Assembly (NCBI RefSeq): GCF_019599295.1
Contig: NZ_JAIEWN010000016.1
Span: 59,839-83,682 of the forward strand
DNA: 23,844 nt
Source: Oscillochloris sp. ZM17-4
GTDB taxonomy: Bacteria; Chloroflexota; Chloroflexia; Chloroflexales; Chloroflexaceae
Direction of reading: 5' to 3'
Part shown: positions 1 to 23,844 of the stretch, piece by piece
Numbering within the stretch: the stretch's first letter is position 1
Layout of the letters: each line of letters begins with the position of its first letter
Position numbers and translations under genes: made by a program
The notes under the pieces: model-generated
The model's database searches: none
What the model saw: only the letters and a program-made list of their open reading frames with translations
Told to the model about the DNA's origin: nothing

Positions 1-1
1 G

Positions 2-2470
2 CCACTGCATATCGTCGCGCTCAGCGGCCCCCTTGCGGGCCGTACATTTCCGCTTGGCGACGTACCTCTATCCCTGGGCCGGACGCCCGAGAACACGATT
101 GTCATCGCGAGCCCGCTGGCCTCGCGCCGCCACGCCGAGCTGCGCCCCGAGGGCGGCGGCTATGTTGTGTATGACCTGGGCAGCTCGAACGGCACCTCGG
201 TGAACGGCCAGCGCGTGCAGTCCCACCGGCTCATGCCCGGCGATGTGATCATGATCGGCGACGAGTCATTTCGCTTTAACGCCCCGGCGGTCGATCAGAC
301 CCTGCTGGCCGCGCCGGCGCCCACGCAGCTGGTCGGGGGCGCGCAGCCGCCGGCCCAGCCGCCCCTGCCGCCCGTCGCGGGGCCGGGCTTCGGCCTGCCG
401 CCCCTCGCAGCATCTCGCCCGCCGCGATCTGGCTCGCGCCTGCCGATCTTCATCGCTCTGGGTGTGCTGATGGCCTGCGTCGTGGTCGCCGGCCTCGGCG
501 GCGGCGTCTTCCTGCTCACCCGCTCCGGCGGGGGCGGGACGACGACCTCGGCCACGCGGGAGCCCGTCGCCACATCGGCCGCCGGCGCGGCCACGCCCGG
601 CCCGGCGCCCACCCGCGCCGCCGCCGGCCAGGACGCCGAGTGGACGGTGCTGGTCTACCTCGACGGCGACAATAACCTGGAGTCCGACGCGCTGACCGAC
701 TTCGCCGAGATGGCCCAGGTCGGGTCGAGCGACCAGATCAAGATCGTCGTCCAGCTCGACCGGGTCTCCTCGCGCGAGTCGTGGGATGACACGACGGCGG
801 GCGACTGGGACGGCACGAAGCGCTTTCTGGTCGAGAAGGGCATGCGGCCCACCGCGGCCAGCGCGCTGGAGGATCTGGGCGAGCAGAATATGGGCGACCC
901 GGATGTGCTGGCCGACTTTGTCAGCTGGGGGATCGACAGCTACCCGGCCCGGCGCTACGCCCTGATCATCTGGGACCACGGGGCCTCGTGGCTGGGGATC
1001 GCCAGCGACGACACCTCGGAGGACCAGCTGAACCTGCCGGAGCTGGGCGCGGCCCTGGAGACGGCCCGCCAGAGCACGCCCTACGGCACCCTCGACCTGA
1101 TCGGCTTCGACGCCTGCCTGATGGCCCAGCTCGACGTGCTGCTGGCCGTCGAGCCCTACGCCCAGGTGGCGGTGGCCTCGGCCGAGCTTGAGCCGAACCA
1201 GGGCTGGGCCTGGGACACGTGGCTGGCCGCCCTGGCGGATGACCCCGGTCAGGACGCCCTGGCGATCGCGCCGAAGATCGTCGAGAGCTACATCGACTCC
1301 TACCGCTTCGCCGACGCCGATGACGTGACGCTCTCGGCCTTCGACCTGGCCAGGCTGGCCCCGATCACGCAGCAGCTCGACCGGCTCTCGCAGGCGATGC
1401 TCGCCGACATGGGCCGCTCGTACAACGCGATCGGCCAGGCCCGCTCCTACGTGGATGTCTACGCGCCCTCCTACTCCGAGGAGTTCAACGCGGTGGACCT
1501 GGGCCAGTTCGCCCAGCTGCTGCCCGCGCAGGGCGCGACGGGCGAGGTGGCGGCGGCGGCGGCCGACCTGGGCGACGCCCTGGGGCAGGCCCGCATCGCC
1601 AATGGGGCCGGCAGCTACCACGCCAGCTCCAGCGGCCTCTCGATCTACTTCCCGCAGCTGGCCGATCTGTATGTGGACGCCTACGAGCGCGGGTCGCCGC
1701 TGCCCCGCGCCACCCGGTGGGCCGACTTCCTCAAGGGCTTCCACAGCGCCGGCGACACGGCGGTGACGACGCCGACGATCAGCGGGCTCCAGATCGACAG
1801 CACCCTGGTCAGCACCAACGCACCGGTCACGCTGAGCGGCGCGCTCAGCGGCAGCGACATCGCCTACGTCTTCTCATTCATCGGCATCCCCAACGCCAGC
1901 CGCGACACGGTGGACCTGATCTATGTGGACTACATCCTGCCGCCGGGGGCCGCCCCGGGCGACGACTCGCCGGTCTGGCCCGACGGGCAGTTTAACCTGA
2001 GCCTGACCTGGGACGCGACGAGCTGGTACCTGAGCAATGGACAGAGCCAGATCGAGGCGCTGCTGGGGCCGGTGAAGTACGGCAGCAACTTCTACGGCGT
2101 CGAGGGCGTATACACCTCGCAGGCCACCGGCGAGCAGATCGACGCCGGCCTGATCTTCAACGTGCAGGGCGACGCGGGCGACCTGGTGCGGATCTGGGGC
2201 TTCCCCAAGAACAAGCAGGACTCACAGCCCTACGAGCTGAAGGCGGCCCCCGGCGACACCTTCACCGCCTACACGCGCAGCTACACCGACACCGGCGGCA
2301 GCCTGGACCCGGCGCGGGTGCAGGGGCAGACGATCACCTTCGGCGACACGCCGCTGAGCGCCAGCTACGGCCCGACCCTGAGCGGCGACTATGTGATGGG
2401 CTTCCTGGTGCGCGACATCGCCGGGAACTTTAGCTACGACTATGTCGACGTGACGGTAGATAACCCATAG
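2..2470 (+). CDS. FHA domain / single-pass TM / extracytoplasmic clostripain-like (peptidase C11, clan CD) protein. 5'-partial: the ORF is open to the window edge
   Basis: The frame containing the listed 167..2470 ORF stays open back to nt 2. The upstream translation 'PLHIVALSGPLAGRTFPLGDVPLSLGRTPENTIVIASPLASRRHAELRPEGGGYVVYDLGSSNGTSVNGQRV' is a canonical FHA domain. A hydrophobic helix 'IFIALGVLMACVVVAGLGGGVFLL' lies at about nt 440-520. The C11-like motifs follow: 'VLVYLDGDNNLE', 'RYALIIWDHGASW' (catalytic His) and 'LDLIGFDACLMAQ' (catalytic Cys), then a Ser/Thr/Gly-rich beta-sandwich tail. GC3 is high, as in the other confident genes. Confidence 0.8.
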   Translation, partial: PLHIVALSGPLAGRTFPLGDVPLSLGRTPENTIVIASPLASRRHAELRPEGGGYVVYDLGSSNGTSVNGQRVQSHRLMPGDVIMIGDESFRFNAPAVDQTLLAAPAPTQLVGGAQPPAQPPLPPVAGPGFGLPPLAASRPPRSGSRLPIFIALGVLMACVVVAGLGGGVFLLTRSGGGGTTTSATREPVATSAAGAATPGPAPTRAAAGQDAEWTVLVYLDGDNNLESDALTDFAEMAQVGSSDQIKIVVQLDRVSSRESWDDTTAGDWDGTKRFLVEKGMRPTAASALEDLGEQNMGDPDVLADFVSWGIDSYPARRYALIIWDHGASWLGIASDDTSEDQLNLPELGAALETARQSTPYGTLDLIGFDACLMAQLDVLLAVEPYAQVAVASAELEPNQGWAWDTWLAALADDPGQDALAIAPKIVESYIDSYRFADADDVTLSAFDLARLAPITQQLDRLSQAMLADMGRSYNAIGQARSYVDVYAPSYSEEFNAVDLGQFAQLLPAQGATGEVAAAAADLGDALGQARIANGAGSYHASSSGLSIYFPQLADLYVDAYERGSPLPRATRWADFLKGFHSAGDTAVTTPTISGLQIDSTLVSTNAPVTLSGALSGSDIAYVFSFIGIPNASRDTVDLIYVDYILPPGAAPGDDSPVWPDGQFNLSLTWDATSWYLSNGQSQIEALLGPVKYGSNFYGVEGVYTSQATGEQIDAGLIFNVQGDAGDLVRIWGFPKNKQDSQPYELKAAPGDTFTAYTRSYTDTGGSLDPARVQGQTITFGDTPLSASYGPTLSGDYVMGFLVRDIAGNFSYDYVDVTVDNP

Positions 2471-2471
2471 T

Positions 2472-2512
2472 ACAGGGGACAGGGGACAGGGGACAGGGGA
2501 CAGGGGACAGGG
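2472..2512 (+). repeat. (ACAGGGG)x5.9 heptamer tandem array. G-tracts are spaced for a G-quadruplex. A degenerate inverted partner (CCTGTNCC units) lies at 2558-2587
   Basis: Read directly: 'acaggggacaggggacaggggacaggggacaggggacaggg' begins 2 nt after the TAG stop at 2468-2470. 'cctgttccctgt...tgtgtcctgtcccc' occurs 45-75 nt downstream, just before the RBS 'ggagg' of the next gene. Confidence 0.9.
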
Positions 2513-2606
2513 TGATGTTACAGACTGGTATCTCATATCGCTCACGTATGCGCTCCGCCTGTTCCCTGTACGCTGTGTCCTGTCCCCTTGTCTTACTGGA
2601 GGAACG

Positions 2607-3863
2607 ATGACCTTTCGCGATATGCTGGCGACCGCACTAGAGAACCTCGGCCGGCGCAAGGTGCGCACCGTGCTCACATCCACCGGCGTGATCGTCGGCA
2701 TCCTGACGATCGTGACCATGGTCTCGCTGGGGGTGGGCGTACAGAGCGAGATCCAGGCCCAGTTCTCGGCGCTCGGCCTAGAGAACCTGTTCGTGCGGCC
2801 GGGCGAGCAGCGCAGCCAGGACTTCTTCACCCGCTACGCGGAGCCGCAGCGCGAGCACCCGATCACCCCGGAGGTGATCGCGGAGTGGGGGCGGCTGCCG
2901 GGCGTGGTCAGCGTGACGCCGGTGATCGACCTGTCGGCGGTGGCCAGCTCGCTGGAGCTGCCGGGCGGCGACCTTTCGGCGGTGTCGGTCGTCGGGCCGC
3001 GGGTCTTCGCGCCGAACCCCTTCCAGCGTGAGCTAACGGCGGTGGCGGGCACGATCACCCTGGCGGCCGAGCGGCGCGGCGAGATGGTGCTTGGCCAGGG
3101 GGCGCTGCCGAGCGGCGTGCGGCCGGAGGATGTGGTCGGCAAGCAGCTCAACATCGTCCTGCGCAGCCCGCGCGGCGAGACCGAGCGCTTCCCGCTGACG
3201 GTGGTGGGCGTGAGCAGCGGCGAGGACTCGGAGGCGCAGGCGACGGCCCTGGACATGGCCGCGATGAAGTCCTGGTGGTTCAACACGCCGGACTACCTGG
3301 ACGCGCAGGGCTACGACTCGGCGGTGGTGCGGGCGAAGGACGTGAGCATCGCCACGCAGCTGCTCGCCACCTTCCGCGATGCGGGCTTCCGGGTGCAGTC
3401 GCTGGAGCTGATCCTCGACGCGGCGAACCGGGTGTTCGCGCTGATCAACGTCATGCTCTCATCTATCGGCGGGCTGGCCCTGTTCGTGGCCAGCCTGGGG
3501 ATCGTCAACACCATGATCATGGCGATCTACGAGCGCACGCGCGAGATCGGCACCCTGAAGGCGATCGGAGCCTCGCGCGGCGACATCCGCAACATGTTCA
3601 TGATCGAGGCCGGGCTGATCGGCGCCCTGGGCGGGGTGGTCGGCATCATTGGCGGCTGGCTGCTCGGCATCCTGCTGAACCAGGTGATCGCCTGGTACAT
3701 CGCGCAGGAGAGCCTGCCGATCCAGGCGACCTTCTTTGTGACGCCGTGGTGGCTGGCGCTCGCGGCGCTGGGCTTCGCCGGCCTGGTGGGGGTGGTCGCC
3801 GGGCTCTACCCGGCGGCGCGGGCCGCCCGGCTCGACCCGCTGGTGGCGCTGCGCTATGAGTAG
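2607..3863 (+). CDS. ABC transporter permease, FtsX/MacB family: one N-terminal TM, a large periplasmic domain and a C-terminal FtsX 3-TM bundle
   Basis: RBS 'ggagg' lies 8 nt upstream of the ATG. TM1 is 'VLTSTGVIVGILTIVTMVSLGVGV'. The C-terminal region 'LGIVNTMIMAIYERTREIGTLKAIGASRGDIRNMFMIEAGLIGALGG...LDPLVALRYE' is typical of the FtsX domain. No ABC ATPase gene is adjacent. Confidence 0.85.
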   Translation: MTFRDMLATALENLGRRKVRTVLTSTGVIVGILTIVTMVSLGVGVQSEIQAQFSALGLENLFVRPGEQRSQDFFTRYAEPQREHPITPEVIAEWGRLPGVVSVTPVIDLSAVASSLELPGGDLSAVSVVGPRVFAPNPFQRELTAVAGTITLAAERRGEMVLGQGALPSGVRPEDVVGKQLNIVLRSPRGETERFPLTVVGVSSGEDSEAQATALDMAAMKSWWFNTPDYLDAQGYDSAVVRAKDVSIATQLLATFRDAGFRVQSLELILDAANRVFALINVMLSSIGGLALFVASLGIVNTMIMAIYERTREIGTLKAIGASRGDIRNMFMIEAGLIGALGGVVGIIGGWLLGILLNQVIAWYIAQESLPIQATFFVTPWWLALAALGFAGLVGVVAGLYPAARAARLDPLVALRYE

Positions 3864-3883
3864 TGGGAAGGAGCGACGAGGGG

Positions 3884-5134
3884 ATGGCATACCCGATCAG
3901 CATGTTGATGGCTCGCCTGCAGCAGACCGGCCAGGATGTGGTCAGCGGGTGTTACACGCCGGCCACGCTGGCGCAGCTGTCGCAGAGCCTTTCGCGGATC
4001 GTCTTCACCGGCGACACGAGCATCATCCTGGCGATCGGCAACGACCCGCAGCGGGCATGGGCCGACCTTGCCATGCGCGGCTTGAGCGTCGCCGCGCGGC
4101 GGGTTGATCTATCGCCCGCGACTGGGCCGCAGCTCGGCTTCGCCCTGATCGGCGTCGGCCAGGTCAGCGGGTTTGTCCTGGCGGCCGCCCCGATCGAGCC
4201 GCTGGACCGCGACGAGAGCCTGTGGCTCTACGACGCGCTCTGGAGCTGCGACCCGGCAGCCCTGCGCGCCGCCACCGATCTGCTGCGCGAGACGTCCGAG
4301 GCCGATATCTCTGGCGCCATCGATGGTCTCACCGCCCCCCCGCCGGAGTCGCTGCTGCGCCTGAGCGGCGACCTGCTCGACTTCGCCGCGCGCCAGCACA
4401 GCACCCTCGGCGTGACCAACCGATCGCTGGCCGAGCGCATGCGCAACCAGGAGGACCAGACGCGCATGATCGTCCACGATATGCGCGCGCCGCTCCACAC
4501 CCTGCTGATCAGCATCAAGGCCCTCCAGCGCCAGCGCTTCGACCCCGAGGGCCGCAACGAGCTGCTTGAGGTGGCCCGCGACAGCGCCGGCTATCTGCTC
4601 AACCTGACCGAGACGGTGCTGGACTCGGCGCGCCTGGAGACGAGCGGCTGGGCGGTGAAGCGCCAGCCGGTGCGTATCCTGAACCTGGTGCAGTCGGTGT
4701 GCGACCCGCTTGAGCTCGCGGCGCGACCGGACCAGGCCCAGCTGCACCACAGCGTGGCCGACGACATGCCGGTGATCTGGGTCGACCGCGCCCTGATGGA
4801 GCGGGTGCTGACGAACCTGCTCACGAACGCGATCAAGTACACCCCGGCCAGCGGCCAGATCAGCGTGTCGGCCCAGCTCATCCACGATGGCCACGCAGTG
4901 GAGATCAGCGTGCTCGACACTGGACACGGCATCTCGCAGGAGGCGCAGGCCCATATCTTCGAGCGCTTCTACCAGGCGAACGACAGCGACCGTCGCCGGG
5001 GCACAGGGCTCGGCCTGTACTTCTGCCGGCTCGCGGTGGAGGCCCACGGCGGCAGCATCGACGTGCGGAGCGCCGTCGGCGAGGGCAGCACCTTCATTAT
5101 CGTCCTGCCGGTCGATGCGCCTAAGGAGGGCTGA
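3884..5134 (+). CDS. Soluble sensor histidine kinase (HisKA + HATPase_c) with an uncharacterised ~200-aa N-terminal domain. An alternative GTG start at 3863 overlaps the permease stop
   Basis: H-box 'HDMRAPLHTLLISIKAL'. N/G boxes 'LTNLLTNAIKYT', 'DTGHGIS', 'GTGLGLYFCRLAVEAHGG'. RBS 'ggaaggag' precedes the ATG at 3884. The upstream gene's TAG at 3861-3863 overlaps a GTG in the same frame (TAGTG), suggesting translational coupling. No response regulator or TM segment is present. Confidence 0.85.
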   Translation: MAYPISMLMARLQQTGQDVVSGCYTPATLAQLSQSLSRIVFTGDTSIILAIGNDPQRAWADLAMRGLSVAARRVDLSPATGPQLGFALIGVGQVSGFVLAAAPIEPLDRDESLWLYDALWSCDPAALRAATDLLRETSEADISGAIDGLTAPPPESLLRLSGDLLDFAARQHSTLGVTNRSLAERMRNQEDQTRMIVHDMRAPLHTLLISIKALQRQRFDPEGRNELLEVARDSAGYLLNLTETVLDSARLETSGWAVKRQPVRILNLVQSVCDPLELAARPDQAQLHHSVADDMPVIWVDRALMERVLTNLLTNAIKYTPASGQISVSAQLIHDGHAVEISVLDTGHGISQEAQAHIFERFYQANDSDRRRGTGLGLYFCRLAVEAHGGSIDVRSAVGEGSTFIIVLPVDAPKEG

Positions 5135-5262
5135 CGGCAATATCGCTGAAGTCACGCTGTCACCCTGAGTCGCCCGGTCGTAAACGGCCGGGCTGAGTCT
5201 ACGAAGGCCGCTGAAGAGGCCTCGGACAGGGCTTCAGCACGCATATGGGATGGCCGCCCCCA

Positions 5263-5335
5263 GTAGGGCCGAAGCATTCGCACCGGATGAATCTGCGTGT
5301 CGCACATGCATAGGGTGCGAATGCTTCGGCCCTAC
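5263..5335. repeat. 22-bp perfect inverted repeat with a 29-nt loop between convergent genes. Member of a GTAGGG...CCCTAC hairpin family
   Basis: 'gtagggccgaagcattcgcacc' at 5263-5284 is the exact reverse complement of 'ggtgcgaatgcttcggccctac' at 5314-5335. The loop contains the AATCTGC heptamer. Confidence 0.85.
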
Positions 5336-5477
5336 AGTGCCCCTGGCGGGTATGGGTCGCCCCGGCGGGCCGACACGGGGCGGAGGGTGGTCGATCCGGT
5401 TTCGGTTAACCTCATGCACATGGGACTTCAGCCCCGGGCGAGCGTCGCCGCACCGCGTGACTTCTGCGGTATTGCCA

Positions 5478-8012
5478 TCAGCCCTTCTTGATCACCTCGC
5501 GGGAGCGCCCGCCCTCGGCCGGGCCGACCACCCCCTGCTGCTCCAGCAGGTCGATCAGCTGGGCGGCCTTGCTGTAGCCGATGCGCAGCCGGCGCTGGAG
5601 CAGCGAGGCCGAGGCCCGCTGGTGCTGCTCCACCAGGGCCTTCGCCTGCGGCAGCAGCTCGTCCTGCTCGTCCACGCTGAGGAACTCCGCCGGCGGCCGG
5701 TAGGCCTCGTCGGGGGTTGGGGGCTGGGGGGTGGGGGTTGGGGTCGCGCCCGCCTCGGTCGGCCGTGGGCCAGGGAGGGCGCCGCTGAAGGGCGGGCCAT
5801 TCATCCCCAGCGAGCCGCCGGCCTTCGCCTTCACCTCCTCCTCGGTGTCCGGGGGCAGCGCCTTGCGCCAGAAGTCGACGATCTTCTCGACCTCGCGGTC
5901 GGAGACGTAGGTGCCCTGGACGCGCACCAGCTTGGCGGAGTCGGCGGCCATGTAGAGCATATCGCCGCGGCCAAGCAGCTGGTCGGCGCCGGGGCCATCG
6001 AGGATGACCCGGCTGTCGACCTGGGAGGTGACGGCGAAGGCGATCCGCGAGGGGAAGTTGGCCTTGATCAGGCCGGTGATCACATCCACCGAGGGGCGCT
6101 GGGTGGCGATGATAAGGTGGATGCCGGTGGCGCGGGCCATCTGGGCCAGGCGGCAGATGTAGGTCTCCGTCTCATCGGGGGCCATCATCATCAGGTCGGC
6201 CAGCTCGTCGATGATGATCAGGATGTAGGGCATCGGCTCCAGGTCGGCGCGCTTGCGGGCCAGCAGCTTATAGCTCTCCAGGTTGCGGCAGCCGTGGCGG
6301 GCGAAGATCTTATAGCGCCGCTCCATCTCGCGGGTGGCCCACTTCAGGGTCGGCACCACCCGCTCCAGCTCCGTCACCACTGGCGAGAGCAGGTGCGGCA
6401 CCCGGTTGTAGACGATCATCTCGACCATCTTCGGGTCGACCAGGATGAGCTTCAGGTCGTCGGGGCTATGCTTGAGCAGCAGGCCGCAGAGGAAGGCGTT
6501 GATCGCCACCGACTTGCCGGAGCCGGTCGAGCCGGCCACCAGCAGGTGCGGCATCTTAGTCATGTCGGCGATGATCGGCGTGCCGCTGACGTCCTTGCCG
6601 AGGGGCAGCTTGAGCTTGCCGCGGCTGGCCTCAAACTCCTCGCTGTCGATCACCTCGCGCATGCTGACCATGGCGATCGCCGAGTTGGGGATCTCGATGC
6701 CGACGGCGGCCTTGCCGGGGATGGGCGCCTCGATGCGGATGGAGGGCGCGGCCAGGGCCAGGGCTAGGTCGCGCTCCAGCGAGGTGATCTTGCTGACCTT
6801 GACGCCCACGGCGGGCTGCAGCTCGAACTGCGTCACCGCCGGGCCGGGGTTCACATTCACCACCTGGGCCTCGACCTTAAAGCTGGCCAGGGTCTCCTCG
6901 ATCAGGCGCGAGCGGGCGCGGATATCCTCGTCGCTGATGCCCGCCTCGGCGCTGTAGGAGTCGAGCATCTCCATCACGGGCAGCGGCCAGGCTCGGTGTA
7001 CCGCCGGCACATCGAAGCCGTCCAGCGCCTCCTGCACCGTCTCGACCACCGGCTCGGGGGTGGGGCGGGGCAGGACGCTGCGCTGGGCCGGCTCTGGGGC
7101 CGGGGCGGCGGGCGGGCCGCCCAGGGTCGGGGCTGGCGCGCCCTTGCCGGCGGCGGGCGCGGCGGGCGCGGCCGGCGGCGGCGCCGCGCCCCTGCCGGCG
7201 GCGGCGGGGTCGCCGCCGGGGCGCTGGAAGAGGCTGGCCTTTGTGGTGCGGGCGGCGATCGGAGTCTGGGTCAGGTCATCATCCGCGCCGAGGGGCGGCG
7301 GCTGGAAGGGCAGGTCGTCGTCGGCCAGCGCGGGTCGGCGGGGCGCGGCGGGGCGGCGCGGCGCGCCCCAGAGCAGCGCCCAGAAGCGGGCGGCGCGCAC
7401 GCTCATGCCGATGATCAGCTCGCGCAGGGTGATGTTAAACGTCAGCATGACCCCGGCCAGGCCGAGCACGATCACCACTAGCACCGCCGCGGGCCGGCCG
7501 ATGCTGCGGTCCAGCCCCTCGACCACCCCGGAGCCGATCAGGCCGCCGCCCTGGTCGATCCGGTCGGCCAGATTGATCTCGTGGAAGGGGAACTCCAGCA
7601 GGCCGAGGATGGCCGCCAGGACGAGCACGGTGCCCAGGGCGTTGGCCCCAGACAGCTGCGCGTCCTGCATGCGCTCCTGGATGAGGATGGCCACGCCGAG
7701 CAGGCCCAGCGTCACCGGCACCACCAGCGCCCCGCTGCCGAAGGCCCGCCGGACCACCTCCAGGTAGAGCCCTCCGACGCCGCCAGCGACCCCGGTGAAG
7801 AAGAAGACCAGCGTCACCAGGGCGACGGTGATCAGCGCGAGGGCGAACAGCTCGCGCTGGTGCTCGGGGCGCAGCGAGATCGCGAAGGCCGGCTTCTCCT
7901 TGCGCGCGCCCCGGCGCGCCGGCGCCCTGCCCTTGCCCGCCGGCCGCCGGCCGCCGCTGCCGCCCGCCTTATTCCCGCCCCGTGAGGCCATAGGGTGCCC
8001 TCTCCTGCGCAT
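5478..8012 (-). CDS. ftsK: DNA translocase FtsK: N-terminal 4-TM domain, Pro/Ala-rich linker, RecA-like motor and C-terminal gamma (winged-helix) domain
   Basis: Walker A 'GSTGSGKSVAINA', Walker B 'LIIIDELADLMM', 'IHLIIATQRPSVDVITG'. Gamma domain 'LLPQAKALVEQHQRASASLLQRRLRIGYSKAAQLIDLLEQQGVVGP'. An alternative start M lies 7 codons in, with a better-spaced 'aggag'. Confidence 0.95.
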   Translation of the reverse strand: MRRRGHPMASRGGNKAGGSGGRRPAGKGRAPARRGARKEKPAFAISLRPEHQRELFALALITVALVTLVFFFTGVAGGVGGLYLEVVRRAFGSGALVVPVTLGLLGVAILIQERMQDAQLSGANALGTVLVLAAILGLLEFPFHEINLADRIDQGGGLIGSGVVEGLDRSIGRPAAVLVVIVLGLAGVMLTFNITLRELIIGMSVRAARFWALLWGAPRRPAAPRRPALADDDLPFQPPPLGADDDLTQTPIAARTTKASLFQRPGGDPAAAGRGAAPPPAAPAAPAAGKGAPAPTLGGPPAAPAPEPAQRSVLPRPTPEPVVETVQEALDGFDVPAVHRAWPLPVMEMLDSYSAEAGISDEDIRARSRLIEETLASFKVEAQVVNVNPGPAVTQFELQPAVGVKVSKITSLERDLALALAAPSIRIEAPIPGKAAVGIEIPNSAIAMVSMREVIDSEEFEASRGKLKLPLGKDVSGTPIIADMTKMPHLLVAGSTGSGKSVAINAFLCGLLLKHSPDDLKLILVDPKMVEMIVYNRVPHLLSPVVTELERVVPTLKWATREMERRYKIFARHGCRNLESYKLLARKRADLEPMPYILIIIDELADLMMMAPDETETYICRLAQMARATGIHLIIATQRPSVDVITGLIKANFPSRIAFAVTSQVDSRVILDGPGADQLLGRGDMLYMAADSAKLVRVQGTYVSDREVEKIVDFWRKALPPDTEEEVKAKAGGSLGMNGPPFSGALPGPRPTEAGATPTPTPQPPTPDEAYRPPAEFLSVDEQDELLPQAKALVEQHQRASASLLQRRLRIGYSKAAQLIDLLEQQGVVGPAEGGRSREVIKKG

Positions 8013-8075
8013 TCTAGTGCCGTTAGCCGGCAGTATAGCACATCTGCGCGGGGGGTGTCTCCCCGCAGGGCGGCC

Positions 8076-8147
8076 GGGGGTGGCGAAGCCACCCCCGAAG
8101 GTTTTTAGTGGGATTTTGGCGGCGAAGCCGCCAAAATCCCACTAAAA
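8076..8147. repeat. Two adjacent perfect palindromes with GAA loops and a GGC-GAA-GCC centre: a 9-bp stem (8076-8096) and a 21-bp stem (8103-8147)
   Basis: 'gggggtggc gaa gccaccccc' and 'ttttagtgggattttggcggc gaa gccgccaaaatcccactaaaa' are each an exact reverse complement around a 3-nt centre. Confidence 0.9.
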
Positions 8148-8207
8148 GCAGGGTCTGGGGCTGCGCCTATGCGTATCACGTTAGGCCCCGGGCTCCCCGG
8201 AATTCCC

Positions 8208-8260
8208 TGTTGTTTTGGCCAACATGGCCAGCTTCGCTGGCCATGTTGGCCAAAACAACA
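8208..8260. repeat. 25-bp-stem perfect palindrome with a TTC centre
   Basis: 'tgttgttttggccaacatggccagc ttc gctggccatgttggccaaaacaaca'. The core 'atggccagc-ttc-gctggccat' is identical (in reverse complement) to the core of the palindrome at 22376-22420. Confidence 0.9.
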
Positions 8261-8296
8261 CCAGTTTTTAGGGCCGCAGCCCCAGGACTCTGTAGC

Positions 8297-8305
8297 TGCT
8301 ATAAT
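8297..8305 (+). promoter_or_regulatory. Extended -10 element (TGcTATAAT) for yggX. An 11-bp direct repeat 'gtatccagcag' x2 lies in the leader (8321-8346)
   Basis: 'tgctataat' sits 56 nt upstream of the ATG at 8361, with no convincing -35. A direct repeat with a 4-nt gap occurs between the -10 and the RBS. Confidence 0.45.
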
Positions 8306-8360
8306 CATAGGACAGCTATGGTATCCAGCAGCGATAGTATCCAGCAGAAGGTGAACCGCT

Positions 8361-8669
8361 ATGCCGCGTATGGTCAACTGTGTGAAGATAGGCCGCGAGC
8401 TGCCGGGGCTGGATCGCCCGCCCTTCAGCGGGCCGCTCGGCCAGCGCATCTTTGAGAGCGTCTCCCAGCAGGCCTGGGCGCTCTGGCCGGCCCAGTCGAC
8501 CCTGATCATCAACCACTACGGGCTGAGCCTGGGCGACCCGAACGCCCAGAAGATCCTGCTCCAGCAGATGGAGGAGTTCTTCTTCGGCGAGAAGGCCCGC
8601 ATGCCCGAGGGCTGGACGCCTCAGCCGGCGGCCCCGGCGGCCAAGGGCGCCGGGCCGAGGCGGAAATGA
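8361..8669 (+). CDS. yggX: Fe(2+)-trafficking / oxidative-damage-protection protein of the YggX family
   Basis: 'MPRMVNCVKIGRELPGLDRPPFSGPLGQRIFESVSQQAWALWPAQSTLIINHYGLSLGDPNAQKILLQQMEEFFFGEK' aligns along its whole length with E. coli YggX ('...[58 protein letters not shown]'). RBS 'gaaggtga'. Confidence 0.85.
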   Translation: MPRMVNCVKIGRELPGLDRPPFSGPLGQRIFESVSQQAWALWPAQSTLIINHYGLSLGDPNAQKILLQQMEEFFFGEKARMPEGWTPQPAAPAAKGAGPRRK

Positions 8670-8670
8670 T

Positions 8671-8704
8671 GGTGTAGGGATGCAGCGTGCTGCGTCCCTA
8701 CACC
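8671..8704. terminator. Bidirectional hairpin (16-bp stem with one G.U pair) shared by convergent yggX and the ATP-grasp gene. It overlaps the ATP-grasp stop codon
   Basis: 'ggtgtagggatgcagc gt gctgcgtccctacacc'. The core 'gtagggaYgcagcgtgctgcgtccctac' recurs at 19318-19353. Confidence 0.6.
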
Positions 8705-9936
8705 ATTGGGATGTTCGGCATGATCTCGAAGGTGAGGCATGCGTGGGCCGCGCGCAGGGCCGCCTCGGCCTCGGCGGGCGCGGCGGCGCGGGCGAAGATG
8801 AAGCCCAGGTAGCTGTCGCCCTCGGGCAGGGGCACCAGGGGGTAGTGCAGGGGCGCGCTGATCTCGACGCGCTCCACCCCCGGCACCGCCCGCGCATCCT
8901 CTAGGCCGCGCACCGCCCGCAGCACCCCGGCCTGCGGGATGGGGATCATCATCACCCCGCCTGCGCCGCCTGTGCGGCCCAGCGACTCCGCCGGCAGCCC
9001 GGCGGCCTGGCTCAGGATCAGCTCCTCCAGCGAGGCGTCGGTGCCGAACTGGAGCGTCTGCGAGCAGAGCCCGCCGATCGTGCGCCCGGCCAGCTCGACC
9101 ATCCACGGCCCGCGATCGTTCACCCGCAGCTCGGCGTGGAGCGGCCCGCGCTCCAGCCCCACCGCCGCCGCCGCCCGCGCCGCCACCGCCCCGATCTGGG
9201 CCTGCGCCTCGGCCGGCAGCCGCGAGGGCGTCACGTAGAGCGTCTCCTCGAAGAACGGCCCGTCCAGCGGGTCGGGCTTGTCGAAGAGGGCCAGCACCCG
9301 CAGCTCGCCGCCGTCGATCACGCCCTCCAGGGCCACCTCAAAGCCGGGGATGAAGTCCTCGGCCAGGAAGGGCTTCGGCCCCGGCGTGGGGTCGACGCGC
9401 TCAAGCAGGCGCGAGATGCGCCGCGCGGCGGCCACGAACTCGGCCGGGCCGTCGGCGCGGATCACCCCCCGGCTGCCGTTGAGCCGCAGCGGCTTCAGCA
9501 CGCAGGGGTAGCTGACCTGCGCGGCCAGCAGCCCCAGATCCTCGCCGGTGGAGCAGAGCCGGAAGGCCGGCGAGGGCACGCCGGCCGCCGCGAAGAGCCG
9601 CCGCATCAGGTGCTTGTCGCGGGCCGCCTCAGCCGCCTCGGGCCGGTTGTGGGGCAGGCCGAGGGCCGCGCTGGCCCGCGCGGCCACCATGGCCCCGCTG
9701 TCGTCCACGGCGATCACGGCGGCCAGGGGCGCCTCGGCGTGGATGGCCAGGATATCGGCCAGGGCGCGGCCCTCGTCATTGAAGTCGATGCCGACCCGGC
9801 CGCCCAGCCGGCCGGCCATGGCCGCCGGCGCATCCTCGGCCACCAGGGCGCGCACGCCCAGCCGCTCGGCCGCGCGCATGAATGCCTCCAGCCGGTAGGA
9901 CGACGGGGTGGTCAGGAGCAGGATCTGCTGGCGCAT
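8698..9936 (-). CDS. ATP-grasp domain protein, L-amino-acid-ligase / carboxylate-amine-ligase-like
   Basis: Start chosen at 'MRQQILLLTTPSS' (ATG 9936-9934); the listed longer ORF begins in repeat DNA. 'EAARDKHLMRRLFAAAGVPSP', 'YPCVLKPLRLNGSRGVIRA' and 'FLAEDFIPGFEVALEG' match the ATP-grasp fold of BacD/YwfE-type ligases. Confidence 0.7.
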   Translation of the reverse strand: MRQQILLLTTPSSYRLEAFMRAAERLGVRALVAEDAPAAMAGRLGGRVGIDFNDEGRALADILAIHAEAPLAAVIAVDDSGAMVAARASAALGLPHNRPEAAEAARDKHLMRRLFAAAGVPSPAFRLCSTGEDLGLLAAQVSYPCVLKPLRLNGSRGVIRADGPAEFVAAARRISRLLERVDPTPGPKPFLAEDFIPGFEVALEGVIDGGELRVLALFDKPDPLDGPFFEETLYVTPSRLPAEAQAQIGAVAARAAAAVGLERGPLHAELRVNDRGPWMVELAGRTIGGLCSQTLQFGTDASLEELILSQAAGLPAESLGRTGGAGGVMMIPIPQAGVLRAVRGLEDARAVPGVERVEISAPLHYPLVPLPEGDSYLGFIFARAAAPAEAEAALRAAHACLTFEIMPNIPMV

Positions 9937-10018
9937 AGTTTGGTGCATCTCATACCAACTGGAATTGAGCAATCCGCATACGCGCCGCCGCCAGAGCGCG
10001 TTGAAACGCCATGCACGG

Positions 10019-10050
10019 CAATCTGCAATCCAAAATCTGCAATCTGCAAT
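10019..10050 (+). repeat. (CAATCTG)n heptamer array, 4.5 units with one degenerate. The same heptamer recurs at 20199-20223
   Basis: 'caatctgcaatccaaaatctgcaatctgcaat' lies between two minus-strand genes. Confidence 0.9.
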
Positions 10051-10054
10051 GGTA

Positions 10055-12103
10055 TCAGTCTCGCGTGAGCAGCTTCGACGCGGACTCCAGCGCCGTGTCG
10101 GCGGCGCACACCCGGTTCCGCCCGGTCGCCTTGGCCATATAGAGCGCCCGGTCGGCCGCGCGCAGCAGCGTGTCGCCATCGCCGCCGTGGGCGGGGAAGC
10201 TCGCCACGCCGGCCGAGATCGTGCAGCGCAGCTCGTGGCCGCCGTACTCGACGCACATATCGGCGAAGGCCTGGCGCAGATCGTCGGCGCGCTCCAGTGC
10301 CATGTCGAGGGTGGCGGTGGCCATGATCACCACAAACTCCTCGCCGCCGTAGCGGCAGGCCGTGTCCATCTGGCGGGTGTGACCGTGCAGCAGCGCGCCC
10401 GTGGCCTGGAGCATGAGGTCGCCGGCCCTGTGCCCGTAGGTGTCGTTGAGCTGCTTGAAGTGGTCGATGTCCATCATCATAACACTAAGCGGGGCTTGCT
10501 CGCGCGCGGCGTGGGCCAGCCCCTGCTCGAGGATCTCTTCCATGTAGCGCCGGTTGAACAGGCCGGTGAGCACATCGTGGGTGGCCTGCTCGCGCAGCTG
10601 CGCCTGGAGCTGCTGGATCTCGGCCAGCTGCGCCTGGAGGCTCTGGTTCGCCGCGCGCAGCGCCTCGTCGGCCCGCCTGCGCTCGCTGATGTTGCGGCCG
10701 ACCCCGTTGATCGCAAGCTGGCCGGTCTCCGGGCTGATGTAGTAGTGGGTCACAATCTCCACCCAGACCGCCGAGCCATCTTTGTGCGGCTGCTCAAGCT
10801 CGTTGACGAAGGTGTGCTGGGTCGGGTCGGCCAGAAATGTGGCGATCCGCTGCTGGATCAGCCCATGGATCGCCGCCTGCATATCCGGCGGCAGCCCATG
10901 ATAGACGACTTGGCCCAGCAGCTCCTCCGGCTTGTAGCCCTGGAGCTGCTCGATCGATGGGCTGATATAGGTCAAGCGCAGGCTCTGGGTGTCGATGCTC
11001 CAGATCACATCCTGCATGTTCTCGGCCAGCAGGCGGTAGCGCCGCTCGCTCTGCCGCAGGGCCTCCTCGGCCCGCTTGTGCGCGGTGACATCGTGCAGAA
11101 TGAACAAGTGCCCCACCGGCCTGCCGCGCCGATCATTGATCGTCGAGACGACGAGGTCGTAGGTGCGCTGCCGCGCGCCGACGCCGACCGTCACCTCAGA
11201 CGTGCCCGCTGACGTGCGAGAGTGGCCCCGAAGCAGATCGGCCCAGTCGGGTGGCAGCGCCTCGACCGGCTCGCCGATAGCCTGCGCGGGCATCCCGCAG
11301 GTGACCTTCGCGGCGCTGTTCACGTCGGCGATCTGCCCCTGTGTGTCTAGCACGATCACCAGGTCCTCGATATGATCCATCACCGCACCGCGGGCGATCG
11401 GGACAATGATGAAGATCTGGCCGTGCAGCAGCGCCCAGCCGTAGATCACGCCGGTGCAGGCGAGCAGCATTGGCGTCCAGGCATAGCCGGGCAAGGGCGT
11501 GATGCGTAGCGTGGTGAGGATGTCGGCCAGGAAGGGGATGAGGATGCCCAGGATGAGCAGCAGCATTTCCCGCCGGCGCTGCGCACGGGTCACCAGGGAT
11601 ACGGCGAGGATCGCCAGCGCGCAGATGGTGAGCACGCTCCCGTACCCGTAGTAGACCCAGTACCAGGGGCCTCGGCTGAACACAACATTGCTCAGCGGGC
11701 CCTCGGCGATCAGCCGGGGGCTATGGCGAAACAGCGGGTAGAGCGGCGGGGTCAGGGTCAGCACGACGGTGACGGCAGGGATGATCAGGAGGGCTGCCAG
11801 ACGTTGGCGGGTGATCCATGCGGCGTGGCCGGTGTACTGGATCACCATGGTCAGGATGGCCGGCGCGATGAAGCCGCCGGGGATGTAGATCAGGCGGAGC
11901 AGGAGCACGCGCAGCTCAAGCGGGGCGACGACCAGGCTGAGGGCGAAGATCAGCGAGAACAGGGAAGACAGCCACATGAGCATGCGGAAGGGCCGGCACG
12001 CCGGCAGGCGGCGATAGTAGCCGGCGTAGACGGCGATGGAGGCGAGGAGCACGGCGCTGGCGAGCGGTAGCCAGACGTAGGGCGTATAGAGCATGGCCCA
12101 CAC
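10055..12103 (-). CDS. Membrane sensor diguanylate cyclase: N-terminal ~8-TM domain, tandem PAS domains, coiled coil, GGDEF domain
   Basis: GTG start with 'ggaggtg' RBS. Hydrophobic N-terminal 230 aa. PAS-like 'VIWSIDTQSLRLTYISPSIEQLQGYKPEELLG'. GGDEF core 'DVLTGLFNRRYM', 'MMDIDHFKQLNDTYGHRAGD', 'RYGGEEFVVIM', 'LYMAKATGRNRV'. Confidence 0.85.
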   Translation of the reverse strand: MWAMLYTPYVWLPLASAVLLASIAVYAGYYRRLPACRPFRMLMWLSSLFSLIFALSLVVAPLELRVLLLRLIYIPGGFIAPAILTMVIQYTGHAAWITRQRLAALLIIPAVTVVLTLTPPLYPLFRHSPRLIAEGPLSNVVFSRGPWYWVYYGYGSVLTICALAILAVSLVTRAQRRREMLLLILGILIPFLADILTTLRITPLPGYAWTPMLLACTGVIYGWALLHGQIFIIVPIARGAVMDHIEDLVIVLDTQGQIADVNSAAKVTCGMPAQAIGEPVEALPPDWADLLRGHSRTSAGTSEVTVGVGARQRTYDLVVSTINDRRGRPVGHLFILHDVTAHKRAEEALRQSERRYRLLAENMQDVIWSIDTQSLRLTYISPSIEQLQGYKPEELLGQVVYHGLPPDMQAAIHGLIQQRIATFLADPTQHTFVNELEQPHKDGSAVWVEIVTHYYISPETGQLAINGVGRNISERRRADEALRAANQSLQAQLAEIQQLQAQLREQATHDVLTGLFNRRYMEEILEQGLAHAAREQAPLSVMMMDIDHFKQLNDTYGHRAGDLMLQATGALLHGHTRQMDTACRYGGEEFVVIMATATLDMALERADDLRQAFADMCVEYGGHELRCTISAGVASFPAHGGDGDTLLRAADRALYMAKATGRNRVCAADTALESASKLLTRD

Positions 12104-12384
12104 CTCCGGCAGAGGACACTGTCATAGTGATGTCCTTAGGGCGATGGTTATTTTACTGCTGTTTTAAAAGATGAAGAGTGAGGGAAGATGGAATGAGATT
12201 ATACACCCTGTGTCAAGCGACGCATCGGGCTTTTGCAGGAAGGCGACACAAATAGCGTGCATAGCCGCAGTGGCTGGCACGAGTTTCTGAGTACGGCGAA
12301 GCCGCCTCGGTGGGTGACGAGGTTACAAGACTTATGCCAGCGCTACAGGTACTCAGGAGCGAACTGCTCCTCGGTGGGCTCCGC

Positions 12385-13749
12385 TCAGCAGTACCAGGGC
12401 TCGCTCAGGTAGGGGATGGGCGGGCGGGGCAGCAGGTGCGCCAGGCTAGGCCGCGCCCCCGCGCCGATCTGGGAGTCCACCAGATCCCACAGCTTCTCAA
12501 AGAATTGCGCCCGTGTCTCGCCGCGCGGCCCGCTGCCCTGGGCCAGCCGCAGCGCGGCCCGCTGGAGCGTGTCCATCGCCGGATCGGGGTGGCGCCAGGG
12601 GTAGACCAGCCCGGCCGGGTCGAACGGCCCGACCAGATCCCTGACCTCGTCGAGGTGGAGCAGCCAGGAGCCGGACGGGATGAGCAGGCGGATGGCGTAC
12701 TGCACCGGCGAGACGCTCTCGACCAGGCCGAGCTCAGTGATCGCGCGCAGGAAGTCGGCATAGACCTGGCGGCTCGTCCAGGGCGTGAAGGCCACAAAGG
12801 TCGCGTTCAGGCCGACCCCGGCCTCGCGCAGCAGCCCGGCGGCGCGGGCCACATCATCGCGGGTGTGGCGCTTGTCCAGCCGCTCAAGGATGCCCTCGTC
12901 CAGCGCCTCGACCGCGCTCGTCACCAGGGCGCAGCCGGTGTCGCGCAGCTCGGGCAGCAGCTCGGCGTGGCGCAGCAGGTGCTCGACCTTGATCGTCACA
13001 TCGTAGGTGATGCCGGGGTGCTCGGCGTGCAGGGCGCGCACGATCTTCATTGCGTGGCCGGGCCCGTTGAGGAAGTCCGGGTCGCCGAAGGTGATATGGG
13101 CCGCCCCGGCGGCCACCTGGCGGCGCACGTCCTCAAGCACCACATCCCTCGGCACGGTGCGGAAGCGCCCGCCGTAGACGGGGACGATCGGGCAGTGGCG
13201 GCAGGTGTGCTTACAGCCGCGGCTAGCCTCGGTGTAGCCGGCGGCCCGCCGGCCCTCGGCGGTGATCAGGGCGGCGTAGGCCAGCGGGCCGGGCAGGCCG
13301 GCGCGGTCGGGGGGGATGAACGACAGTAGGGGCGTAACAGCGCGCCTGCTCTCATCTGCTGAGGATTCATCTGCCGCTGTTGCGCCCCTACCCTTGTATA
13401 TATCCACCAGGGCGGCCTCAAACTCCCCGCCGACGCAGGCGTCGGCGCCGAGCGCGCGCAGATGATCGGCGTTGAGCGGGGCGTAGAGGCCGTAGCAGAC
13501 GATGGTGGCCTGCGGGGCGAGGGCGCGCAGCTCGGGCAGCAGCTCGGCGGCCAGGCGGGTGGCCGTGTGCATCGGCACATACAGACCGATCAGCGCCGCC
13601 CGCGCCGCCGCCGCCCGGTCGAGCGGCTGGAGCGAGGTGTCGATAGCGAGCACCTCGGCCCCGGCGCGGCGCAGCCATGCCGCCGGCGAGGCCAGCCCGA
13701 AGGGCTGGTGCCCGAGCTCGTAGGTTGAGATCAGCAGCGCGAGAGGCAT
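12385..13749 (-). CDS. B12-binding-domain radical SAM enzyme (class B)
   Basis: N-terminal Rossmann-like B12 domain 'MPLALLISTYELGHQPFGL...IVCYGLYAPLN'. Radical-SAM cluster motif 'SRGCKHTCRHCP' (CxxxCxxC). 'ITFGDPDFL'. The start codon abuts the heptamer array, with no SD. Confidence 0.8.
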   Translation of the reverse strand: MPLALLISTYELGHQPFGLASPAAWLRRAGAEVLAIDTSLQPLDRAAAARAALIGLYVPMHTATRLAAELLPELRALAPQATIVCYGLYAPLNADHLRALGADACVGGEFEAALVDIYKGRGATAADESSADESRRAVTPLLSFIPPDRAGLPGPLAYAALITAEGRRAAGYTEASRGCKHTCRHCPIVPVYGGRFRTVPRDVVLEDVRRQVAAGAAHITFGDPDFLNGPGHAMKIVRALHAEHPGITYDVTIKVEHLLRHAELLPELRDTGCALVTSAVEALDEGILERLDKRHTRDDVARAAGLLREAGVGLNATFVAFTPWTSRQVYADFLRAITELGLVESVSPVQYAIRLLIPSGSWLLHLDEVRDLVGPFDPAGLVYPWRHPDPAMDTLQRAALRLAQGSGPRGETRAQFFEKLWDLVDSQIGAGARPSLAHLLPRPPIPYLSEPWYC

Positions 13750-13751
13750 AA

Positions 13752-13905
13752 TGAATGTTGAATGTTGAATGCTGAATGTTGAATGTTGAGTGGGTGGGGG
13801 TTTCGAAAGCTGGAGCTAGTATAACACGCCGCATAGCCTACAAAGCGCTCCATCTGCCCGGCGCCCTTGGCATTCAACATTCATCATTCATCATTCATCA
13901 TTACC
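13752..13905. repeat. Inverted heptamer arrays: (TGAATGT)5 at 13752-13789 and the complementary (CATTCAN)5 at 13871-13905, separated by about 80 nt
   Basis: Read directly. The right array supplies the TAA stop (13901-13903) of the MVP-like gene. The left array abuts the ATG of the radical-SAM gene. Confidence 0.9.
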
Positions 13906-15289
13906 GCGTCTGGATGCGCAGGTCCACGTCCTCGGGGGTGAAGAAGAGGCTGGCGCTGCCGGCGCTGAGCGCGGTCAGAGCCTCCTGCTTGCGCAGAGTC
14001 TGGAAGACGGCCAGCTTCTCGGCGGGGGCCAGCTCGGCGCCGAGGGCGTCGAGGAAGGCCCGCACCCGCCCGGCCTCGGCGGCCCCGCCGATCTCGGCCT
14101 GAGCCAGCTCCACGATGCGGCGCACATCCATCAGCCGACCGCGCAACTCCTCGGCCTCGGTCTCGCCGCGGATCTGGCGCAGCCGCACCTCGTTCTCGCT
14201 CTCCTGCTGCTGGAGCCGGTTCAGCCGGTTCGTCGTCTCCTGGATGATCTCCTGCAGCACCCGCTGGGTCGCCGGGTCCTTGCAGGCGACCGCGCGCACC
14301 TCGACGGCGTGCAGCACCACCCCGCGCTCGGCGTAGAAGCCGTCGGCCCCGCCCAGCACCGCCTCGCGGATGATCGCGTTGAAGGCGGCCAGGAAGCGCT
14401 CCAGGCTCACCTGGGAGACCGACTGGATGATCTGGCTGCGCGCGTGTGAGCAGACGTCGCCGGGCGTATCGTCGGTGGTGCGCACCATGCCCTGGACATC
14501 GACGATCTGCCAGAAGAAGGTGATCCCGATCGTCAGCTCGACGTTGTCCTGGGTGCGGGCCTCAAGCTCGTACCACATAAACTTCGGGCGCTGGTCGAGG
14601 TGGGTGATCTTCAGCTCGCGGCGGTCCTTGTGCAGGCCGCTCGACCAGCGGAAGGTGACCAGCTCGTCGTAGGGGCCGAGGAAGAAGGCCCGCTCGGCGT
14701 CGGCCCCGCTGCGGATGCGGTAGGCCCCGCTGCGCTCCTTGATCACCACGGCCTCGTGGTCCTCCAGGCGCACCCGGCGGCGCACCTCGACGACCTGCTG
14801 GGTCGGCGCGGGCGCGAAGACCTGCGGCGCGATGATCAGCTCCAGCCCGCCGGCGACGGTGTCGCGCACCAGCACCGCCGTCTGCTCATCGATGTTGATC
14901 CCGTCGCGCACATCCTCCAGGATGGCCTCGGTCGGGCTGAGGACGACCCGCCCCTCGCCGCGCTCGACCCGGATCGCGCCGCTGCTCTGGTCGAGCAGGC
15001 GCAGGTACTGGCCGCGCTTGAGCGGGATGGCCTGGAGCTGCTCGTCCACCTCCTCGCCGGGGCCGAGGAAGACCAGCCTCGGGCCGACCTCGTTGCGCAC
15101 CTCGCCGCTGAGCGTGTCGCGCACGCGCAGGTAGTCGGTTGGGCCGAGGGCGATCGCCTCGCGCCGGCTGACGCGGGAGAGGGCCGGCGTGATCACCGCG
15201 CCGGGGCCGTTGGCCACCCGCCGGCGGGTCGGCGTCTCGATCAGCAGCTGCTCGTCCTCCTTGAGGAAGGCCACCCATGGGATGATCAT
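13901..15289 (-). CDS. Major vault protein (MVP) homolog: about 3-4 MVP repeats, SPFH-like shoulder domain and C-terminal coiled coil (cap-helix-like). 463 aa
   Basis: Start chosen at 'MIIPWVAF' (ATG 15289-15287, 'aggag' 7 nt upstream); the listed ORF's first 53 aa translate the palindrome and leader. Repeat region 'FLGPGEEVDEQLQAIPLKRGQYLRLL' resembles eukaryotic MVP '[30 protein letters not shown]'. Shoulder 'DNVELTIGITFFWQIVDV...TPGDVCSHARSQIIQSVSQVSLERFLAAFNAIIREAVLG' resembles 'DHARLQLQLAYNWHFEV...[42 protein letters not shown]'. 'IIQETTNRLNRLQQQESE' resembles '[24 protein letters not shown]'. Confidence 0.7.
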   Translation of the reverse strand: MIIPWVAFLKEDEQLLIETPTRRRVANGPGAVITPALSRVSRREAIALGPTDYLRVRDTLSGEVRNEVGPRLVFLGPGEEVDEQLQAIPLKRGQYLRLLDQSSGAIRVERGEGRVVLSPTEAILEDVRDGINIDEQTAVLVRDTVAGGLELIIAPQVFAPAPTQQVVEVRRRVRLEDHEAVVIKERSGAYRIRSGADAERAFFLGPYDELVTFRWSSGLHKDRRELKITHLDQRPKFMWYELEARTQDNVELTIGITFFWQIVDVQGMVRTTDDTPGDVCSHARSQIIQSVSQVSLERFLAAFNAIIREAVLGGADGFYAERGVVLHAVEVRAVACKDPATQRVLQEIIQETTNRLNRLQQQESENEVRLRQIRGETEAEELRGRLMDVRRIVELAQAEIGGAAEAGRVRAFLDALGAELAPAEKLAVFQTLRKQEALTALSAGSASLFFTPEDVDLRIQTR

Positions 15290-15312
15290 CGCGGTGCTCC
15301 TGTGTCTTGTGT

Positions 15313-15360
15313 AAGATAGTGCTATACTGACACTAATTAGTGTCAGTATAGCACTATCTT
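15313..15360. promoter_or_regulatory. 48-bp perfect, spacerless, AT-rich palindrome in the promoter/leader of the MVP-like gene. Candidate operator for a dimeric regulator
   Basis: 'aagatagtgctatactgacactaa' at 15313-15336 is the exact reverse complement of 'ttagtgtcagtatagcactatctt' at 15337-15360. It is about 67% AT in a 70%-GC genome. It lies 24 nt upstream of the MVP start and contains TATACT/AGTATA and TTGACA hexamers. Confidence 0.6.
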
Positions 15361-15416
15361 GACAAAACGCAAGCACACATCCCGCTGCTCGCCTGGGCGA
15401 GCACCGTGGCTCGCCC

Positions 15417-16005
15417 CTACTGCTGCTGCTGCATCTGCTGGGCCTCAAGCTCCGCCTCGGCGGGGGTGGGCGGGGCGATCGCCGGCAGCACGCCCTCGTC
15501 GGGGATGAAGGCCTCGGTGGGCACCACCTTCACGCCCACCTCCAGCGAGCTCTCGGCGCGCCCGCGGTAGACGCCCTTCGTCGGCGGGACGTCGGCGTAG
15601 TCGCGGCCGACGGCGACGCGGATGTGGCGGTCGCGGGCGATCAGGTTGTTGGTCGGGTCGAAGCCGACCCAGCCGAGGCCGGGCAGGAGCGCCTCAACCC
15701 AGGCGTGCGAGGCGTCGCGCTCGGAGCGGTCGTGGTCCTCGACGCGGTGGTAGAGGTAGCCGCTCACATAGCGGCAGGGGATGCCCAGCGGTCGCACCAG
15801 GGCGATCATAATATGGGCGAAGTCCTGGCAGACGCCCTTGCGTTTGGCGAGGGCCTCATCGATCGGCGAGTCGACCGTCGTCGTCTGCGGCGCGTAGGCG
15901 AAGGTGCGGTACATGCGCCCGGTGATCTCGTGCAGGAGCGAGAGCGGGTCGCCGCGGCGGCGGAGGTCGAGCTGGCTCGACAGGGCGCTCAGCAGGGGCG
16001 AGGGG
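15417..16005 (-). pseudogene. Transglutaminase-like (Cys-His-Asp) core domain, 5'-truncated gene fragment with no start codon
   Basis: 'LLHEITGRMYRTFAYAP...KRKGVCQDFAHIMIALVRPLGIPCRYVSGYLYH...DASHAWVEALLPGLGWVGFDPTN'. High GC3 on the minus strand persists only to about 16005. Further upstream the minus frame is antisense-like junk, with no ATG/GTG plus RBS. Confidence 0.7.
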
Positions 16006-16010
16006 CGGCG

Positions 16011-16487
16011 GTGATCCTCGGCGGGATGGCCCTGCTGGCGATGAACGTCGAGCGCTTCAACCTGCTGGGGGCCAGCAGCGGCGTGCGCGTGCAGACCTGG
16101 GCCTCGGCCCTGGCCATGCTGCGCGACCACCCGATGGGCGTCGGGCTCGACCAGTTCGGCCGGCTCTACCCGCAGTACATCGACCCGGCGCTCGCCGCGA
16201 CAAACGAGATCAACACGGCCCACCCGCACAACTTGCTGCTCGACATCGCCCTGCGCATGGGGCCGCTCGGCCTGATCGCCTTCGGCTGGCTGCTGGCGAT
16301 CTTCTACCGGCGCATGATCGCCAGGGCTGGCCAGCCGTCGCCCATGCGGGCCGTATATGTCGGCGCCCTGGCGGCCATGACCGGCGCGCTGGTCCACGGC
16401 ATGGTCGACTCCTTCTACTTCTGGCCCGACCTGGCCCTCGCCTTCTGGCTATTCCTGGCCCTGGCGATCTGGCCCGCGGCGGAGTAG
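16011..16487 (+). pseudogene. O-antigen ligase (Wzy_C/WaaL family) C-terminal ~160 aa, 5'-truncated fragment
   Basis: 'VRVQTWASALAMLRDHPMGVGLDQFGRLYPQYIDPALAATNEINTAHPHNLLLDIALRMGPLGLIAFGWLL...' is the periplasmic loop plus last TMs of O-antigen ligases, which are normally 400+ aa with about 12 TM. The listed plus ORF upstream of 16005 is antisense to the transglutaminase fragment. Confidence 0.65.
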
Positions 16488-16541
16488 CGCAGAGCGTAGC
16501 GCGTAGAGCGGCAAACATCCTGTGCTCTGCGCTCTGCGCTC
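16487..16541. repeat. Inverted heptamer-type arrays (AGAGCGT-like x3 and GCTCTGC x2) forming a 10-bp perfect inverted repeat 'gcgcagagcg'/'cgctctgcgc'
   Basis: Read directly, immediately after the TAG of the O-antigen-ligase fragment. Confidence 0.8.
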
Positions 16542-16601
16542 ACGTGATACAATGTCCCTGTATCAACCCATGCGCCCAGGGGGCGCCGGAGGCCCAGGAT
16601 C

Positions 16602-16799
16602 ATGCCCTTCTACAAAGACATGCCGCTCGTCTGCCGCGCCTGCGGCGAGACATTCATCTTCACTGCCGGGGAGCAGGAGTTCTACGCCGACAAGGGCTTC
16701 CTCAACGAGCCCACGCGCTGCCCGAAGTGCCGGGTGCGCCGCGAGAGCGCCGGCGGGCGCGGGCGGCGGGATGCCAAGGAGGTAAAAGGTAAAAGGTGA
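16602..16799 (+). CDS. Small Cys4 zinc-ribbon protein (zf-trcl, 'probable zinc-ribbon domain' family)
   Basis: 'CRACGETFIFTAGEQEFYADKGFLNEPTRCPKCR' matches the zf-trcl pattern C-x2-C-G-x-F-x-F-x3-E-Q-x-F-Y-x3-G-F-x-N-x-P-x-R-C-x2-C-R. RBS 'ggagg'. A TACAAT -10-like hexamer lies at 16548-16553, inside a 7-bp inverted repeat (tgataca/tgtatca). Confidence 0.75.
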   Translation: MPFYKDMPLVCRACGETFIFTAGEQEFYADKGFLNEPTRCPKCRVRRESAGGRGRRDAKEVKGKR

Positions 16800-16838
16800 A
16801 AGGTAAATCTTTTACCTTTCACCTTTTACCTTTTACCT
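16780..16838. terminator. 28-bp-stem perfect hairpin built from GGTAAAA heptamers with a 3-nt loop. Bidirectional terminator spanning the stop codons of both convergent genes
   Basis: 'aggtaaaaggtaaaaggtgaaaggtaaa tct tttacctttcaccttttaccttttacct'. The TGA at 16797-16799 and the minus-strand TGA (tca at 16819-16821) both lie inside the arms. Both proteins therefore end in ...VKGKR. Confidence 0.75.
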
Positions 16839-17730
16839 TTGCCCTCAGCACGCCGGGCGTCATCTGGATGCTGATCAGATCGCTGTTACGGATGTATGGC
16901 TGATCCAGGTCGCCTTCTTCAGTGTAATCCAACGCCTCGGCCAAGGCTAACACCTCGCTGCCAGTATGGATGCGGTAAGGAAAGCCCCAGGCCGCCGTGC
17001 CGCGCATGAAGATGAAGGCCCGCCGCGCCGGCCAGGCCTGGTCGATCGCGAAGTCATCGGCCCTCGGCGCGGGCCGGTAGCCGCCGCCCGGCCCCTGCGG
17101 CCGGCGCGGCATGCGCCCCGCCGCCAGCAGGCCGACGGCCTCGGCCAGCAGCCGCCCGCCCAGGGCCGCCGCCCGCCCCTCGACCTCCTCCCAGCCCGCG
17201 CCCGCTGCCAGATCGGCCCCGCCCTGCGCCACGATGTCGCCCGTGTCCAGCCCCGGGTCCATCAGGTGTACCGTCGCCCCGACGCGCTCCGCGCCCGCGC
17301 GCAGCGCCCAGAAGATCGGCTCGGGGCCGCGCAGATCGGGCAGCAGGGAGGGGTGGACGTTCAGGAAGCCGTGGCGGGGCAGGCCCAGCAGGGCCGGCGG
17401 GATGCGCCAGGGCCAGCACGCCACACAGGCCAGGTCGGGCCGCAGCGCGGCCAGGGCGGCCAGCGCCGCCGCGCCGGCGGGCCGGCCGAGGGCCAGGGCC
17501 GGGATCGCGTGGGCGGCCGCGATCTGGAGGATGTTCGGCGGCGCGGCCCCGGCGAGCGGCAGCAGCCCCGCTGGCGCGGGCGTCGGCGGCAGCCGGGCGA
17601 GCGGCGGCGCCCCCGGCGGCGCGGGCACGGCCACACACACCACCTCGGCCCCCGCGTCGAGCAGGGCCGCCAGCGGCGGCGCCGAGAAGCGCCCCGGCAT
17701 CCCGAAGAAGAGTACCCGTAGCGGCTGCAT
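16819..17730 (-). CDS. fmt: Methionyl-tRNA formyltransferase family protein (Fmt-like, both domains). An alternative start lies 10 codons upstream at 17760
   Basis: 'MQPLRVLFFGMPGRFSAPPLAALLDAG' is Fmt N-terminus-like. The catalytic region 'HGFLNVHPSLLPDLRGPEPIFWALRAGAERVGATVHLMDPGLDTGDIVAQ' matches the Fmt 'HxSLLPxxRG...TGVT.H.M....DTGD' motifs. The listed 541-aa ORF's N-terminal 238 aa are antisense-like junk. Confidence 0.75.
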   Translation of the reverse strand: MQPLRVLFFGMPGRFSAPPLAALLDAGAEVVCVAVPAPPGAPPLARLPPTPAPAGLLPLAGAAPPNILQIAAAHAIPALALGRPAGAAALAALAALRPDLACVACWPWRIPPALLGLPRHGFLNVHPSLLPDLRGPEPIFWALRAGAERVGATVHLMDPGLDTGDIVAQGGADLAAGAGWEEVEGRAAALGGRLLAEAVGLLAAGRMPRRPQGPGGGYRPAPRADDFAIDQAWPARRAFIFMRGTAAWGFPYRIHTGSEVLALAEALDYTEEGDLDQPYIRNSDLISIQMTPGVLRAKVKGKR

Positions 17731-17787
17731 CGCTCGGCATTGTACCATCGCCGACAGCATCAGCCCGCCCCGGTCGCCCCGCTCCCC

Positions 17788-17803
17788 TGGCACGCTTCTT
17801 GCT
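17788..17803 (+). promoter_or_regulatory. Consensus sigma-54 (-24/-12) promoter 'TGGCACG-cttc-TTGCT' 52 nt upstream of rpoN. A near-identical copy lies in inverted orientation at 17820-17835 ('TGGCCCG-cttc-TTGCT' on the minus strand), facing the fmt-like gene
   Basis: Read directly: 'cctggcacgcttcttgctcctgtggcatgatgccagcaagaagcgggccacc'. The forward copy matches every conserved position of the sigma-54 promoter consensus. The two copies form an imperfect 48-bp palindrome around the 'ggcat g atgcc' centre. Confidence 0.6.
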
Positions 17804-17854
17804 CCTGTGGCATGATGCCAGCAAGAAGCGGGCCACCAGCGAGGAGCAACGCCA

Positions 17855-19210
17855 ATGTTTGAGATGTCGATGAGCCCCGAGATGGGCCAGCGCGTCACGC
17901 CGGCCCTGCTCAACCTGGCCCACCTGCTCAGCCTGCCGAGCATGGCCCTGGAGCAGGCCGTGCGCCAGGAGCTTGAGGAGAACCCCGCCCTTGAGGAGGT
18001 GGAGGCCGAGGACTCGCTCTGCCCGCGCTGCGGGCGGCCGCTCATCGAGGGCGTCTGCCTGCGCTGCGATCTCCCCTCGACCGGCGACGATCTCTCCGGC
18101 TCCTCGCCCGATGACGACGGCCTCGACCCGCTGCTCTTCGTGGCCGCGCCGCGCTCGCTCAGCGAGTCGCTGCTCGACGACCTCTGCGCCAGCCTGCCCG
18201 CCAGCGAGCGCCCGATCGCCCTCGCGCTCATCGGCAGCCTCGACGACCAGGGCTTTCTCCTCGACGCACCCGACGATATCGCCGCCAGCCTGGGCGTCGC
18301 CCCCGCCCGCGTCGTGGCCGCCCTGGAGCGCCTGCGCGAGATCGGCCCGCCGGGGATCGCCGCCCGCGATAGCCGCGAGTGTATGCTCGCCCAGATCGAC
18401 GACCTGGCCGACCAGGGCATCGCGCACCCCCACGCCCGCGCCATCGTGGACGCGCACCTGGAGGATCTCGGCGCGCGCAGCTACCGCAAGATCGCCCGCG
18501 CCCTGGGCGTCAGCGTCGCCGAGGTCGCCGACGCCCGCGCCTTCATCGCCGCGAACCTCTGGCCCTACCCCGCCCAGTCCGCCGACCCCTCCGCCCGCGC
18601 CGCCTCGCGCACCCGCTACCGCACCCCCGACATGGCTATCAGCATGATCGAAGGCGCCTTTATTGTCGAGGTGCTCAACTCCCAGCGCCGCGCCCTGCGC
18701 CTCAACCCGCTCTACCAGGAGCTCTCCGCCCGCGCCGCCACCCTCGAAGACGCTGAGCGCGCCCACGTCCAGGAGTTTATCTCCCGCGCGCGCGTCTTCC
18801 TGGCCAACCTGCGCCAGCGCGAGTCGACCCTCAAGCGGATCGGCGAGGTCATCGTCGAGCGCCAGGACGGCTTCCTTCGCTACGGCGTGCGCCACCTGCT
18901 CCCCCTCACCCGCGCCGAGATCGCGGTGACGCTGTGCATCCATGAGTCTACGGTCAGCCGGGCGATCAGCGATAAGACCGCCCAGATCCCCGCCGGCGAC
19001 CTGCTGCCCGTCAGCGAGTTCTTCGTGGCCGCCCGTGGCGTCCAGGATGTGCTGCGCGCGCTCATCGCCGCCGAGGATACGTCCAGCCCGCTGAGCGACC
19101 AGGCGCTCGCTGCGCAACTGGCCGACCTCGGCTACCCGATCGCCCGCCGCACCGTGGCGAAGTACCGCGATGTCATGAAGATCCCGCCCGCCCAGATCCG
19201 CGGCGCGTAG
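17855..19210 (+). CDS. rpoN: RNA polymerase sigma-54 factor RpoN, with a CxxC-x7-CxxC zinc-ribbon-like insertion after region I
   Basis: RBS 'gaggag'. Region I 'LLNLAHLLSLPSMALEQAVRQELEENPALE'. HTH and RpoN box 'ARRTVAKYRDVMKIPPAQIR' at the C-terminus. Insertion 'CPRCGRPLIEGVCLRCD' at residues about 56-72. Confidence 0.95.
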   Translation: MFEMSMSPEMGQRVTPALLNLAHLLSLPSMALEQAVRQELEENPALEEVEAEDSLCPRCGRPLIEGVCLRCDLPSTGDDLSGSSPDDDGLDPLLFVAAPRSLSESLLDDLCASLPASERPIALALIGSLDDQGFLLDAPDDIAASLGVAPARVVAALERLREIGPPGIAARDSRECMLAQIDDLADQGIAHPHARAIVDAHLEDLGARSYRKIARALGVSVAEVADARAFIAANLWPYPAQSADPSARAASRTRYRTPDMAISMIEGAFIVEVLNSQRRALRLNPLYQELSARAATLEDAERAHVQEFISRARVFLANLRQRESTLKRIGEVIVERQDGFLRYGVRHLLPLTRAEIAVTLCIHESTVSRAISDKTAQIPAGDLLPVSEFFVAARGVQDVLRALIAAEDTSSPLSDQALAAQLADLGYPIARRTVAKYRDVMKIPPAQIRGA

Positions 19211-19317
19211 TGCGCTTTCAGCGCAGGGGTTAGGAGTCGGGAGTCGGGGGTTGGGCGTTGTGATGCGACAGCACGCAGCATCGTGTCCAAAAAGGTTGCT
19301 TGAATCTGCACGAGGGA

Positions 19318-19368
19318 CGCCGTAGGGACGCAGCGTGCTGCGTCCCTACGGCGTTCTCTTTTTTTGTT
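19318..19368 (+). terminator. Rho-independent terminator of rpoN: 17-bp GC-rich stem followed by 'ttctctttttttgtt'
   Basis: 'cgccgtagggacgcagc gt gctgcgtccctacggcg' plus a T-run. The core is the same as the hairpin at 8671-8704, with compensatory outer base pairs. Confidence 0.85.
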
Positions 19369-19405
19369 AAAATTCTCTATTGATATAAAATATTTCGCCA
19401 AACTA

Positions 19406-19434
19406 TTGACAAATTTTTCTCAGAGTGATAATAT
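19406..19434 (+). promoter_or_regulatory. Near-consensus sigma-70 promoter: TTGACA, 17-nt spacer, extended -10 TGaTAATAT, plus an A/T-rich UP-like tract. It sits in a 140-nt AT-rich island
   Basis: 'TTGACAaatttttctcagagTGaTAATAT' is preceded by 'ttaaaattctctattgatataaaatatttcgcc'. It lies 68 nt upstream of the ATG at 19502. The region 19355-19495 is about 65% AT. Confidence 0.65.
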
Positions 19435-19501
19435 TGACGTGATGATAGTGAAAAGCGACATCGTGATGGTAAATATTACTATAAGGAAAGCGAGGCCGCC
19501 C

Positions 19502-19759
19502 ATGCTGCACGACACCTACCTGCACGAGCGGCTCGCCCGCGCGGCGGGGGAGCCCAGCAAACGCGAGATCGCCACCCGGCTCGCCATCGCCGAGCTGCGC
19601 CTGCGCCCGGGCCTGGCCCGCCGCGCCGCCCGCCGCGGCGGCCGGCTGCTCATCCGCGCCGGCGCGTGGCTGATGGCCTACGGCGCCGGGCGCGAGGCCC
19701 GCCTGCGGCGCAGCGCGCTGCGCACCCACCCCTCCGTCACCACATGCTCGCGAAATTAA
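19502..19759 (+). CDS. Small hypothetical protein (85 aa), Arg-rich with one hydrophobic helix. First gene of the cassette
   Basis: High GC3 in frame. RBS 'gaggccgccc' region. 'LLIRAGAWLMAYGAG' is hydrophobic. No recognisable family. The listed ORF start at 19364 lies in the AT-rich promoter and is unlikely. Confidence 0.5.
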   Translation: MLHDTYLHERLARAAGEPSKREIATRLAIAELRLRPGLARRAARRGGRLLIRAGAWLMAYGAGREARLRRSALRTHPSVTTCSRN

Positions 19760-19772
19760 CGAGGAGACCGCC

Positions 19773-20132
19773 ATGCACCGCCTCATCACCCGCGACCCCG
19801 TCAGCGGCGGGGAGCTGATCGTCACCCGCCTAGAGTGCCCCGAGAGCGGGATCGTGATCGAGGGCCAGTTCAGCCTCGGCTGGCTCGGCCGCCTCACCTC
19901 CGAGCAGCTCGACTTCGTCGAGGCGCTCATCCGGAGCCGGGGCAATGTCCAGAAGGCCGCCGCCGAGCTCGATATGGCCTACAACACCGCCCGCGCGCGC
20001 CTCGATGAGCTCGCCACCACTCTCGGCGGCACCCCCGAGGGCGACGGCCGCTCCGACCGCCGCCAGATCCTCGACCGGCTGGCCTCCAAGGATATCAGCG
20101 TCGAGGACGCCATGCGCATGCTGAAGGGATAG
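19773..20132 (+). CDS. DUF2089-family protein (degenerate N-terminal zinc ribbon + HTH) with a SHOCT-like C-terminal tail
   Basis: RBS 'gaggag' 7 nt upstream. 'GGELIVTRLECPESGIVIEGQF...LTSEQLDFVEALIRSRGNVQKAAAELDMAYNTARARLDEL' matches the DUF2089 pattern (CPxCGGEL.VTRL.C..CGT.IEG.F...LS.EQL.FIE.FI..RGNIKE.E..LGISYPTVR.RLDEV). Three of the four Cys ligands are replaced: D/S at the first CPxC, S at the second. Confidence 0.75.
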   Translation: MHRLITRDPVSGGELIVTRLECPESGIVIEGQFSLGWLGRLTSEQLDFVEALIRSRGNVQKAAAELDMAYNTARARLDELATTLGGTPEGDGRSDRRQILDRLASKDISVEDAMRMLKG

Positions 20133-20198
20133 CGCGGATTCATGCAGCCTTTTTAGCGTGCGCTAGCCCATATATGGCATCTGAGTGACGGCTCCGTC

Positions 20199-20223
20199 CA
20201 ATCTGCAATCTGCAATCTGCAAT
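20199..20223 (+). repeat. (CAATCTG)x3.5 heptamer array ending in the palindrome TGCAATTGCA, 18 nt upstream of the next start codon
   Basis: 'caatctgcaatctgcaatctgcaattgca'. The same unit occurs at 10019-10050. Confidence 0.9.
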
Positions 20224-20240
20224 TGCACGAGGTGACACCC

Positions 20241-20606
20241 ATGACCACCCCCGGCGGCGAGCGCAACCGCATCCTGAAGATGATCGAGGCCGGCCAGGTC
20301 TCCGCCGACGAGGCGGCCCAGCTGCTCGACGCGATCGGCCCCGCGCCGCGCCCCGTCGACCGGCAGCGCTCGCGCCTGGTGCGCGTCCGCGTCACTAACC
20401 TGCACACCGGCCGCCAGAAGGCCAACGTGACCATCCCGGTTAGCCTGGTGAATGTCGGGCTGCGCCTTGGCGCCCGGCTGGCCCCCCAGCTCAGCGGCAG
20501 CGCCCTGGAGGATCTGATCCGCAGCATTGAGGGCGGCGCAACCGGCCGCCTCCTTGAGTGGCAGGATCTGGAAGAGGGCGAGCGCGTCGAGCTTATTGTC
20601 GAGTAA
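20241..20606 (+). CDS. SHOCT-like N-terminal domain protein: the head module usually fused to DUF4097 proteins, here as a separate ORF
   Basis: ATG 20241 with 'gaggtg' RBS (the listed TTG start at 20223 lies in the repeat). 'ERNRILKMIEAGQVSADEAAQLLDAIG' resembles the N-terminal 'ILKMLEEGKISAEEA..LLEAL' motif of YvlB/LiaG-type DUF4097 proteins. Confidence 0.6.
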   Translation: MTTPGGERNRILKMIEAGQVSADEAAQLLDAIGPAPRPVDRQRSRLVRVRVTNLHTGRQKANVTIPVSLVNVGLRLGARLAPQLSGSALEDLIRSIEGGATGRLLEWQDLEEGERVELIVE

Positions 20607-20624
20607 CTGAGGAGGACCCCCATC

Positions 20625-23218
<2,594 letters not shown>

Positions 23219-23229
23219 AGGGCTACTCC

Positions 23230-23266
23230 GTAAGGGCGCAGCAGCCTACGGCTGCTGCGCCCTTAC
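23230..23266. repeat. 17-bp-stem perfect hairpin 'cgtaagggcgcagcagcc tac ggctgctgcgcccttacg', a diverged member of the GTAGGG...CCCTAC family. It lies in the divergent PyrK-like/priA leader region
   Basis: Read directly. It sits 12 nt upstream of the PyrK-like ATG and overlaps the spacing of its 'ggag' RBS. Confidence 0.8.
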
Positions 23267-23303
23267 AGTGTACCATCATCCGACTCCCTGCTATACTGAG
23301 GCC

Positions 23304-23844
23304 ATGCCGACCGACATGATCGCCGACATTGCTCTGCGCGCGAGCATCGGGGCGGGGGAGAGCCCGGTCTTCTCCTACCGCGTGCCGGCGCGCCTGCGCG
23401 GGCTGGCCCGGCCGGGCCAGCTGGTCTGGGTGCCGCTGCGCCGCCAGCGCGTGCAGGGGGTGGTGCTGGCCCTGCGCGAGGGCGGTGATTCCGACGGCGG
23501 GCGCGAGCTGCGCGAGATCGTCGACCTGGCCGACCCCGAGGCGAGCATCACCGCCGCCGGGCTGCGCCTGGCCGAGTGGGTGGCCGCCACCTACCGCGCG
23601 CCGCTCTACGAGGCCCTGGCCCTGCTGCTGCCGCCGGGGGTCGGCCAGGAGGCCGAGCCGATCTACACGGCCACGCTCGCCGGCATGCAGTCGGCGCTGG
23701 GCGAGCTGCCGCCCCGCGAGCGGGCCATCCTCTACTACCTGCGGGTCAACGGCCAGCAGTCCGAGCGCGACCTGCGGGCGGCCCTGCGCGGCGGCGACGG
23801 CGACCTGCGCGAGGCCTACGCGGCCCTGGCCGAGCGCGGGCTGG
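23304..23844 (+). CDS. priA: Primosomal protein N' (PriA), N-terminal 3'-DNA-binding domain. 3'-partial: it runs off the window
   Basis: High-GC3 open frame from ATG 23304 to the window end. 'IADIALRASIGAGESPVFSYRVPARLRGLARPGQLVWVPLRRQRVQGVVLAL' fits the PriA N-terminal pattern (V.VPL...F.Y.VP..L....G.RV.VPFG.R...GVV). 'LAEWVAATYRAPLYEALALLLPPGV' is also PriA-like. Confidence 0.7.
   Translation, partial: MPTDMIADIALRASIGAGESPVFSYRVPARLRGLARPGQLVWVPLRRQRVQGVVLALREGGDSDGGRELREIVDLADPEASITAAGLRLAEWVAATYRAPLYEALALLLPPGVGQEAEPIYTATLAGMQSALGELPPRERAILYYLRVNGQQSERDLRAALRGGDGDLREAYAALAERGL

What the first reader, a model, noticed from the sequence alone, without database searches (positions are those of the whole stretch)
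5263..5335. Family of 'GTAGGG...CCCTAC' hairpin elements at four loci with compensatory base changes
Four long perfect hairpins share the ends GTAGGGNCGNAGC...GCTNCGNCCCTAC. They lie at 5263-5335 (22-bp stem, 29-nt loop), 8671-8704, 19318-19353 and 23230-23266. The copies at 8671 and 19318 have identical 28-nt cores but different outer stem bases that still pair (ggtg/cacc versus cgcc/ggcg). This argues for selection on structure rather than sequence. Two sit after stop codons of convergent or terminal genes: one has a U-tract and is a classic terminator, one overlaps a stop codon. One lies in a 5' leader next to an RBS, and one lies between convergent genes. This looks like a genome-specific REP-like dispersed element family doubling as terminators.
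Basis: seen in the sequence. Interest (0 to 1): 0.5.

Follow-up and report, generated by a model that had tools for sequence, protein, structure and literature searches.

The report
GTAG-footed REP hairpins in Oscillochloris
The hairpins are real copies of a known kind of small mobile DNA palindrome, the GTAG-tagged "REP" elements that go with RAYT transposases and occur in many bacterial phyla, so they are an ordinary genomic parasite or passenger and not a new, genome-specific regulatory family.

Summary
All four hairpins exist at the stated coordinates and are far beyond chance.

Some details are wrong. The two "identical" 28-nt cores differ by one base. The 23230 copy starts GTAAGGG. That copy lies between divergent genes, upstream of a leaderless-type promoter, not in a 5' leader next to an RBS.

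The family is not genome-specific. A covariance model built only from those foreign copies finds all five window sites.

The same element lies inside or beside RAYT-like Y1 transposase genes in six loci from other genomes. This matches published "double-foot" GTAG REPs of RAYT subclass 2.4.

Across the genome sample, 12% of copies lie inside called genes, against 73% of random positions. Only about 4% have a T-rich tail, so terminator activity is occasional, as after rpoN. GTAG feet donate TAG stop codons to two window genes. Related genomes lack these copies at the same sites.

Verdict: a new member of a known kind. Low to moderate interest. I could not check for a RAYT gene in the source genome.

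The parts
5263..5335 (.). Long double-foot REP, equivalent to a head-to-head REP dimer (REPIN-like). Arms of 22 bp, GTAGGGCCGAAGCATTCGCACC / GGTGCGAATGCTTCGGCCCTAC, with a 29-nt spacer. It lies between the convergent histidine kinase gene (stop 5134) and ftsK (stop 5478).
   Evidence: model R1 35.8 bits, E 4e-7
8669..8706 (.). Short double-foot REP with core 8674-8701 (GTAGGGATGCAGC GT GCTGCGTCCCTAC) plus a 5-bp outer stem ATGGT/ACCAT. It lies between convergent yggX (stop 8667-8669) and the ATP-grasp gene. CTA at 8698-8700, inside the CCCTAC foot, is that gene's TAG stop codon.
   Evidence: R1 43.7 bits; the orthologous junction in L119 holds an unrelated hairpin
13326..13391 (.). Intragenic double-foot REP or head-to-head dimer of 66 nt (22 codons), read in frame as ..GRGATAADESSADESRRAVTPL.. 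It sits in the hypervariable linker between the B12-binding and radical SAM domains of gene 12385-13749 (- strand).
   Evidence: R1 30.0 bits
15395..15420 (-). Canonical one-footed REP on the - strand: GTAG GGGCGAGC CACGGT GCTCGCCC. The TAG of its foot (15417-15419) is the stop codon of the transglutaminase-like gene 15417-16397.
19317..19367 (+). Short double-foot REP with core 19322-19349 (GTAGGGACGCAGC GT GCTGCGTCCCTAC), a 5-bp outer stem ACGCC/GGCGT and a T-run (19355-19367). It lies 107 nt after the rpoN stop (19210) and has the anatomy of an intrinsic terminator.
   Evidence: R1 47.6 bits
23230..23266 (.). Variant double-foot REP with GTAAGGG/CCCTTAC feet, a 17-bp stem and a TAC loop. 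It lies in the 85-nt divergent gap between the pyrK-like gene (- strand, start 23218) and priA (ATG 23304, TATACT at 23292-23297).
   Evidence: R1 37.8 bits
19708..19729 (-). Possible decayed REP, GTGG GT GCGCAGC GC GCTGCGC. It matches only the inner part of the model, so membership is uncertain.
   Evidence: 17.1 bits, E 0.02

Best explanation
**What it is**
The hairpins are GTAG-tagged repetitive extragenic palindromes (REPs) of the "double-foot" type. Each is a G+C-rich stem-loop whose base is three G-C pairs. A GTAG lies directly 5' of the stem and its complement CTAC lies 3' of it.
- The two long copies (5263, 13326) are equivalent to head-to-head REP dimers (REPIN-like): two inverted arms around a spacer.
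- The window comes from Oscillochloris sp. ZM17-4 (Chloroflexales).

**How it most likely works**
Such elements are non-autonomous. A single-copy REP-associated tyrosine (Y1/HuH) transposase, RAYT/TnpA_REP subclass 2.4 (Bertels group 4), is thought to recognise the GTAG foot plus hairpin on single-stranded DNA, then cut and rejoin it. This spreads copies in trans.

**What the copies do once in place**
- They survive where they do little harm: intergenic gaps, gene 3' ends and flexible protein linkers.
- Their effects are incidental.
  - They donate TAG stop codons (ATP-grasp and transglutaminase genes).
  - They add a very stable 3' stem-loop to transcripts.
  - Where a U-tract follows, as after rpoN, they complete an intrinsic terminator.

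**Shown versus inferred**
- Shown here: the anatomy, membership of the cross-phylum family, the intergenic bias, the physical link of the same element to RAYT-like genes in other genomes, and absence of these copies at the same sites in related genomes.
- Inferred: that a RAYT is encoded in this genome and is what moves these copies, and that any copy affects RNA.
For: **Anatomy and statistics**
- Hairpins, shuffle controls and fold energies.

**Family membership**
Copies fall mainly into a 28-31 nt class and a 69-75 nt class, and the palindrome ends sharply at GTAG/CTAC.
- In 111 of 127 copies, all three positions left free in the search pattern are complementary.
- Model R1, built only from foreign copies, scores all five window sites at 30-47.6 bits (best strand), E <= 1.2e-5.

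**Source genome**
- P0001 is 100% identical and annotated as from Oscillochloris sp. ZM17-4.

**Link to RAYT**
- RAYT-like genes carry the element in frame just after the HuH motif and/or directly beside the gene.
  - L015 6463-7026: Pfam Y1_Tnp 31.9 bits; NCBIfam REP_Tyr_transpos E 4e-19.
  - Also L088, L075, L201, L202 and L203.
- At least 46 of the 120 best homologues have an RGEA/VGAK...ASPL insert after NHxH, which is what the arms encode.
- The homologues come from the same phyla as the elements.

**Literature**
- Quentin et al. 2018 (PMC6006769) describe exactly this for subclass 2.4: a GT[AG]G foot, three G-C pairs at the stem base, "double foot" C[TC]AC, and REPs inserted in frame in tnpA_REP.
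- Di Nocera et al. 2013 (PMC3733652) describe GTAG REPs in Chloroflexi and Cyanobacteria, head-to-head dimers, TAG stops donated to ORFs, and intragenic dimers encoding 20-30 aa.

**Distribution**
- 12% of sampled copies are intragenic against 73% of random positions.
- 17 of 127 copies supply a TAG stop.

**Turnover between relatives**
- The radical SAM protein of relative L119 is 85% identical. L119 has one copy in 18.9 kb and none at the window's sites.
- L204 has none in 21 kb.
Against: - No RAYT gene lies in the window. The source genome could not be searched, so the transposase for these particular copies is unproven.
- One copy (23230) lies between divergent genes, which is less usual for REPs.
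- In the cross-genome sample, copies in tandem gene contexts are no closer to the upstream stop than to the downstream start (25 of 52, rough gene calls).
- Two of the five window copies have 5-bp paired flanks outside the feet. The simple REP model does not explain this.
- RAYT-driven transposition of REPs has never been shown directly for this subclass (own knowledge; see also PMC6006769).
Confidence: 0.8

Rival explanations
1. The hairpins are host RNA elements (bidirectional or intrinsic terminators, or mRNA 3' stabilisers) kept by selection on structure. The shared GTAGGG...CCCTAC ends are a convergent or locally copied motif rather than the mark of a mobile element.
For: - Site 19317-19367 is a textbook terminator after rpoN.
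- Sites 5263 and 8669 lie between convergent genes.
- The orthologous yggX/ATP-grasp junction in L119 also holds a hairpin, of unrelated sequence.
- All copies fold very stably as RNA.
Against: - Only 1 of 5 window copies and 5 of 127 sampled copies have a T-rich tail.
- Window copies also lie in a divergent promoter gap and inside a coding linker.
- Near-identical sequence across phyla cannot come from selection on structure alone.
- The same sequence is embedded in and flanks RAYT genes.
Confidence: 0.08
2. The elements are MITEs. The 69-75 nt copies would be internally deleted derivatives of an insertion sequence with GTAGGGGCGAAGCATT... terminal inverted repeats, moved by a DDE transposase.
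For: - The long class has 18-22 nt inverted termini around a variable centre of constant length.
- Centres are related within a genome, for example the two Brocadia copies in L031.
Against: - No target-site duplication flanks any window copy or the sampled copies.
- No full-length parent with these ends appeared in 118 loci, and no recurrent neighbouring transposase except the Y1 RAYT-like genes.
- The ends start with the RAYT guide tetranucleotide GTAG.
- The 28-nt copies have no room for an internal region.
Confidence: 0.05
3. The palindromes are made in place by template switching or inverted duplication at fragile sites. GTAG REPs would be only one of several hairpin types produced or exchanged at the same hotspots.
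For: - Three sister genomes carry three unrelated palindromes in the same radical SAM linker. Two others (L204, L205) have none.
- The window holds many other long perfect hairpins and inverted heptamer arrays.
- Sites 8669 and 19317 have paired flanks outside the REP feet.
Against: - In-place generation cannot give the same 13-nt heads in many phyla, or the link to RAYT genes.
- The 45-nt hairpin at 22376-22420 sits within a 54-nt insertion relative to L112, and its arms are not copies of the flanks.
Confidence: 0.05

Closest known systems
"Double-foot" and canonical long REPs associated with TnpA_REP/RAYT subclass 2.4 (Bertels group 4), described by Quentin et al. 2018, PMC6006769
   Same: - A GT[AG]G foot directly at the stem, with three G-C pairs at the stem base.
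- The reverse-complement foot C[TC]AC at the 3' end.
[quoted passage not shown]
- A host range of Cyanobacteria, Bacteroidetes and scattered other phyla.
- All of this was seen here.
   Different: - Oscillochloris and the Chloroflexales are not named as hosts in the passages of that paper read here.
- The cognate RAYT of the window's genome was not seen.
- Two window copies carry extra paired flanks outside the feet.
- One copy has a GTAAGGG foot.
GTAG-tagged REP superfamily (24 families), Di Nocera, De Gregorio and Rocco 2013, PMC3733652. It includes GTAG-23 of Thermomicrobium roseum (Chloroflexi) and GTAG-12/15/16 of Cyanobacteria.
   Same: - A GTAG tag, short G+C-rich stems and 2-3 nt loops.
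- Head-to-head dimers with 20-100 bp spacers.
- Mostly intergenic location.
- TAG of the tag used as a stop codon by flanking ORFs.
- Intragenic dimers encoding 20-30 aa.
- Clustered arrays (L045).
   Different: - In that paper the tag is described as unpaired at one end. Here most copies carry it at both ends, so it is part of the palindrome.
- The paper's consensus sequences are in a figure that is not held, so I could not assign the window's copies to a numbered family.
REPINs of Pseudomonas and enterobacteria (Bertels and Rainey 2011, PMC3116915), mobilised by RAYT groups 2 and 3
   Same: - Two inverted REPs around a spacer that fold into one long hairpin, as at 5263-5335 and 13326-13391.
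- Singlets occur alongside doublets.
- The transposase acts in trans and is not linked to most copies.
   Different: - A different RAYT group (4, i.e. subclass 2.4) and a different REP sequence.
- The short copies here are single hairpins with two feet, not decayed half-REPINs.
Rho-independent (intrinsic) terminators
   Same: Copy 19317-19367 has a 20-pair G+C-rich stem followed by a T-run after the rpoN stop codon.
   Different: The other window copies and about 96% of the sampled family lack the T-run. Sequence conservation across phyla is not a property of terminators.

Membership tests
GTAG REP / double-foot REP (RAYT subclass 2.4 type) | A 5' GT[AG]G tetranucleotide directly at the foot of a G+C-rich stem-loop | tested here: met
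   GTAG is present at 5263, 8674, 13326, 19322 and 15420 (- strand). 23230 has the variant GTAAG.
GTAG REP / double-foot REP (RAYT subclass 2.4 type) | Three consecutive G-C pairs at the stem base, and the reverse-complement foot C[TC]AC at the 3' end | tested here: met
   All five double-footed copies have GGG...CCC followed by CTAC. The feature is as worded in PMC6006769.
GTAG REP / double-foot REP (RAYT subclass 2.4 type) | Sequence and structure match to family members from other genomes | tested here: met
   Covariance model R1, built from 24 copies from other genomes only, scores the five window sites at 47.6, 43.7, 37.8, 35.8 and 30.0 bits.
GTAG REP / double-foot REP (RAYT subclass 2.4 type) | Many dispersed copies per genome, mostly intergenic | tested here: inconclusive
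   - The window has 5 double-footed copies, 1 one-footed copy and 1 doubtful copy in 23.8 kb.
- The cross-genome sample is 12% intragenic against 73% for random positions.
GTAG REP / double-foot REP (RAYT subclass 2.4 type) | A cognate RAYT (Y1/HuH) gene flanked by, or containing, the same REP | tested here: met
   - Met in other genomes: L015, L088, L075, L201, L202 and L203, plus RGEA..ASPL inserts in at least 46 of 120 homologues.
- Not testable for Oscillochloris sp. ZM17-4 itself. There is none in the window.
GTAG REP / double-foot REP (RAYT subclass 2.4 type) | Binding, cleavage or mobilisation by the RAYT | not testable with these tools
   This needs biochemistry or genetics. The only indirect evidence is presence/absence between related genomes.
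REPIN (inverted REP doublet) | Two REPs in inverted orientation around a short spacer, folding into one hairpin | tested here: met
   - 5263-5335: 22-nt arms, 29-nt spacer.
- 13326-13391: 17-nt arms with one mismatch, 32-nt spacer.
- The three short copies are single hairpins, not doublets.
Intrinsic terminator | A G+C-rich stem-loop immediately followed by a U-tract, downstream of a gene | tested here: not met
   Met only by 19317-19367. The other four window copies and 122 of 127 sampled copies lack a T-rich tail.
MITE of a DDE insertion sequence | Terminal inverted repeats plus direct target-site duplication, and a full-length parent element | tested here: not met
   No direct repeats flank any copy. 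No parent element or recurrent DDE transposase was found in 118 loci.
Integron attC site | Core sites RYYYAAC...GTTRRRY (own knowledge), arrays next to an intI integrase | tested here: not met
   The feet are GTAGGGG/CCCCTAC, not GTTRRRY. There is no integrase or cassette array in the window.
Any Rfam RNA family | Match to a curated covariance model | tested here: not met
   There are no matches at gathering score. Only sub-threshold hits to miRNA-precursor hairpin models appeared.

The most novel reading that the evidence does not exclude
In Oscillochloris-like Chloroflexales, hairpin DNA of unrelated families lands repeatedly in the same few dozen bases. The families are GTAG REPs, perfect 44-nt palindromes, inverted heptamer arrays and GAA-capped hairpins. 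The sites seen are the radical SAM linker in three sister genomes and the yggX/ATP-grasp junction. This would imply insertion or replacement targeted at sites or structures, for example RAYT-type exchange at an existing hairpin. The paired flanks outside the feet at 8669 and 19317 would then be relics of the earlier hairpin.
Probability: 0.15. Interest if true: 0.6.

Novelty: new member of a known kind. Interest (0 to 1): 0.28.

Why it matters
- It explains these hairpins without invoking a new regulatory system. It adds Oscillochloris (filamentous anoxygenic phototrophs) to the hosts of RAYT-type REPs.
- It is a caution for annotation. These elements supply stop codons, add 22 codons to an enzyme linker, and create long spurious ORFs and terminator calls in a 70% G+C genome.
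- The dense, varied hairpin content of this genome, and the replacement of one hairpin by another at the same sites in sister genomes, could make Oscillochloris a useful system for studying how single-strand hairpin elements choose targets. That is a lead, not a result.

Tried and rejected
**Dead ends**
- Exact-protein look-ups of three window proteins found no contig. The source was identified only through a 100% identical protein named Oscillochloris sp. ZM17-4.
- Two pattern-syntax attempts failed, and two Pfam calls failed on frame errors.
- A literature search for the 13-mers found nothing relevant.
- Rfam at gathering and E-value thresholds gave only sub-threshold miRNA-hairpin matches.
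- Clustering ORFs within 2.5 kb of the 127 foreign copies showed no common neighbour. The only exception was a three-locus cluster, which turned out to be the RAYT-like gene.

**A misdirected search**
- A Y1 transposase consensus written from memory found nothing in the loci.
- In metagenomes it found 80 genes flanked by GGGGTCAGGTCTT inverted repeats. These are the "TIRYT" type of Di Nocera et al., and none had GTAGGGG.

**Ideas considered and dropped**
- attC sites: the core is wrong.
- CRISPR: there is no array.
- DDE MITEs: no target duplication and no parent element.
- tRNA or tmRNA: none found.
- The outer stems arising from inverted duplication of the target. The one insertion that could be compared with an empty site (22376-22420 against L112) is wholly foreign sequence.

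**A test that did not show the expected bias**
- Positional bias toward upstream stop codons in tandem gene contexts was not seen (25 of 52). The gene calls were rough.

Full report
**1. Observation**

- 5263-5335: a 22-bp perfect stem and a 29-nt loop.
- 8669-8706: contains GTAGGGATGCAGC-GT-GCTGCGTCCCTAC.
- 19317-19354: an 18-bp perfect stem followed by TCTCTTTTTTTG.
- 23230-23266: a 17-bp perfect stem.

Chance does not produce them.
- The degenerate pattern GTAGGGNNGNAGC...GCTNCNNCCCTAC occurs three times in the window and never in 100 dinucleotide-preserving shuffles.
- GTAGGG occurs 18 times against 7.0 +/- 2.6.
- The four reported sites fold as RNA at -33 to -54 kcal/mol, with z-scores of -7.6 to -8.8. 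The fifth copy described below folds at -37.9 kcal/mol, z -4.5. All fold similarly well as DNA.

Several details need correcting.
- The two "identical" cores differ at one base (T8681 for C).
- The 23230 copy starts GTAAGGG.
- A fifth copy, 13326-13391, was missed.
- A one-footed copy on the minus strand, 15395-15420, was also missed.

**2. Source and gene context**

A 100% identical radical SAM protein is annotated as from Oscillochloris sp. ZM17-4. A Chloroflexales MAG (L112) shares 78% DNA identity with part of the window. Pfam and GC3 analysis give the gene map.

| Copy | Context |
|---|---|
| 5263 | Between the convergent histidine kinase gene and ftsK |
| 8669 | Between convergent yggX and an ATP-grasp ligase gene, whose TAG stop is the CTA at 8698-8700 inside the CCCTAC foot |
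| 13326 | 66 nt (22 codons), in frame in the radical SAM gene |
| 15395 | Its GTAG foot supplies the TAG stop of the transglutaminase-like gene |
| 19317 | 107 nt after the rpoN stop, followed by a T-run; the only terminator-like copy |
| 23230 | In the 85-nt gap between a divergent pair (pyrK-like gene, start 23218; priA, ATG 23304), ending upstream of the TATACT box at 23292-23297 |

The 23230 copy is therefore not in a leader next to an RBS.

**3. The family is not genome-specific**

They come from Chloroflexota, Cyanobacteria, Brocadia/Kuenenia, Thermoanaerobaculia and other Acidobacteriota, Armatimonadota, Gemmatimonadota, Rhodothermales, Nitrospinota, Calditrichota, Bacteroidales and others.

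Most copies fall into two size classes.
- 28-31 nt: GTAGGGGCGCAGC-NN-GCTGCGCCCCTAC.
- 69-75 nt, in two forms:
  - 18-22 nt arms (GTAGGGGCGAAGCATTYG...) around a variable centre;
  - two complete small hairpins head to head (GTAGGGGCGCAGCATGCTGCGCCC - spacer - GGGCGCAGCATGCTGCGCCCCTAC).

Other properties of the sample:
- The palindrome ends exactly at GTAG/CTAC in most copies, and no target duplication is visible.
- All three positions left free in the pattern are complementary in 111 of 127 copies.
- One 28-mer in a Bacteroidales MAG is identical to the window's 19322 core.
- A covariance model built from 24 foreign copies only scores the five window sites at 47.6, 43.7, 37.8, 35.8 and 30.0 bits.
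- In Candidatus Oscillochloris fontis the arms also form tandem arrays.

**4. What it is**

No Rfam family matches. The anatomy is that of GTAG-tagged REPs.

Di Nocera et al. 2013 (PMC3733652) sorted such repeats into 24 families. These include families in Cyanobacteria, Planctomycetes, Verrucomicrobia and the Chloroflexi member Thermomicrobium roseum. They describe:
- head-to-head dimers with 20-100 bp spacers;
- location mostly between convergent and same-direction ORFs;
- TAG of the tag used as a stop codon;
- intragenic dimers encoding 20-30 residues.

Quentin et al. 2018 (PMC6006769) tie one type to TnpA_REP/RAYT subclass 2.4 (Bertels group 4). That type has long REPs whose stem base is three G-C pairs, and "double-foot" REPs with a 5' GT[AG]G and a 3' C[TC]AC. 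[quoted passage not shown] The listed hosts are "Cyanobacteria, Bacteroidetes and various phyla".

**5. Direct link to RAYT genes, tested here**

Most of the 118 loci have no common neighbour. Three loci carry a RAYT-like gene in contact with the element.
- L015 6463-7026: MPNHFH ... WQRGYYDR ... YIEENP. Pfam Y1_Tnp scores 31.9 bits against a cut-off of 23. NCBIfam "REP-associated tyrosine transposase" gives E 4e-19, which is below its equivalog cut-off. One copy lies in frame after the HuH motif and another lies 2 nt after the stop codon.
- L088: one copy 27 nt upstream of the gene and one inside it.
- L075: one copy inside the gene.

A profile search returned at least 7,895 relatives, many named RayT by their sources and from the same phyla as the elements. 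In at least 46 of the best 120, the segment after NHxH reads RGEA/VGAK ... ASPL, which is what GTAGGGGCGAAGC ... GCTTCGCCCCTAC encodes.

Three further gene contexts confirm the DNA element.
- L201: inside the gene, plus a head-to-head dimer upstream.
- L202: just downstream of the gene.
- L203 (Leptolyngbya): a 72-nt copy inside the gene.

This co-travel of the element with its transposase gene is a plausible reason why the heads are conserved across phyla.

**6. Behaviour**

In the cross-genome sample:
- 12% of copies lie inside called genes, against 73% of random positions (rough gene calls).
- Convergent, tandem and divergent gaps hold 23, 52 and 16 copies. This is close to what gap lengths predict.
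- In tandem gaps, copies are no closer to the upstream stop than to the downstream start (25 of 52).
- Only 5 of 127 copies have a T-rich tail, against 2.2% of random positions.
- 17 of 127 supply the TAG stop of a called gene.

So the family is intergenic, as tolerated insertions are. It is not a terminator family. Copy 19317 is a terminator by circumstance.

Related genomes differ in content.
- L119 (radical SAM protein 85% identical) has one copy in 18.9 kb. It is at another site and gives TAG stops to both of its convergent genes.
- L204 has none in 21 kb.
- At the orthologous yggX/ATP-grasp junction, L119 has an unrelated hairpin.

**7. The "compensatory" outer stems**

Copies 8669 and 19317 each have five paired bases outside the feet (ATGGT/ACCAT and ACGCC/GGCGT). 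They lie at different loci, so this is not covariation between orthologues.

Across genomes such extensions are uncommon but enriched. Six of 127 copies have 4 or more paired flanking bases, against about 0.5 expected. One possibility, not shown, is insertion into the centre of an older hairpin.

**8. An unexplained side observation**

In the radical SAM linker, L204 and L205 have no palindrome and keep a conserved LERL/LERI motif. The window, L119 and L120 each have a different palindrome at the same place:
- window: a GTAG REP;
- L119: a perfect 44-nt palindrome;
- L120: an inverted CAGGAGG heptamer array.

The window also holds GAA/TTC-capped perfect hairpins and inverted heptamer arrays. 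One of these, 22376-22420, lies within a 54-nt insertion relative to L112. This suggests hotspots or hairpin-for-hairpin replacement, and it is the basis of the "novel case".

**9. Limits**

I therefore could not search the source genome for its RAYT or count its copies. Mobilisation by RAYT is inferred from association and from the literature.

**10. Verdict**

This is a new member of a known kind, and interest is low to moderate.

Noticed in passing
window 8075-8097, 8103-8147, 8208-8260, 22376-22420; L119 3553-3603; L120 1563-1605: These are long perfect hairpins (10-25 bp stems) with unrelated arms, all capped by GC-GAA-GC or GC-TTC-GC. 8208 and 22376 share the core ATGGCCAGC-GAA-GCTGGCCAT. 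8103-8147 has GTGG...CCAC feet. 22376-22420 lies within a 54-nt insertion between the pyrK-like stop and a methylase start, relative to the L112 orthologue.
   Followed up: partly
window 2472-2588, 13752-13902, 16486-16541, 16780-16840; L120 469-542: Inverted pairs of tandem heptamer arrays (ACAGGGG, TGAATGT/CATTCAT, AGCGTAG/CTGCGCT, AGGTAAA/CTTTTAC) lie in intergenic gaps. They resemble cyanobacterial STRR repeats. In L120, a CAGGAGG array of this kind lies inside the radical SAM coding linker.
   Followed up: partly
window 13326-13391; L119 7874-7917; L120 469-542; L204 and L205 linkers: The same 20-27 residue linker of the CUAEP/CCAEP-tail radical SAM gene holds three unrelated palindromes in three sister genomes. 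Two other genomes have none there.
   Followed up: partly
window 15313-15360; L119 5999-6045: A 48-nt perfect palindrome carries TATACT on both strands upstream of the SPFH/vault-like gene. It is conserved in sequence in the relative, so it may be a bidirectional promoter or an operator.
   Followed up: no
window 23292-23306; window 8290-8320; L119 7496-7525: TATACT/TATAAT boxes lie only 6-9 nt upstream of start codons (priA, and radical SAM in L119). This suggests leaderless transcripts in this lineage.
   Followed up: no
window 20625-23060: The 811-codon + strand ORF has Pfam support (DUF4097) only near its start. Its distal half overlaps two - strand genes that do have Pfam hits: an N6_N4 methylase fragment (21768-22373) and a DHODB Fe-S protein (22424-23218). 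That half is therefore probably a spurious high-GC ORF.
   Followed up: partly
L121-L200 (metagenome contigs): Y1 transposase genes of a different subfamily are flanked by inverted repeats that contain GGGGTCAGGTCTT. This is the GGGGWSAS "TIRYT" type of Di Nocera et al. None of them carries GTAGGGG elements.
   Followed up: partly
L045 6851-7230 (Candidatus Oscillochloris fontis): REP arms form tandem arrays. GTAGGGGCGAAGCATCGCCCACCA repeats four times with a 24-nt period, followed by several right arms 40-80 nt apart. The arrangement is BIME-like.
   Followed up: no
L119 13369-13411: A double-foot REP (GTAGGGCGC-GCT-GCGCCCTAC) has an 11-bp outer stem. Both convergent genes run into it and end at the TAG of its feet, so both proteins end in the same residues, RGRS.
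   Followed up: partly

Follow-up and report, generated by a model that had tools for sequence, protein, structure and literature searches.

Dispersed extragenic hairpins have been described in several bacterial systems. REP/BIME sequences, known from E. coli and other bacteria and divided into GTAG and CGTC superfamilies (PMC3733652), and REPIN doublets are multi-copy and lineage-restricted with a fast turnover, and consist of hairpin modules, single or grouped, in mosaics with conserved linkers and with loops of 2–4 nt closed by GC or GGC/GCC. All of these traits recur in the element described here. REPs are defined by a conserved terminal tetranucleotide, GTAG (or CGTC), on one side of the stem-loop, and their described stems measure 5–13 bp, some with unpaired or bulged residues (PMC3733652). 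Bacterial MITEs (e.g., Correia, Nezha and the IS200/IS605-derived palindrome-associated elements) are also comparable, being non-coding, about 150–260 bp long, bounded by terminal inverted repeats that span about 30 bp and are imperfectly matched, represented by decayed and truncated copies, and scattered over unrelated intergenic sites, promoter regions included. Further, template switching is known to perfect inverted repeats, with multi-base compensatory changes, stem extension and loop inversion as its footprints (PMC8794818, PMC5941160); the published cases of such quasipalindrome correction (Ripley, Lovett) concern scattered single loci or RNA genes. Finally, d(GCGNAGC)/d(GCGNNAGC) mini-hairpins (Hirao) are exceptionally stable as single-stranded DNA, while their RNA counterparts are far weaker, and are known from the phage G4 and ssiA priming sites and the phage N4 virion RNA polymerase promoters (PMC13037366). 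We found no paper on the palindromes reported below in Oscillochloris or in the ZM strains.

The DNA analyzed here, hereafter the window, is a stretch of 23,844 nucleotides from Oscillochloris sp. ZM17-4 (contig NZ_JAIEWN010000016.1, positions 59,839 to 83,682). Its rpoN matches the rpoN of that strain with 100% identity. In a preliminary description, made from the sequence alone, three exact palindromes between ftsK and yggX and a fourth at 22376 had been reported. All four were present as claimed (Table 1), except that the first, given a 9-bp stem, measured 10 bp. A GGC-GAA-GCC centre, proposed for the whole set, was confirmed only in the first two; the 25-bp palindrome is centred on AGC-TTC-GCT and the 22376 one on AGC-GAA-GCT, so that the common denominator of the four is GC-GAA-GC on one strand or the other. 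The last two do share a core, which spans 21 nt (9+3+9) and not the 19 nt first given, and its 3-nt loop is opposite on the plus strand in the two copies (TTC at 8233–8235, GAA at 22397–22399). Four further long perfect palindromes had escaped that description, at 15313–15360 (24 bp), 16780–16838 (28 bp), 19317–19354 (18 bp) and 23230–23266 (17 bp).

Stems of such length had been called far beyond chance, in line with our controls. The longest perfect stem in 30 shuffles of the window was 13 bp, base composition predicts about 1e-6 21-bp stems per 24 kb, and DNA folding z-scores ranged from -5.5 to -12.5, with none of 200 shuffles folding equally well. A perfect palindrome may emerge from a De Bruijn assembler with its loop in the wrong orientation when k is smaller than arm plus loop; however, k of at least 28 resolves loop orientation with 24-bp arms, and the same family was present in independent NCBI, JGI, ENA and Logan assemblies. 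Together with stems longer than any in the shuffles, this leaves a negligible probability that the palindromes arose by chance or as an assembly artefact.

Rather than separate items with a shared centre, the three palindromes between ftsK and yggX belong to one composite element, as its modules A, B and H3. Full copies are about 230–260 bp long and consist of hairpin A, hairpin B, linker AAGCAGGT, a left terminal repeat with hairpin H1, hairpin H2, linker GGAATTTCTT, the long hairpin H3, linker GGTTTTTA, hairpin H4 and a right terminal repeat with H1'. The terminal inverted repeats have imperfect arms of about 30 bp (GGGGCYGCGCCCCATGCGYATCAAGTTA and TAACGTTGATGCGTATGGGGCYGCGCCCC). In the window copy, which nhmmer matched over 8155–8289 (E=1.5e-34), the consensus H2 hairpin GGGGGCC-GCA-GGCCCCC is deleted and about 30 bp (GGCAGCCCTAACGTTGATGCGTATGGGGC) that full copies have are missing. 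The segment from about 8075 to 8289 is probably a single truncated or decayed copy of a mosaic intergenic DNA repeat that is specific to the lineage and present in multiple copies, with arms kept in concert by template switching. It lies between the starts of ftsK and yggX, that is, between divergent promoters and upstream of the ftsK -35 box. Conservation with the sister genome ZM16-3 is seen to the left of the ftsK promoter-like site but not to its right, the homology between the window and the ZM16-3 locus (L162; other loci are likewise given by their L numbers, and the window copy is W) ending at 8055.

Table 1. Coordinates in the window of the parts of the composite element, the adjoining promoter-like site and the solo hairpin.
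Feature	Position	Strand	Description and basis
ftsK promoter-like site	8032–8061	-	GAGACA-18-TATACT, from promoter scan; left limit of the repeat
Module A	8075–8097		Perfect 10-bp G-rich hairpin with GGC-GAA-GCC tip, followed by AAGGTTTTT
Module B	8103–8147		Perfect 21-bp hairpin with GGCGGC-GAA-GCCGCC centre
Linker AAGCAGGGT and left terminal inverted repeat	8148–8183	+	Short hairpin H1 (CTGGGGC-TGC-GCC), arm TATGCGTATCACGTTA; alignment and inverted-repeat scan
Degenerate remnant of the H2 region and conserved GGAATTYCYT linker	8184–8207	+	Alignment columns 91–137
Module H3	8208–8260		Perfect 25-bp hairpin (24 bp in the family), core ATGGCCAGC-TTC-GCTGGCCAT
Right linker CCAGTTTTTA and fused stump of H4/right terminal repeat GGGCCGCAGCCCCAGGAC	8261–8289	+	Alignments
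Solo hairpin, subfamily H3b	22376–22420		Perfect 21-bp stem, TCTCTGGACGAG + ATGGCCAGC-GAA

A family of the same architecture exists at unrelated loci. In ZM16-3, a composite at L162:20125–20384 has the same module order and linkers, is flanked by different genes and is 81.7% identical to the window copy over 180 bp. The composite was also found on at least eight metagenome contigs with unrelated flanks (L081 in part only). The repeated family that had been suspected was thus confirmed, the 21-nt core and surrounding element recurring in ZM16-3 and on nine high-GC metagenome contigs, and the palindromes are therefore not unique to these loci. Since metagenome copies were retrieved by exact match to the 21-nt core, the invariance of the core among them is by construction. 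Neither 80 other Chloroflexota loci (nhmmer, 1.27 Mb in total) nor the viral contigs searched with the 21-mer yielded a match. Among the loci searched, only a small group of Oscillochloris-like bacteria carried the repeat, and it would appear to be confined to them.

The composites occupy divergent (W, L134 and L088) and tandem intergenic settings and occur in both orientations. One lies upstream of ftsK in ZM17-4 and not in ZM16-3 or L164, and one upstream of a methylase gene in ZM16-3 only; as those sites are also rearranged, they offer no clean empty site for a presence/absence comparison. Both GAA-palindrome sites in the window coincide with rearrangement points relative to relatives, which fits the earlier idea of recombination hot spots without proving it, and in these phototrophic Chloroflexia the elements flag intergenic sites that are prone to rearrangement. 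Proximity to ftsK and symmetry also brought a dif/Xer site, attC, a retron, CRISPR and an operator into consideration; these were dropped on copy number, length and the lack of associated genes.

The pairing of the H3 arms was determined in nine aligned copies (24 pairs, 216 cells). Seventeen pairs were invariant and six had changed on both arms, while none had changed on one arm only; a single cell was unpaired (99.5% paired), G·T pairs were absent, and this covariation was reached by none of 500 shuffles. Four of the six variable pairs showed A-T to C-G or G-C to T-A transversions, changes that cannot proceed via a wobble pair. All variation fell within the outer 15 bp, which the 21-mer search leaves unconstrained. 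Module B has counterparts at L162:3448–3492 and L162:20173–20209, the latter with 17 bp and at least five stem differences, every one of them paired. H3 and B thus change only through substitutions or indels on both arms, without G·T intermediates. A conserved centre with unrelated arms, as first described, was only half right: arms of the H3 subfamily share homology, and the substitutions by which they differ are paired. In contrast, the long-spacer outer repeat is only 83% paired across copies, with wobbles and mismatches; when G·T and A·C were compared there for strand asymmetry, as a test of RNA pairing, most of the G·T cells came from one inherited column. Both-arm changes without intermediates, together with the loop inversions described below, are the footprint of template switching at the level of pattern; strong purifying selection on structure could also leave only paired states in some ten copies.

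The asymmetric loops occur in either orientation, regardless of the stem that carries them and of the state of the other loops. Relative to the outer element, the H3 loop is TTC in six copies (W, L162, L094, L116, L134 and L161) and GAA in four (L081, L088, L140 and L151), with identical stems carrying opposite loops in W vs. L081 and in L094/L134 vs. L151. Similarly, the H2 loop is GCA or TGC/TAC among copies, and the module A loop is GAA in the window and TTC in its ZM16-3 counterpart (TGTAGGGGAGGC-TTC, L162:20139–20165). The GAA-loop H3 copies in common orientation all come from metagenome assemblies, both named genomes having TTC, although these two still differ at the module A loop. By analogy only, this recalls the flip/flop hairpins of parvovirus/AAV inverted terminal repeats, with an asymmetric tip in two orientations of similar frequency; those, however, form the termini of linear replicons and are inverted through hairpin transfer, and the present family is internal chromosomal sequence.

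Free flipping would be tolerated neither by a loop-reading protein nor by an RNA function. A protein recognition site at the centre had been suggested; nothing indicated a sequence-specific one. That the centre binds a dimeric operator-type or architectural protein, with the arms merely tolerated, would agree with the core ATGGCCAGC-N3-GCTGGCCAT common to two subfamilies, with GGCGGC-GAA-GCCGCC in another and with the position of several copies in promoter regions. We nevertheless consider it very improbable: the 45–53 bp of perfect symmetry far exceed any operator, the core invariance of the metagenome copies is a retrieval artefact, L164 carries the variant GGGCCAGC, and the neighbouring genes are unrelated, with no common regulon.

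At the tip of nearly every module is a C-GNA-G or C-GNNA-G loop. The mini-hairpin motif requires, on one strand, a G-N-A or G-N-N-A loop within a C-G closing pair followed by G-C (PMC13037366); it was present in A, B, H3, H3b, H1, H2 (GCA) and H4 (GGCA), with loops and closing pairs identical to the known GC-GAA-GC, GC-GCA-GC and GC-GGCA-GC. In four clade loci picked without reference to palindromes (W, L162, L164 and L165), 11 of 12 perfect palindromes with a stem of at least 10 bp and a 3-nt spacer had C-GNA-G loops; with the stem minimum lowered to 7 bp, 16/27 did, compared to 15/152 in other Chloroflexota. This likeness implies a function or origin in single-stranded DNA. Whereas the known mini-hairpins are single functional sites with stems of 2–7 bp, here they cap stems of 7–25 bp in a dispersed chromosomal repeat.

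Terminator or small-RNA modules had been proposed as well. For the window cluster this reading failed on its divergent-promoter setting, the occurrence of both orientations and Rfam, which gave no match in the window at the gathering threshold and, in E-value mode, only generic miRNA-precursor hairpins (15–38 bits vs. thresholds of 70–100). Rho-independent (bidirectional) terminators share with the family GC-rich stem-loops at gene ends, and A- and T-tracts flank some solo relatives; the cluster, however, lies at no gene 3' end, its stems are two to three times the usual length, and a nearby T-run is found at hairpin A only. Module B and outer H3 have a T-run 5' and an A-run 3' on both strands, a polarity opposite to that of a terminator, and module B is therefore not a canonical one.

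More broadly, the hairpins might act as (bidirectional) intrinsic terminators, mRNA 3'-end stabilizers or structured small RNA, their perfect stems reflecting selection on RNA pairing. We regard this as unlikely for the family, as the window cluster and two other composites lie between divergent genes, G·U pairs are absent from all 216 H3 cells where transversion double changes are found instead, loops switch between GAA and UUC, and C-G-closed GNA/GNNA loops are a DNA-stable motif that is much weaker in RNA (PMC13037366). Yet the 19317–19354 palindrome is a textbook terminator with a T-run after rpoN, perfectly paired through three compensated changes between ZM17-4 and ZM16-3; hairpin A with AAGGTTTTT scored as terminator-like on the plus strand, and several H3 copies have an inner GC stem followed by TTTTTG or TTTTGG. 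Solo relatives directly follow stop codons (window 22376, L109:823, L165:10866 and L164:14109). Two of them, L164:14109–14153, located between convergent genes, and L165:10866–10898, resemble bidirectional terminators at gene ends (A-tract, GC stem, T-tract), and an RNA-level role is therefore plausible for part of the family. If the RNA reading were true, these organisms would have unusually long, wobble-free terminators.

With regard to mobility, the earlier guess of a MITE-like or cruciform-forming element comes near the reading preferred here, in view of the terminal inverted repeats and the unrelated intergenic sites. No direct repeats that would mark a target-site duplication were detected around W, L162, L088, L094, L134 and L116, whereas exact 7-bp duplications flanked 32 of 36 insertions of an unrelated 45-bp element (group A), which served as positive control. 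Further, the copies compared had no sharp, conserved ends, and transposition is thus not demonstrated. Other differences from MITEs are modules that recombine into varied mosaics and the lack of a known parent insertion sequence. The group-A element, found on ORF-poor contigs of about 45% GC, was rejected as a relative: it has nothing in common with the family except the 21-mer, probably a coincidence, a hairpin with a 9-bp stem and a 3-nt loop having only 12 free positions.

The clustered, mosaic extragenic modules with conserved linkers resemble BIMEs, and GTAG-tagged REPs occur in Chloroflexi (PMC3733652). Movement by a Y1/HUH REP-associated tyrosine transposase, or derivation as IS200/IS605 miniature elements, would make the hairpins recognition structures for an enzyme on single-stranded DNA, a substrate suited by the DNA-stable loops, and Y1 transposases are expected to leave no target duplication. 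GTAG...CTAC is present in some modules (L162:20140–20164, window 19322–19349 and 5262–5337). However, the GTAG/CGTC tag is not conserved across copies of A, B, H3 and H3b, with GTAG only sporadic (e.g., L162:20140), and the stems, at 10–25 bp and perfect, exceed the 5–13 bp of described REPs (PMC3733652) even though the family is extragenic and multi-copy. Neither a RAYT gene nor any transposase (Y1/HUH or other) was seen in about 82 kb of clade loci, and the C-GNA-G loops flip, which places the purine loop on either strand and is awkward for a strand-specific enzyme. This makes mobilization of the REP/Y1 type rather improbable.

The best reading is a REP/BIME- or MITE-like DNA repeat whose two arms would change together through template switching during replication. 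In this process, the nascent strand would copy the opposite arm, within the strand or across the fork; such copying would correct one-arm mutations, could lengthen the arms and would invert the loops. Stable mini-hairpin loops may nucleate the fold-back, and the sequences would therefore be self-perfecting. The element may have spread as non-autonomous DNA, and the window copy, between two divergent promoters, would have no sequence-specific RNA role and serve at most as a cruciform-prone spacer. All footprints predicted for quasipalindrome correction are present (perfect arms, multi-base changes on both arms, symmetric indels, arm extension and inverted loops; PMC5941160, PMC8794818), but, in contrast to the published cases, they are concentrated in a single repeat family whose arms are unusually long and whose loop chemistry is fixed.

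A bolder proposal, which we hold to be doubtful, is a distinct class of transposase-free, self-propagating palindromes, in which the d(GCGNAGC) mini-hairpin nucleates single-strand fold-back and a palindrome could arise, perfect itself, grow outward and flip its tip by template switching alone, as a structure-driven DNA parasite. Alternatively, they could be substrates of an undescribed hairpin-specific enzyme, an HUH-like or telomere-resolvase-like activity producing the flip/flop. Either would explain unrelated outer arms on one 9-bp core.

As a template-switched repeat, the family provides a compact natural data set, with all predicted footprints together in about ten recent copies of one element and the adjoining imperfect long-spacer repeat as an internal control. 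Rates of conversion between arms could thereby become directly measurable in a bacterium as a function of arm length, spacer length and loop chemistry. The near-universal C-GNA-G loop connects the biophysics of DNA mini-hairpins with genome evolution, and annotation should not label all such hairpins as terminators or small RNAs.

The palindrome at 22376 is a solitary hairpin from a subfamily sister to H3. It begins 3 nt past the stop codon of a pyrK-like gene and ends 11 nt ahead of the start of an N6/N4 methylase remnant of about 87 aa. Its reported location at a gene-fragment junction is thus roughly correct, though the break with a truncated DUF4097 gene itself falls at about 22107, some 270 bp away. 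Orthology with the ZM16-3 composite, which also precedes an N6/N4 methylase gene, was rejected because the two methylases, with 31% identity over 106 aa (E=6e-4), are not orthologues. A homologous hairpin in L109 (CTCTAAAAGACTGAGATGGCCAGC-TTC) directly follows the stop codon of another gene and differs from the 22376 hairpin by a symmetric 3-bp indel.

Three exact palindromes around a shared GGC-GAA-GCC centre, together with a fourth, solo hairpin, had been proposed in the preliminary description. All four were present, but the stem of the first comprised 10 bp rather than 9 bp, and GGC-GAA-GCC was found in modules A and B and was absent from H3 and the solo H3b, so that the centre common to the four is GC-GAA-GC. 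H3 and H3b shared 9 bp per arm plus the loop (21 nt in total), with the plus-strand loop being TTC in H3 vs. GAA in H3b. The longest stem in 30 shuffles of the 70%-GC window was 13 bp, and the DNA folding z-scores of the palindromes ranged from -5.5 to -12.5. Four additional long perfect palindromes, previously unlisted, were also detected in the window (the last four rows of the table).

Palindromes, genes and promoter-like sites in the window
Feature	Position	Strand	Description
ftsK	5478-7991	minus	Pfam; start re-set by comparison with the sister genome
Promoter-like site for ftsK	8061-8032		GAGACA-18-TATACT; directly left of cluster
Module A palindrome	8075-8097		CGGGGGTGGC-GAA-GCCACCCCCG; 10-bp stem, exact
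Module B palindrome	8103-8147		TTTTAGTGGGATTTTGGCGGC-GAA-...; 21-bp stem, exact
Module H3 palindrome	8208-8260		TGTTGTTTTGGCCAACATGGCCAGC-TTC-...; 25-bp stem, exact
TATAAT box	8300-8305		Right of cluster; spotted by eye
yggX	8361-8669	plus	Pfam
H3b palindrome (sister subfamily of H3)	22376-22420		TCTCTGGACGAGATGGCCAGC-GAA-...; 21-bp stem
AT-rich palindrome	15313-15360		AAGATAGTGCTATACTGACACTAA|TTAGTG...; 24 bp, perfect, spacer-less
Palindrome with AGGTAAA-like heptamers	16780-16838		28 bp, perfect; TCT loop
Terminator after rpoN	19317-19354		Perfect 18-bp palindrome, then T-run
Palindrome upstream of pyrK-like gene	23230-23266		GTAAGGGCGCAGCAGCC-TAC-...

The three palindromes at 8075-8260 are one element. 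In the sister genome ZM16-3 (L162), a cluster with the same layout was located at L162:20125-20384, between the start of a methylase gene and the stop of a CBS gene, and consisted, in order, of CCGGTGGGGGTGT, a 12-bp hairpin (GGC-TTC-GCC), a 17-bp hairpin (GGCGGC-GAA-GCCGCC), the linkers AAGCAGGTCTGGGGCCGCGCCCCATACGCATCAACGTAA and GGAATTTCTT, a 24-bp hairpin (GTTGTTTTGGCCAAAATGGCCAGC-TTC) and GGTTTTAGGGCGGCAGCCCTAACGTTGATGTGCATGGGGCCGCGCCCCAG; window 8104-8282 aligned to it with 81.7% identity. Further, a scan of metagenome contigs with the shared 21-mer matched 81 stretches, and a perfect 23-24-bp hairpin surrounded this core on nine contigs of 64-68% GC. Flanking modules were common to eight of these nine (only partial in L081), while the outer flanks were unrelated.

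The core part of the full element spans approximately 170 bp and comprises, from left to right, a ~30-bp imperfect terminal inverted repeat with a short hairpin (H1), H2 (GGGGGCC-GCA-GGCCCCC), linker AGAATTTCTT, H3, linker GCGGGTTTTTA, H4 (TAGGGC-GGCA-GCCCTA) and the right terminal repeat. Either end of the element can be joined by modules A and B via AAGCAGGT (in contig L134, the right end, inverted). In the window copy, H2 is missing, along with the segment running from H4 to the right repeat. A search with an nhmmer profile of the element covered the window, the clade loci, the metagenome contigs and 80 other Chloroflexota loci. Full matches were obtained in the window, L162 and the high-GC metagenome contigs, and partial ones in L165, L097, L109 and window 22365-22416; none occurred in the 80 other Chloroflexota loci.

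The other 70 matches to the 21-mer belonged to a 45-bp perfect palindromic element, CAAAGTATATATATGGCCAGCGAAGCTGGCCATATATATACTTTG (e.g., L082:230-274), flanked by exact 7-bp target-site duplications in 32 of 36 distinct insertions, which looks like a very small MITE. Its contigs (L082-L160) were ORF-poor, with approximately 45% GC (range ~38-50%), and are probably eukaryotic host DNA, given that they contain no long ORFs. As this element and the window family had nothing in common beyond the 21-nt core, a relationship was rejected and the sharing of this low-information hairpin was treated as coincidence.

Stem variation was analyzed in an alignment of nine copies, in which H3 has 24 pairs (216 cells). 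Seventeen pairs were invariant and six were changed on both sides (G-C to A-T, G-C to T-A, A-T to C-G at three positions, and A-T to G-C); no pair with a one-sided change was found among the nine copies. A terminal A·C in L140 was the single unpaired cell of the 216, and the observed covariation was reached by none of 500 shuffles. H3 variation was confined to the outer 15 bp, unconstrained by the 21-mer retrieval; that the inner 9 bp never vary among metagenome copies results from that search. Similarly, hairpin B showed at least five stem differences and a length difference between the window and ZM16-3, always symmetric, and a symmetric indel of 3 bp separated H3b from its homologue in L109. 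The outer terminal repeat (spacer of ~150 nt) was only 83% paired, with wobbles and mismatches. H3 of L097 had decayed, being perfect over 11 bp only, which indicates that imperfect H3 copies are detectable but rare.

With all copies turned to one outer orientation, the H3 loop was TTC in six copies (window, L162, L094, L116, L134 and L161) and GAA in four (L081, L088, L140 and L151), and opposite loops were present on identical stems (window vs. L081; L094/L134 vs. L151). All GAA-loop H3 copies are from metagenome assemblies, so that the H3 flips should be read with some caution; an assembler k of at least 28 resolves orientation. The H2 loop was GCA in five copies, TGC in L088 and TAC in L140, and that of module A was GAA in the window vs. 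TTC in ZM16-3. Since H3 was flipped and H2 unflipped in L151, loop flips are local.

Read on one strand, all module loops were G-N-A or G-N-N-A closed by C-G (GAA, GCA, GTA, GGCA). They are the d(GCGNAGC)/d(GCGNNAGC) mini-hairpin, which as DNA melts near 80 °C and is poorly bound by SSB, its RNA counterpart being far weaker (PMC13037366). In the window, L162, L164 and L165 (82 kb, picked without regard to palindromes), C-GNA-G loops were found in 16 of 27 perfect 3-nt-spacer hairpins, vs. 15 of 152 in other Chloroflexota (1.3 Mb); among the clade hairpins whose stems reached 10 bp or more, the count was 11 of 12. For GC-GAA-GC hairpins with a stem of 8 bp or longer, 20 were counted in 126 kb of clade sequence vs. 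one in 1.27 Mb elsewhere; the clade count is inflated, since the core had been used to retrieve some of the contigs, and excluding these left 10 in ~107 kb.

Replication template switching is reported to act on inverted repeats (PMC8794818, PMC5941160), and the perfect arms, symmetric indels, local loop inversion and decay of the long-spacer repeat all match it, as do the paired transversions, which no wobble pair can bridge. Because the variation fits these reported effects, our reading of the family is that of a dispersed DNA repeat, similar to REP/BIME elements or MITEs, in which concerted evolution of the hairpin modules takes place at the DNA level; fold-back would be favoured by the mini-hairpin loops. 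The behaviour is that of known template-switch concerted evolution, here unusually clean and concentrated. The element resembles REP/BIME mosaics in its working, but the family copies carry no conserved GTAG or CGTC tag, as would define them; likewise it resembles MITEs, but the target-site duplications that define these were not found at the flanks of composite copies. No transposase was seen in the loci read. A transposase-independent, self-extending palindrome nucleated by the mini-hairpin, or an unknown hairpin-specific enzyme, seems to us an improbable explanation.

Long perfect hairpins and terminator-like solo copies at gene ends suggest that part of the family may terminate or stabilise transcripts. 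The clade shows a general tendency to carry such hairpins at gene ends: the ZM16-3 orthologue of the rpoN terminator (L162:11367-11406) showed three stem differences, all compensated with pairing still perfect, and the rpoN 3' site carried unrelated perfect palindromes of 29 bp in L164 (11374-11432) and 22 bp in L165 (7641-7686). A-tracts and T-tracts flank the solo GGCCAGC-GAA-core hairpins at L165:10866 and L164:14109, the latter lying between convergent genes, as in bidirectional terminators. However, several features argue against an RNA role of the composite and the 8075 cluster. With ftsK on the minus and yggX on the plus strand, the cluster lies between two gene starts rather than at a 3' end; of the seven composites whose context could be resolved, three were in a divergent-gene setting, and both orientations were found in tandem contexts. 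In addition, tract polarity was reversed in B and outer H3, H3 contained no G·U pairs, the loops flip, and no Rfam match was obtained.

Both the 8075 cluster and the 22376 hairpin, read here as DNA repeats, coincide with rearrangements, a co-occurrence in which cause and effect are inseparable. Window RpoN was 100% identical to the Oscillochloris sp. ZM17-4 protein and 80% to that of Chloroflexales bacterium ZM16-3, and the relatives of window YggX were Chloroflexota without exception. In the closest species-representative genomes among the latter (L001-L005), a formyltransferase gene precedes yggX; in L001, the one read, the ~70-bp spacer contained no palindromes. In the window, yggX to formyltransferase forms a 9.7-kb block (8056-17787) whose position differs in relatives: in ZM16-3 and L164, ftsK directly faces rpoN (abutting it in ZM16-3), and in L001-L005 the formyltransferase gene faces yggX. 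The composite repeat is at the left breakpoint of this block. The match between the DUF4097 'toastrack' gene (20625-22364 region) and its ZM16-3 orthologue ended at residue 494 (~22107), the gene being truncated there against the ~87-aa N-terminal remnant of an N6/N4 DNA methylase on the opposite strand (22103-22364); this point marks a junction created by deletion or rearrangement.

Other repeats were observed in intergenic spacers. The histidine kinase gene-ftsK spacer (5134-5478) matched both arms of a ~180-bp palindromic element, whose ZM16-3 copy (L162:18331-18513) has a 32-bp perfect centre; in the window, ~200 bp of other sequence lies mid-element, and a GTAG...CTAC inverted repeat within it (5262-5337) recalls the GTAG-tagged REPs. 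Across three genomes, the spacer upstream of ftsK was occupied by three different repeats; in L164 (~9400-9950), a 27-bp unit (GCGAACGGGCGCGGAAAGCACGAAC-like) is repeated ~20 times in tandem, with an inverted copy closing the array. The FHA/C11 peptidase-FtsX-like permease spacer likewise had three different hairpin-forming contents: (ACAGGGG)5 and its inverse in the window (2470-2607), a 21-bp GGCGGC-GAA palindrome plus one short palindrome at L162:3415-3536, and a GGGGCC-GCA-GGCCCC hairpin at L164:4098-4159. In ZM16-3 and L164, a CACCCCC(A)CCGGAGG motif provides the Shine-Dalgarno site in this spacer; it also adjoins the start codon at L134:~430, with a weaker version doing so at L162:20125.

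The AT-rich palindrome, no relative of the GAA family, lies directly upstream of a Band7/vault-like gene, carries TATACT boxes on both strands and a TTGACA-like hexamer, and may be an operator or bidirectional promoter. The 28-bp palindrome overlaps the formyltransferase gene stop and was flagged as terminator-like on both strands. Finally, the palindrome at 23230-23266 lies in a divergent spacer, with its end 11 nt ahead of the pyrK-like start codon, and resembles AGTAGGGGCGCAGCAACCACAGC-TAC-... at L008:8998-9044, from a more distant Chloroflexaceae genome; the two may represent a REP family of the GTAG type whose loop is C-GTA-G.

Follow-up and report, generated by a model that had tools for sequence, protein, structure and literature searches.

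The CAATCTG-type array at positions 10018-10050 of a 24-kb stretch (23,844 nt, hereafter the window) of Oscillochloris sp. ZM17-4 (Chloroflexales, 70% GC) raises the question of whether the heptamer repeats found between the genes of this region are genuine elements and, if so, what they do there. All counts given for the source genome refer to the window. TRF reported period 7 at every place where the original prediction had listed a heptamer array. There are 11 period-7 arrays in the window, nine of which lie in the approximately 2.5 kb of intergenic DNA (10% of the window), and seven of the 14 junctions carry arrays, supporting the proposed STRR-like heptamer tandems concentrated at gene boundaries. 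Runs equivalent to at least three exact heptamer copies were found six times in the window and never in 30 dinucleotide shuffles, and there were no exact runs of at least three copies in the window at periods 6 or 8-12. The heptamer arrays thus exceed chance by a wide margin, and only period 7 shows such an excess. An assembly artefact, named beforehand as an outcome that would overturn the prediction, was ruled out because the arrays are at most 41 nt long and the orthologous array ahead of the rSAM gene is present in independent assemblies (L205 and L206-L210). A comparison with Rfam 15 at the gathering score gave zero matches across the whole window. As a whole, the original prediction held for the arrays, their boundary placement and their overlap with stops and starts, but not for the six pairings, the locus-specificity, the surprise at the GC content or phase variation. 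The single AATCTGC copies to which it had also drawn attention exist, although at 5290 and 19303 and not at 5289 and 19299, and were rejected as meaningful, since two copies were observed where 2.1 are expected by chance. The arrays and their arms are as follows.

2472-2512, plus strand: (ACAGGGG)5.9, G-rich 5′ arm, from TRF; 1 nt past the TAG (2468-2470) of the FHA/peptidase-C11 gene.
2558-2588, plus strand: degenerate C-rich complementary arm of xxCCTGT units, from the inverted repeat, 84% complementary over 31 nt.
5712-5743, minus strand: possible in-frame array, sense (AACCCCC)4.6, from TRF; its product, TPTPTPQPPTP, belongs to the linker that joins the motor and gamma domains of FtsK.
10018-10050, minus strand: the flagged array, TRF unit GCAATCT x4.7 (76% matches), sense (ATTGCAG)4.7, 33 nt; unpaired.
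13752-13789, minus strand: leader array, sense (ACATTCA)5.4, TRF unit TGAATGT x5.4; 3′ arm of a predicted long-range hairpin with 13871-13902.
13871-13902, minus strand: sense (ATGAATG)4.6, TRF unit CATTCAT x4.6, G-rich 5′ arm; overlaps the SPFH TAA stop (13901-13903).
16486-16510, plus strand: (AGCGTAG)3.6, 5′ arm, from TRF; overlaps the TAG (16485-16487) of a small membrane protein gene.
16520-16541, plus strand: (CTGCGCT)3.1, 3′ arm, from TRF; 9 nt from the 5′ arm at 16486-16510, the pair being short.
16780-16807, plus strand: (AGGTAAA)4.0, 5′ arm of a perfect palindrome, from TRF; encodes the last zf_Tbcl residues EVKGKR and the TGA (16797-16799).
16809-16840, plus strand: (CTTTTAC)4.6, 3′ arm, from TRF; its minus strand supplies the convergent formyltransferase-like gene with KVKGKR and its TGA (16819-16821).
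19226-19262, plus strand: degenerate G-rich array GGAGTCG GGAGTCG GGGGTTG GGCGTTG (TRF 19233-19248, x2.3); unpaired.
20199-20227, plus strand: (CAATCTG)4.3, from TRF, C-rich orientation on the sense strand; unpaired.

At least six regions had been thought to carry a complementary array. However, an inverted-repeat comparison of the window revealed an inverted partner at four junctions only, and neither the flagged CAATCTG array nor its twin at 20199-20227, both previously taken to be paired, has one. The modules comprise about 4-5 copies, at 28-41 nt per array, and the paired arrays are predicted to form hairpins of 20-30 bp, the 5′ arm beginning at the upstream gene's stop codon or overlapping it. 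Their folds reach z values of -2.7 to -9.8 relative to shuffled sequences, whereas those of the unpaired arrays are not significant. The pair 2474/2558 has a degenerate second arm, which matches at 84% but is no clean array and ends about 18 nt ahead of the FtsX ATG (2607), just 5′ of a GGAGG Shine-Dalgarno; the segment 2465-2606 folds at -71.7 kcal/mol (z = -4.8), and at the sequence level the ACAGGGG array (2472-2512) also fits the G4-N3 quadruplex motif. The SPFH/rSAM pair (13754/13871) has 32-nt arms that are 91% complementary, lie 85 nt apart and have units differing at one of seven positions, with a predicted fold of -56.9 kcal/mol (z = -4.3). Its leader array stops 2 nt short of the rSAM ATG (13747-13749), ahead of which no Shine-Dalgarno is evident; an array thus does adjoin a start codon as a leader element, as had been suggested.

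The remaining two pairs lie close together. The short one (16476-16550) folds at -37.5 kcal/mol with a marginal z of -2.7, three of 200 shuffles folding equally well. The palindrome 16780/16811, between the convergent zf_Tbcl and formyltransferase-like genes, has 28-nt arms with 100% complementarity and folds at -43.7 and -44.4 kcal/mol (z = -9.8 and -9.4), both TGA codons being placed in the mirrored variant unit AGGTGAA/TTTCACC. These two TGAs lie inside arrays, and array ends overlap two further stops, a TAG (16485-16487) and a TAA (13901-13903), which supports the idea that arrays serve as stop codons. A U-rich tail was found only at 16786-16832, which scored terminator-like on both strands, while no clear U-tract follows the other three hairpins, despite their stable folds.

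The unpaired arrays are also placed at gene ends and starts. The flagged array (10018-10050), which is the canonical 33-nt form of a widespread CAATCTG/GATTGCA family, lies 4 nt 3′ of the TGA (10055-10057) of the GGDEF gene and gave no significant fold (z = +0.4). The array at 20199-20227 ends 13 nt ahead of the ATG (20241) of a SHOCT-like gene, just 5′ of a GGTGA Shine-Dalgarno, again with no significant fold (z = -1.0), and the degenerate array at 19226-19262 begins 16 nt past the rpoN stop (19208-19210). They obey the orientation of the paired arrays, with the G-rich strand as sense just past a stop (GGDEF, rpoN), and the leader arrays just ahead of starts (rSAM, SHOCT) are C-rich and G-poor on the sense strand. 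The FtsK-linker array (5712-5743) is a weak case, in GC-rich low-complexity sequence. An explanation by hairpins leaves the unpaired arrays without a structural rationale.

In the window, the offsets of arrays abutting upstream stop codons are +1, +4, -2, -2, -20 and -22 nt. The same tendency was seen across all fetched high-GC loci, where 46 of 74 arrays with the G-rich strand as sense lie within -45 to +10 nt of the upstream stop, compared with only 10 of 67 in the C-rich orientation. Adjacent arrays in the fetched loci are paired as inverted copies in 41 of 66 cases and as direct copies in one of 66, and 35 of the 41 inverted pairs lead with the G-rich arm. Copy numbers peak at 4-5 with no geometric decay, the mode of 4.0-4.9 accounting for 61 of 129 CAATCTG arrays and, for the remaining units, 82 of 195, and the non-CAATCTG families likewise peak at 31-32 nt. 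The spacers between paired arms range from 4 to 168 nt and, like the flanks, are unrelated among loci; inspection by eye of 40 inverted pairs revealed no conserved loops or flanks and no target-site duplications.

The heptamers had been called locus-specific, but CAATCTG occurs twice in the window and at no fewer than 118 independent metagenomic loci. A metagenome scan with (CAATCTG)3 as the query returned at least 120 matches, a raw abundance uncalibrated by any control heptamer, and the CAATCTG loci, on 120 contigs of metagenomes and on L081 (121 contigs in all), fall into at least 118 clusters, with Roseiflexaceae-like and Gemmatimonadaceae-like contigs among the hosts. Arrays of this family start with (G)ATTGCAG in 88 of 125 cases, end with CAGATTG or GCAGATT in 84 of 125 and are 31-34 nt long in 54 of 125. 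In all 22 inverted pairs listed for the family, the GATTGCA-type arm comes first, the one reversed pair belonging to a near-family (L095). Counting ACAGGGG, CAATCTG, TGAATGT, CATTCAT, AGAGCGT, AGGTAAA and GGAGTCG, the window has at least six different units, and no tandem copies of the five other than CAATCTG turned up in the fetched loci, which total about 2 Mb; other array units also recur between genomes. In Kouleothrix (70% GC), two loci (L202 and L203) gave 17 and 11 period-7 TRF rows with a score of at least 30 per 21 kb, many in inverted pairs and a few of GC-rich low complexity. Kouleothrix is as array-rich as the window. The literature search found no description of heptanucleotide tandem repeats in Chloroflexi and, among the papers listed for Oscillochloris, no mention of strain ZM17-4. 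Arrays of this kind are already known from cyanobacteria, Xanthomonas and Geobacter.

The consensus sequences of STRR1-3 are CCCCAGT, TTGGTCA and CAACAGT. Like the window arrays, the cyanobacterial STRRs of Calothrix, Nostoc and Anabaena have a 7-nt unit, short tandems, several unit families and a mostly non-coding location. In the 24 kb examined, CAATCTG occurs at two loci and each other unit once. In contrast, the host here belongs to the Chloroflexales, at 70% GC, and is not a heterocystous cyanobacterium, and no unit is identical to STRR1-3; the closest is the reverse complement of ACAGGGG (CCCCTGT), one mismatch from the STRR1 unit CCCCAGT. In REP elements, each arm is a unique sequence of 20-40 nt that recurs hundreds of times almost unchanged, in association with a RAYT transposase, and intercistronic REP hairpins stabilise the upstream mRNA. 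The arrays resemble REP, BIME and REPIN elements in forming hairpin doublets at gene 3′ ends, at the same junctions as REP-like palindromes, but their arms are internally periodic, their units vary by locus and their spacers and flanks are unrelated; none of the 18 window genes encodes a RAYT (Y1 transposase). Rickettsia palindromic elements (RPEs) are unique-sequence elements of 100-150 nt that lie in-frame in protein genes. Related Chloroflexales similarly carry whole array pairs in-frame in enzyme loops and linkers (CoxM/S-type, rSAM), whereas the window has only the weak FtsK-linker case.

Heptamers had been thought unexpected at 70% GC, but they are documented in high-GC Xanthomonas, convergent pairs included, and in Geobacter, and the Kouleothrix loci point the same way. 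According to the account of Mrazek 2007 given in PMC4679880, they form the most frequent type of long SSR in a wide range of genomes, high-GC Burkholderia, Xanthomonas and Actinobacteria among them. Rehm et al. 2015 (PMC4692102) described G-rich heptamers, GGGAATC in Xanthomonas and GGGGA(C/T)T in Nostoc, with 70-75 convergent inverted pairs per genome in Xanthomonas (~65% GC). There, about 90% of the repeats are intergenic, the G-rich strand is sense within 50 bp past stops and antisense upstream of ORFs, and about four units are preferred (PMC4692102). The placement, convergent-pairing and four-unit rules all hold for the present arrays. However, Xanthomonas has one dominant unit interpreted as G4-forming, compared with at least six units here, most without G-tracts, and the present arrays also encode stop codons and C-terminal residues. 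A GGGNATC-type G4-forming unit was not found in the window, where, at the sequence level, ACAGGGG alone has G-tracts. While inverted pairs prevail among the present arrays, Nostoc was reported to have few paired repeats (PMC4692102). A further parallel comes from the paired sites and 'H4' elements of Geobacter metallireducens (Aklujkar et al. 2009, PMC2700814), which lie within and between genes and have 3-5 tandem units of ~7-9 nt, several classes, mostly opposite-strand pairs and variable spacing; they differ in phylum and unit sequences, and in that genome they were annotated as putative global-regulator sites, with insertion sequences a constant distance away. TAACTGA repeats, described from marine Beggiatoaceae and from some Cyanobacteria and Bacteroidetes (MacGregor 2015, PMC4679880), occur in 2-6 copies a few nucleotides from starts without a canonical ribosome-binding site, are occasionally in-frame in ORFs, as here, and are shared by distant phyla, as CAATCTG is by Chloroflexales-like and Gemmatimonadaceae-like contigs. 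In contrast, they have one dominant unit and one indirect repeat among 170 sets, while the present arrays are mostly inverted pairs at stops.

The rSAM protein of the window is 100% identical to one recorded for Oscillochloris sp. ZM17-4, and in the closest of the relatives found its counterparts show 83-86% identity. One of them, L081, is syntenic with the window (rSAM 84% identical, 70% GC), and its 18.9 kb contain no such array, with one 2.3-copy GC-rich period-7 row only; its SPFH-rSAM spacer is just 63 nt. At the zf_Tbcl/formyltransferase-like junction, the window has the heptamer palindrome, L081 a REP-like palindrome (CGGGGCCGCTCGTAGGGCGC...GCGCCCTACGAGCGGCCCCG) and L206 a plain 11-bp stem, and in all three both stop codons are mirrored in or at the stem. 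The presence of different hairpins at orthologous junctions favours a role as a 3′-end hairpin, either as a terminator or as an mRNA stabiliser. The FeTraf/ATP-grasp junction may be another place where an array stands in for the other hairpins of other lineages, and at one leader site an array likewise stands where other lineages carry another hairpin. REP-like GTAGGG...CCCTAC palindromes occur at such junctions in ZM17-4 and in its relatives. The C-termini of the SPFH and GGDEF proteins match their L081 orthologues, that of SPFH being identical, and the native protein ends are unchanged.

Two relatives carry the rSAM leader array at the orthologous position, L205 as (TCAACAT)5.3 and L206, with a diverged unit and without a partner arm, as (GCACTCA/GCACGCA)4.7, compared with 5.4 copies in the window, the unit drifting in concert among the three; its TRF rows are identical in five sequencing-run assemblies (L206-L210). 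In related genomes, whole array pairs are found as clean in-frame insertions in a conserved CoxM/S-type enzyme, with different units in different genomes at the insertion site and nothing there in outgroups, and the rSAM linker of related Chloroflexales shows the same pattern of in-frame array insertions.

Taken together, these results make it probable that the arrays are genuine heptameric-SSR modules, the paired ones acting as gene-end hairpins (terminators or stabilisers), which were gained and then altered by slippage. This reading builds on the existence, period specificity, positions and folding potential of the arrays, on the replacement of hairpins at orthologous sites and on the one conserved leader array; the terminator or stabiliser function and the route of origin are what we infer from these sequences. 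At the four junctions, a G-rich array followed by its complement would allow the transcript or single-stranded DNA to fold into a hairpin of 20-30 bp, and such hairpins would take over the work of ordinary stem-loops at gene ends. The one between the convergent zf_Tbcl and formyltransferase-like genes could be a bidirectional intrinsic terminator, while those between co-directional genes could be terminators or protect mRNA 3′ ends, and the SPFH-to-rSAM hairpin may couple or gate translation, because its 3′ arm reaches the downstream start codon. The modules would arrive as new DNA, as suggested by their absence from the syntenic relative and by the clean insertions in conserved proteins of related genomes, and would then change through slippage, as indicated by differences in copy number and by concerted evolution of the unit over the whole array. 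The arm polarity, the ~32-nt arm length, the fixed end phase and the cross-phylum occurrence of CAATCTG are not accounted for by hairpins plus slippage.

A rival reading sees the arrays as non-autonomous mobile or templated insertion modules like REP/REPIN or MITE, placed by a dedicated enzyme in arms of ~32 nt with the G-rich arm first and with any hairpin function secondary, a possibility that we hold only tentatively. The stereotyped starts (88/125), ends (84/125) and lengths (31-34 nt in 54/125) of the CAATCTG family, the copy mode of 4-5, the fixed polarity (22 CAATCTG pairs and 35/41 overall), the 118 clusters of independent loci, the in-frame insertions of whole pairs in the CoxM/S-type enzyme and the rSAM linker and the insertion sequences at a fixed distance from the Geobacter paired sites (PMC2700814) all agree with it. 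However, nothing is conserved past the arrays, the spacers (4-168 nt) and flanks being unrelated and no target-site duplication evident, and none of the 18 window genes encodes a transposase, RAYT or reverse transcriptase. Five of the six window units lack tandem copies in the ~2 Mb of other loci and therefore do not form a high-copy family, and the partnerless leader array of L206 implies that the two arms need not arrive together. Another reading, in which the arrays are functionless by-products of polymerase slippage that favours 7-nt units and pile up in unconstrained DNA, is unlikely. The diversity of the window units, the concerted drift of the leader unit among L205, L206 and the window, the absence of arrays from L081, where no consequence is visible, and the reported standing of heptamers as the commonest long SSR class in many bacteria, together with a polymerase-footprint idea (Mrazek 2007, as presented in PMC4679880 and PMC4692102), would suit slippage, but inverted partners are far too common (41/66 against one direct), orientation is tied to stops (46/74 against 10/67) and length and phase are stereotyped. 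Furthermore, the leader array has been kept at about five copies across species whose rSAM proteins are 83-86% identical, and whole pairs were inserted where outgroups have no seed sequence.

Alternatively, the arrays could be reiterated sites at which each subunit of a protein that binds DNA or single-stranded nucleic acid recognises one heptamer. Such a protein, which might resemble a cold-shock protein, ribosomal protein S1 or CsrA or be a global regulator, would control translation or transcription of adjacent genes. The rSAM leader array, which abuts its start without an evident Shine-Dalgarno, recalls the Beggiatoaceae TAACTGA repeats with their proposed binders (PMC4679880), deletion of heptamer repeats altered the promoter activity of Nostoc recO constructs (bioRxiv 10.1101/2022.06.06.494920), the Geobacter authors annotated their sites as putative global-regulator sites (PMC2700814) and a module of constant size, with 4-5 units, would match an oligomer of defined composition. 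Nevertheless, we regard this as quite improbable: the six or more units of the window alone would call for many binders or a very loose specificity, no candidate binder was identified, and neither the inverted pairing nor the stop abutment is predicted. G-quadruplex formation, as proposed for the GGGNATC repeats of Xanthomonas and Nostoc, would suit (ACAGGGG)5.9, a textbook G4-N3 motif on the sense strand past a stop, and the four-unit preference has been linked to it (PMC4692102). However, ACAGGGG is the one window unit with G-tracts, and CAATCTG and other G-tract-free units share the 4-5 copy mode, which therefore does not need G4; as a general explanation, G4 was rejected and is very improbable. 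Phase variation, which had been raised as a possibility, with copy changes switching adjacent genes on and off, found hardly any credence: SSRs near gene starts are its classical substrate, but none of the window arrays falls within a 5′ coding region or a -35/-10 promoter spacer, a 7-nt unit past a stop cannot shift any frame that matters, and the orthologous leader array has stable copy numbers (5.4, 5.3 and 4.7) in three species and identical rows in the five assemblies L206-L210. Phase variation was therefore rejected on array position and stable copy number.

In summary, paired arrays probably serve as gene-end hairpins in this organism. More speculatively, and with a rather low probability in our estimation, a dedicated polar insertion or templated-synthesis process in several phyla might write ~32-nt modules (4-5 x 7 nt) on both sides of a site, G-rich arm first, preferentially replacing stop-codon hairpins and also entering protein linkers in-frame, which would constitute a new class of miniature genetic element. 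The groups concerned are Chloroflexales and the Roseiflexaceae-like and Gemmatimonadaceae-like contigs here, and Xanthomonas, Geobacter and cyanobacteria by report.

Near heptamer arrays, gene callers will place C-termini and start sites wrongly, and array hairpins will escape terminator predictors designed for GC-rich stems. Heptamer arrays are among the commonest unexplained repeats of bacterial genomes. To their hosts are now added the array-rich high-GC Chloroflexales (Oscillochloris sp. ZM17-4, Kouleothrix and a Roseiflexaceae-like contig) and a Gemmatimonadaceae-like contig, together with a set of testable regularities: arrays start at stops and lead with the G-rich arm, the arms measure about 32 nt whatever the unit, at one junction and one leader site arrays stand where other lineages have other hairpins, and whole pairs can lie in-frame within enzymes.

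The window, in which GC3-based calling together with Pfam hits gave 18 genes (FHA/peptidase-C11, FtsX, histidine kinase, FtsK, Fe-trafficking protein (FeTraf), ATP-grasp ligase, 7TM-PAS-GGDEF protein, B12/radical-SAM protein (rSAM), SPFH protein, transglutaminase-like protein, small membrane protein, zf_Tbcl, formyltransferase-like gene, rpoN, DUF2089, SHOCT-like gene, DUF4097 and PriA), carries 11 period-7 arrays (tandem runs of 7-nt units found by TRF) across its 23.8 kb. Two are GC-rich and lie inside ftsK; the other nine are intergenic, occupying seven of the 14 junctions within about 2.5 kb of intergenic DNA, which is less GC-rich than the window as a whole (70%). Between the motor and gamma domains of FtsK, the linker residues TPTPTPQPPTP are encoded by (AACCCCC)4.6 (5712-5743, minus strand), which is possibly a heptamer array in frame or else just Pro-rich low complexity. 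Runs worth at least three exact period-7 copies numbered six in the window versus none in 30 dinucleotide shuffles, and none was found in the window at periods 6 and 8-12; the excess is period-7-specific. The original prediction of inverted copies at gene junctions was borne out at four junctions, but not for the flagged CAATCTG array or for that at 20199-20227, both unpaired, as is the GGAGTCG array. The single copies of AATCTGC (5290, 19303), which it had also listed, are as many as expected by chance. As RNA, the paired arrays have predicted folds far better than those of shuffled sequence, and the unpaired CAATCTG arrays have no significant fold:

16780-16807 / 16811-16838, pair between the convergent zf_Tbcl and formyltransferase-like genes: 28 nt, 100% complementary, gap 3 nt; fold of 16775-16845, -43.7 kcal/mol (z = -9.8) on the plus strand and -44.4 kcal/mol (z = -9.4) on the minus strand
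13754-13785 / 13871-13902, SPFH-to-rSAM pair: 32 nt, 91% complementary, gap 85 nt, arm units differing at one position; fold of 13745-13910, minus strand, -56.9 kcal/mol (z = -4.3)
2474-2504 / 2558-2588, pair: 84% complementary, second arm degenerate; fold of 2465-2606, -71.7 kcal/mol (z = -4.8)
16486-16510 / 16520-16541, short pair; fold of 16476-16550, -37.5 kcal/mol (z = -2.7)
10018-10050, unpaired CAATCTG array behind the GGDEF stop: z = +0.4
20199-20227, unpaired CAATCTG array: z = -1.0
GGAGTCG, lone array: degenerate, without partner

All arrays that are G-rich on the sense strand begin at the stop codon of the upstream gene, with offsets of +1 nt (C11/FHA), +4 nt (GGDEF), -2 nt (both SPFH and the small membrane protein) and -20 and -22 nt (zf_Tbcl and the formyltransferase-like gene); in these last two genes the TGA stop falls within the mirrored variant unit AGGTGAA/TTTCACC. 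Where the orientation is C-rich, the array precedes a start codon: (ACATTCA)5.4 ends 2 nt ahead of the rSAM ATG, where a Shine-Dalgarno sequence is not evident, and (CAATCTG)4.3 ends 13 nt ahead of the SHOCT-like ATG. Over all loci, with genes in the comparison loci called by a GC3 heuristic, 46 of 74 G-rich-on-sense arrays lie -45 to +10 nt from the upstream stop, compared with 10 of 67 in the C-rich orientation. On either strand, 16786-16832 was scored as terminator-like by a consensus scan, the T-run coming from the unit TTTTACC.

The rSAM protein matches one named from Oscillochloris sp. ZM17-4 at 100% identity. Among GTDB species-representative genomes, the nearest are MAGs of Chloroflexaceae and Oscillochloris (70-75% identity). 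The comparison contig L081 (rSAM 84% identical, 70% GC) shares the SPFH-rSAM-GGDEF-ATP-grasp order; no comparable heptamer array was found in its 18.9 kb, and just 63 nt, holding a simple stem-loop, separate SPFH from rSAM there. Between the window and L081, neither the SPFH nor the GGDEF C-terminus differs in length (the SPFH tail identical, the GGDEF tail a few residues different), so that the arrays were added directly at native stops. At the zf_Tbcl/formyltransferase-like junction, the window has a heptamer palindrome, L081 a 20-bp REP-like palindrome with the centre GTAGGGCGC...GCGCCCTAC, and L206, another relative, a plain stem of 11 bp, with both stop codons placed as mirror images in or at the stem in all three. 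A converse swap is possible at the FeTraf|ATP-grasp junction, where a REP-like palindrome in the window (8674-8701) stands against an apparently array-like one, read by eye, in L206. This interchange of different hairpins at one junction is the main argument for array pairs as gene-end hairpins. In most Chloroflexales relatives compared (L001, L002, L003, L006-L010, L206), the transglutaminase-like, rSAM and ATP-grasp genes lie next to each other; in the window (9937-15448) and L081, the SPFH and 7TM-PAS-GGDEF genes are interposed, and the window has heptamer arrays at two of the junctions so created.

The rSAM leader array has counterparts beside the conserved flank GTGTTATACTAGCTCCAGCTTTC in L205 (86% identical; (TCAACAT)5.3) and L206 (83% identical; (GCACTCA/GCACGCA)4.7). 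It is absent at that position from L081, L211 and L212, the last two having a REP-like GTAGGGG...CCCCTAC palindrome instead. The array predates the ZM17-4 lineage. Five separate run assemblies (L206-L210) gave identical TRF rows and hence a stable copy number. With a unit that evolves in concert and a stable copy number, this array argues against phase variation, which the original prediction had raised and which we regard as less likely.

REP-like palindromes (GTAGGG...CCCTAC) form a second hairpin family in the window (8674-8701, 19322-19349, 5263-5335, 13309-13408, 23224-23272), with two near-identical 28-mers (chance expectation 0.01), one copy followed by a T-run and terminator-like, another with 35-nt arms, and an imperfect one within the rSAM coding linker. 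At two sites, relatives have such palindromes where the window has a heptamer array: L081 at the zf_Tbcl/formyltransferase-like junction, and L211/L212 upstream of rSAM. The FtsK|FeTraf spacer is filled by perfect hairpins, each with three nucleotides such as GAA or TTC at its centre (8075-8097, 8103-8147, 8208-8260), and the core ATGGCCAGC-nnn-GCTGGCCAT of the last is found again inside the DUF4097 gene (22376-22420), forming a perfect palindrome whose arms are 21 nt. The longest SPFH ORF contains, at 15313-15360, a perfect AT-rich palindrome of 48 nt (AAGATAGTGCTATACTGACACTAA / TTAGTGTCAGTATAGCACTATCTT) with TATACT on each strand; this palindrome probably lies upstream of the true SPFH start, because the L081 orthologue has 462 aa compared to 515 aa in the window, and may be an operator or promoter. 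The AT-rich stretch 19351-19490 contains a strong promoter-like site, TTGACA-17-TAATAT (19406-19434), upstream of a small Arg/Ala-rich ORF (~19503-19759) that itself precedes the DUF2089, SHOCT-like and DUF4097 genes. The rSAM gene appears to encode a selenoprotein: its 'stop' TGA (12385-12387, minus strand) is followed in frame by AEPTEEQFAPEYL and TAG (12343-12345), the read-through tail is C-U-A-E-P (NCBI/UniRef name 'CUAEP/CCAEP-tail radical SAM (seleno)protein'), a small hairpin (GGAGCAGUUCGCUCC) downstream of that UGA is a candidate SECIS element, and this sequence is conserved in L205, L206 and L211.

Only 22 period-7 arrays were found in 80 comparison loci (~1.3 Mb, from an rSAM search), in Terriglobia, Vicinamibacterales (a 73%-GC MAG having the inverted pair GAATCAA/TTCTTGA), Methylomirabilota, Anaerolineae, Caldilineaceae, Chloroflexaceae and Roseiflexaceae. 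In Kouleothrix sp. GCA_016717335.1 (70% GC), two loci have 17 and 11 period-7 TRF rows per 21 kb (score at least 30; a few are GC-rich low complexity), many forming inverted pairs, and the units GACCAAC, CAGTAGT, GAGTTTT/AACTCAA and CCTTCAT are also present in other genomes. In metagenomes, (CAATCTG)3 occurs in at least 120 contigs (median GC 62% among the matches listed), and the 120 listed plus L081 fall into 118 independent clusters. Taxonomy was set for two of the 120: the array-rich L195 has a protein that a Roseiflexaceae MAG also encodes, at 100% identity, and L119 is Gemmatimonadaceae-like. These contigs, assigned to two phyla, share the CAATCTG unit, pair polarity and ~33-nt arms.

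Array pairs also occur inside genes. In the Roseiflexaceae-type CoxM/S-type fusion enzyme, an in-frame insertion of ~23 aa (…ADCRLQIAD…IYNLQS…) is a translated GATTGCA/CAATCTG pair; at that site the Kouleothrix pair is TTGGGAC/CAAGCCC, and homologues of Herpetosiphonaceae, Ktedonobacterales and others have no insertion there. The rSAM linker (residues ~117-147) holds a CAGGAGG/CCTGCCT pair in L205, GACCAAC/TCGTCGT in a Roseiflexaceae MAG, an imperfect REP-like palindrome in the window and, in Kouleothrix, an insertion encoding a periodic DDRRPT-like peptide, which we read as array-derived. In-frame inverted pairs in conserved enzymes are:

L195, 2462-2539
L202 (Kouleothrix), 10608-10682 and 1862-1939
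L205, 469-542
L012, 2011-2102

The enzymes are the CoxM/S-type fusion, a glycerate-kinase-like protein and rSAM; the unit varies by genome at one site, and outgroups are without the insertion. A metagenomic NRPS adenylation-domain region (L147, 7530-7630 and 7855-7925) has period-7 and period-8 arrays (GGAGACAC, GCAATCT, GGTCAGG); they fall within a long ORF, with the NPF motif on one side and RLYKTGD on the other.

In many bacteria, among them high-GC Burkholderia, Xanthomonas and Actinobacteria, heptamers are described as the most frequent class of long simple-sequence repeat, with polymerase-footprint slippage as the proposed cause (Mrazek 2007, as cited in PMC4679880 and PMC4692102). Pure slippage debris is a less likely account of the arrays; the pairs within the CoxM/S-type and rSAM genes show whole modules arising as new DNA, beyond local amplification. 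A dedicated polar insertion process that writes modules is the main rival, and would account for their fixed polarity, phase and ~32-nt arm length. Adjacent arrays (gap up to 200 nt) are inverted in 41 of 66 cases and direct in one, with G>C in the first arm in 35 of those 41 inverted cases; all 22 inverted pairs listed for the CAATCTG family run 5'-(GATTGCA)n...(CAATCTG)n-3', and a near-family in L095 has one reversed pair. Copy number has its mode at 4-5; of 125 CAATCTG arrays, 88 begin at (G)ATTGCAG, 84 end at CAGATTG or GCAGATT and 54 are 31-34 nt long, other units likewise peaking at 31-32 nt. Neither a conserved core nor a target duplication nor a candidate enzyme was found, different pairs have unrelated spacers and flanks, and we hold such a process to be rather improbable. 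G4 elements and protein-binding sites are also less likely readings of the arrays; in Nostoc constructs, deleting heptamer repeats altered recO promoter activity (preprint, bioRxiv 10.1101/2022.06.06.494920).

Comparable arrangements are known elsewhere. Xanthomonas (65% GC) has intergenic GGGAATC arrays with a four-unit preference (Rehm et al., PMC4692102), on the sense strand up to 50 bp after stops, with 70-75 convergent inverted pairs per genome; Geobacter metallireducens has several classes of 3-5 tandem units of ~7-9 nt (Aklujkar et al., PMC2700814), mostly opposite-strand pairs at variable distance, both between and within genes; and TAACTGA arrays abut start codons and are common to distant phyla (MacGregor, PMC4679880). 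In not expecting such repeats in a 70%-GC genome, the original prediction was mistaken. Our literature searches found no description of such heptamer repeats for Chloroflexota, which makes the window a new host for an already known repeat type. On balance, we think it probable that the paired arrays are gene-end hairpins made up of heptamer modules gained as new DNA and later reshaped by slippage, the unpaired arrays being half-elements under the same orientation rule. The pairs would act in termination or in protecting mRNA 3' ends, and the SPFH-to-rSAM pair possibly in translational gating as well.

Follow-up and report, generated by a model that had tools for sequence, protein, structure and literature searches.

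Genetic organization of the locus

The window analyzed here is a stretch of 23,844 nt from Oscillochloris sp. ZM17-4 that harbors a gene encoding a major vault protein (MVP) homolog, MVP being the protein that builds the vault particle of eukaryotes. A preliminary description had announced this gene with a product of 463 aa; the gene exists, it is located on the minus strand, and the product comprises 462 aa. The 52-kDa protein, referred to as mini-MVP in the following, has the same sequence as WP_220595759.1 (K2Z83_13755) from Oscillochloris sp. ZM17-4. The host is a green filamentous bacterium.

13901..15289, minus strand: coding sequence of the MVP-family protein, 462 aa, with the ATG at 15289 and the stop codon at 13903-13901
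15297..15301, minus strand: Shine-Dalgarno motif AGGAG, read from the sequence, 7 nt 5' of the ATG

An alternative, longer open reading frame with a TTG start spans 13901-15448. Use of this TTG is unlikely because the aligned homologs start at the M-x-IPW motif that belongs to the ATG at 15289. In the aligned upstream regions of orthologs, AGGAG or GGAG is found at the same place as the Shine-Dalgarno motif of mini-MVP.

The mini-MVP gene is a stand-alone monocistronic unit with its own promoter. As described previously, it is followed on the same strand by genes encoding a B12-binding radical SAM protein, a 7TM-PAS-GGDEF protein, and an ATP-grasp protein, and an expression possibly linked to a second messenger had been suggested on the basis of these neighbors. 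A common unit with these three genes, with its expression tied to c-di-GMP, would agree with their shared orientation and with the locus of an 81% relative, in which the ortholog is likewise followed by radical-SAM and ATP-grasp genes, but it is considered highly improbable. In the closest relative (95% identity), the homology block ends 14 nt past the palindrome described below, and in place of the radical-SAM gene, which is lacking, a protoglobin gene is found in the opposite orientation. In the 72% relative and in every other lineage, the genes next to the ortholog are unrelated. Clustering of all open reading frames from 72 genome loci did not reveal any partner that is conserved across lineages, and the operon with a c-di-GMP connection was rejected for this reason. 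The second-messenger reading likewise found no support, since none of the three neighboring genes (radical-SAM, GGDEF, ATP-grasp) is a conserved partner, and a search of the whole window with Rfam did not detect a c-di-GMP riboswitch. The mini-MVP and radical-SAM genes are separated by a structured spacer of 150 nt in the window and by a GC hairpin in locus L196. Clusters comprising 14-15 loci represent housekeeping synteny of Riflebacteria; according to a reading of their sequences, the respective genes encode RNase J-like and RluA-like proteins, an alanine racemase, and G6PD.

Domain architecture and relationship to vault proteins

The gene product is a short, soluble protein of the major-vault-protein family, and its earlier assignment as a reduced homolog of MVP that comprises repeats, shoulder, and cap-helix was confirmed by profile alignment and fold searches. 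The following regions can be distinguished:

14594..15286, minus strand: five all-beta repeats of the MVP type, about 43 aa in length, with the last one longer (residues 2-232)
14612..14647, minus strand: loop W-S-x-G-[IL]-H-K-D-x-R-x-L (residues 215-226), among the most conserved loops of the family
14276..14593, minus strand: SPFH-type shoulder domain (residues 233-338)
14045..14275, minus strand: one long helix corresponding to the first half of the cap-helix in MVP (residues 339-415)
13904..14044, minus strand: a pair of short helices plus the conserved tail F-T-P-x-D-V-D-L-x-I-x-T-R at the C-terminus (residues 416-462)

A profile of the bacterial family, searched against the PDB, retrieved MVP with E=1e-16 and aligned collinearly with it over repeats R7-R9, shoulder, and cap-helix, while the next SPFH match had an E-value of 0.036. 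MVP was found only with the family profile; a single-sequence phmmer search of the PDB did not return it. The three blocks of similarity to the eukaryotic protein that had been noticed before were reproduced in the profile-to-PDB alignment with human MVP: DNVEL..FFWQI lies opposite DHARLQLQLAYNWHF, GDVCSHARS... opposite GDACKAIAS..., and ETTNRLNRLQ, at the start of the cap-helix, opposite a human segment of 10 letters. When the single protein was searched against Pfam, MVP_shoulder (PF11978) scored 28.3 bits against a cut-off of 25 and Band_7 (PF01145) 31.8 bits against 23.6. Vault_3, in contrast, stayed below its cut-off (24.5 vs 28.8 bits). The shoulder domain was detected in 65 of 66 family members and is collinear with MVP residues 520-646 in the profile alignment.

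An AlphaFold2 model of the monomer had a pLDDT of 85 and a pTM of 0.59. In Foldseek searches with this model, MVP was the closest fold (E-values of 1e-24 to 1e-18, compared with about 1e-8 for HflK/C, prohibitin, and stomatin). Tandem MVP repeats, small antiparallel beta modules, are present at the N-terminus. The number of repeats, previously estimated at 3-4, has to be corrected to five according to the model; four of these can be detected by self-comparison of the profile. In the predicted model, DSSP assigns a helix to residues 339-415, which are collinear with MVP residues ~650-748 in the profile alignment. Residues 416-462 were modeled with low confidence (pLDDT < 60). In the tail within this region, T451 and P452 are invariant in the family alignment, and F450, D454, V455, L457, and I459 are conserved to at least 90%. 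The protein lacks a hydrophobic segment, the highest Kyte-Doolittle mean over 19 residues being 1.2, and its N-terminus is formed by a beta repeat. Searches of the protein against NCBIfam, against the PADLOC defence models, and by tblastn against 50,697 phage records gave no matches.

Eukaryotic MVP, known from rat and human structures (PDB 4V60, 7PKZ, 9BW5), is the best match of mini-MVP at the level of both sequence profile and fold. The two proteins share the order of beta-repeats, SPFH-like shoulder, and long cap-helix, and both lack a membrane anchor. They differ in size, as mini-MVP has five repeats of about 43 aa within its 462 aa, while MVP has nine repeats of about 55 aa within ~850-900 aa, and as the cap-helix measures 77 residues in mini-MVP and about 155 in MVP. 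The C-termini are different, and identity is about 20%. Of the components accompanying MVP in the eukaryotic vault, namely PARP4, TEP1, and vault RNA, none is found near mini-MVP: Pfam scans of the ten large open reading frames around the gene revealed neither PARP nor TEP1 domains, and Rfam returned no match at all, including vault RNA, for the whole window. Membrane-bound SPFH cages (HflK/C, stomatin, prohibitin, flotillin, erlin, and QmcA) carry a membrane anchor at the N-terminus and lack MVP repeats, and in the fold searches with mini-MVP their E-values fall short of those of MVP by more than ten orders of magnitude. An NfeD or FtsH partner is present neither in the window nor in conserved neighborhoods.

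The protein is not new, and the family has been flagged in silico before, because its ortholog A9AUD4 of Herpetosiphon aurantiacus was given as a putative bacterial MVP by Daly et al. 2013 (PMC3762200). A9AUD4 also has 462 aa, shares 58% identity with mini-MVP, and matches its architecture; the repeat-number series, the size of the family, and its regulation are not part of that study. Shortened MVP homologs with five repeats, shoulder, and cap-helix have also been described for Asgard archaea and were modeled as a small closed cup (Nat Microbiol 2026, PMC12962969). These proteins are archaeal, and their likeness to the bacterial family lies in the architecture described for them. In agreement with the preliminary description, the literature searched contained no functional characterization of a vault-like particle from bacteria.

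A palindromic operator within the predicted promoter

The region upstream of the mini-MVP gene is dominated by a palindrome of 48 bp that had been noticed before as a perfect inverted repeat without a spacer. This palindrome is real and represents a conserved operator; a perfect palindrome of 24+24 nt would be expected by chance about 1e-10 times in 24 kb. It consists of the following elements:

15313..15360, no strand: perfect spacerless 48-bp palindrome, composed of two NrtR-type boxes and symmetric flanks, 23 nt 5' of the ATG
15338..15356, minus strand: box 1, TAGTGCTATACTGACACTA (TAGTG-N9-CACTA), containing the extended -10 and conserved in nine genomes
15317..15335, minus strand: box 2, TAGTGTCAGTATAGCACTA, 21 bp centre-to-centre from box 1 and covering the predicted transcription start
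15345..15353, minus strand: predicted extended -10, TGcTATACT, read from the sequence
15367..15372, minus strand: predicted -35, TTGCGT, 16 nt upstream of the -10

A strict consensus promoter scan did not report the -10 because the -35 is weak. Both the -35 and the extended -10 of the predicted promoter are kept in aligned orthologs. At the position of the -10, the aligned upstream regions of orthologs have TGTTATACT, TGTTATAAT, or TGTTATTAT. The CTTGC[A/G]T block that corresponds to the -35 is retained in six aligned upstream regions, and L005 has TTGACA.

The same layout of promoter and boxes is found 5' of orthologs in eight other Chloroflexota genomes, and the -35, the extended -10, and both boxes are kept at orthologs with 65-95% identity (loci L001, L002, L003, L005, L006, L073, L196-198, and L199-201). 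In L001, L002, L003, L005, L196-198, and L199-201, box 1 is followed 21-25 bp downstream by a conserved second box. Locus L001, which is that of the 95% relative, has a perfect version of the palindrome with 44 bp. When about 1 Mb of family loci was scanned with a matrix of the box, the seven top positions (17.6-29.1 bits) were all located 5' of an MVP-like gene. They belong to the window, L001, L003, L005, L006, and L073; the box of L002 scored 13.3 bits. Within the family, the box is restricted to the Chloroflexales/Ardenticatenales branch and was not found in Herpetosiphon, cyanobacteria, or Riflebacteria. The Herpetosiphon genes have a different palindrome of 18 bp instead.

A palindrome of this kind could also act as a nucleic-acid structure, namely as a hairpin in the 5'-UTR, as a terminator of the upstream transglutaminase-like gene, or as a cruciform. 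If transcribed, 24 perfect base pairs would give a very stable hairpin, and the transglutaminase-like gene ends only 57 nt away, at 15417. However, only half of the palindrome would be transcribed from the predicted promoter because the -10 lies inside the first arm, and the palindrome is not followed by a T-run. In the orthologs, moreover, the central N7 differs between the two boxes, which are therefore not complementary to one another, and each box keeps its own dyad. The hairpin and terminator readings were rejected because the half-sites are conserved while the long stem is not, and a structural role of the palindrome as a whole appears very improbable.

The position of the boxes fits repression, with the extended -10 of the predicted promoter within box 1 and the predicted start under box 2.

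Probable connection of the operator with NrtR

Binding sites of the Nudix-related regulator NrtR are palindromes of 21 bp with a GT-N7-AC core (Rodionov et al. 2008, PMC2330246), and this core is present within both TAGTG-N9-CACTA boxes. The same study reported functional tandem NrtR sites, the release of NrtR by ADP-ribose, and an NrtR in Chloroflexi, and binding to NrtR sites that is sensitive to ADP-ribose has been shown for other NrtRs as well (PMC2330246, PMC6800001). The operator of mini-MVP thus resembles the known ones in the 21-bp palindromes, the core, the tandem arrangement, and the location within a promoter (PMC2330246). It differs from them in that the two boxes are fused into one perfect palindrome of 48 bp. 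Box 2 has the full half-site TAGTGT, while the left half-site of box 1 is TAGTGC.

A TAGTGT-N7-ACACTA double box occurs in 58 metagenomic loci, 24 of which contain nrtR. In 26 of the 58 loci, a gene for a soluble SPFH protein is located directly behind the double box, and both nrtR and the SPFH gene are present in 13. The double box also precedes the genes pnuC, pncB, and nadC in metagenomes, as well as a cassette encoding a soluble SPFH protein, an NAD-kinase-like protein, and NrtR, which is followed by NAMPT in one locus. One example of this cassette is located at L077:7220-9820. It is from this occurrence of the same double box 5' of nrtR, pnuC, pncB, nadC, and the SPFH cassette that the palindrome is read as an NrtR operator. 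The location of the box in front of nrtR itself is in line with the autoregulation of known NrtR regulators (PMC2330246). Known targets of NrtR regulons are enzymes of NAD biosynthesis and salvage, while the gene controlled here would encode a structural protein of the vault family.

The NrtR-linked SPFH proteins of about 320 aa were evaluated as close relatives of the MVP-like proteins and rejected, the hhalign probability being 11%. Protein X shows no relationship to the NrtR-linked SPFH protein and resembles NAD kinases only faintly; according to tblastn, neither of the two is encoded in the window or in MVP-like loci. A database search with a metagenomic NrtR returned only close relatives, with Gemmatimonadales as the sole named organism and without an entry from Chloroflexota.

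Several observations would be compatible with a regulator other than an ADP-ribose-sensing NrtR, either an unrelated dimeric helix-turn-helix repressor whose half-sites happen to be TAGTG/CACTA as well or a paralog of NrtR that responds to another ligand; mini-MVP would still be a vault-family protein. By tblastn, a gene for NrtR, a protein with Nudix and winged-helix domains, was found neither in the 24-kb window nor in the regions flanking any MVP-like locus. The motifs of NrtR differ strongly from lineage to lineage, and the NrtR family also includes sugar sensors such as the arabinose-sensing AraR of Bacteroides. In addition, part of the conservation of box 1 derives from the promoter and not from an operator because the -10 constrains the central N7 of this box. 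Against this, TAGTG and CACTA are kept in both boxes even though only one of them carries a -10, and the layout of two boxes with the same half-sites and a spacing of 21-23 bp recurs 5' of nrtR, pnuC, pncB, and nadC in many unrelated metagenomic lineages. A regulator of such a different kind is therefore regarded as rather unlikely.

Proposed role of mini-MVP

In the reading that we favor, with a probability of roughly 0.55, mini-MVP is a soluble, shortened MVP-family protein that would assemble into a ring or cup and would be under the control of a repressing NrtR released by ADP-ribose. The sigma-70-type promoter (-35 TTGCGT, extended -10 TGcTATACT) would lie inside a pair of tandem 21-bp NrtR-type operators. 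Two NrtR dimers, one covering the -10 and the other the transcription start, would keep the gene repressed, and ADP-ribose, a cleavage product of NAD+ and the known effector of NrtR, would release the dimers, so that mini-MVP would be produced upon breakdown of NAD+ or accumulation of ADP-ribose.

A wider reading, according to which the connection of vault cages with NAD+ and ADP-ribose is ancestral, is tentative and rather doubtful. In human MVP, a basic shoulder pocket is the binding site of NAD+, ADP, and ADP-ribose (PMC12280208). In the profile alignment (MVP residues 500-520), the loop of residues 215-226 is placed onto the NAD+-binding keyhole loop of the human protein with G503, K506, and H509, which suggests that it may be the counterpart of the human pocket. 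Few parts of the bacterial proteins are conserved as strongly as this loop: in 66 sequences, W215, G218, K221, and L226 do not vary, while H220, D222, and R224 are conserved to at least 88%. Mini-MVP would then be an ADP-ribose-induced soluble cage in which the W-S-x-G-x-H-K-D-x-R loop would bind NAD-derived nucleotides like the human keyhole pocket, and this cage would buffer or compartmentalize NAD+ and ADP-ribose or the enzymes acting on them. More generally, NrtR regulons would repeatedly include soluble SPFH-clan proteins, an example being the cassette of SPFH, NAD-kinase-like, and NrtR proteins.

To our knowledge, the function of vaults, which rank among the largest ribonucleoprotein particles of the eukaryotic cell, has been an open question for about forty years. 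Recent structures connect vaults with NAD+ chemistry through three features: the MVP shoulder has a pocket for NAD+ and ADP-ribose, PARP4 sits within the vault cage, and TEP1 carries a TIR-like NADase domain. Control of mini-MVP by an NrtR-type regulator would echo these two proteins as well as the NAD+ pocket of eukaryotic vaults. If true, an ADP-ribose-sensing repressor at the promoter of a bacterial MVP would be independent regulatory evidence that the link between vaults and NAD is old and functional, and bacterial genetics would gain a direct handle on vault function. Should the connection with NrtR fail, a well-documented and already noted bacterial MVP homolog with a conserved site for an unknown repressor would be left.

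By analogy with MVP and with every structurally solved protein of the SPFH clan, the most likely assembly of mini-MVP would be a closed ring or cup, in which the subunits would stand side by side and form the half-shell of a mini-vault, much shorter and narrower than the eukaryotic 39-mer. Alternatively, the protein could be an SPFH-clan scaffold forming open arcs, filaments, or a peripheral membrane-associated ring, and its likeness to MVP would then reflect shared domain ancestry and not a shared particle. The cap-helix with half the length of that of MVP, the low confidence of the C-terminal part together with the pTM of 0.59, and the lack of eukaryotic vault partners and vault RNA in the window lend this alternative some plausibility, though it seems on the whole unlikely. 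The solved SPFH-clan assemblies retrieved by the fold searches (MVP, HflK/C, prohibitin, stomatin, erlin, flotillin, and QmcA) are all closed rings or cages, mini-MVP has no membrane anchor, and the five-repeat Asgard MVP was modeled as a closed cup.

A closed shell also agrees with the variation within the bacterial family, which is large and in which the number of repeats ranges from about 5 to 11 or more. It changes in units of about 42.5 aa, so that the repeat module is gained or lost in whole units, as would be expected for a wall of adjustable height. A modular wall of 5 to more than 11 repeats is of interest for the engineering of protein containers of tunable size.

The MVP-like gene and its product

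The preliminary description had placed a bacterial major-vault-protein (MVP) homolog behind a 48-bp perfect palindrome without spacer, and both elements are real. They are arranged as follows:

13901-15289, minus strand: MVP-like gene (mini-MVP), 462-codon frame, ATG at 15289 and stop codon at 13903-13901
15313-15360: 48-bp spacerless perfect palindrome
15356-15338, gene orientation: box 1 of the palindrome
15335-15317, gene orientation: box 2 of the palindrome

A mechanical ORF list prolongs the same frame to a TTG at 15448, but the ATG at 15289 is preferred because aligned homologs start at its M-x-IPW motif and an AGGAG lies 7 nt upstream. The protein is identical to WP_220595759.1, the product of K2Z83_13755 from Oscillochloris sp. 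ZM17-4, which is annotated as 'hypothetical protein' or 'SPFH domain-containing protein'.

In Pfam searches with the single sequence, MVP_shoulder (28.3 bits, cut-off 25) and Band_7 (31.8 bits, cut-off 23.6) were recovered, and Vault_3 stayed below threshold (24.5 bits, cut-off 28.8). Across the family alignment, MVP_shoulder matched 65 of 66 members, Band_7 49 and Vault_3 45. A single-sequence phmmer search of the PDB did not find MVP. With the 66-member family profile, MVP was the best PDB match (E=1e-16), and the next SPFH protein reached E=0.036 only. Profile positions 61-426 align collinearly with residues 353-748 of human MVP, a stretch that comprises R7-R9, the shoulder, and the cap-helix in its first half, and this alignment contains the three blocks on which the homology had originally been based.

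An AlphaFold2 model (mean pLDDT 85) largely agrees with the structural interpretation given before, except that it shows five repeats instead of three to four:

Residues 5-232: five all-beta repeats of about 43 residues each
Residues 236-336: alpha/beta shoulder
Residues 339-415: single helix of 77 residues
After residue 415: two short helices and a tail, low model confidence

The first twelve Foldseek matches of this model in the PDB are MVP entries (E 1e-24 to 1e-18, TM up to 0.59), followed by HflK/C, prohibitin, stomatin, erlin, and flotillin at about 1e-8. In a profile self-comparison, the repeat pairs R2-R3 and R2-R4 were detected with 96-98% probability and R3, R4, and R5 gave weaker matches that were in register; for R1, only the structure shows a repeat. 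No hydrophobic segment was found in the sequence (pI 5.4). Mini-MVP is a soluble protein, in contrast to classical SPFH proteins.

Distribution and repeat number of the family

Among 1.84 billion cluster representatives, which were searched exhaustively with the profile, 288 clusters reached E<1e-30 and 1,247 reached E<1e-3. Carriers among the Chloroflexota are Oscillochloris, Herpetosiphon, Anaerolineae, Thermoflexales, and Ardenticatenales, and the family also occurs in filamentous cyanobacteria, Riflebacteria, Elusimicrobia, Cloacimonadota, and others. Its members range from about 460 to about 1,000 amino acids. The longer ones have 43, 85, 126, 170, or 252 additional residues, inserted into the repeat region after positions 75-133, and these sizes are whole multiples of a repeat of about 42.5 residues. 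Within the family, the presumed assembly would thus have walls of variable height.

The family has already been noticed in silico, and mini-MVP is a further member. The ortholog from Herpetosiphon aurantiacus (UniProt A9AUD4; 462 aa, 58% identity) is among the putative bacterial MVP homologs for which MVP-like folding and docking were predicted (Daly et al. 2013, PMC3762200). Full-length bacterial MVPs are the subject of a 2019 preprint, and five-repeat MVPs from Asgard archaea have been modelled as a closed cup (2026, PMC12962969). Our literature search found no experimental work on a prokaryotic MVP, and no earlier description of the five-repeat architecture, the repeat-number series or, most importantly, the conserved double operator of NrtR type described below.

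A conserved double operator

The palindrome consists of two TAGTG-N9-CACTA sites spaced 21 bp from centre to centre, i.e. two helical turns, which places them on one and the same DNA face. These are the only matches in the window, where 0.12 would be expected. Box 1 is found upstream of orthologs with 65-95% protein identity in eight further genomes (L001, L002, L003, L005, L006, L073, L196-198, and L199-201). Promoter elements were compared in the alignable upstream regions, which comprise all but that of L073, with L006 aligning poorly. The aligned orthologs share a -35-like element CTTGC[A/G]T (TTGACA in L005), a spacer of 16-17 nt, and an extended -10 element (TGTTATACT, TGTTATAAT or TGTTATTAT) inside box 1. 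The predicted mini-MVP promoter was missed in a strict consensus scan because its -35 element is weak. Most aligned orthologs have a second box, (T/A)AGTG-N9-CACTA, 21-25 bp downstream; L006 and L073 have one box.

A 24-bp stem could also indicate an RNA hairpin. In the orthologs, however, the central bases of one box are not complementary to those of the other, so that the stem is peculiar to ZM17-4 and its nearest relative. Conservation of the half-sites but not of the stem argues for binding of a protein and against the hairpin.

In a weight-matrix scan of about 1 Mb of family loci, the seven top-scoring positions (17.6-29.1 bits) were all located upstream of an MVP-like gene, and the motif was missing in members from Herpetosiphon, cyanobacteria, and Riflebacteria. 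The NrtR-type link is thus limited to one branch of the family. Four Herpetosiphon loci (L019, L021, L023, L024) have a conserved 18-bp palindrome, TATGCTAG-CC-CTAGCATA, about 15-30 nt upstream of the MVP-like gene, which suggests lineage-specific regulatory rewiring. In four Riflebacteria loci (L032:6906, L034:11208, L035:11049, L060:9976), a conserved palindrome of the GT-N7-AC type, TTTGTGTCATTCTGACACTTT, was observed beside other genes, at a distance of about 1.6-1.8 kb downstream from the MVP-like gene; these bacteria may have it as their NrtR-like site.

NrtR as the predicted binder

Scanning of public metagenome contigs revealed at least 120 loci with a double box, most commonly two TAGTGT-N7-ACACTA sites joined by a short AT-rich linker. 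Among the 58 loci with one such double site, 24 encode NrtR (Nudix plus NrtR_WHD, 84-100 bits), 26 encode a soluble SPFH/Band_7 protein of about 320 aa directly behind the site, and 13 encode both. A conserved cassette that is widespread in the metagenomes further contains X, a protein of about 306 aa with faint similarity to NAD kinase and no Pfam hit, and occurs in two orders:

box-SPFH-X-NrtR: L077:7220-9820; also L087, L143, L146, L161, L167, L170, L192
box-NrtR-SPFH-X: L088, L118, L122, L130, L142

The genes pnuC, pncB, and nadC are also found directly behind this double box, and a NAMPT gene follows one cassette (L192). These NAD genes represent the canonical NrtR regulon. NrtR sites have been described as 21-bp palindromes with a GT-N7-AC core, and it was reported that tandem sites are functional, that NrtR is autoregulated and released from DNA by ADP-ribose, and that Chloroflexi (Roseiflexus) have an NrtR regulon (Rodionov et al. 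2008, PMC2330246). Release by ADP-ribose has been confirmed for mycobacterial NrtR (PMC6800001). The cassette genes for the SPFH protein and X may correspond to the unexplained regulon genes nrtX-nrtY listed by Rodionov et al. A literature search found no paper mentioning both NrtR and SPFH. A search for nrtR within the 24-kb window and in the surroundings of the MVP-like genes gave no match.

The same pattern scan also detected tandem arrays of 5 to more than 10 TAGTG...CACTA units with a period of 21-23 bp (L098:2-167, L163:536-637, L189:8712-8929, L110:8141-8272, and others), which are possibly iterons or another class of repeats.

Proposed mechanism and parallel to vaults

Two NrtR dimers would repress the mini-MVP gene by occupying box 1, which holds the -10 element, and box 2, which spans the start site. 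ADP-ribose derived from NAD+ cleavage would release them, and a soluble MVP-type subunit would be made in response. By analogy with every solved relative, this subunit would assemble into a closed ring or cup. The claims on regulation and assembly of mini-MVP are all computational; we infer its oligomerisation, nucleotide binding, and inducing signal.

Eukaryotic vaults enclose PARP4, and TEP1 has a TIR-like NADase domain. In human MVP, a basic pocket at the shoulder interface, formed by a 'keyhole loop' (R504, K506, R507, P508, H509, R511; PMC12280208), binds NAD+, ADP, and ADP-ribose. When human MVP is aligned with the family profile, its residues G503, K506, and H509 fall on G218, K221, and R224 of mini-MVP within the motif W-S-x-G-[IL]-H-K-D-x-R-x-L. 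Of these, G218 and K221 do not vary in the family, and 59 of 66 sequences have R224. As it is drawn from a loop alignment, this correspondence to the NAD+ pocket is suggestive only. With mini-MVP and its operator, the old question of the purpose of a vault-type cage could be reduced to a small set of feasible bacterial experiments.

Genomic neighbourhood

A transglutaminase-like gene lies upstream of mini-MVP. Genes for a B12-binding radical SAM enzyme, a 7TM-PAS-GGDEF protein, and an ATP-grasp ligase follow downstream on the same strand, from which a possibly second-messenger-linked expression had been inferred. Chloroflexales bacterium ZM16-3 (L001) is the 95% identical relative. Its nucleotide homology to the window is limited to 13902-15374, i.e. 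gene and palindrome, and a protoglobin gene on the opposite strand replaces the radical-SAM gene; a tyrosine recombinase (integrase) gene lies upstream (L001:6497-7435). As this homology ends 14 nt past the palindrome, gene and operator behave as one rearranged or moved unit. The 81% relative retains the radical-SAM and ATP-grasp genes, and the neighbours are unrelated in the 72% relative and in every other lineage. Neighbour clusters shared by several loci reflect only housekeeping synteny within Riflebacteria.

The gap between the mini-MVP stop codon and the radical-SAM ATG is filled by a structured 150-nt spacer (RNA folding -58 kcal/mol, z = -4.2) in which two heptamer arrays flank an 85-nt core:

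13753-13792: tandem array (GAATGTT)x5
13871-13902: inverted heptamer array, 4-5 units

This element could be a terminator, an insulator or a small inserted element. The 81% relative lacks it and carries a plain GC hairpin at the same place, and L001 has no match to the heptamer part of the window. Since the neighbours are not conserved and a spacer or hairpin precedes the radical-SAM gene, mini-MVP represents a stand-alone unit, and c-di-GMP-linked expression is unsupported.

The radical-SAM and ATP-grasp (L-amino-acid-ligase-like) genes are adjacent in the 81% relative (L196:6831-10786); in the window (8701-13749), the 7TM-PAS-GGDEF gene is inserted between them. A formyltransferase is encoded nearby in both (16822-17800 in the window). 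The two genes may constitute a small biosynthetic or peptide-modifying pathway of their own, unrelated to mini-MVP. The metagenomic relative L073 (69% identity) has one perfect box upstream and, a few genes downstream of its MVP-like gene on the same strand, encodes a stand-alone Nudix hydrolase (L073:7944-8411) and a PNP_UDP_1 nucleoside phosphorylase (9214-9972); this single case fits a nucleotide or ADP-ribose theme and is not evidence for it.

Follow-up and report, generated by a model that had tools for sequence, protein, structure and literature searches.

Head-to-head sigma-54-type promoter elements upstream of rpoN in Oscillochloris sp. ZM17-4 and their possible role in autoregulation

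Oscillochloris sp. ZM17-4 is a filamentous anoxygenic phototroph of the Chloroflexales (Chloroflexota). The window analyzed here is the whole stretch of 23,844 nt from this organism (NZ_JAIEWN010000016.1:59839-83682; GCF_019599295.1), and positions are counted from its first letter. It contains rpoN, the gene for sigma-54, and a divergent formyltransferase-like (fmt-like) gene, with 124 nt of intergenic DNA between the two (Table 1). An earlier reading, made from the sequence alone (the sequence-only reading), had named the gene downstream of this spacer rpoN. The open reading frame is indeed a bona fide and complete rpoN: three Pfam domains score above the cut-off (PF00309, Sigma54_AID; PF04963, Sigma54_CBD; PF04552, Sigma54_DBD), the RpoN box is read in the translation as ARRTVAKYR, and the product is 100% identical to an Oscillochloris sp. 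ZM17-4 protein in a homologue search. The cluster rpoN-hyp-DUF2089-SHOCT-DUF4097 runs downstream of rpoN, the gene of the DUF2089 protein (zinc-ribbon/HTH) being two genes downstream, and ftsK is found at 5478-8012, 9.7 kb from rpoN. The fmt-like gene adjoins rpoN in the genome of the window only, and is not part of the element discussed below.

Table 1. Coordinates of the rpoN upstream element and of the neighboring features in the window
Feature	Sequence	Position	Strand	Remarks
fmt-like (formyltransferase-like) gene		16819-17730	-	303 aa; divergent; Pfam Formyl_trans_N
Extended -10 of the fmt-like gene	TGGTACAAT	17739-17747	-	8 nt before the ATG; pattern search and sequence
P1, sigma-54-type -24/-12 element	TGGCACGCTTCTTGCT	17788-17803	+	Faces rpoN; 12/12 consensus match
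Spacer of 16 bp between the two -12 elements		17804-17819		Read from the sequence
Candidate weak sigma-A extended -10	TGGCATGAT (TGnCATGAT)	17808-17816	+	Nested between P1 and P3
P3, mirrored sigma-54-type element	TGGCCCGCTTCTTGCT	17835-17820	-	Convergent with P1; 11/12 consensus match
rpoN Shine-Dalgarno	GAGGAG	17841-17846	+	8 nt 5' of the ATG; read from the sequence
rpoN (sigma-54)		17855-19210	+	451 aa; region I, core-binding and DNA-binding domains, RpoN box, Cys4 insertion

The spacer upstream of rpoN holds two elements of the -24/-12 type, both with GG and GC exactly 10 bp apart in a TGGCACG-N4-TTGCW-like sequence (in P1, GG is at 17789-90 and GC at 17801-02). The sequence-only reading had described an element with every consensus position upstream of rpoN and a second copy facing it on the opposite strand. 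Both descriptions hold, P1 having no mismatch to TGGCACG-N4-TTGCT and P3 one. They are also the only two matches when the 23.8-kb window is searched for this pattern with at most one mismatch. Dinucleotide shuffles lead one to expect 0.06 chance matches per window, and in 100 shuffles two or more matches never came up. From end to end the pair measures 48 bp, with 16 nt between the motifs and 51 nt from P1 to the ATG at 17855; the pair and its span had been read correctly, the two distances (as 17 and 52 nt) with a trivial error of one. That the 48 bp form an imperfect palindrome was likewise borne out by a repeat search, which found an inverted repeat with 31-nt arms and 74% complementarity.

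Transcription from sigma-54 promoters starts about 12 nt downstream of the GC, and requires sigma-54 and ATP hydrolysis by an enhancer-binding protein (bEBP). The start predicted for P1 is at ~17814, which would give rpoN a leader of ~41 nt, and that predicted for P3 is at ~17809 on the minus strand. P3 covers +7 to +22 of P1. A distance of 20 bp from one -12 element to the other means that the same 16 bp would melt from either site. This 16-bp spacer overlaps a small perfect palindrome, TGGCATgATGCCA, at 17808-17820. Placement differs between the two sites: P1 is intergenic, at a promoter-like distance from the rpoN start codon and with the Shine-Dalgarno in between, whereas for P3 the placement is not meaningfully promoter-like, the site pointing at a non-conserved neighbor.

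The machinery to use such sites is present. Since the sigma-54 encoded here has region I it should need a bEBP, and the RpoN box together with region I suggests that canonical GG/GC promoters are the ones it reads. The sequence-only reading had advised a search for bEBP genes, and an NtrC-type one is found in the same organism, outside the window: P0178, which has a PF00158 domain and is annotated as a sigma-54 dependent transcriptional regulator [Oscillochloris sp. ZM17-4]. Enhancers of bEBPs usually lie 70-150 bp upstream of sigma-54 promoters. Here no conserved upstream activator site was found, the DNA 5' of TGGCAC being unrelated across the five genomes compared below. The spacer has a single TGT-N10-ACA (17741-17756) that resembles a NifA-type upstream activator site, and it was rejected as such: it is specific to the window and belongs to the promoter of the fmt-like gene, being the reverse complement of the extended -10 there. 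The missing conserved enhancer does not exclude activation, as it is compatible with activators that work in solution, bind downstream or use fast-evolving sites, and it is the main weakness of a model of positive autoregulation.

How the element has been kept in evolution was followed in a subclade of five genomes with 77-81% RpoN identity, comprising the window and four further rpoN loci, L081 (Chloroflexales bacterium ZM16-3), L085, L089 and L148 (other loci below are numbered in the same way). All five keep TGGCAC-N5-TTGC at -66 to -76 of rpoN. Invariant in all are TGGCAC and TTGC of P1, and, read along the strand of P3, its GGC..CG....TTGC. Divergence is seen in the spacers, in the leader next to the Shine-Dalgarno, in all DNA upstream and, in L148, in the central 16 bp. 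Similarity between the genomes begins only ~3 nt 5' of TGGCAC. The Shine-Dalgarno itself is GAGGAG/GAGAGGAG in four of the five and GAAGGTG in L148. The gene upstream of rpoN is ftsK in L081, L089 and L148, 240-540 nt away, and a prenyltransferase-like gene in L085. The recognition positions are thus selectively conserved in orthologous promoters, while spacers and flanks vary, and this is so whatever gene lies upstream.

The substitutions themselves tell more. P1 has GCTTC or ACTTC as its spacer, and AACCT in L085; the last abolishes complementarity to the right arm, in which no compensating change is seen. P3 is kept in L081 (CGGCACGCTTCTTGCT), L085, L089 and L148 (TGGCCCGCGTCTTGCA). In L148 its spacer has become CGTC and TTGCT has become TTGCA, both changes falling at N or W positions of the consensus, and in L081 TGGCCC has become CGGCAC, one change being towards the consensus and the other at the least important position (position 1). 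The pattern in these three genomes indicates that conservation in both arms tracks the sigma-54 consensus, not the palindrome or its center. Four genomes have the same spacer at 17804-17819, or almost the same, and in L148 it has diverged, so that it is under less constraint than are the consensus positions in the arms; the 48-bp span is preserved in L148 all the same. It should be noted that P3 is carried by these five close relatives only, and since all five share the downstream DUF2089 cluster, effects of lineage are inseparable from those of function.

Promoters for sigma-A in this genome appear, from a pattern search, to take the form of the extended -10 TGnTAnnnT. The window has 16 canonical copies vs. 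6.6 expected, and they precede ftsK, the yggX-like, radical-SAM and fmt-like genes and the genes downstream of rpoN. The copy before the fmt-like gene, TGGTACAAT, is so close to the ATG that the mRNA would have little or no leader, and no Shine-Dalgarno is seen between the two. Unlike its neighbors, rpoN has no canonical TGnTAnnnT before it in the window, and a generic scan of the region for sigma-70 promoters and terminators found nothing. Nested between P1 and P3 is the candidate TGGCATGAT, non-canonical in having C at hexamer position 1, with a predicted start at ~17823; P3 would cover -3 to +13 of this promoter. The window, L081, L085 and L089 all retain its TGnCATGAT, L089 despite a GG that has become GT, and L148 lacks it. 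In L085 (TGCTACTAT) and L148 (TGCTAATAT) a canonical TGCTAnTAT lies exactly over the TTGC of the P1 -12 element, from where transcription would start nearly at the same place as from P1, and sister clades have a clear TGCTAYNAT before rpoN. A third sigma-54 site, TGGCATGATGCCAGCA (17808-17823, 9/12), was considered and rejected, its GG being lost in L089 and the sequence gone in L148; a likeness to an extended -10 is the better account of it.

Sites facing rpoN are not confined to the subclade. We collected 19 non-redundant Chloroflexales-type rpoN loci by scanning metagenomes with an RpoN fragment specific to the clade and by further look-ups, and counted a site as facing rpoN when GG and GC were present and at least 10 of the 12 consensus positions matched. 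At least 10 of the 19 loci have such a site, and six have no sigma-54 site near rpoN. Plus-strand sites with at least 11/12 positions within 300 nt are present in 8 of the 19, the expectation from shuffles being 0.0145. Their arrangement varies. L104 has a 12/12 site at -68, directly after a bEBP gene and before rpoN. In L093, L097 and L092 the sites are at -133, -135 and -168, and a separate, conserved extended -10 (TGCTACGAT, TGCTACTAT; TGCTAYNAT) lies nearer the gene, so placed that the sigma-54 site is 65-100 nt upstream of it. Two tandem copies face rpoN in L149, the site precedes a bEBP-rpoN operon in L099, and in L084 it precedes a small membrane-protein gene that lies before rpoN. A control set of 72 rpoN loci of other phyla, drawn from a full-length RpoN alignment scan that picked the universal RpoN-box pattern, has sites in few: two Anaerolineales (also Chloroflexota; 12/12 at -57), Chthoniobacter (L035) and Paraburkholderia (L039).

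The same motif is found in the clade at ordinary promoter positions, before genes for small membrane proteins, yggT-like ones among them. The yggT-like site and the site facing rpoN form a back-to-back pair in L091, L092 and L097, and other inverted pairs are present in L084 and L130. The right-arm pattern occurs once per locus and only at rpoN or other sigma-54 promoters, and a repeated or mobile element was rejected on that account. A distant soil clade (L109-L146) has a conserved plus-strand site ~685 nt upstream of rpoN with a divergent small gene in between; it was not counted as support for the sites described here.

The distance between the site and the sigma-A promoter is at several of these loci too great for occlusion, and the site is always oriented to rpoN, which favors a promoter function. 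The simplest reading of the comparison is thus that the site facing rpoN would be a working promoter and not merely an occlusion site. The sequence-only reading had proposed that rpoN is sigma-54-dependent, and the plus-strand element does behave as a sigma-54 promoter would in this comparative analysis. Sigma-54 holoenzyme very probably binds P1 in vivo, and P1 probably transcribes rpoN. P1 would then be a sigma-54-dependent rpoN promoter, through which sigma-54 would drive its own synthesis once a bEBP is active. Basal expression, independent of sigma-54, would come from the weak nested extended -10 TGGCATGAT, with the canonical TGCTAnTAT over the -12 element as its counterpart in relatives. 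Such a nested promoter would solve the bootstrapping problem of a sigma factor made only by itself.

P3 probably also binds the holoenzyme. Since the upstream gene varies and, in the cases of ftsK and the fmt-like gene, has its own promoter, and no conserved sequence upstream could be an RNA product, the function of P3 must be local. Lying over the initial transcribed region of P1 and over the sigma-A start, P3 could act in cis as a competitor or brake on rpoN, a role we propose only tentatively. A closed complex at P3, and also at P1 when no active activator is at hand, would compete with initiation or occlude it, and occupancy of P3 would add a self-limiting, negative arm. The mutual interference of P1 and P3 that the sequence-only reading had raised is still a live idea, the second copy being a conserved sigma-54-type site head-to-head with the first. 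In E. coli, sigma-54 represses where its site overlaps another promoter, and intragenic sigma-54 closed complexes gave no roadblock (PMC4591121); the latter weakens the model of P3 as a brake. The analysis establishes the sequence matches, the conservation at consensus positions, the independence from the upstream gene, the lack of RNA covariation and the presence in the organism of sigma-54 and a bEBP; we infer where the holoenzyme binds, where transcription starts, which sign the regulation has and what P3 does.

The palindrome invites two readings that do without a pair of sigma-54 sites. In one, an RNA hairpin in the rpoN leader (cttcttgc...gcaagaag), which the sequence-only reading had raised as a shared leader hairpin, would control translation or stability. 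The 78-nt region does fold well as RNA (-36.5 kcal/mol, z = -3.3), a stability that is simply that of the inverted repeat. Across the five-genome alignment, though, compensatory change is seen in none of the 16 pairs of the outer helix, six vary only by unpairing (in L085 six left-arm pairs are broken without a change in the right arm), and no measure of covariation exceeds shuffled controls. The left arm is moreover upstream of either predicted start site, and the pattern search found no promoter-like plus-strand element farther upstream. Taken from the predicted P1 start, the leaders of four of the five genomes do not exceed shuffles in structure (z between +0.75 and +2.45, with +1.56 for the window from ~17813; L085 has -1.77), and Rfam gave no match. 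We rejected a leader hairpin or attenuator for these reasons, and regard it as extremely improbable. In the other reading the palindrome would be the operator of a dimeric regulator other than sigma-54, such as the DUF2089 protein, its likeness to -24/-12 elements being coincidental. An inverted repeat with a perfect central palindrome suits a dimer, and the DUF2089 cluster is present in exactly the five genomes with the mirrored site, and absent in L149, which also lacks that site. Yet the invariant positions of both arms are those recognized by sigma-54, the symmetry is broken by the left arm of L085 and the center of L148, and in distant relatives the motif faces rpoN without any palindrome. 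For an unrelated operator, matches of 12/12 and 11/12 to the consensus have a chance of ~1e-6 per site, and the DUF2089 cluster has extended -10 elements of its own at 19365 and 19426. Such an operator is accordingly a very unlikely account of the element.

Two further readings accept sigma-54 binding and assign it another purpose. P3 could be a divergent or antisense promoter for the upstream gene or for a non-coding RNA, any interference with P1 being a side effect. Its 11/12 match and conservation speak for this, as does the existence in the clade of inverted sigma-54 pairs that drive divergent genes (L091, L092, L097; L084, L130), but those pairs are back-to-back, not head-to-head. The upstream gene varies and is 57 to ~540 nt off, across unrelated, repeat-rich DNA; ftsK and the fmt-like gene have extended -10 promoters of their own, and the DNA upstream of P1 holds no conserved sequence capable of encoding an RNA or peptide. 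We consider a divergent promoter improbable, and the particular version proposed in the sequence-only reading, a promoter of the fmt-like gene, at least equally so: the mirrored site stays with rpoN whatever the neighbor, and the fmt-like gene has TGGTACAAT. A stronger contender is purely negative autoregulation, in which only the sigma-A holoenzyme transcribes rpoN, from the nested extended -10, and P1 and P3 are operators; silent closed complexes, covering the -35 region at P1 and +1 at P3, would occlude that promoter and hold the level of sigma-54, and P1 would never be productive. The rpoN of R. leguminosarum is a documented case of negative autoregulation, as cited in PMC3538637, and sigma-54 is known to repress overlapping sigma-70 promoters (PMC3045617; PMC4591121). 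At the present locus the two sites bracket TGGCATGAT at -35 to -20 and -3 to +13, in L085 and L148 the -12 element is overlapped exactly by a canonical extended -10, a conserved activator site upstream is absent, and two flanking sites suit occlusion more than activation. What tells against it is the comparison with sister and other lineages, where the site is 65-100 nt upstream of the sigma-A -10, or before a whole bEBP-rpoN or small-gene-rpoN operon, so that occlusion is impossible, and where even distant sites are always oriented towards rpoN. Overlap of site and promoter holds if TGGCATGAT or TGCTAnTAT works, and fails in L092, L093, L097, L099 and L084, whose sites are far upstream. P1, besides, matches the consensus at 12/12 positions and is as far from the ATG as promoters typically are, and rpoN lacks the canonical TGnTAnnnT of its neighbors. 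We judge purely negative autoregulation possible, though doubtful.

Weighing these, we lean, by a modest margin of confidence, towards the composite model of P1 as a bEBP-gated promoter, a nested sigma-A promoter and a convergent brake at P3, as the sequence comparisons suggest. A stricter version is that two convergent sigma-54 promoters sharing a 16-bp melting region form a self-limiting switch on their own gene: the stronger P1 would make sigma-54 when the activator fires, and the weaker P3, which overlies the basal start as well as the initial transcribed region, would shut both down as sigma-54 accumulates. This version is speculative, and we think it unlikely in full. If true, sigma-54 would compete with itself in cis, and autoregulation of this form has not been described for any sigma factor. 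A wider loop, from sigma-54 to the bEBP and back to sigma-54, is not general, since the ZM16-3 ortholog of the bEBP has no sigma-54 site upstream; the loop is seen in L099 only. If the genome has a second rpoN paralogue, the control would be cross-regulation instead of autoregulation.

Control of rpoN by its own product is not without precedent. The nifU2-rpoN superoperon of Rhodobacter capsulatus has a weak constitutive promoter and one activated by NifA/RpoN (Cullen et al., 1994, as summarized in PMC6925177), and rhizobial rpoN2 is found in NifA-regulated prxS-rpoN2 operons (PMC3538637). These systems share with our model an activator-gated sigma-54 promoter, a weak sigma-54-independent basal promoter and positive autoregulation. 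They differ in that their sigma-54 promoter is upstream of nifU2 or prxS, rather than 51 nt from the rpoN ATG; in that they depend on NifA and have a NifA upstream activator site, where no conserved activator site is seen here; and in that the second convergent site, and a host among the Chloroflexota phototrophs, are peculiar to the present case. To the negatively autoregulated rpoN of R. leguminosarum, cited in PMC3538637, the likeness is in the control by the gene's own product that we propose here and in -24/-12-like sites ~60 nt upstream, as in L039 (Paraburkholderia) and L035 (Chthoniobacter); a difference is that in related Chloroflexales the site is in many cases so far upstream that it could not occlude the sigma-A promoter.

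Overlap of the two promoter types also has a parallel. [quoted passage not shown] As in L085 (TTTGCTACTAT) and L148 (TTGCTAATAT), the -12 element and the sigma-70-type -10 of glmY/glmZ share DNA and have nearly the same start. The glmY/glmZ genes differ in making a small RNA, in having sites for the activator GlrR and in lacking a mirrored second sigma-54 site.

The suggestion of the sequence-only reading that autoregulation of rpoN would be unusual was overstated. A comparative study of 2025 found sigma-54 promoters enriched before rpoN (COG1508) in many bacterial classes, and cites Geobacter and Dokdonia as documented cases (PMC12316311); autoregulation of both signs has been documented (PMC6925177; PMC3538637). 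Like ours, the 2025 study placed rpoN in its own regulon by bioinformatic inference; its main text does not mention Chloroflexota or describe paired convergent sites. Self-regulation of rpoN is therefore already known, and what would be new is its extension to Chloroflexota with varied architectures, and the conserved head-to-head pair. For the latter we found no precedent in the limited literature searched, which does not by itself prove novelty.

In sum, the locus and its relatives extend predicted self-regulation of rpoN to the Chloroflexota, and offer natural variants of the arrangement before one gene: convergent, tandem, divergent and operon-level sites. In practical terms this is a modest gain, and no new principle follows unless the head-to-head pair proves functional. 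Within a module of 48 bp, positive control (through P1) and possibly negative control (through P3 and promoter overlap) would be separable by point mutations. Sigma-54 is usually viewed as constitutively supplied, its regulon being gated by activators only. If its level is instead under feedback, the response of the whole regulon would change, in its threshold as well as in memory and bistability.

RpoN of the window carries a Cys4 motif, CPRCGRPLIEGVCLRC, whose four cysteines are all invariant among the 14 Chloroflexales RpoN sequences compared. In the control set, the general pattern, C..C-N(5-14)-C..C, is present at eight of eight Chloroflexota rpoN loci vs. none of 63 from other phyla. The motif has the appearance of a zinc ribbon inserted into region II of sigma-54 and specific to the phylum. 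In the literature searched, such a Cys4 or zinc-ribbon insertion in sigma-54 was not described.

The neighborhood of rpoN also has features of its own (see the table). The gene is followed by a conserved cluster, the products of which are, in order, a small hypothetical protein, a DUF2089 zinc-ribbon/HTH protein, a SHOCT-like DUF2089-C protein and a large DUF4097 (toastrack) protein. The cluster is found in exactly those five genomes that have the mirrored sigma-54 site, and has its own extended -10 elements (19365 and 19426). On the other side, the divergent neighbor of rpoN is ftsK in three relatives of the same subclade (L081, L089, and L148); in the window the two genes are about 9.7 kb apart, an interval that could have originated by either insertion or rearrangement. 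One of the intervening genes encodes a 515-aa SPFH/Band 7 protein with weak matches to the shoulder and repeat domains of the eukaryotic major vault protein (PF11978, 28 bits; PF17795, below the cut-off). The spacer between ftsK and the yggX-like gene contains long inverted repeats (e.g., tttttagtgggattttggcggcgaagccgccaaaatcccactaaaa and gttgttttggccaacatggccagcttcgctggccatgttggccaaaacaac), and the ftsK-rpoN spacer of L081 is likewise filled with repeated GC-rich hairpins. The hairpin-forming repeats of both spacers may be REP-like elements.

Coordinates of the features discussed (window positions unless a locus is named)
Feature	Position	Strand	Remarks
Cys4 motif of RpoN	18020-18067		residues 56-71, between region I and core-binding domain
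Cluster 3′ of rpoN	19364-23060	+	also in L081, L085, L089, L148
ftsK-rpoN interval	8013-17730		yggX-like, ATP-grasp ligase, 7TM-PAS-GGDEF, B12-radical SAM enzyme, SPFH protein, transglutaminase-like protein, formyltransferase
SPFH/Band 7 protein	13901-15448	-
Inverted repeats	8095-8150, 8205-8265		two, long, near-perfect, hairpin-forming
Extended -10 elements	8032-8040(-), 8297-8305(+), 13818-13826(-), 17739-17747(-), 19365-19434(+), 23267-23297
Possibly converted promoter, L083	about -128 to -100 from rpoN ATG
Back-to-back sigma-54 pair, L084	6523-6569
Soil-clade sigma-54 site	e.g., L130 670-709; L120 1074-1089

A pattern search of the window showed that extended -10 elements (TGnTAnnnT) are enriched (16 vs. 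6.6 expected), and those tabulated are placed directly upstream of genes. The enrichment and the gene-proximal placement together suggest that most sigma-A promoters of Oscillochloris sp. ZM17-4 belong to the extended -10 type. At the fmt-like gene, 8 nt separate the end of the element from the ATG, and this stretch lacks a Shine-Dalgarno sequence; hence, the mRNA is probably leaderless. At the rpoN locus L083, in TGGCACACTTGATGTATAAAT, the -24 half is kept, identical to that of L081 (GCATGGCACACTT), and the extended -10-like TGTATAAAT stands in place of the -12 half. Retention of one half and replacement of the other suggest that, at this position, a sigma-54 promoter evolved into a sigma-A promoter.

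Sigma-54 sites also occur in other Chloroflexota loci. In the distant soil clade (L109-L146), a site on the + strand is conserved about 685 nt upstream of rpoN, and in L130 it has a back-to-back partner. Since this putative site lies at the 3′-terminus of a 155-170-aa gene in divergent orientation, transcription from it would proceed antisense through that gene, towards rpoN. Divergent, back-to-back pairs of predicted sigma-54 promoters are found about 150-220 nt upstream of rpoN in three Chloroflexales-type loci (L091, L092, and L097), and also in a fourth, L084. One member of each pair is predicted to drive a yggT-like membrane-protein gene. L084 has more sigma-54 sites, upstream of a transglycosylase-associated (GlsB/YmgE-type) gene and of an 81-aa ORF. 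Taken with the pairs at the yggT-like genes, these sites hint at a Chloroflexales sigma-54 regulon centered on small membrane or envelope-stress proteins.
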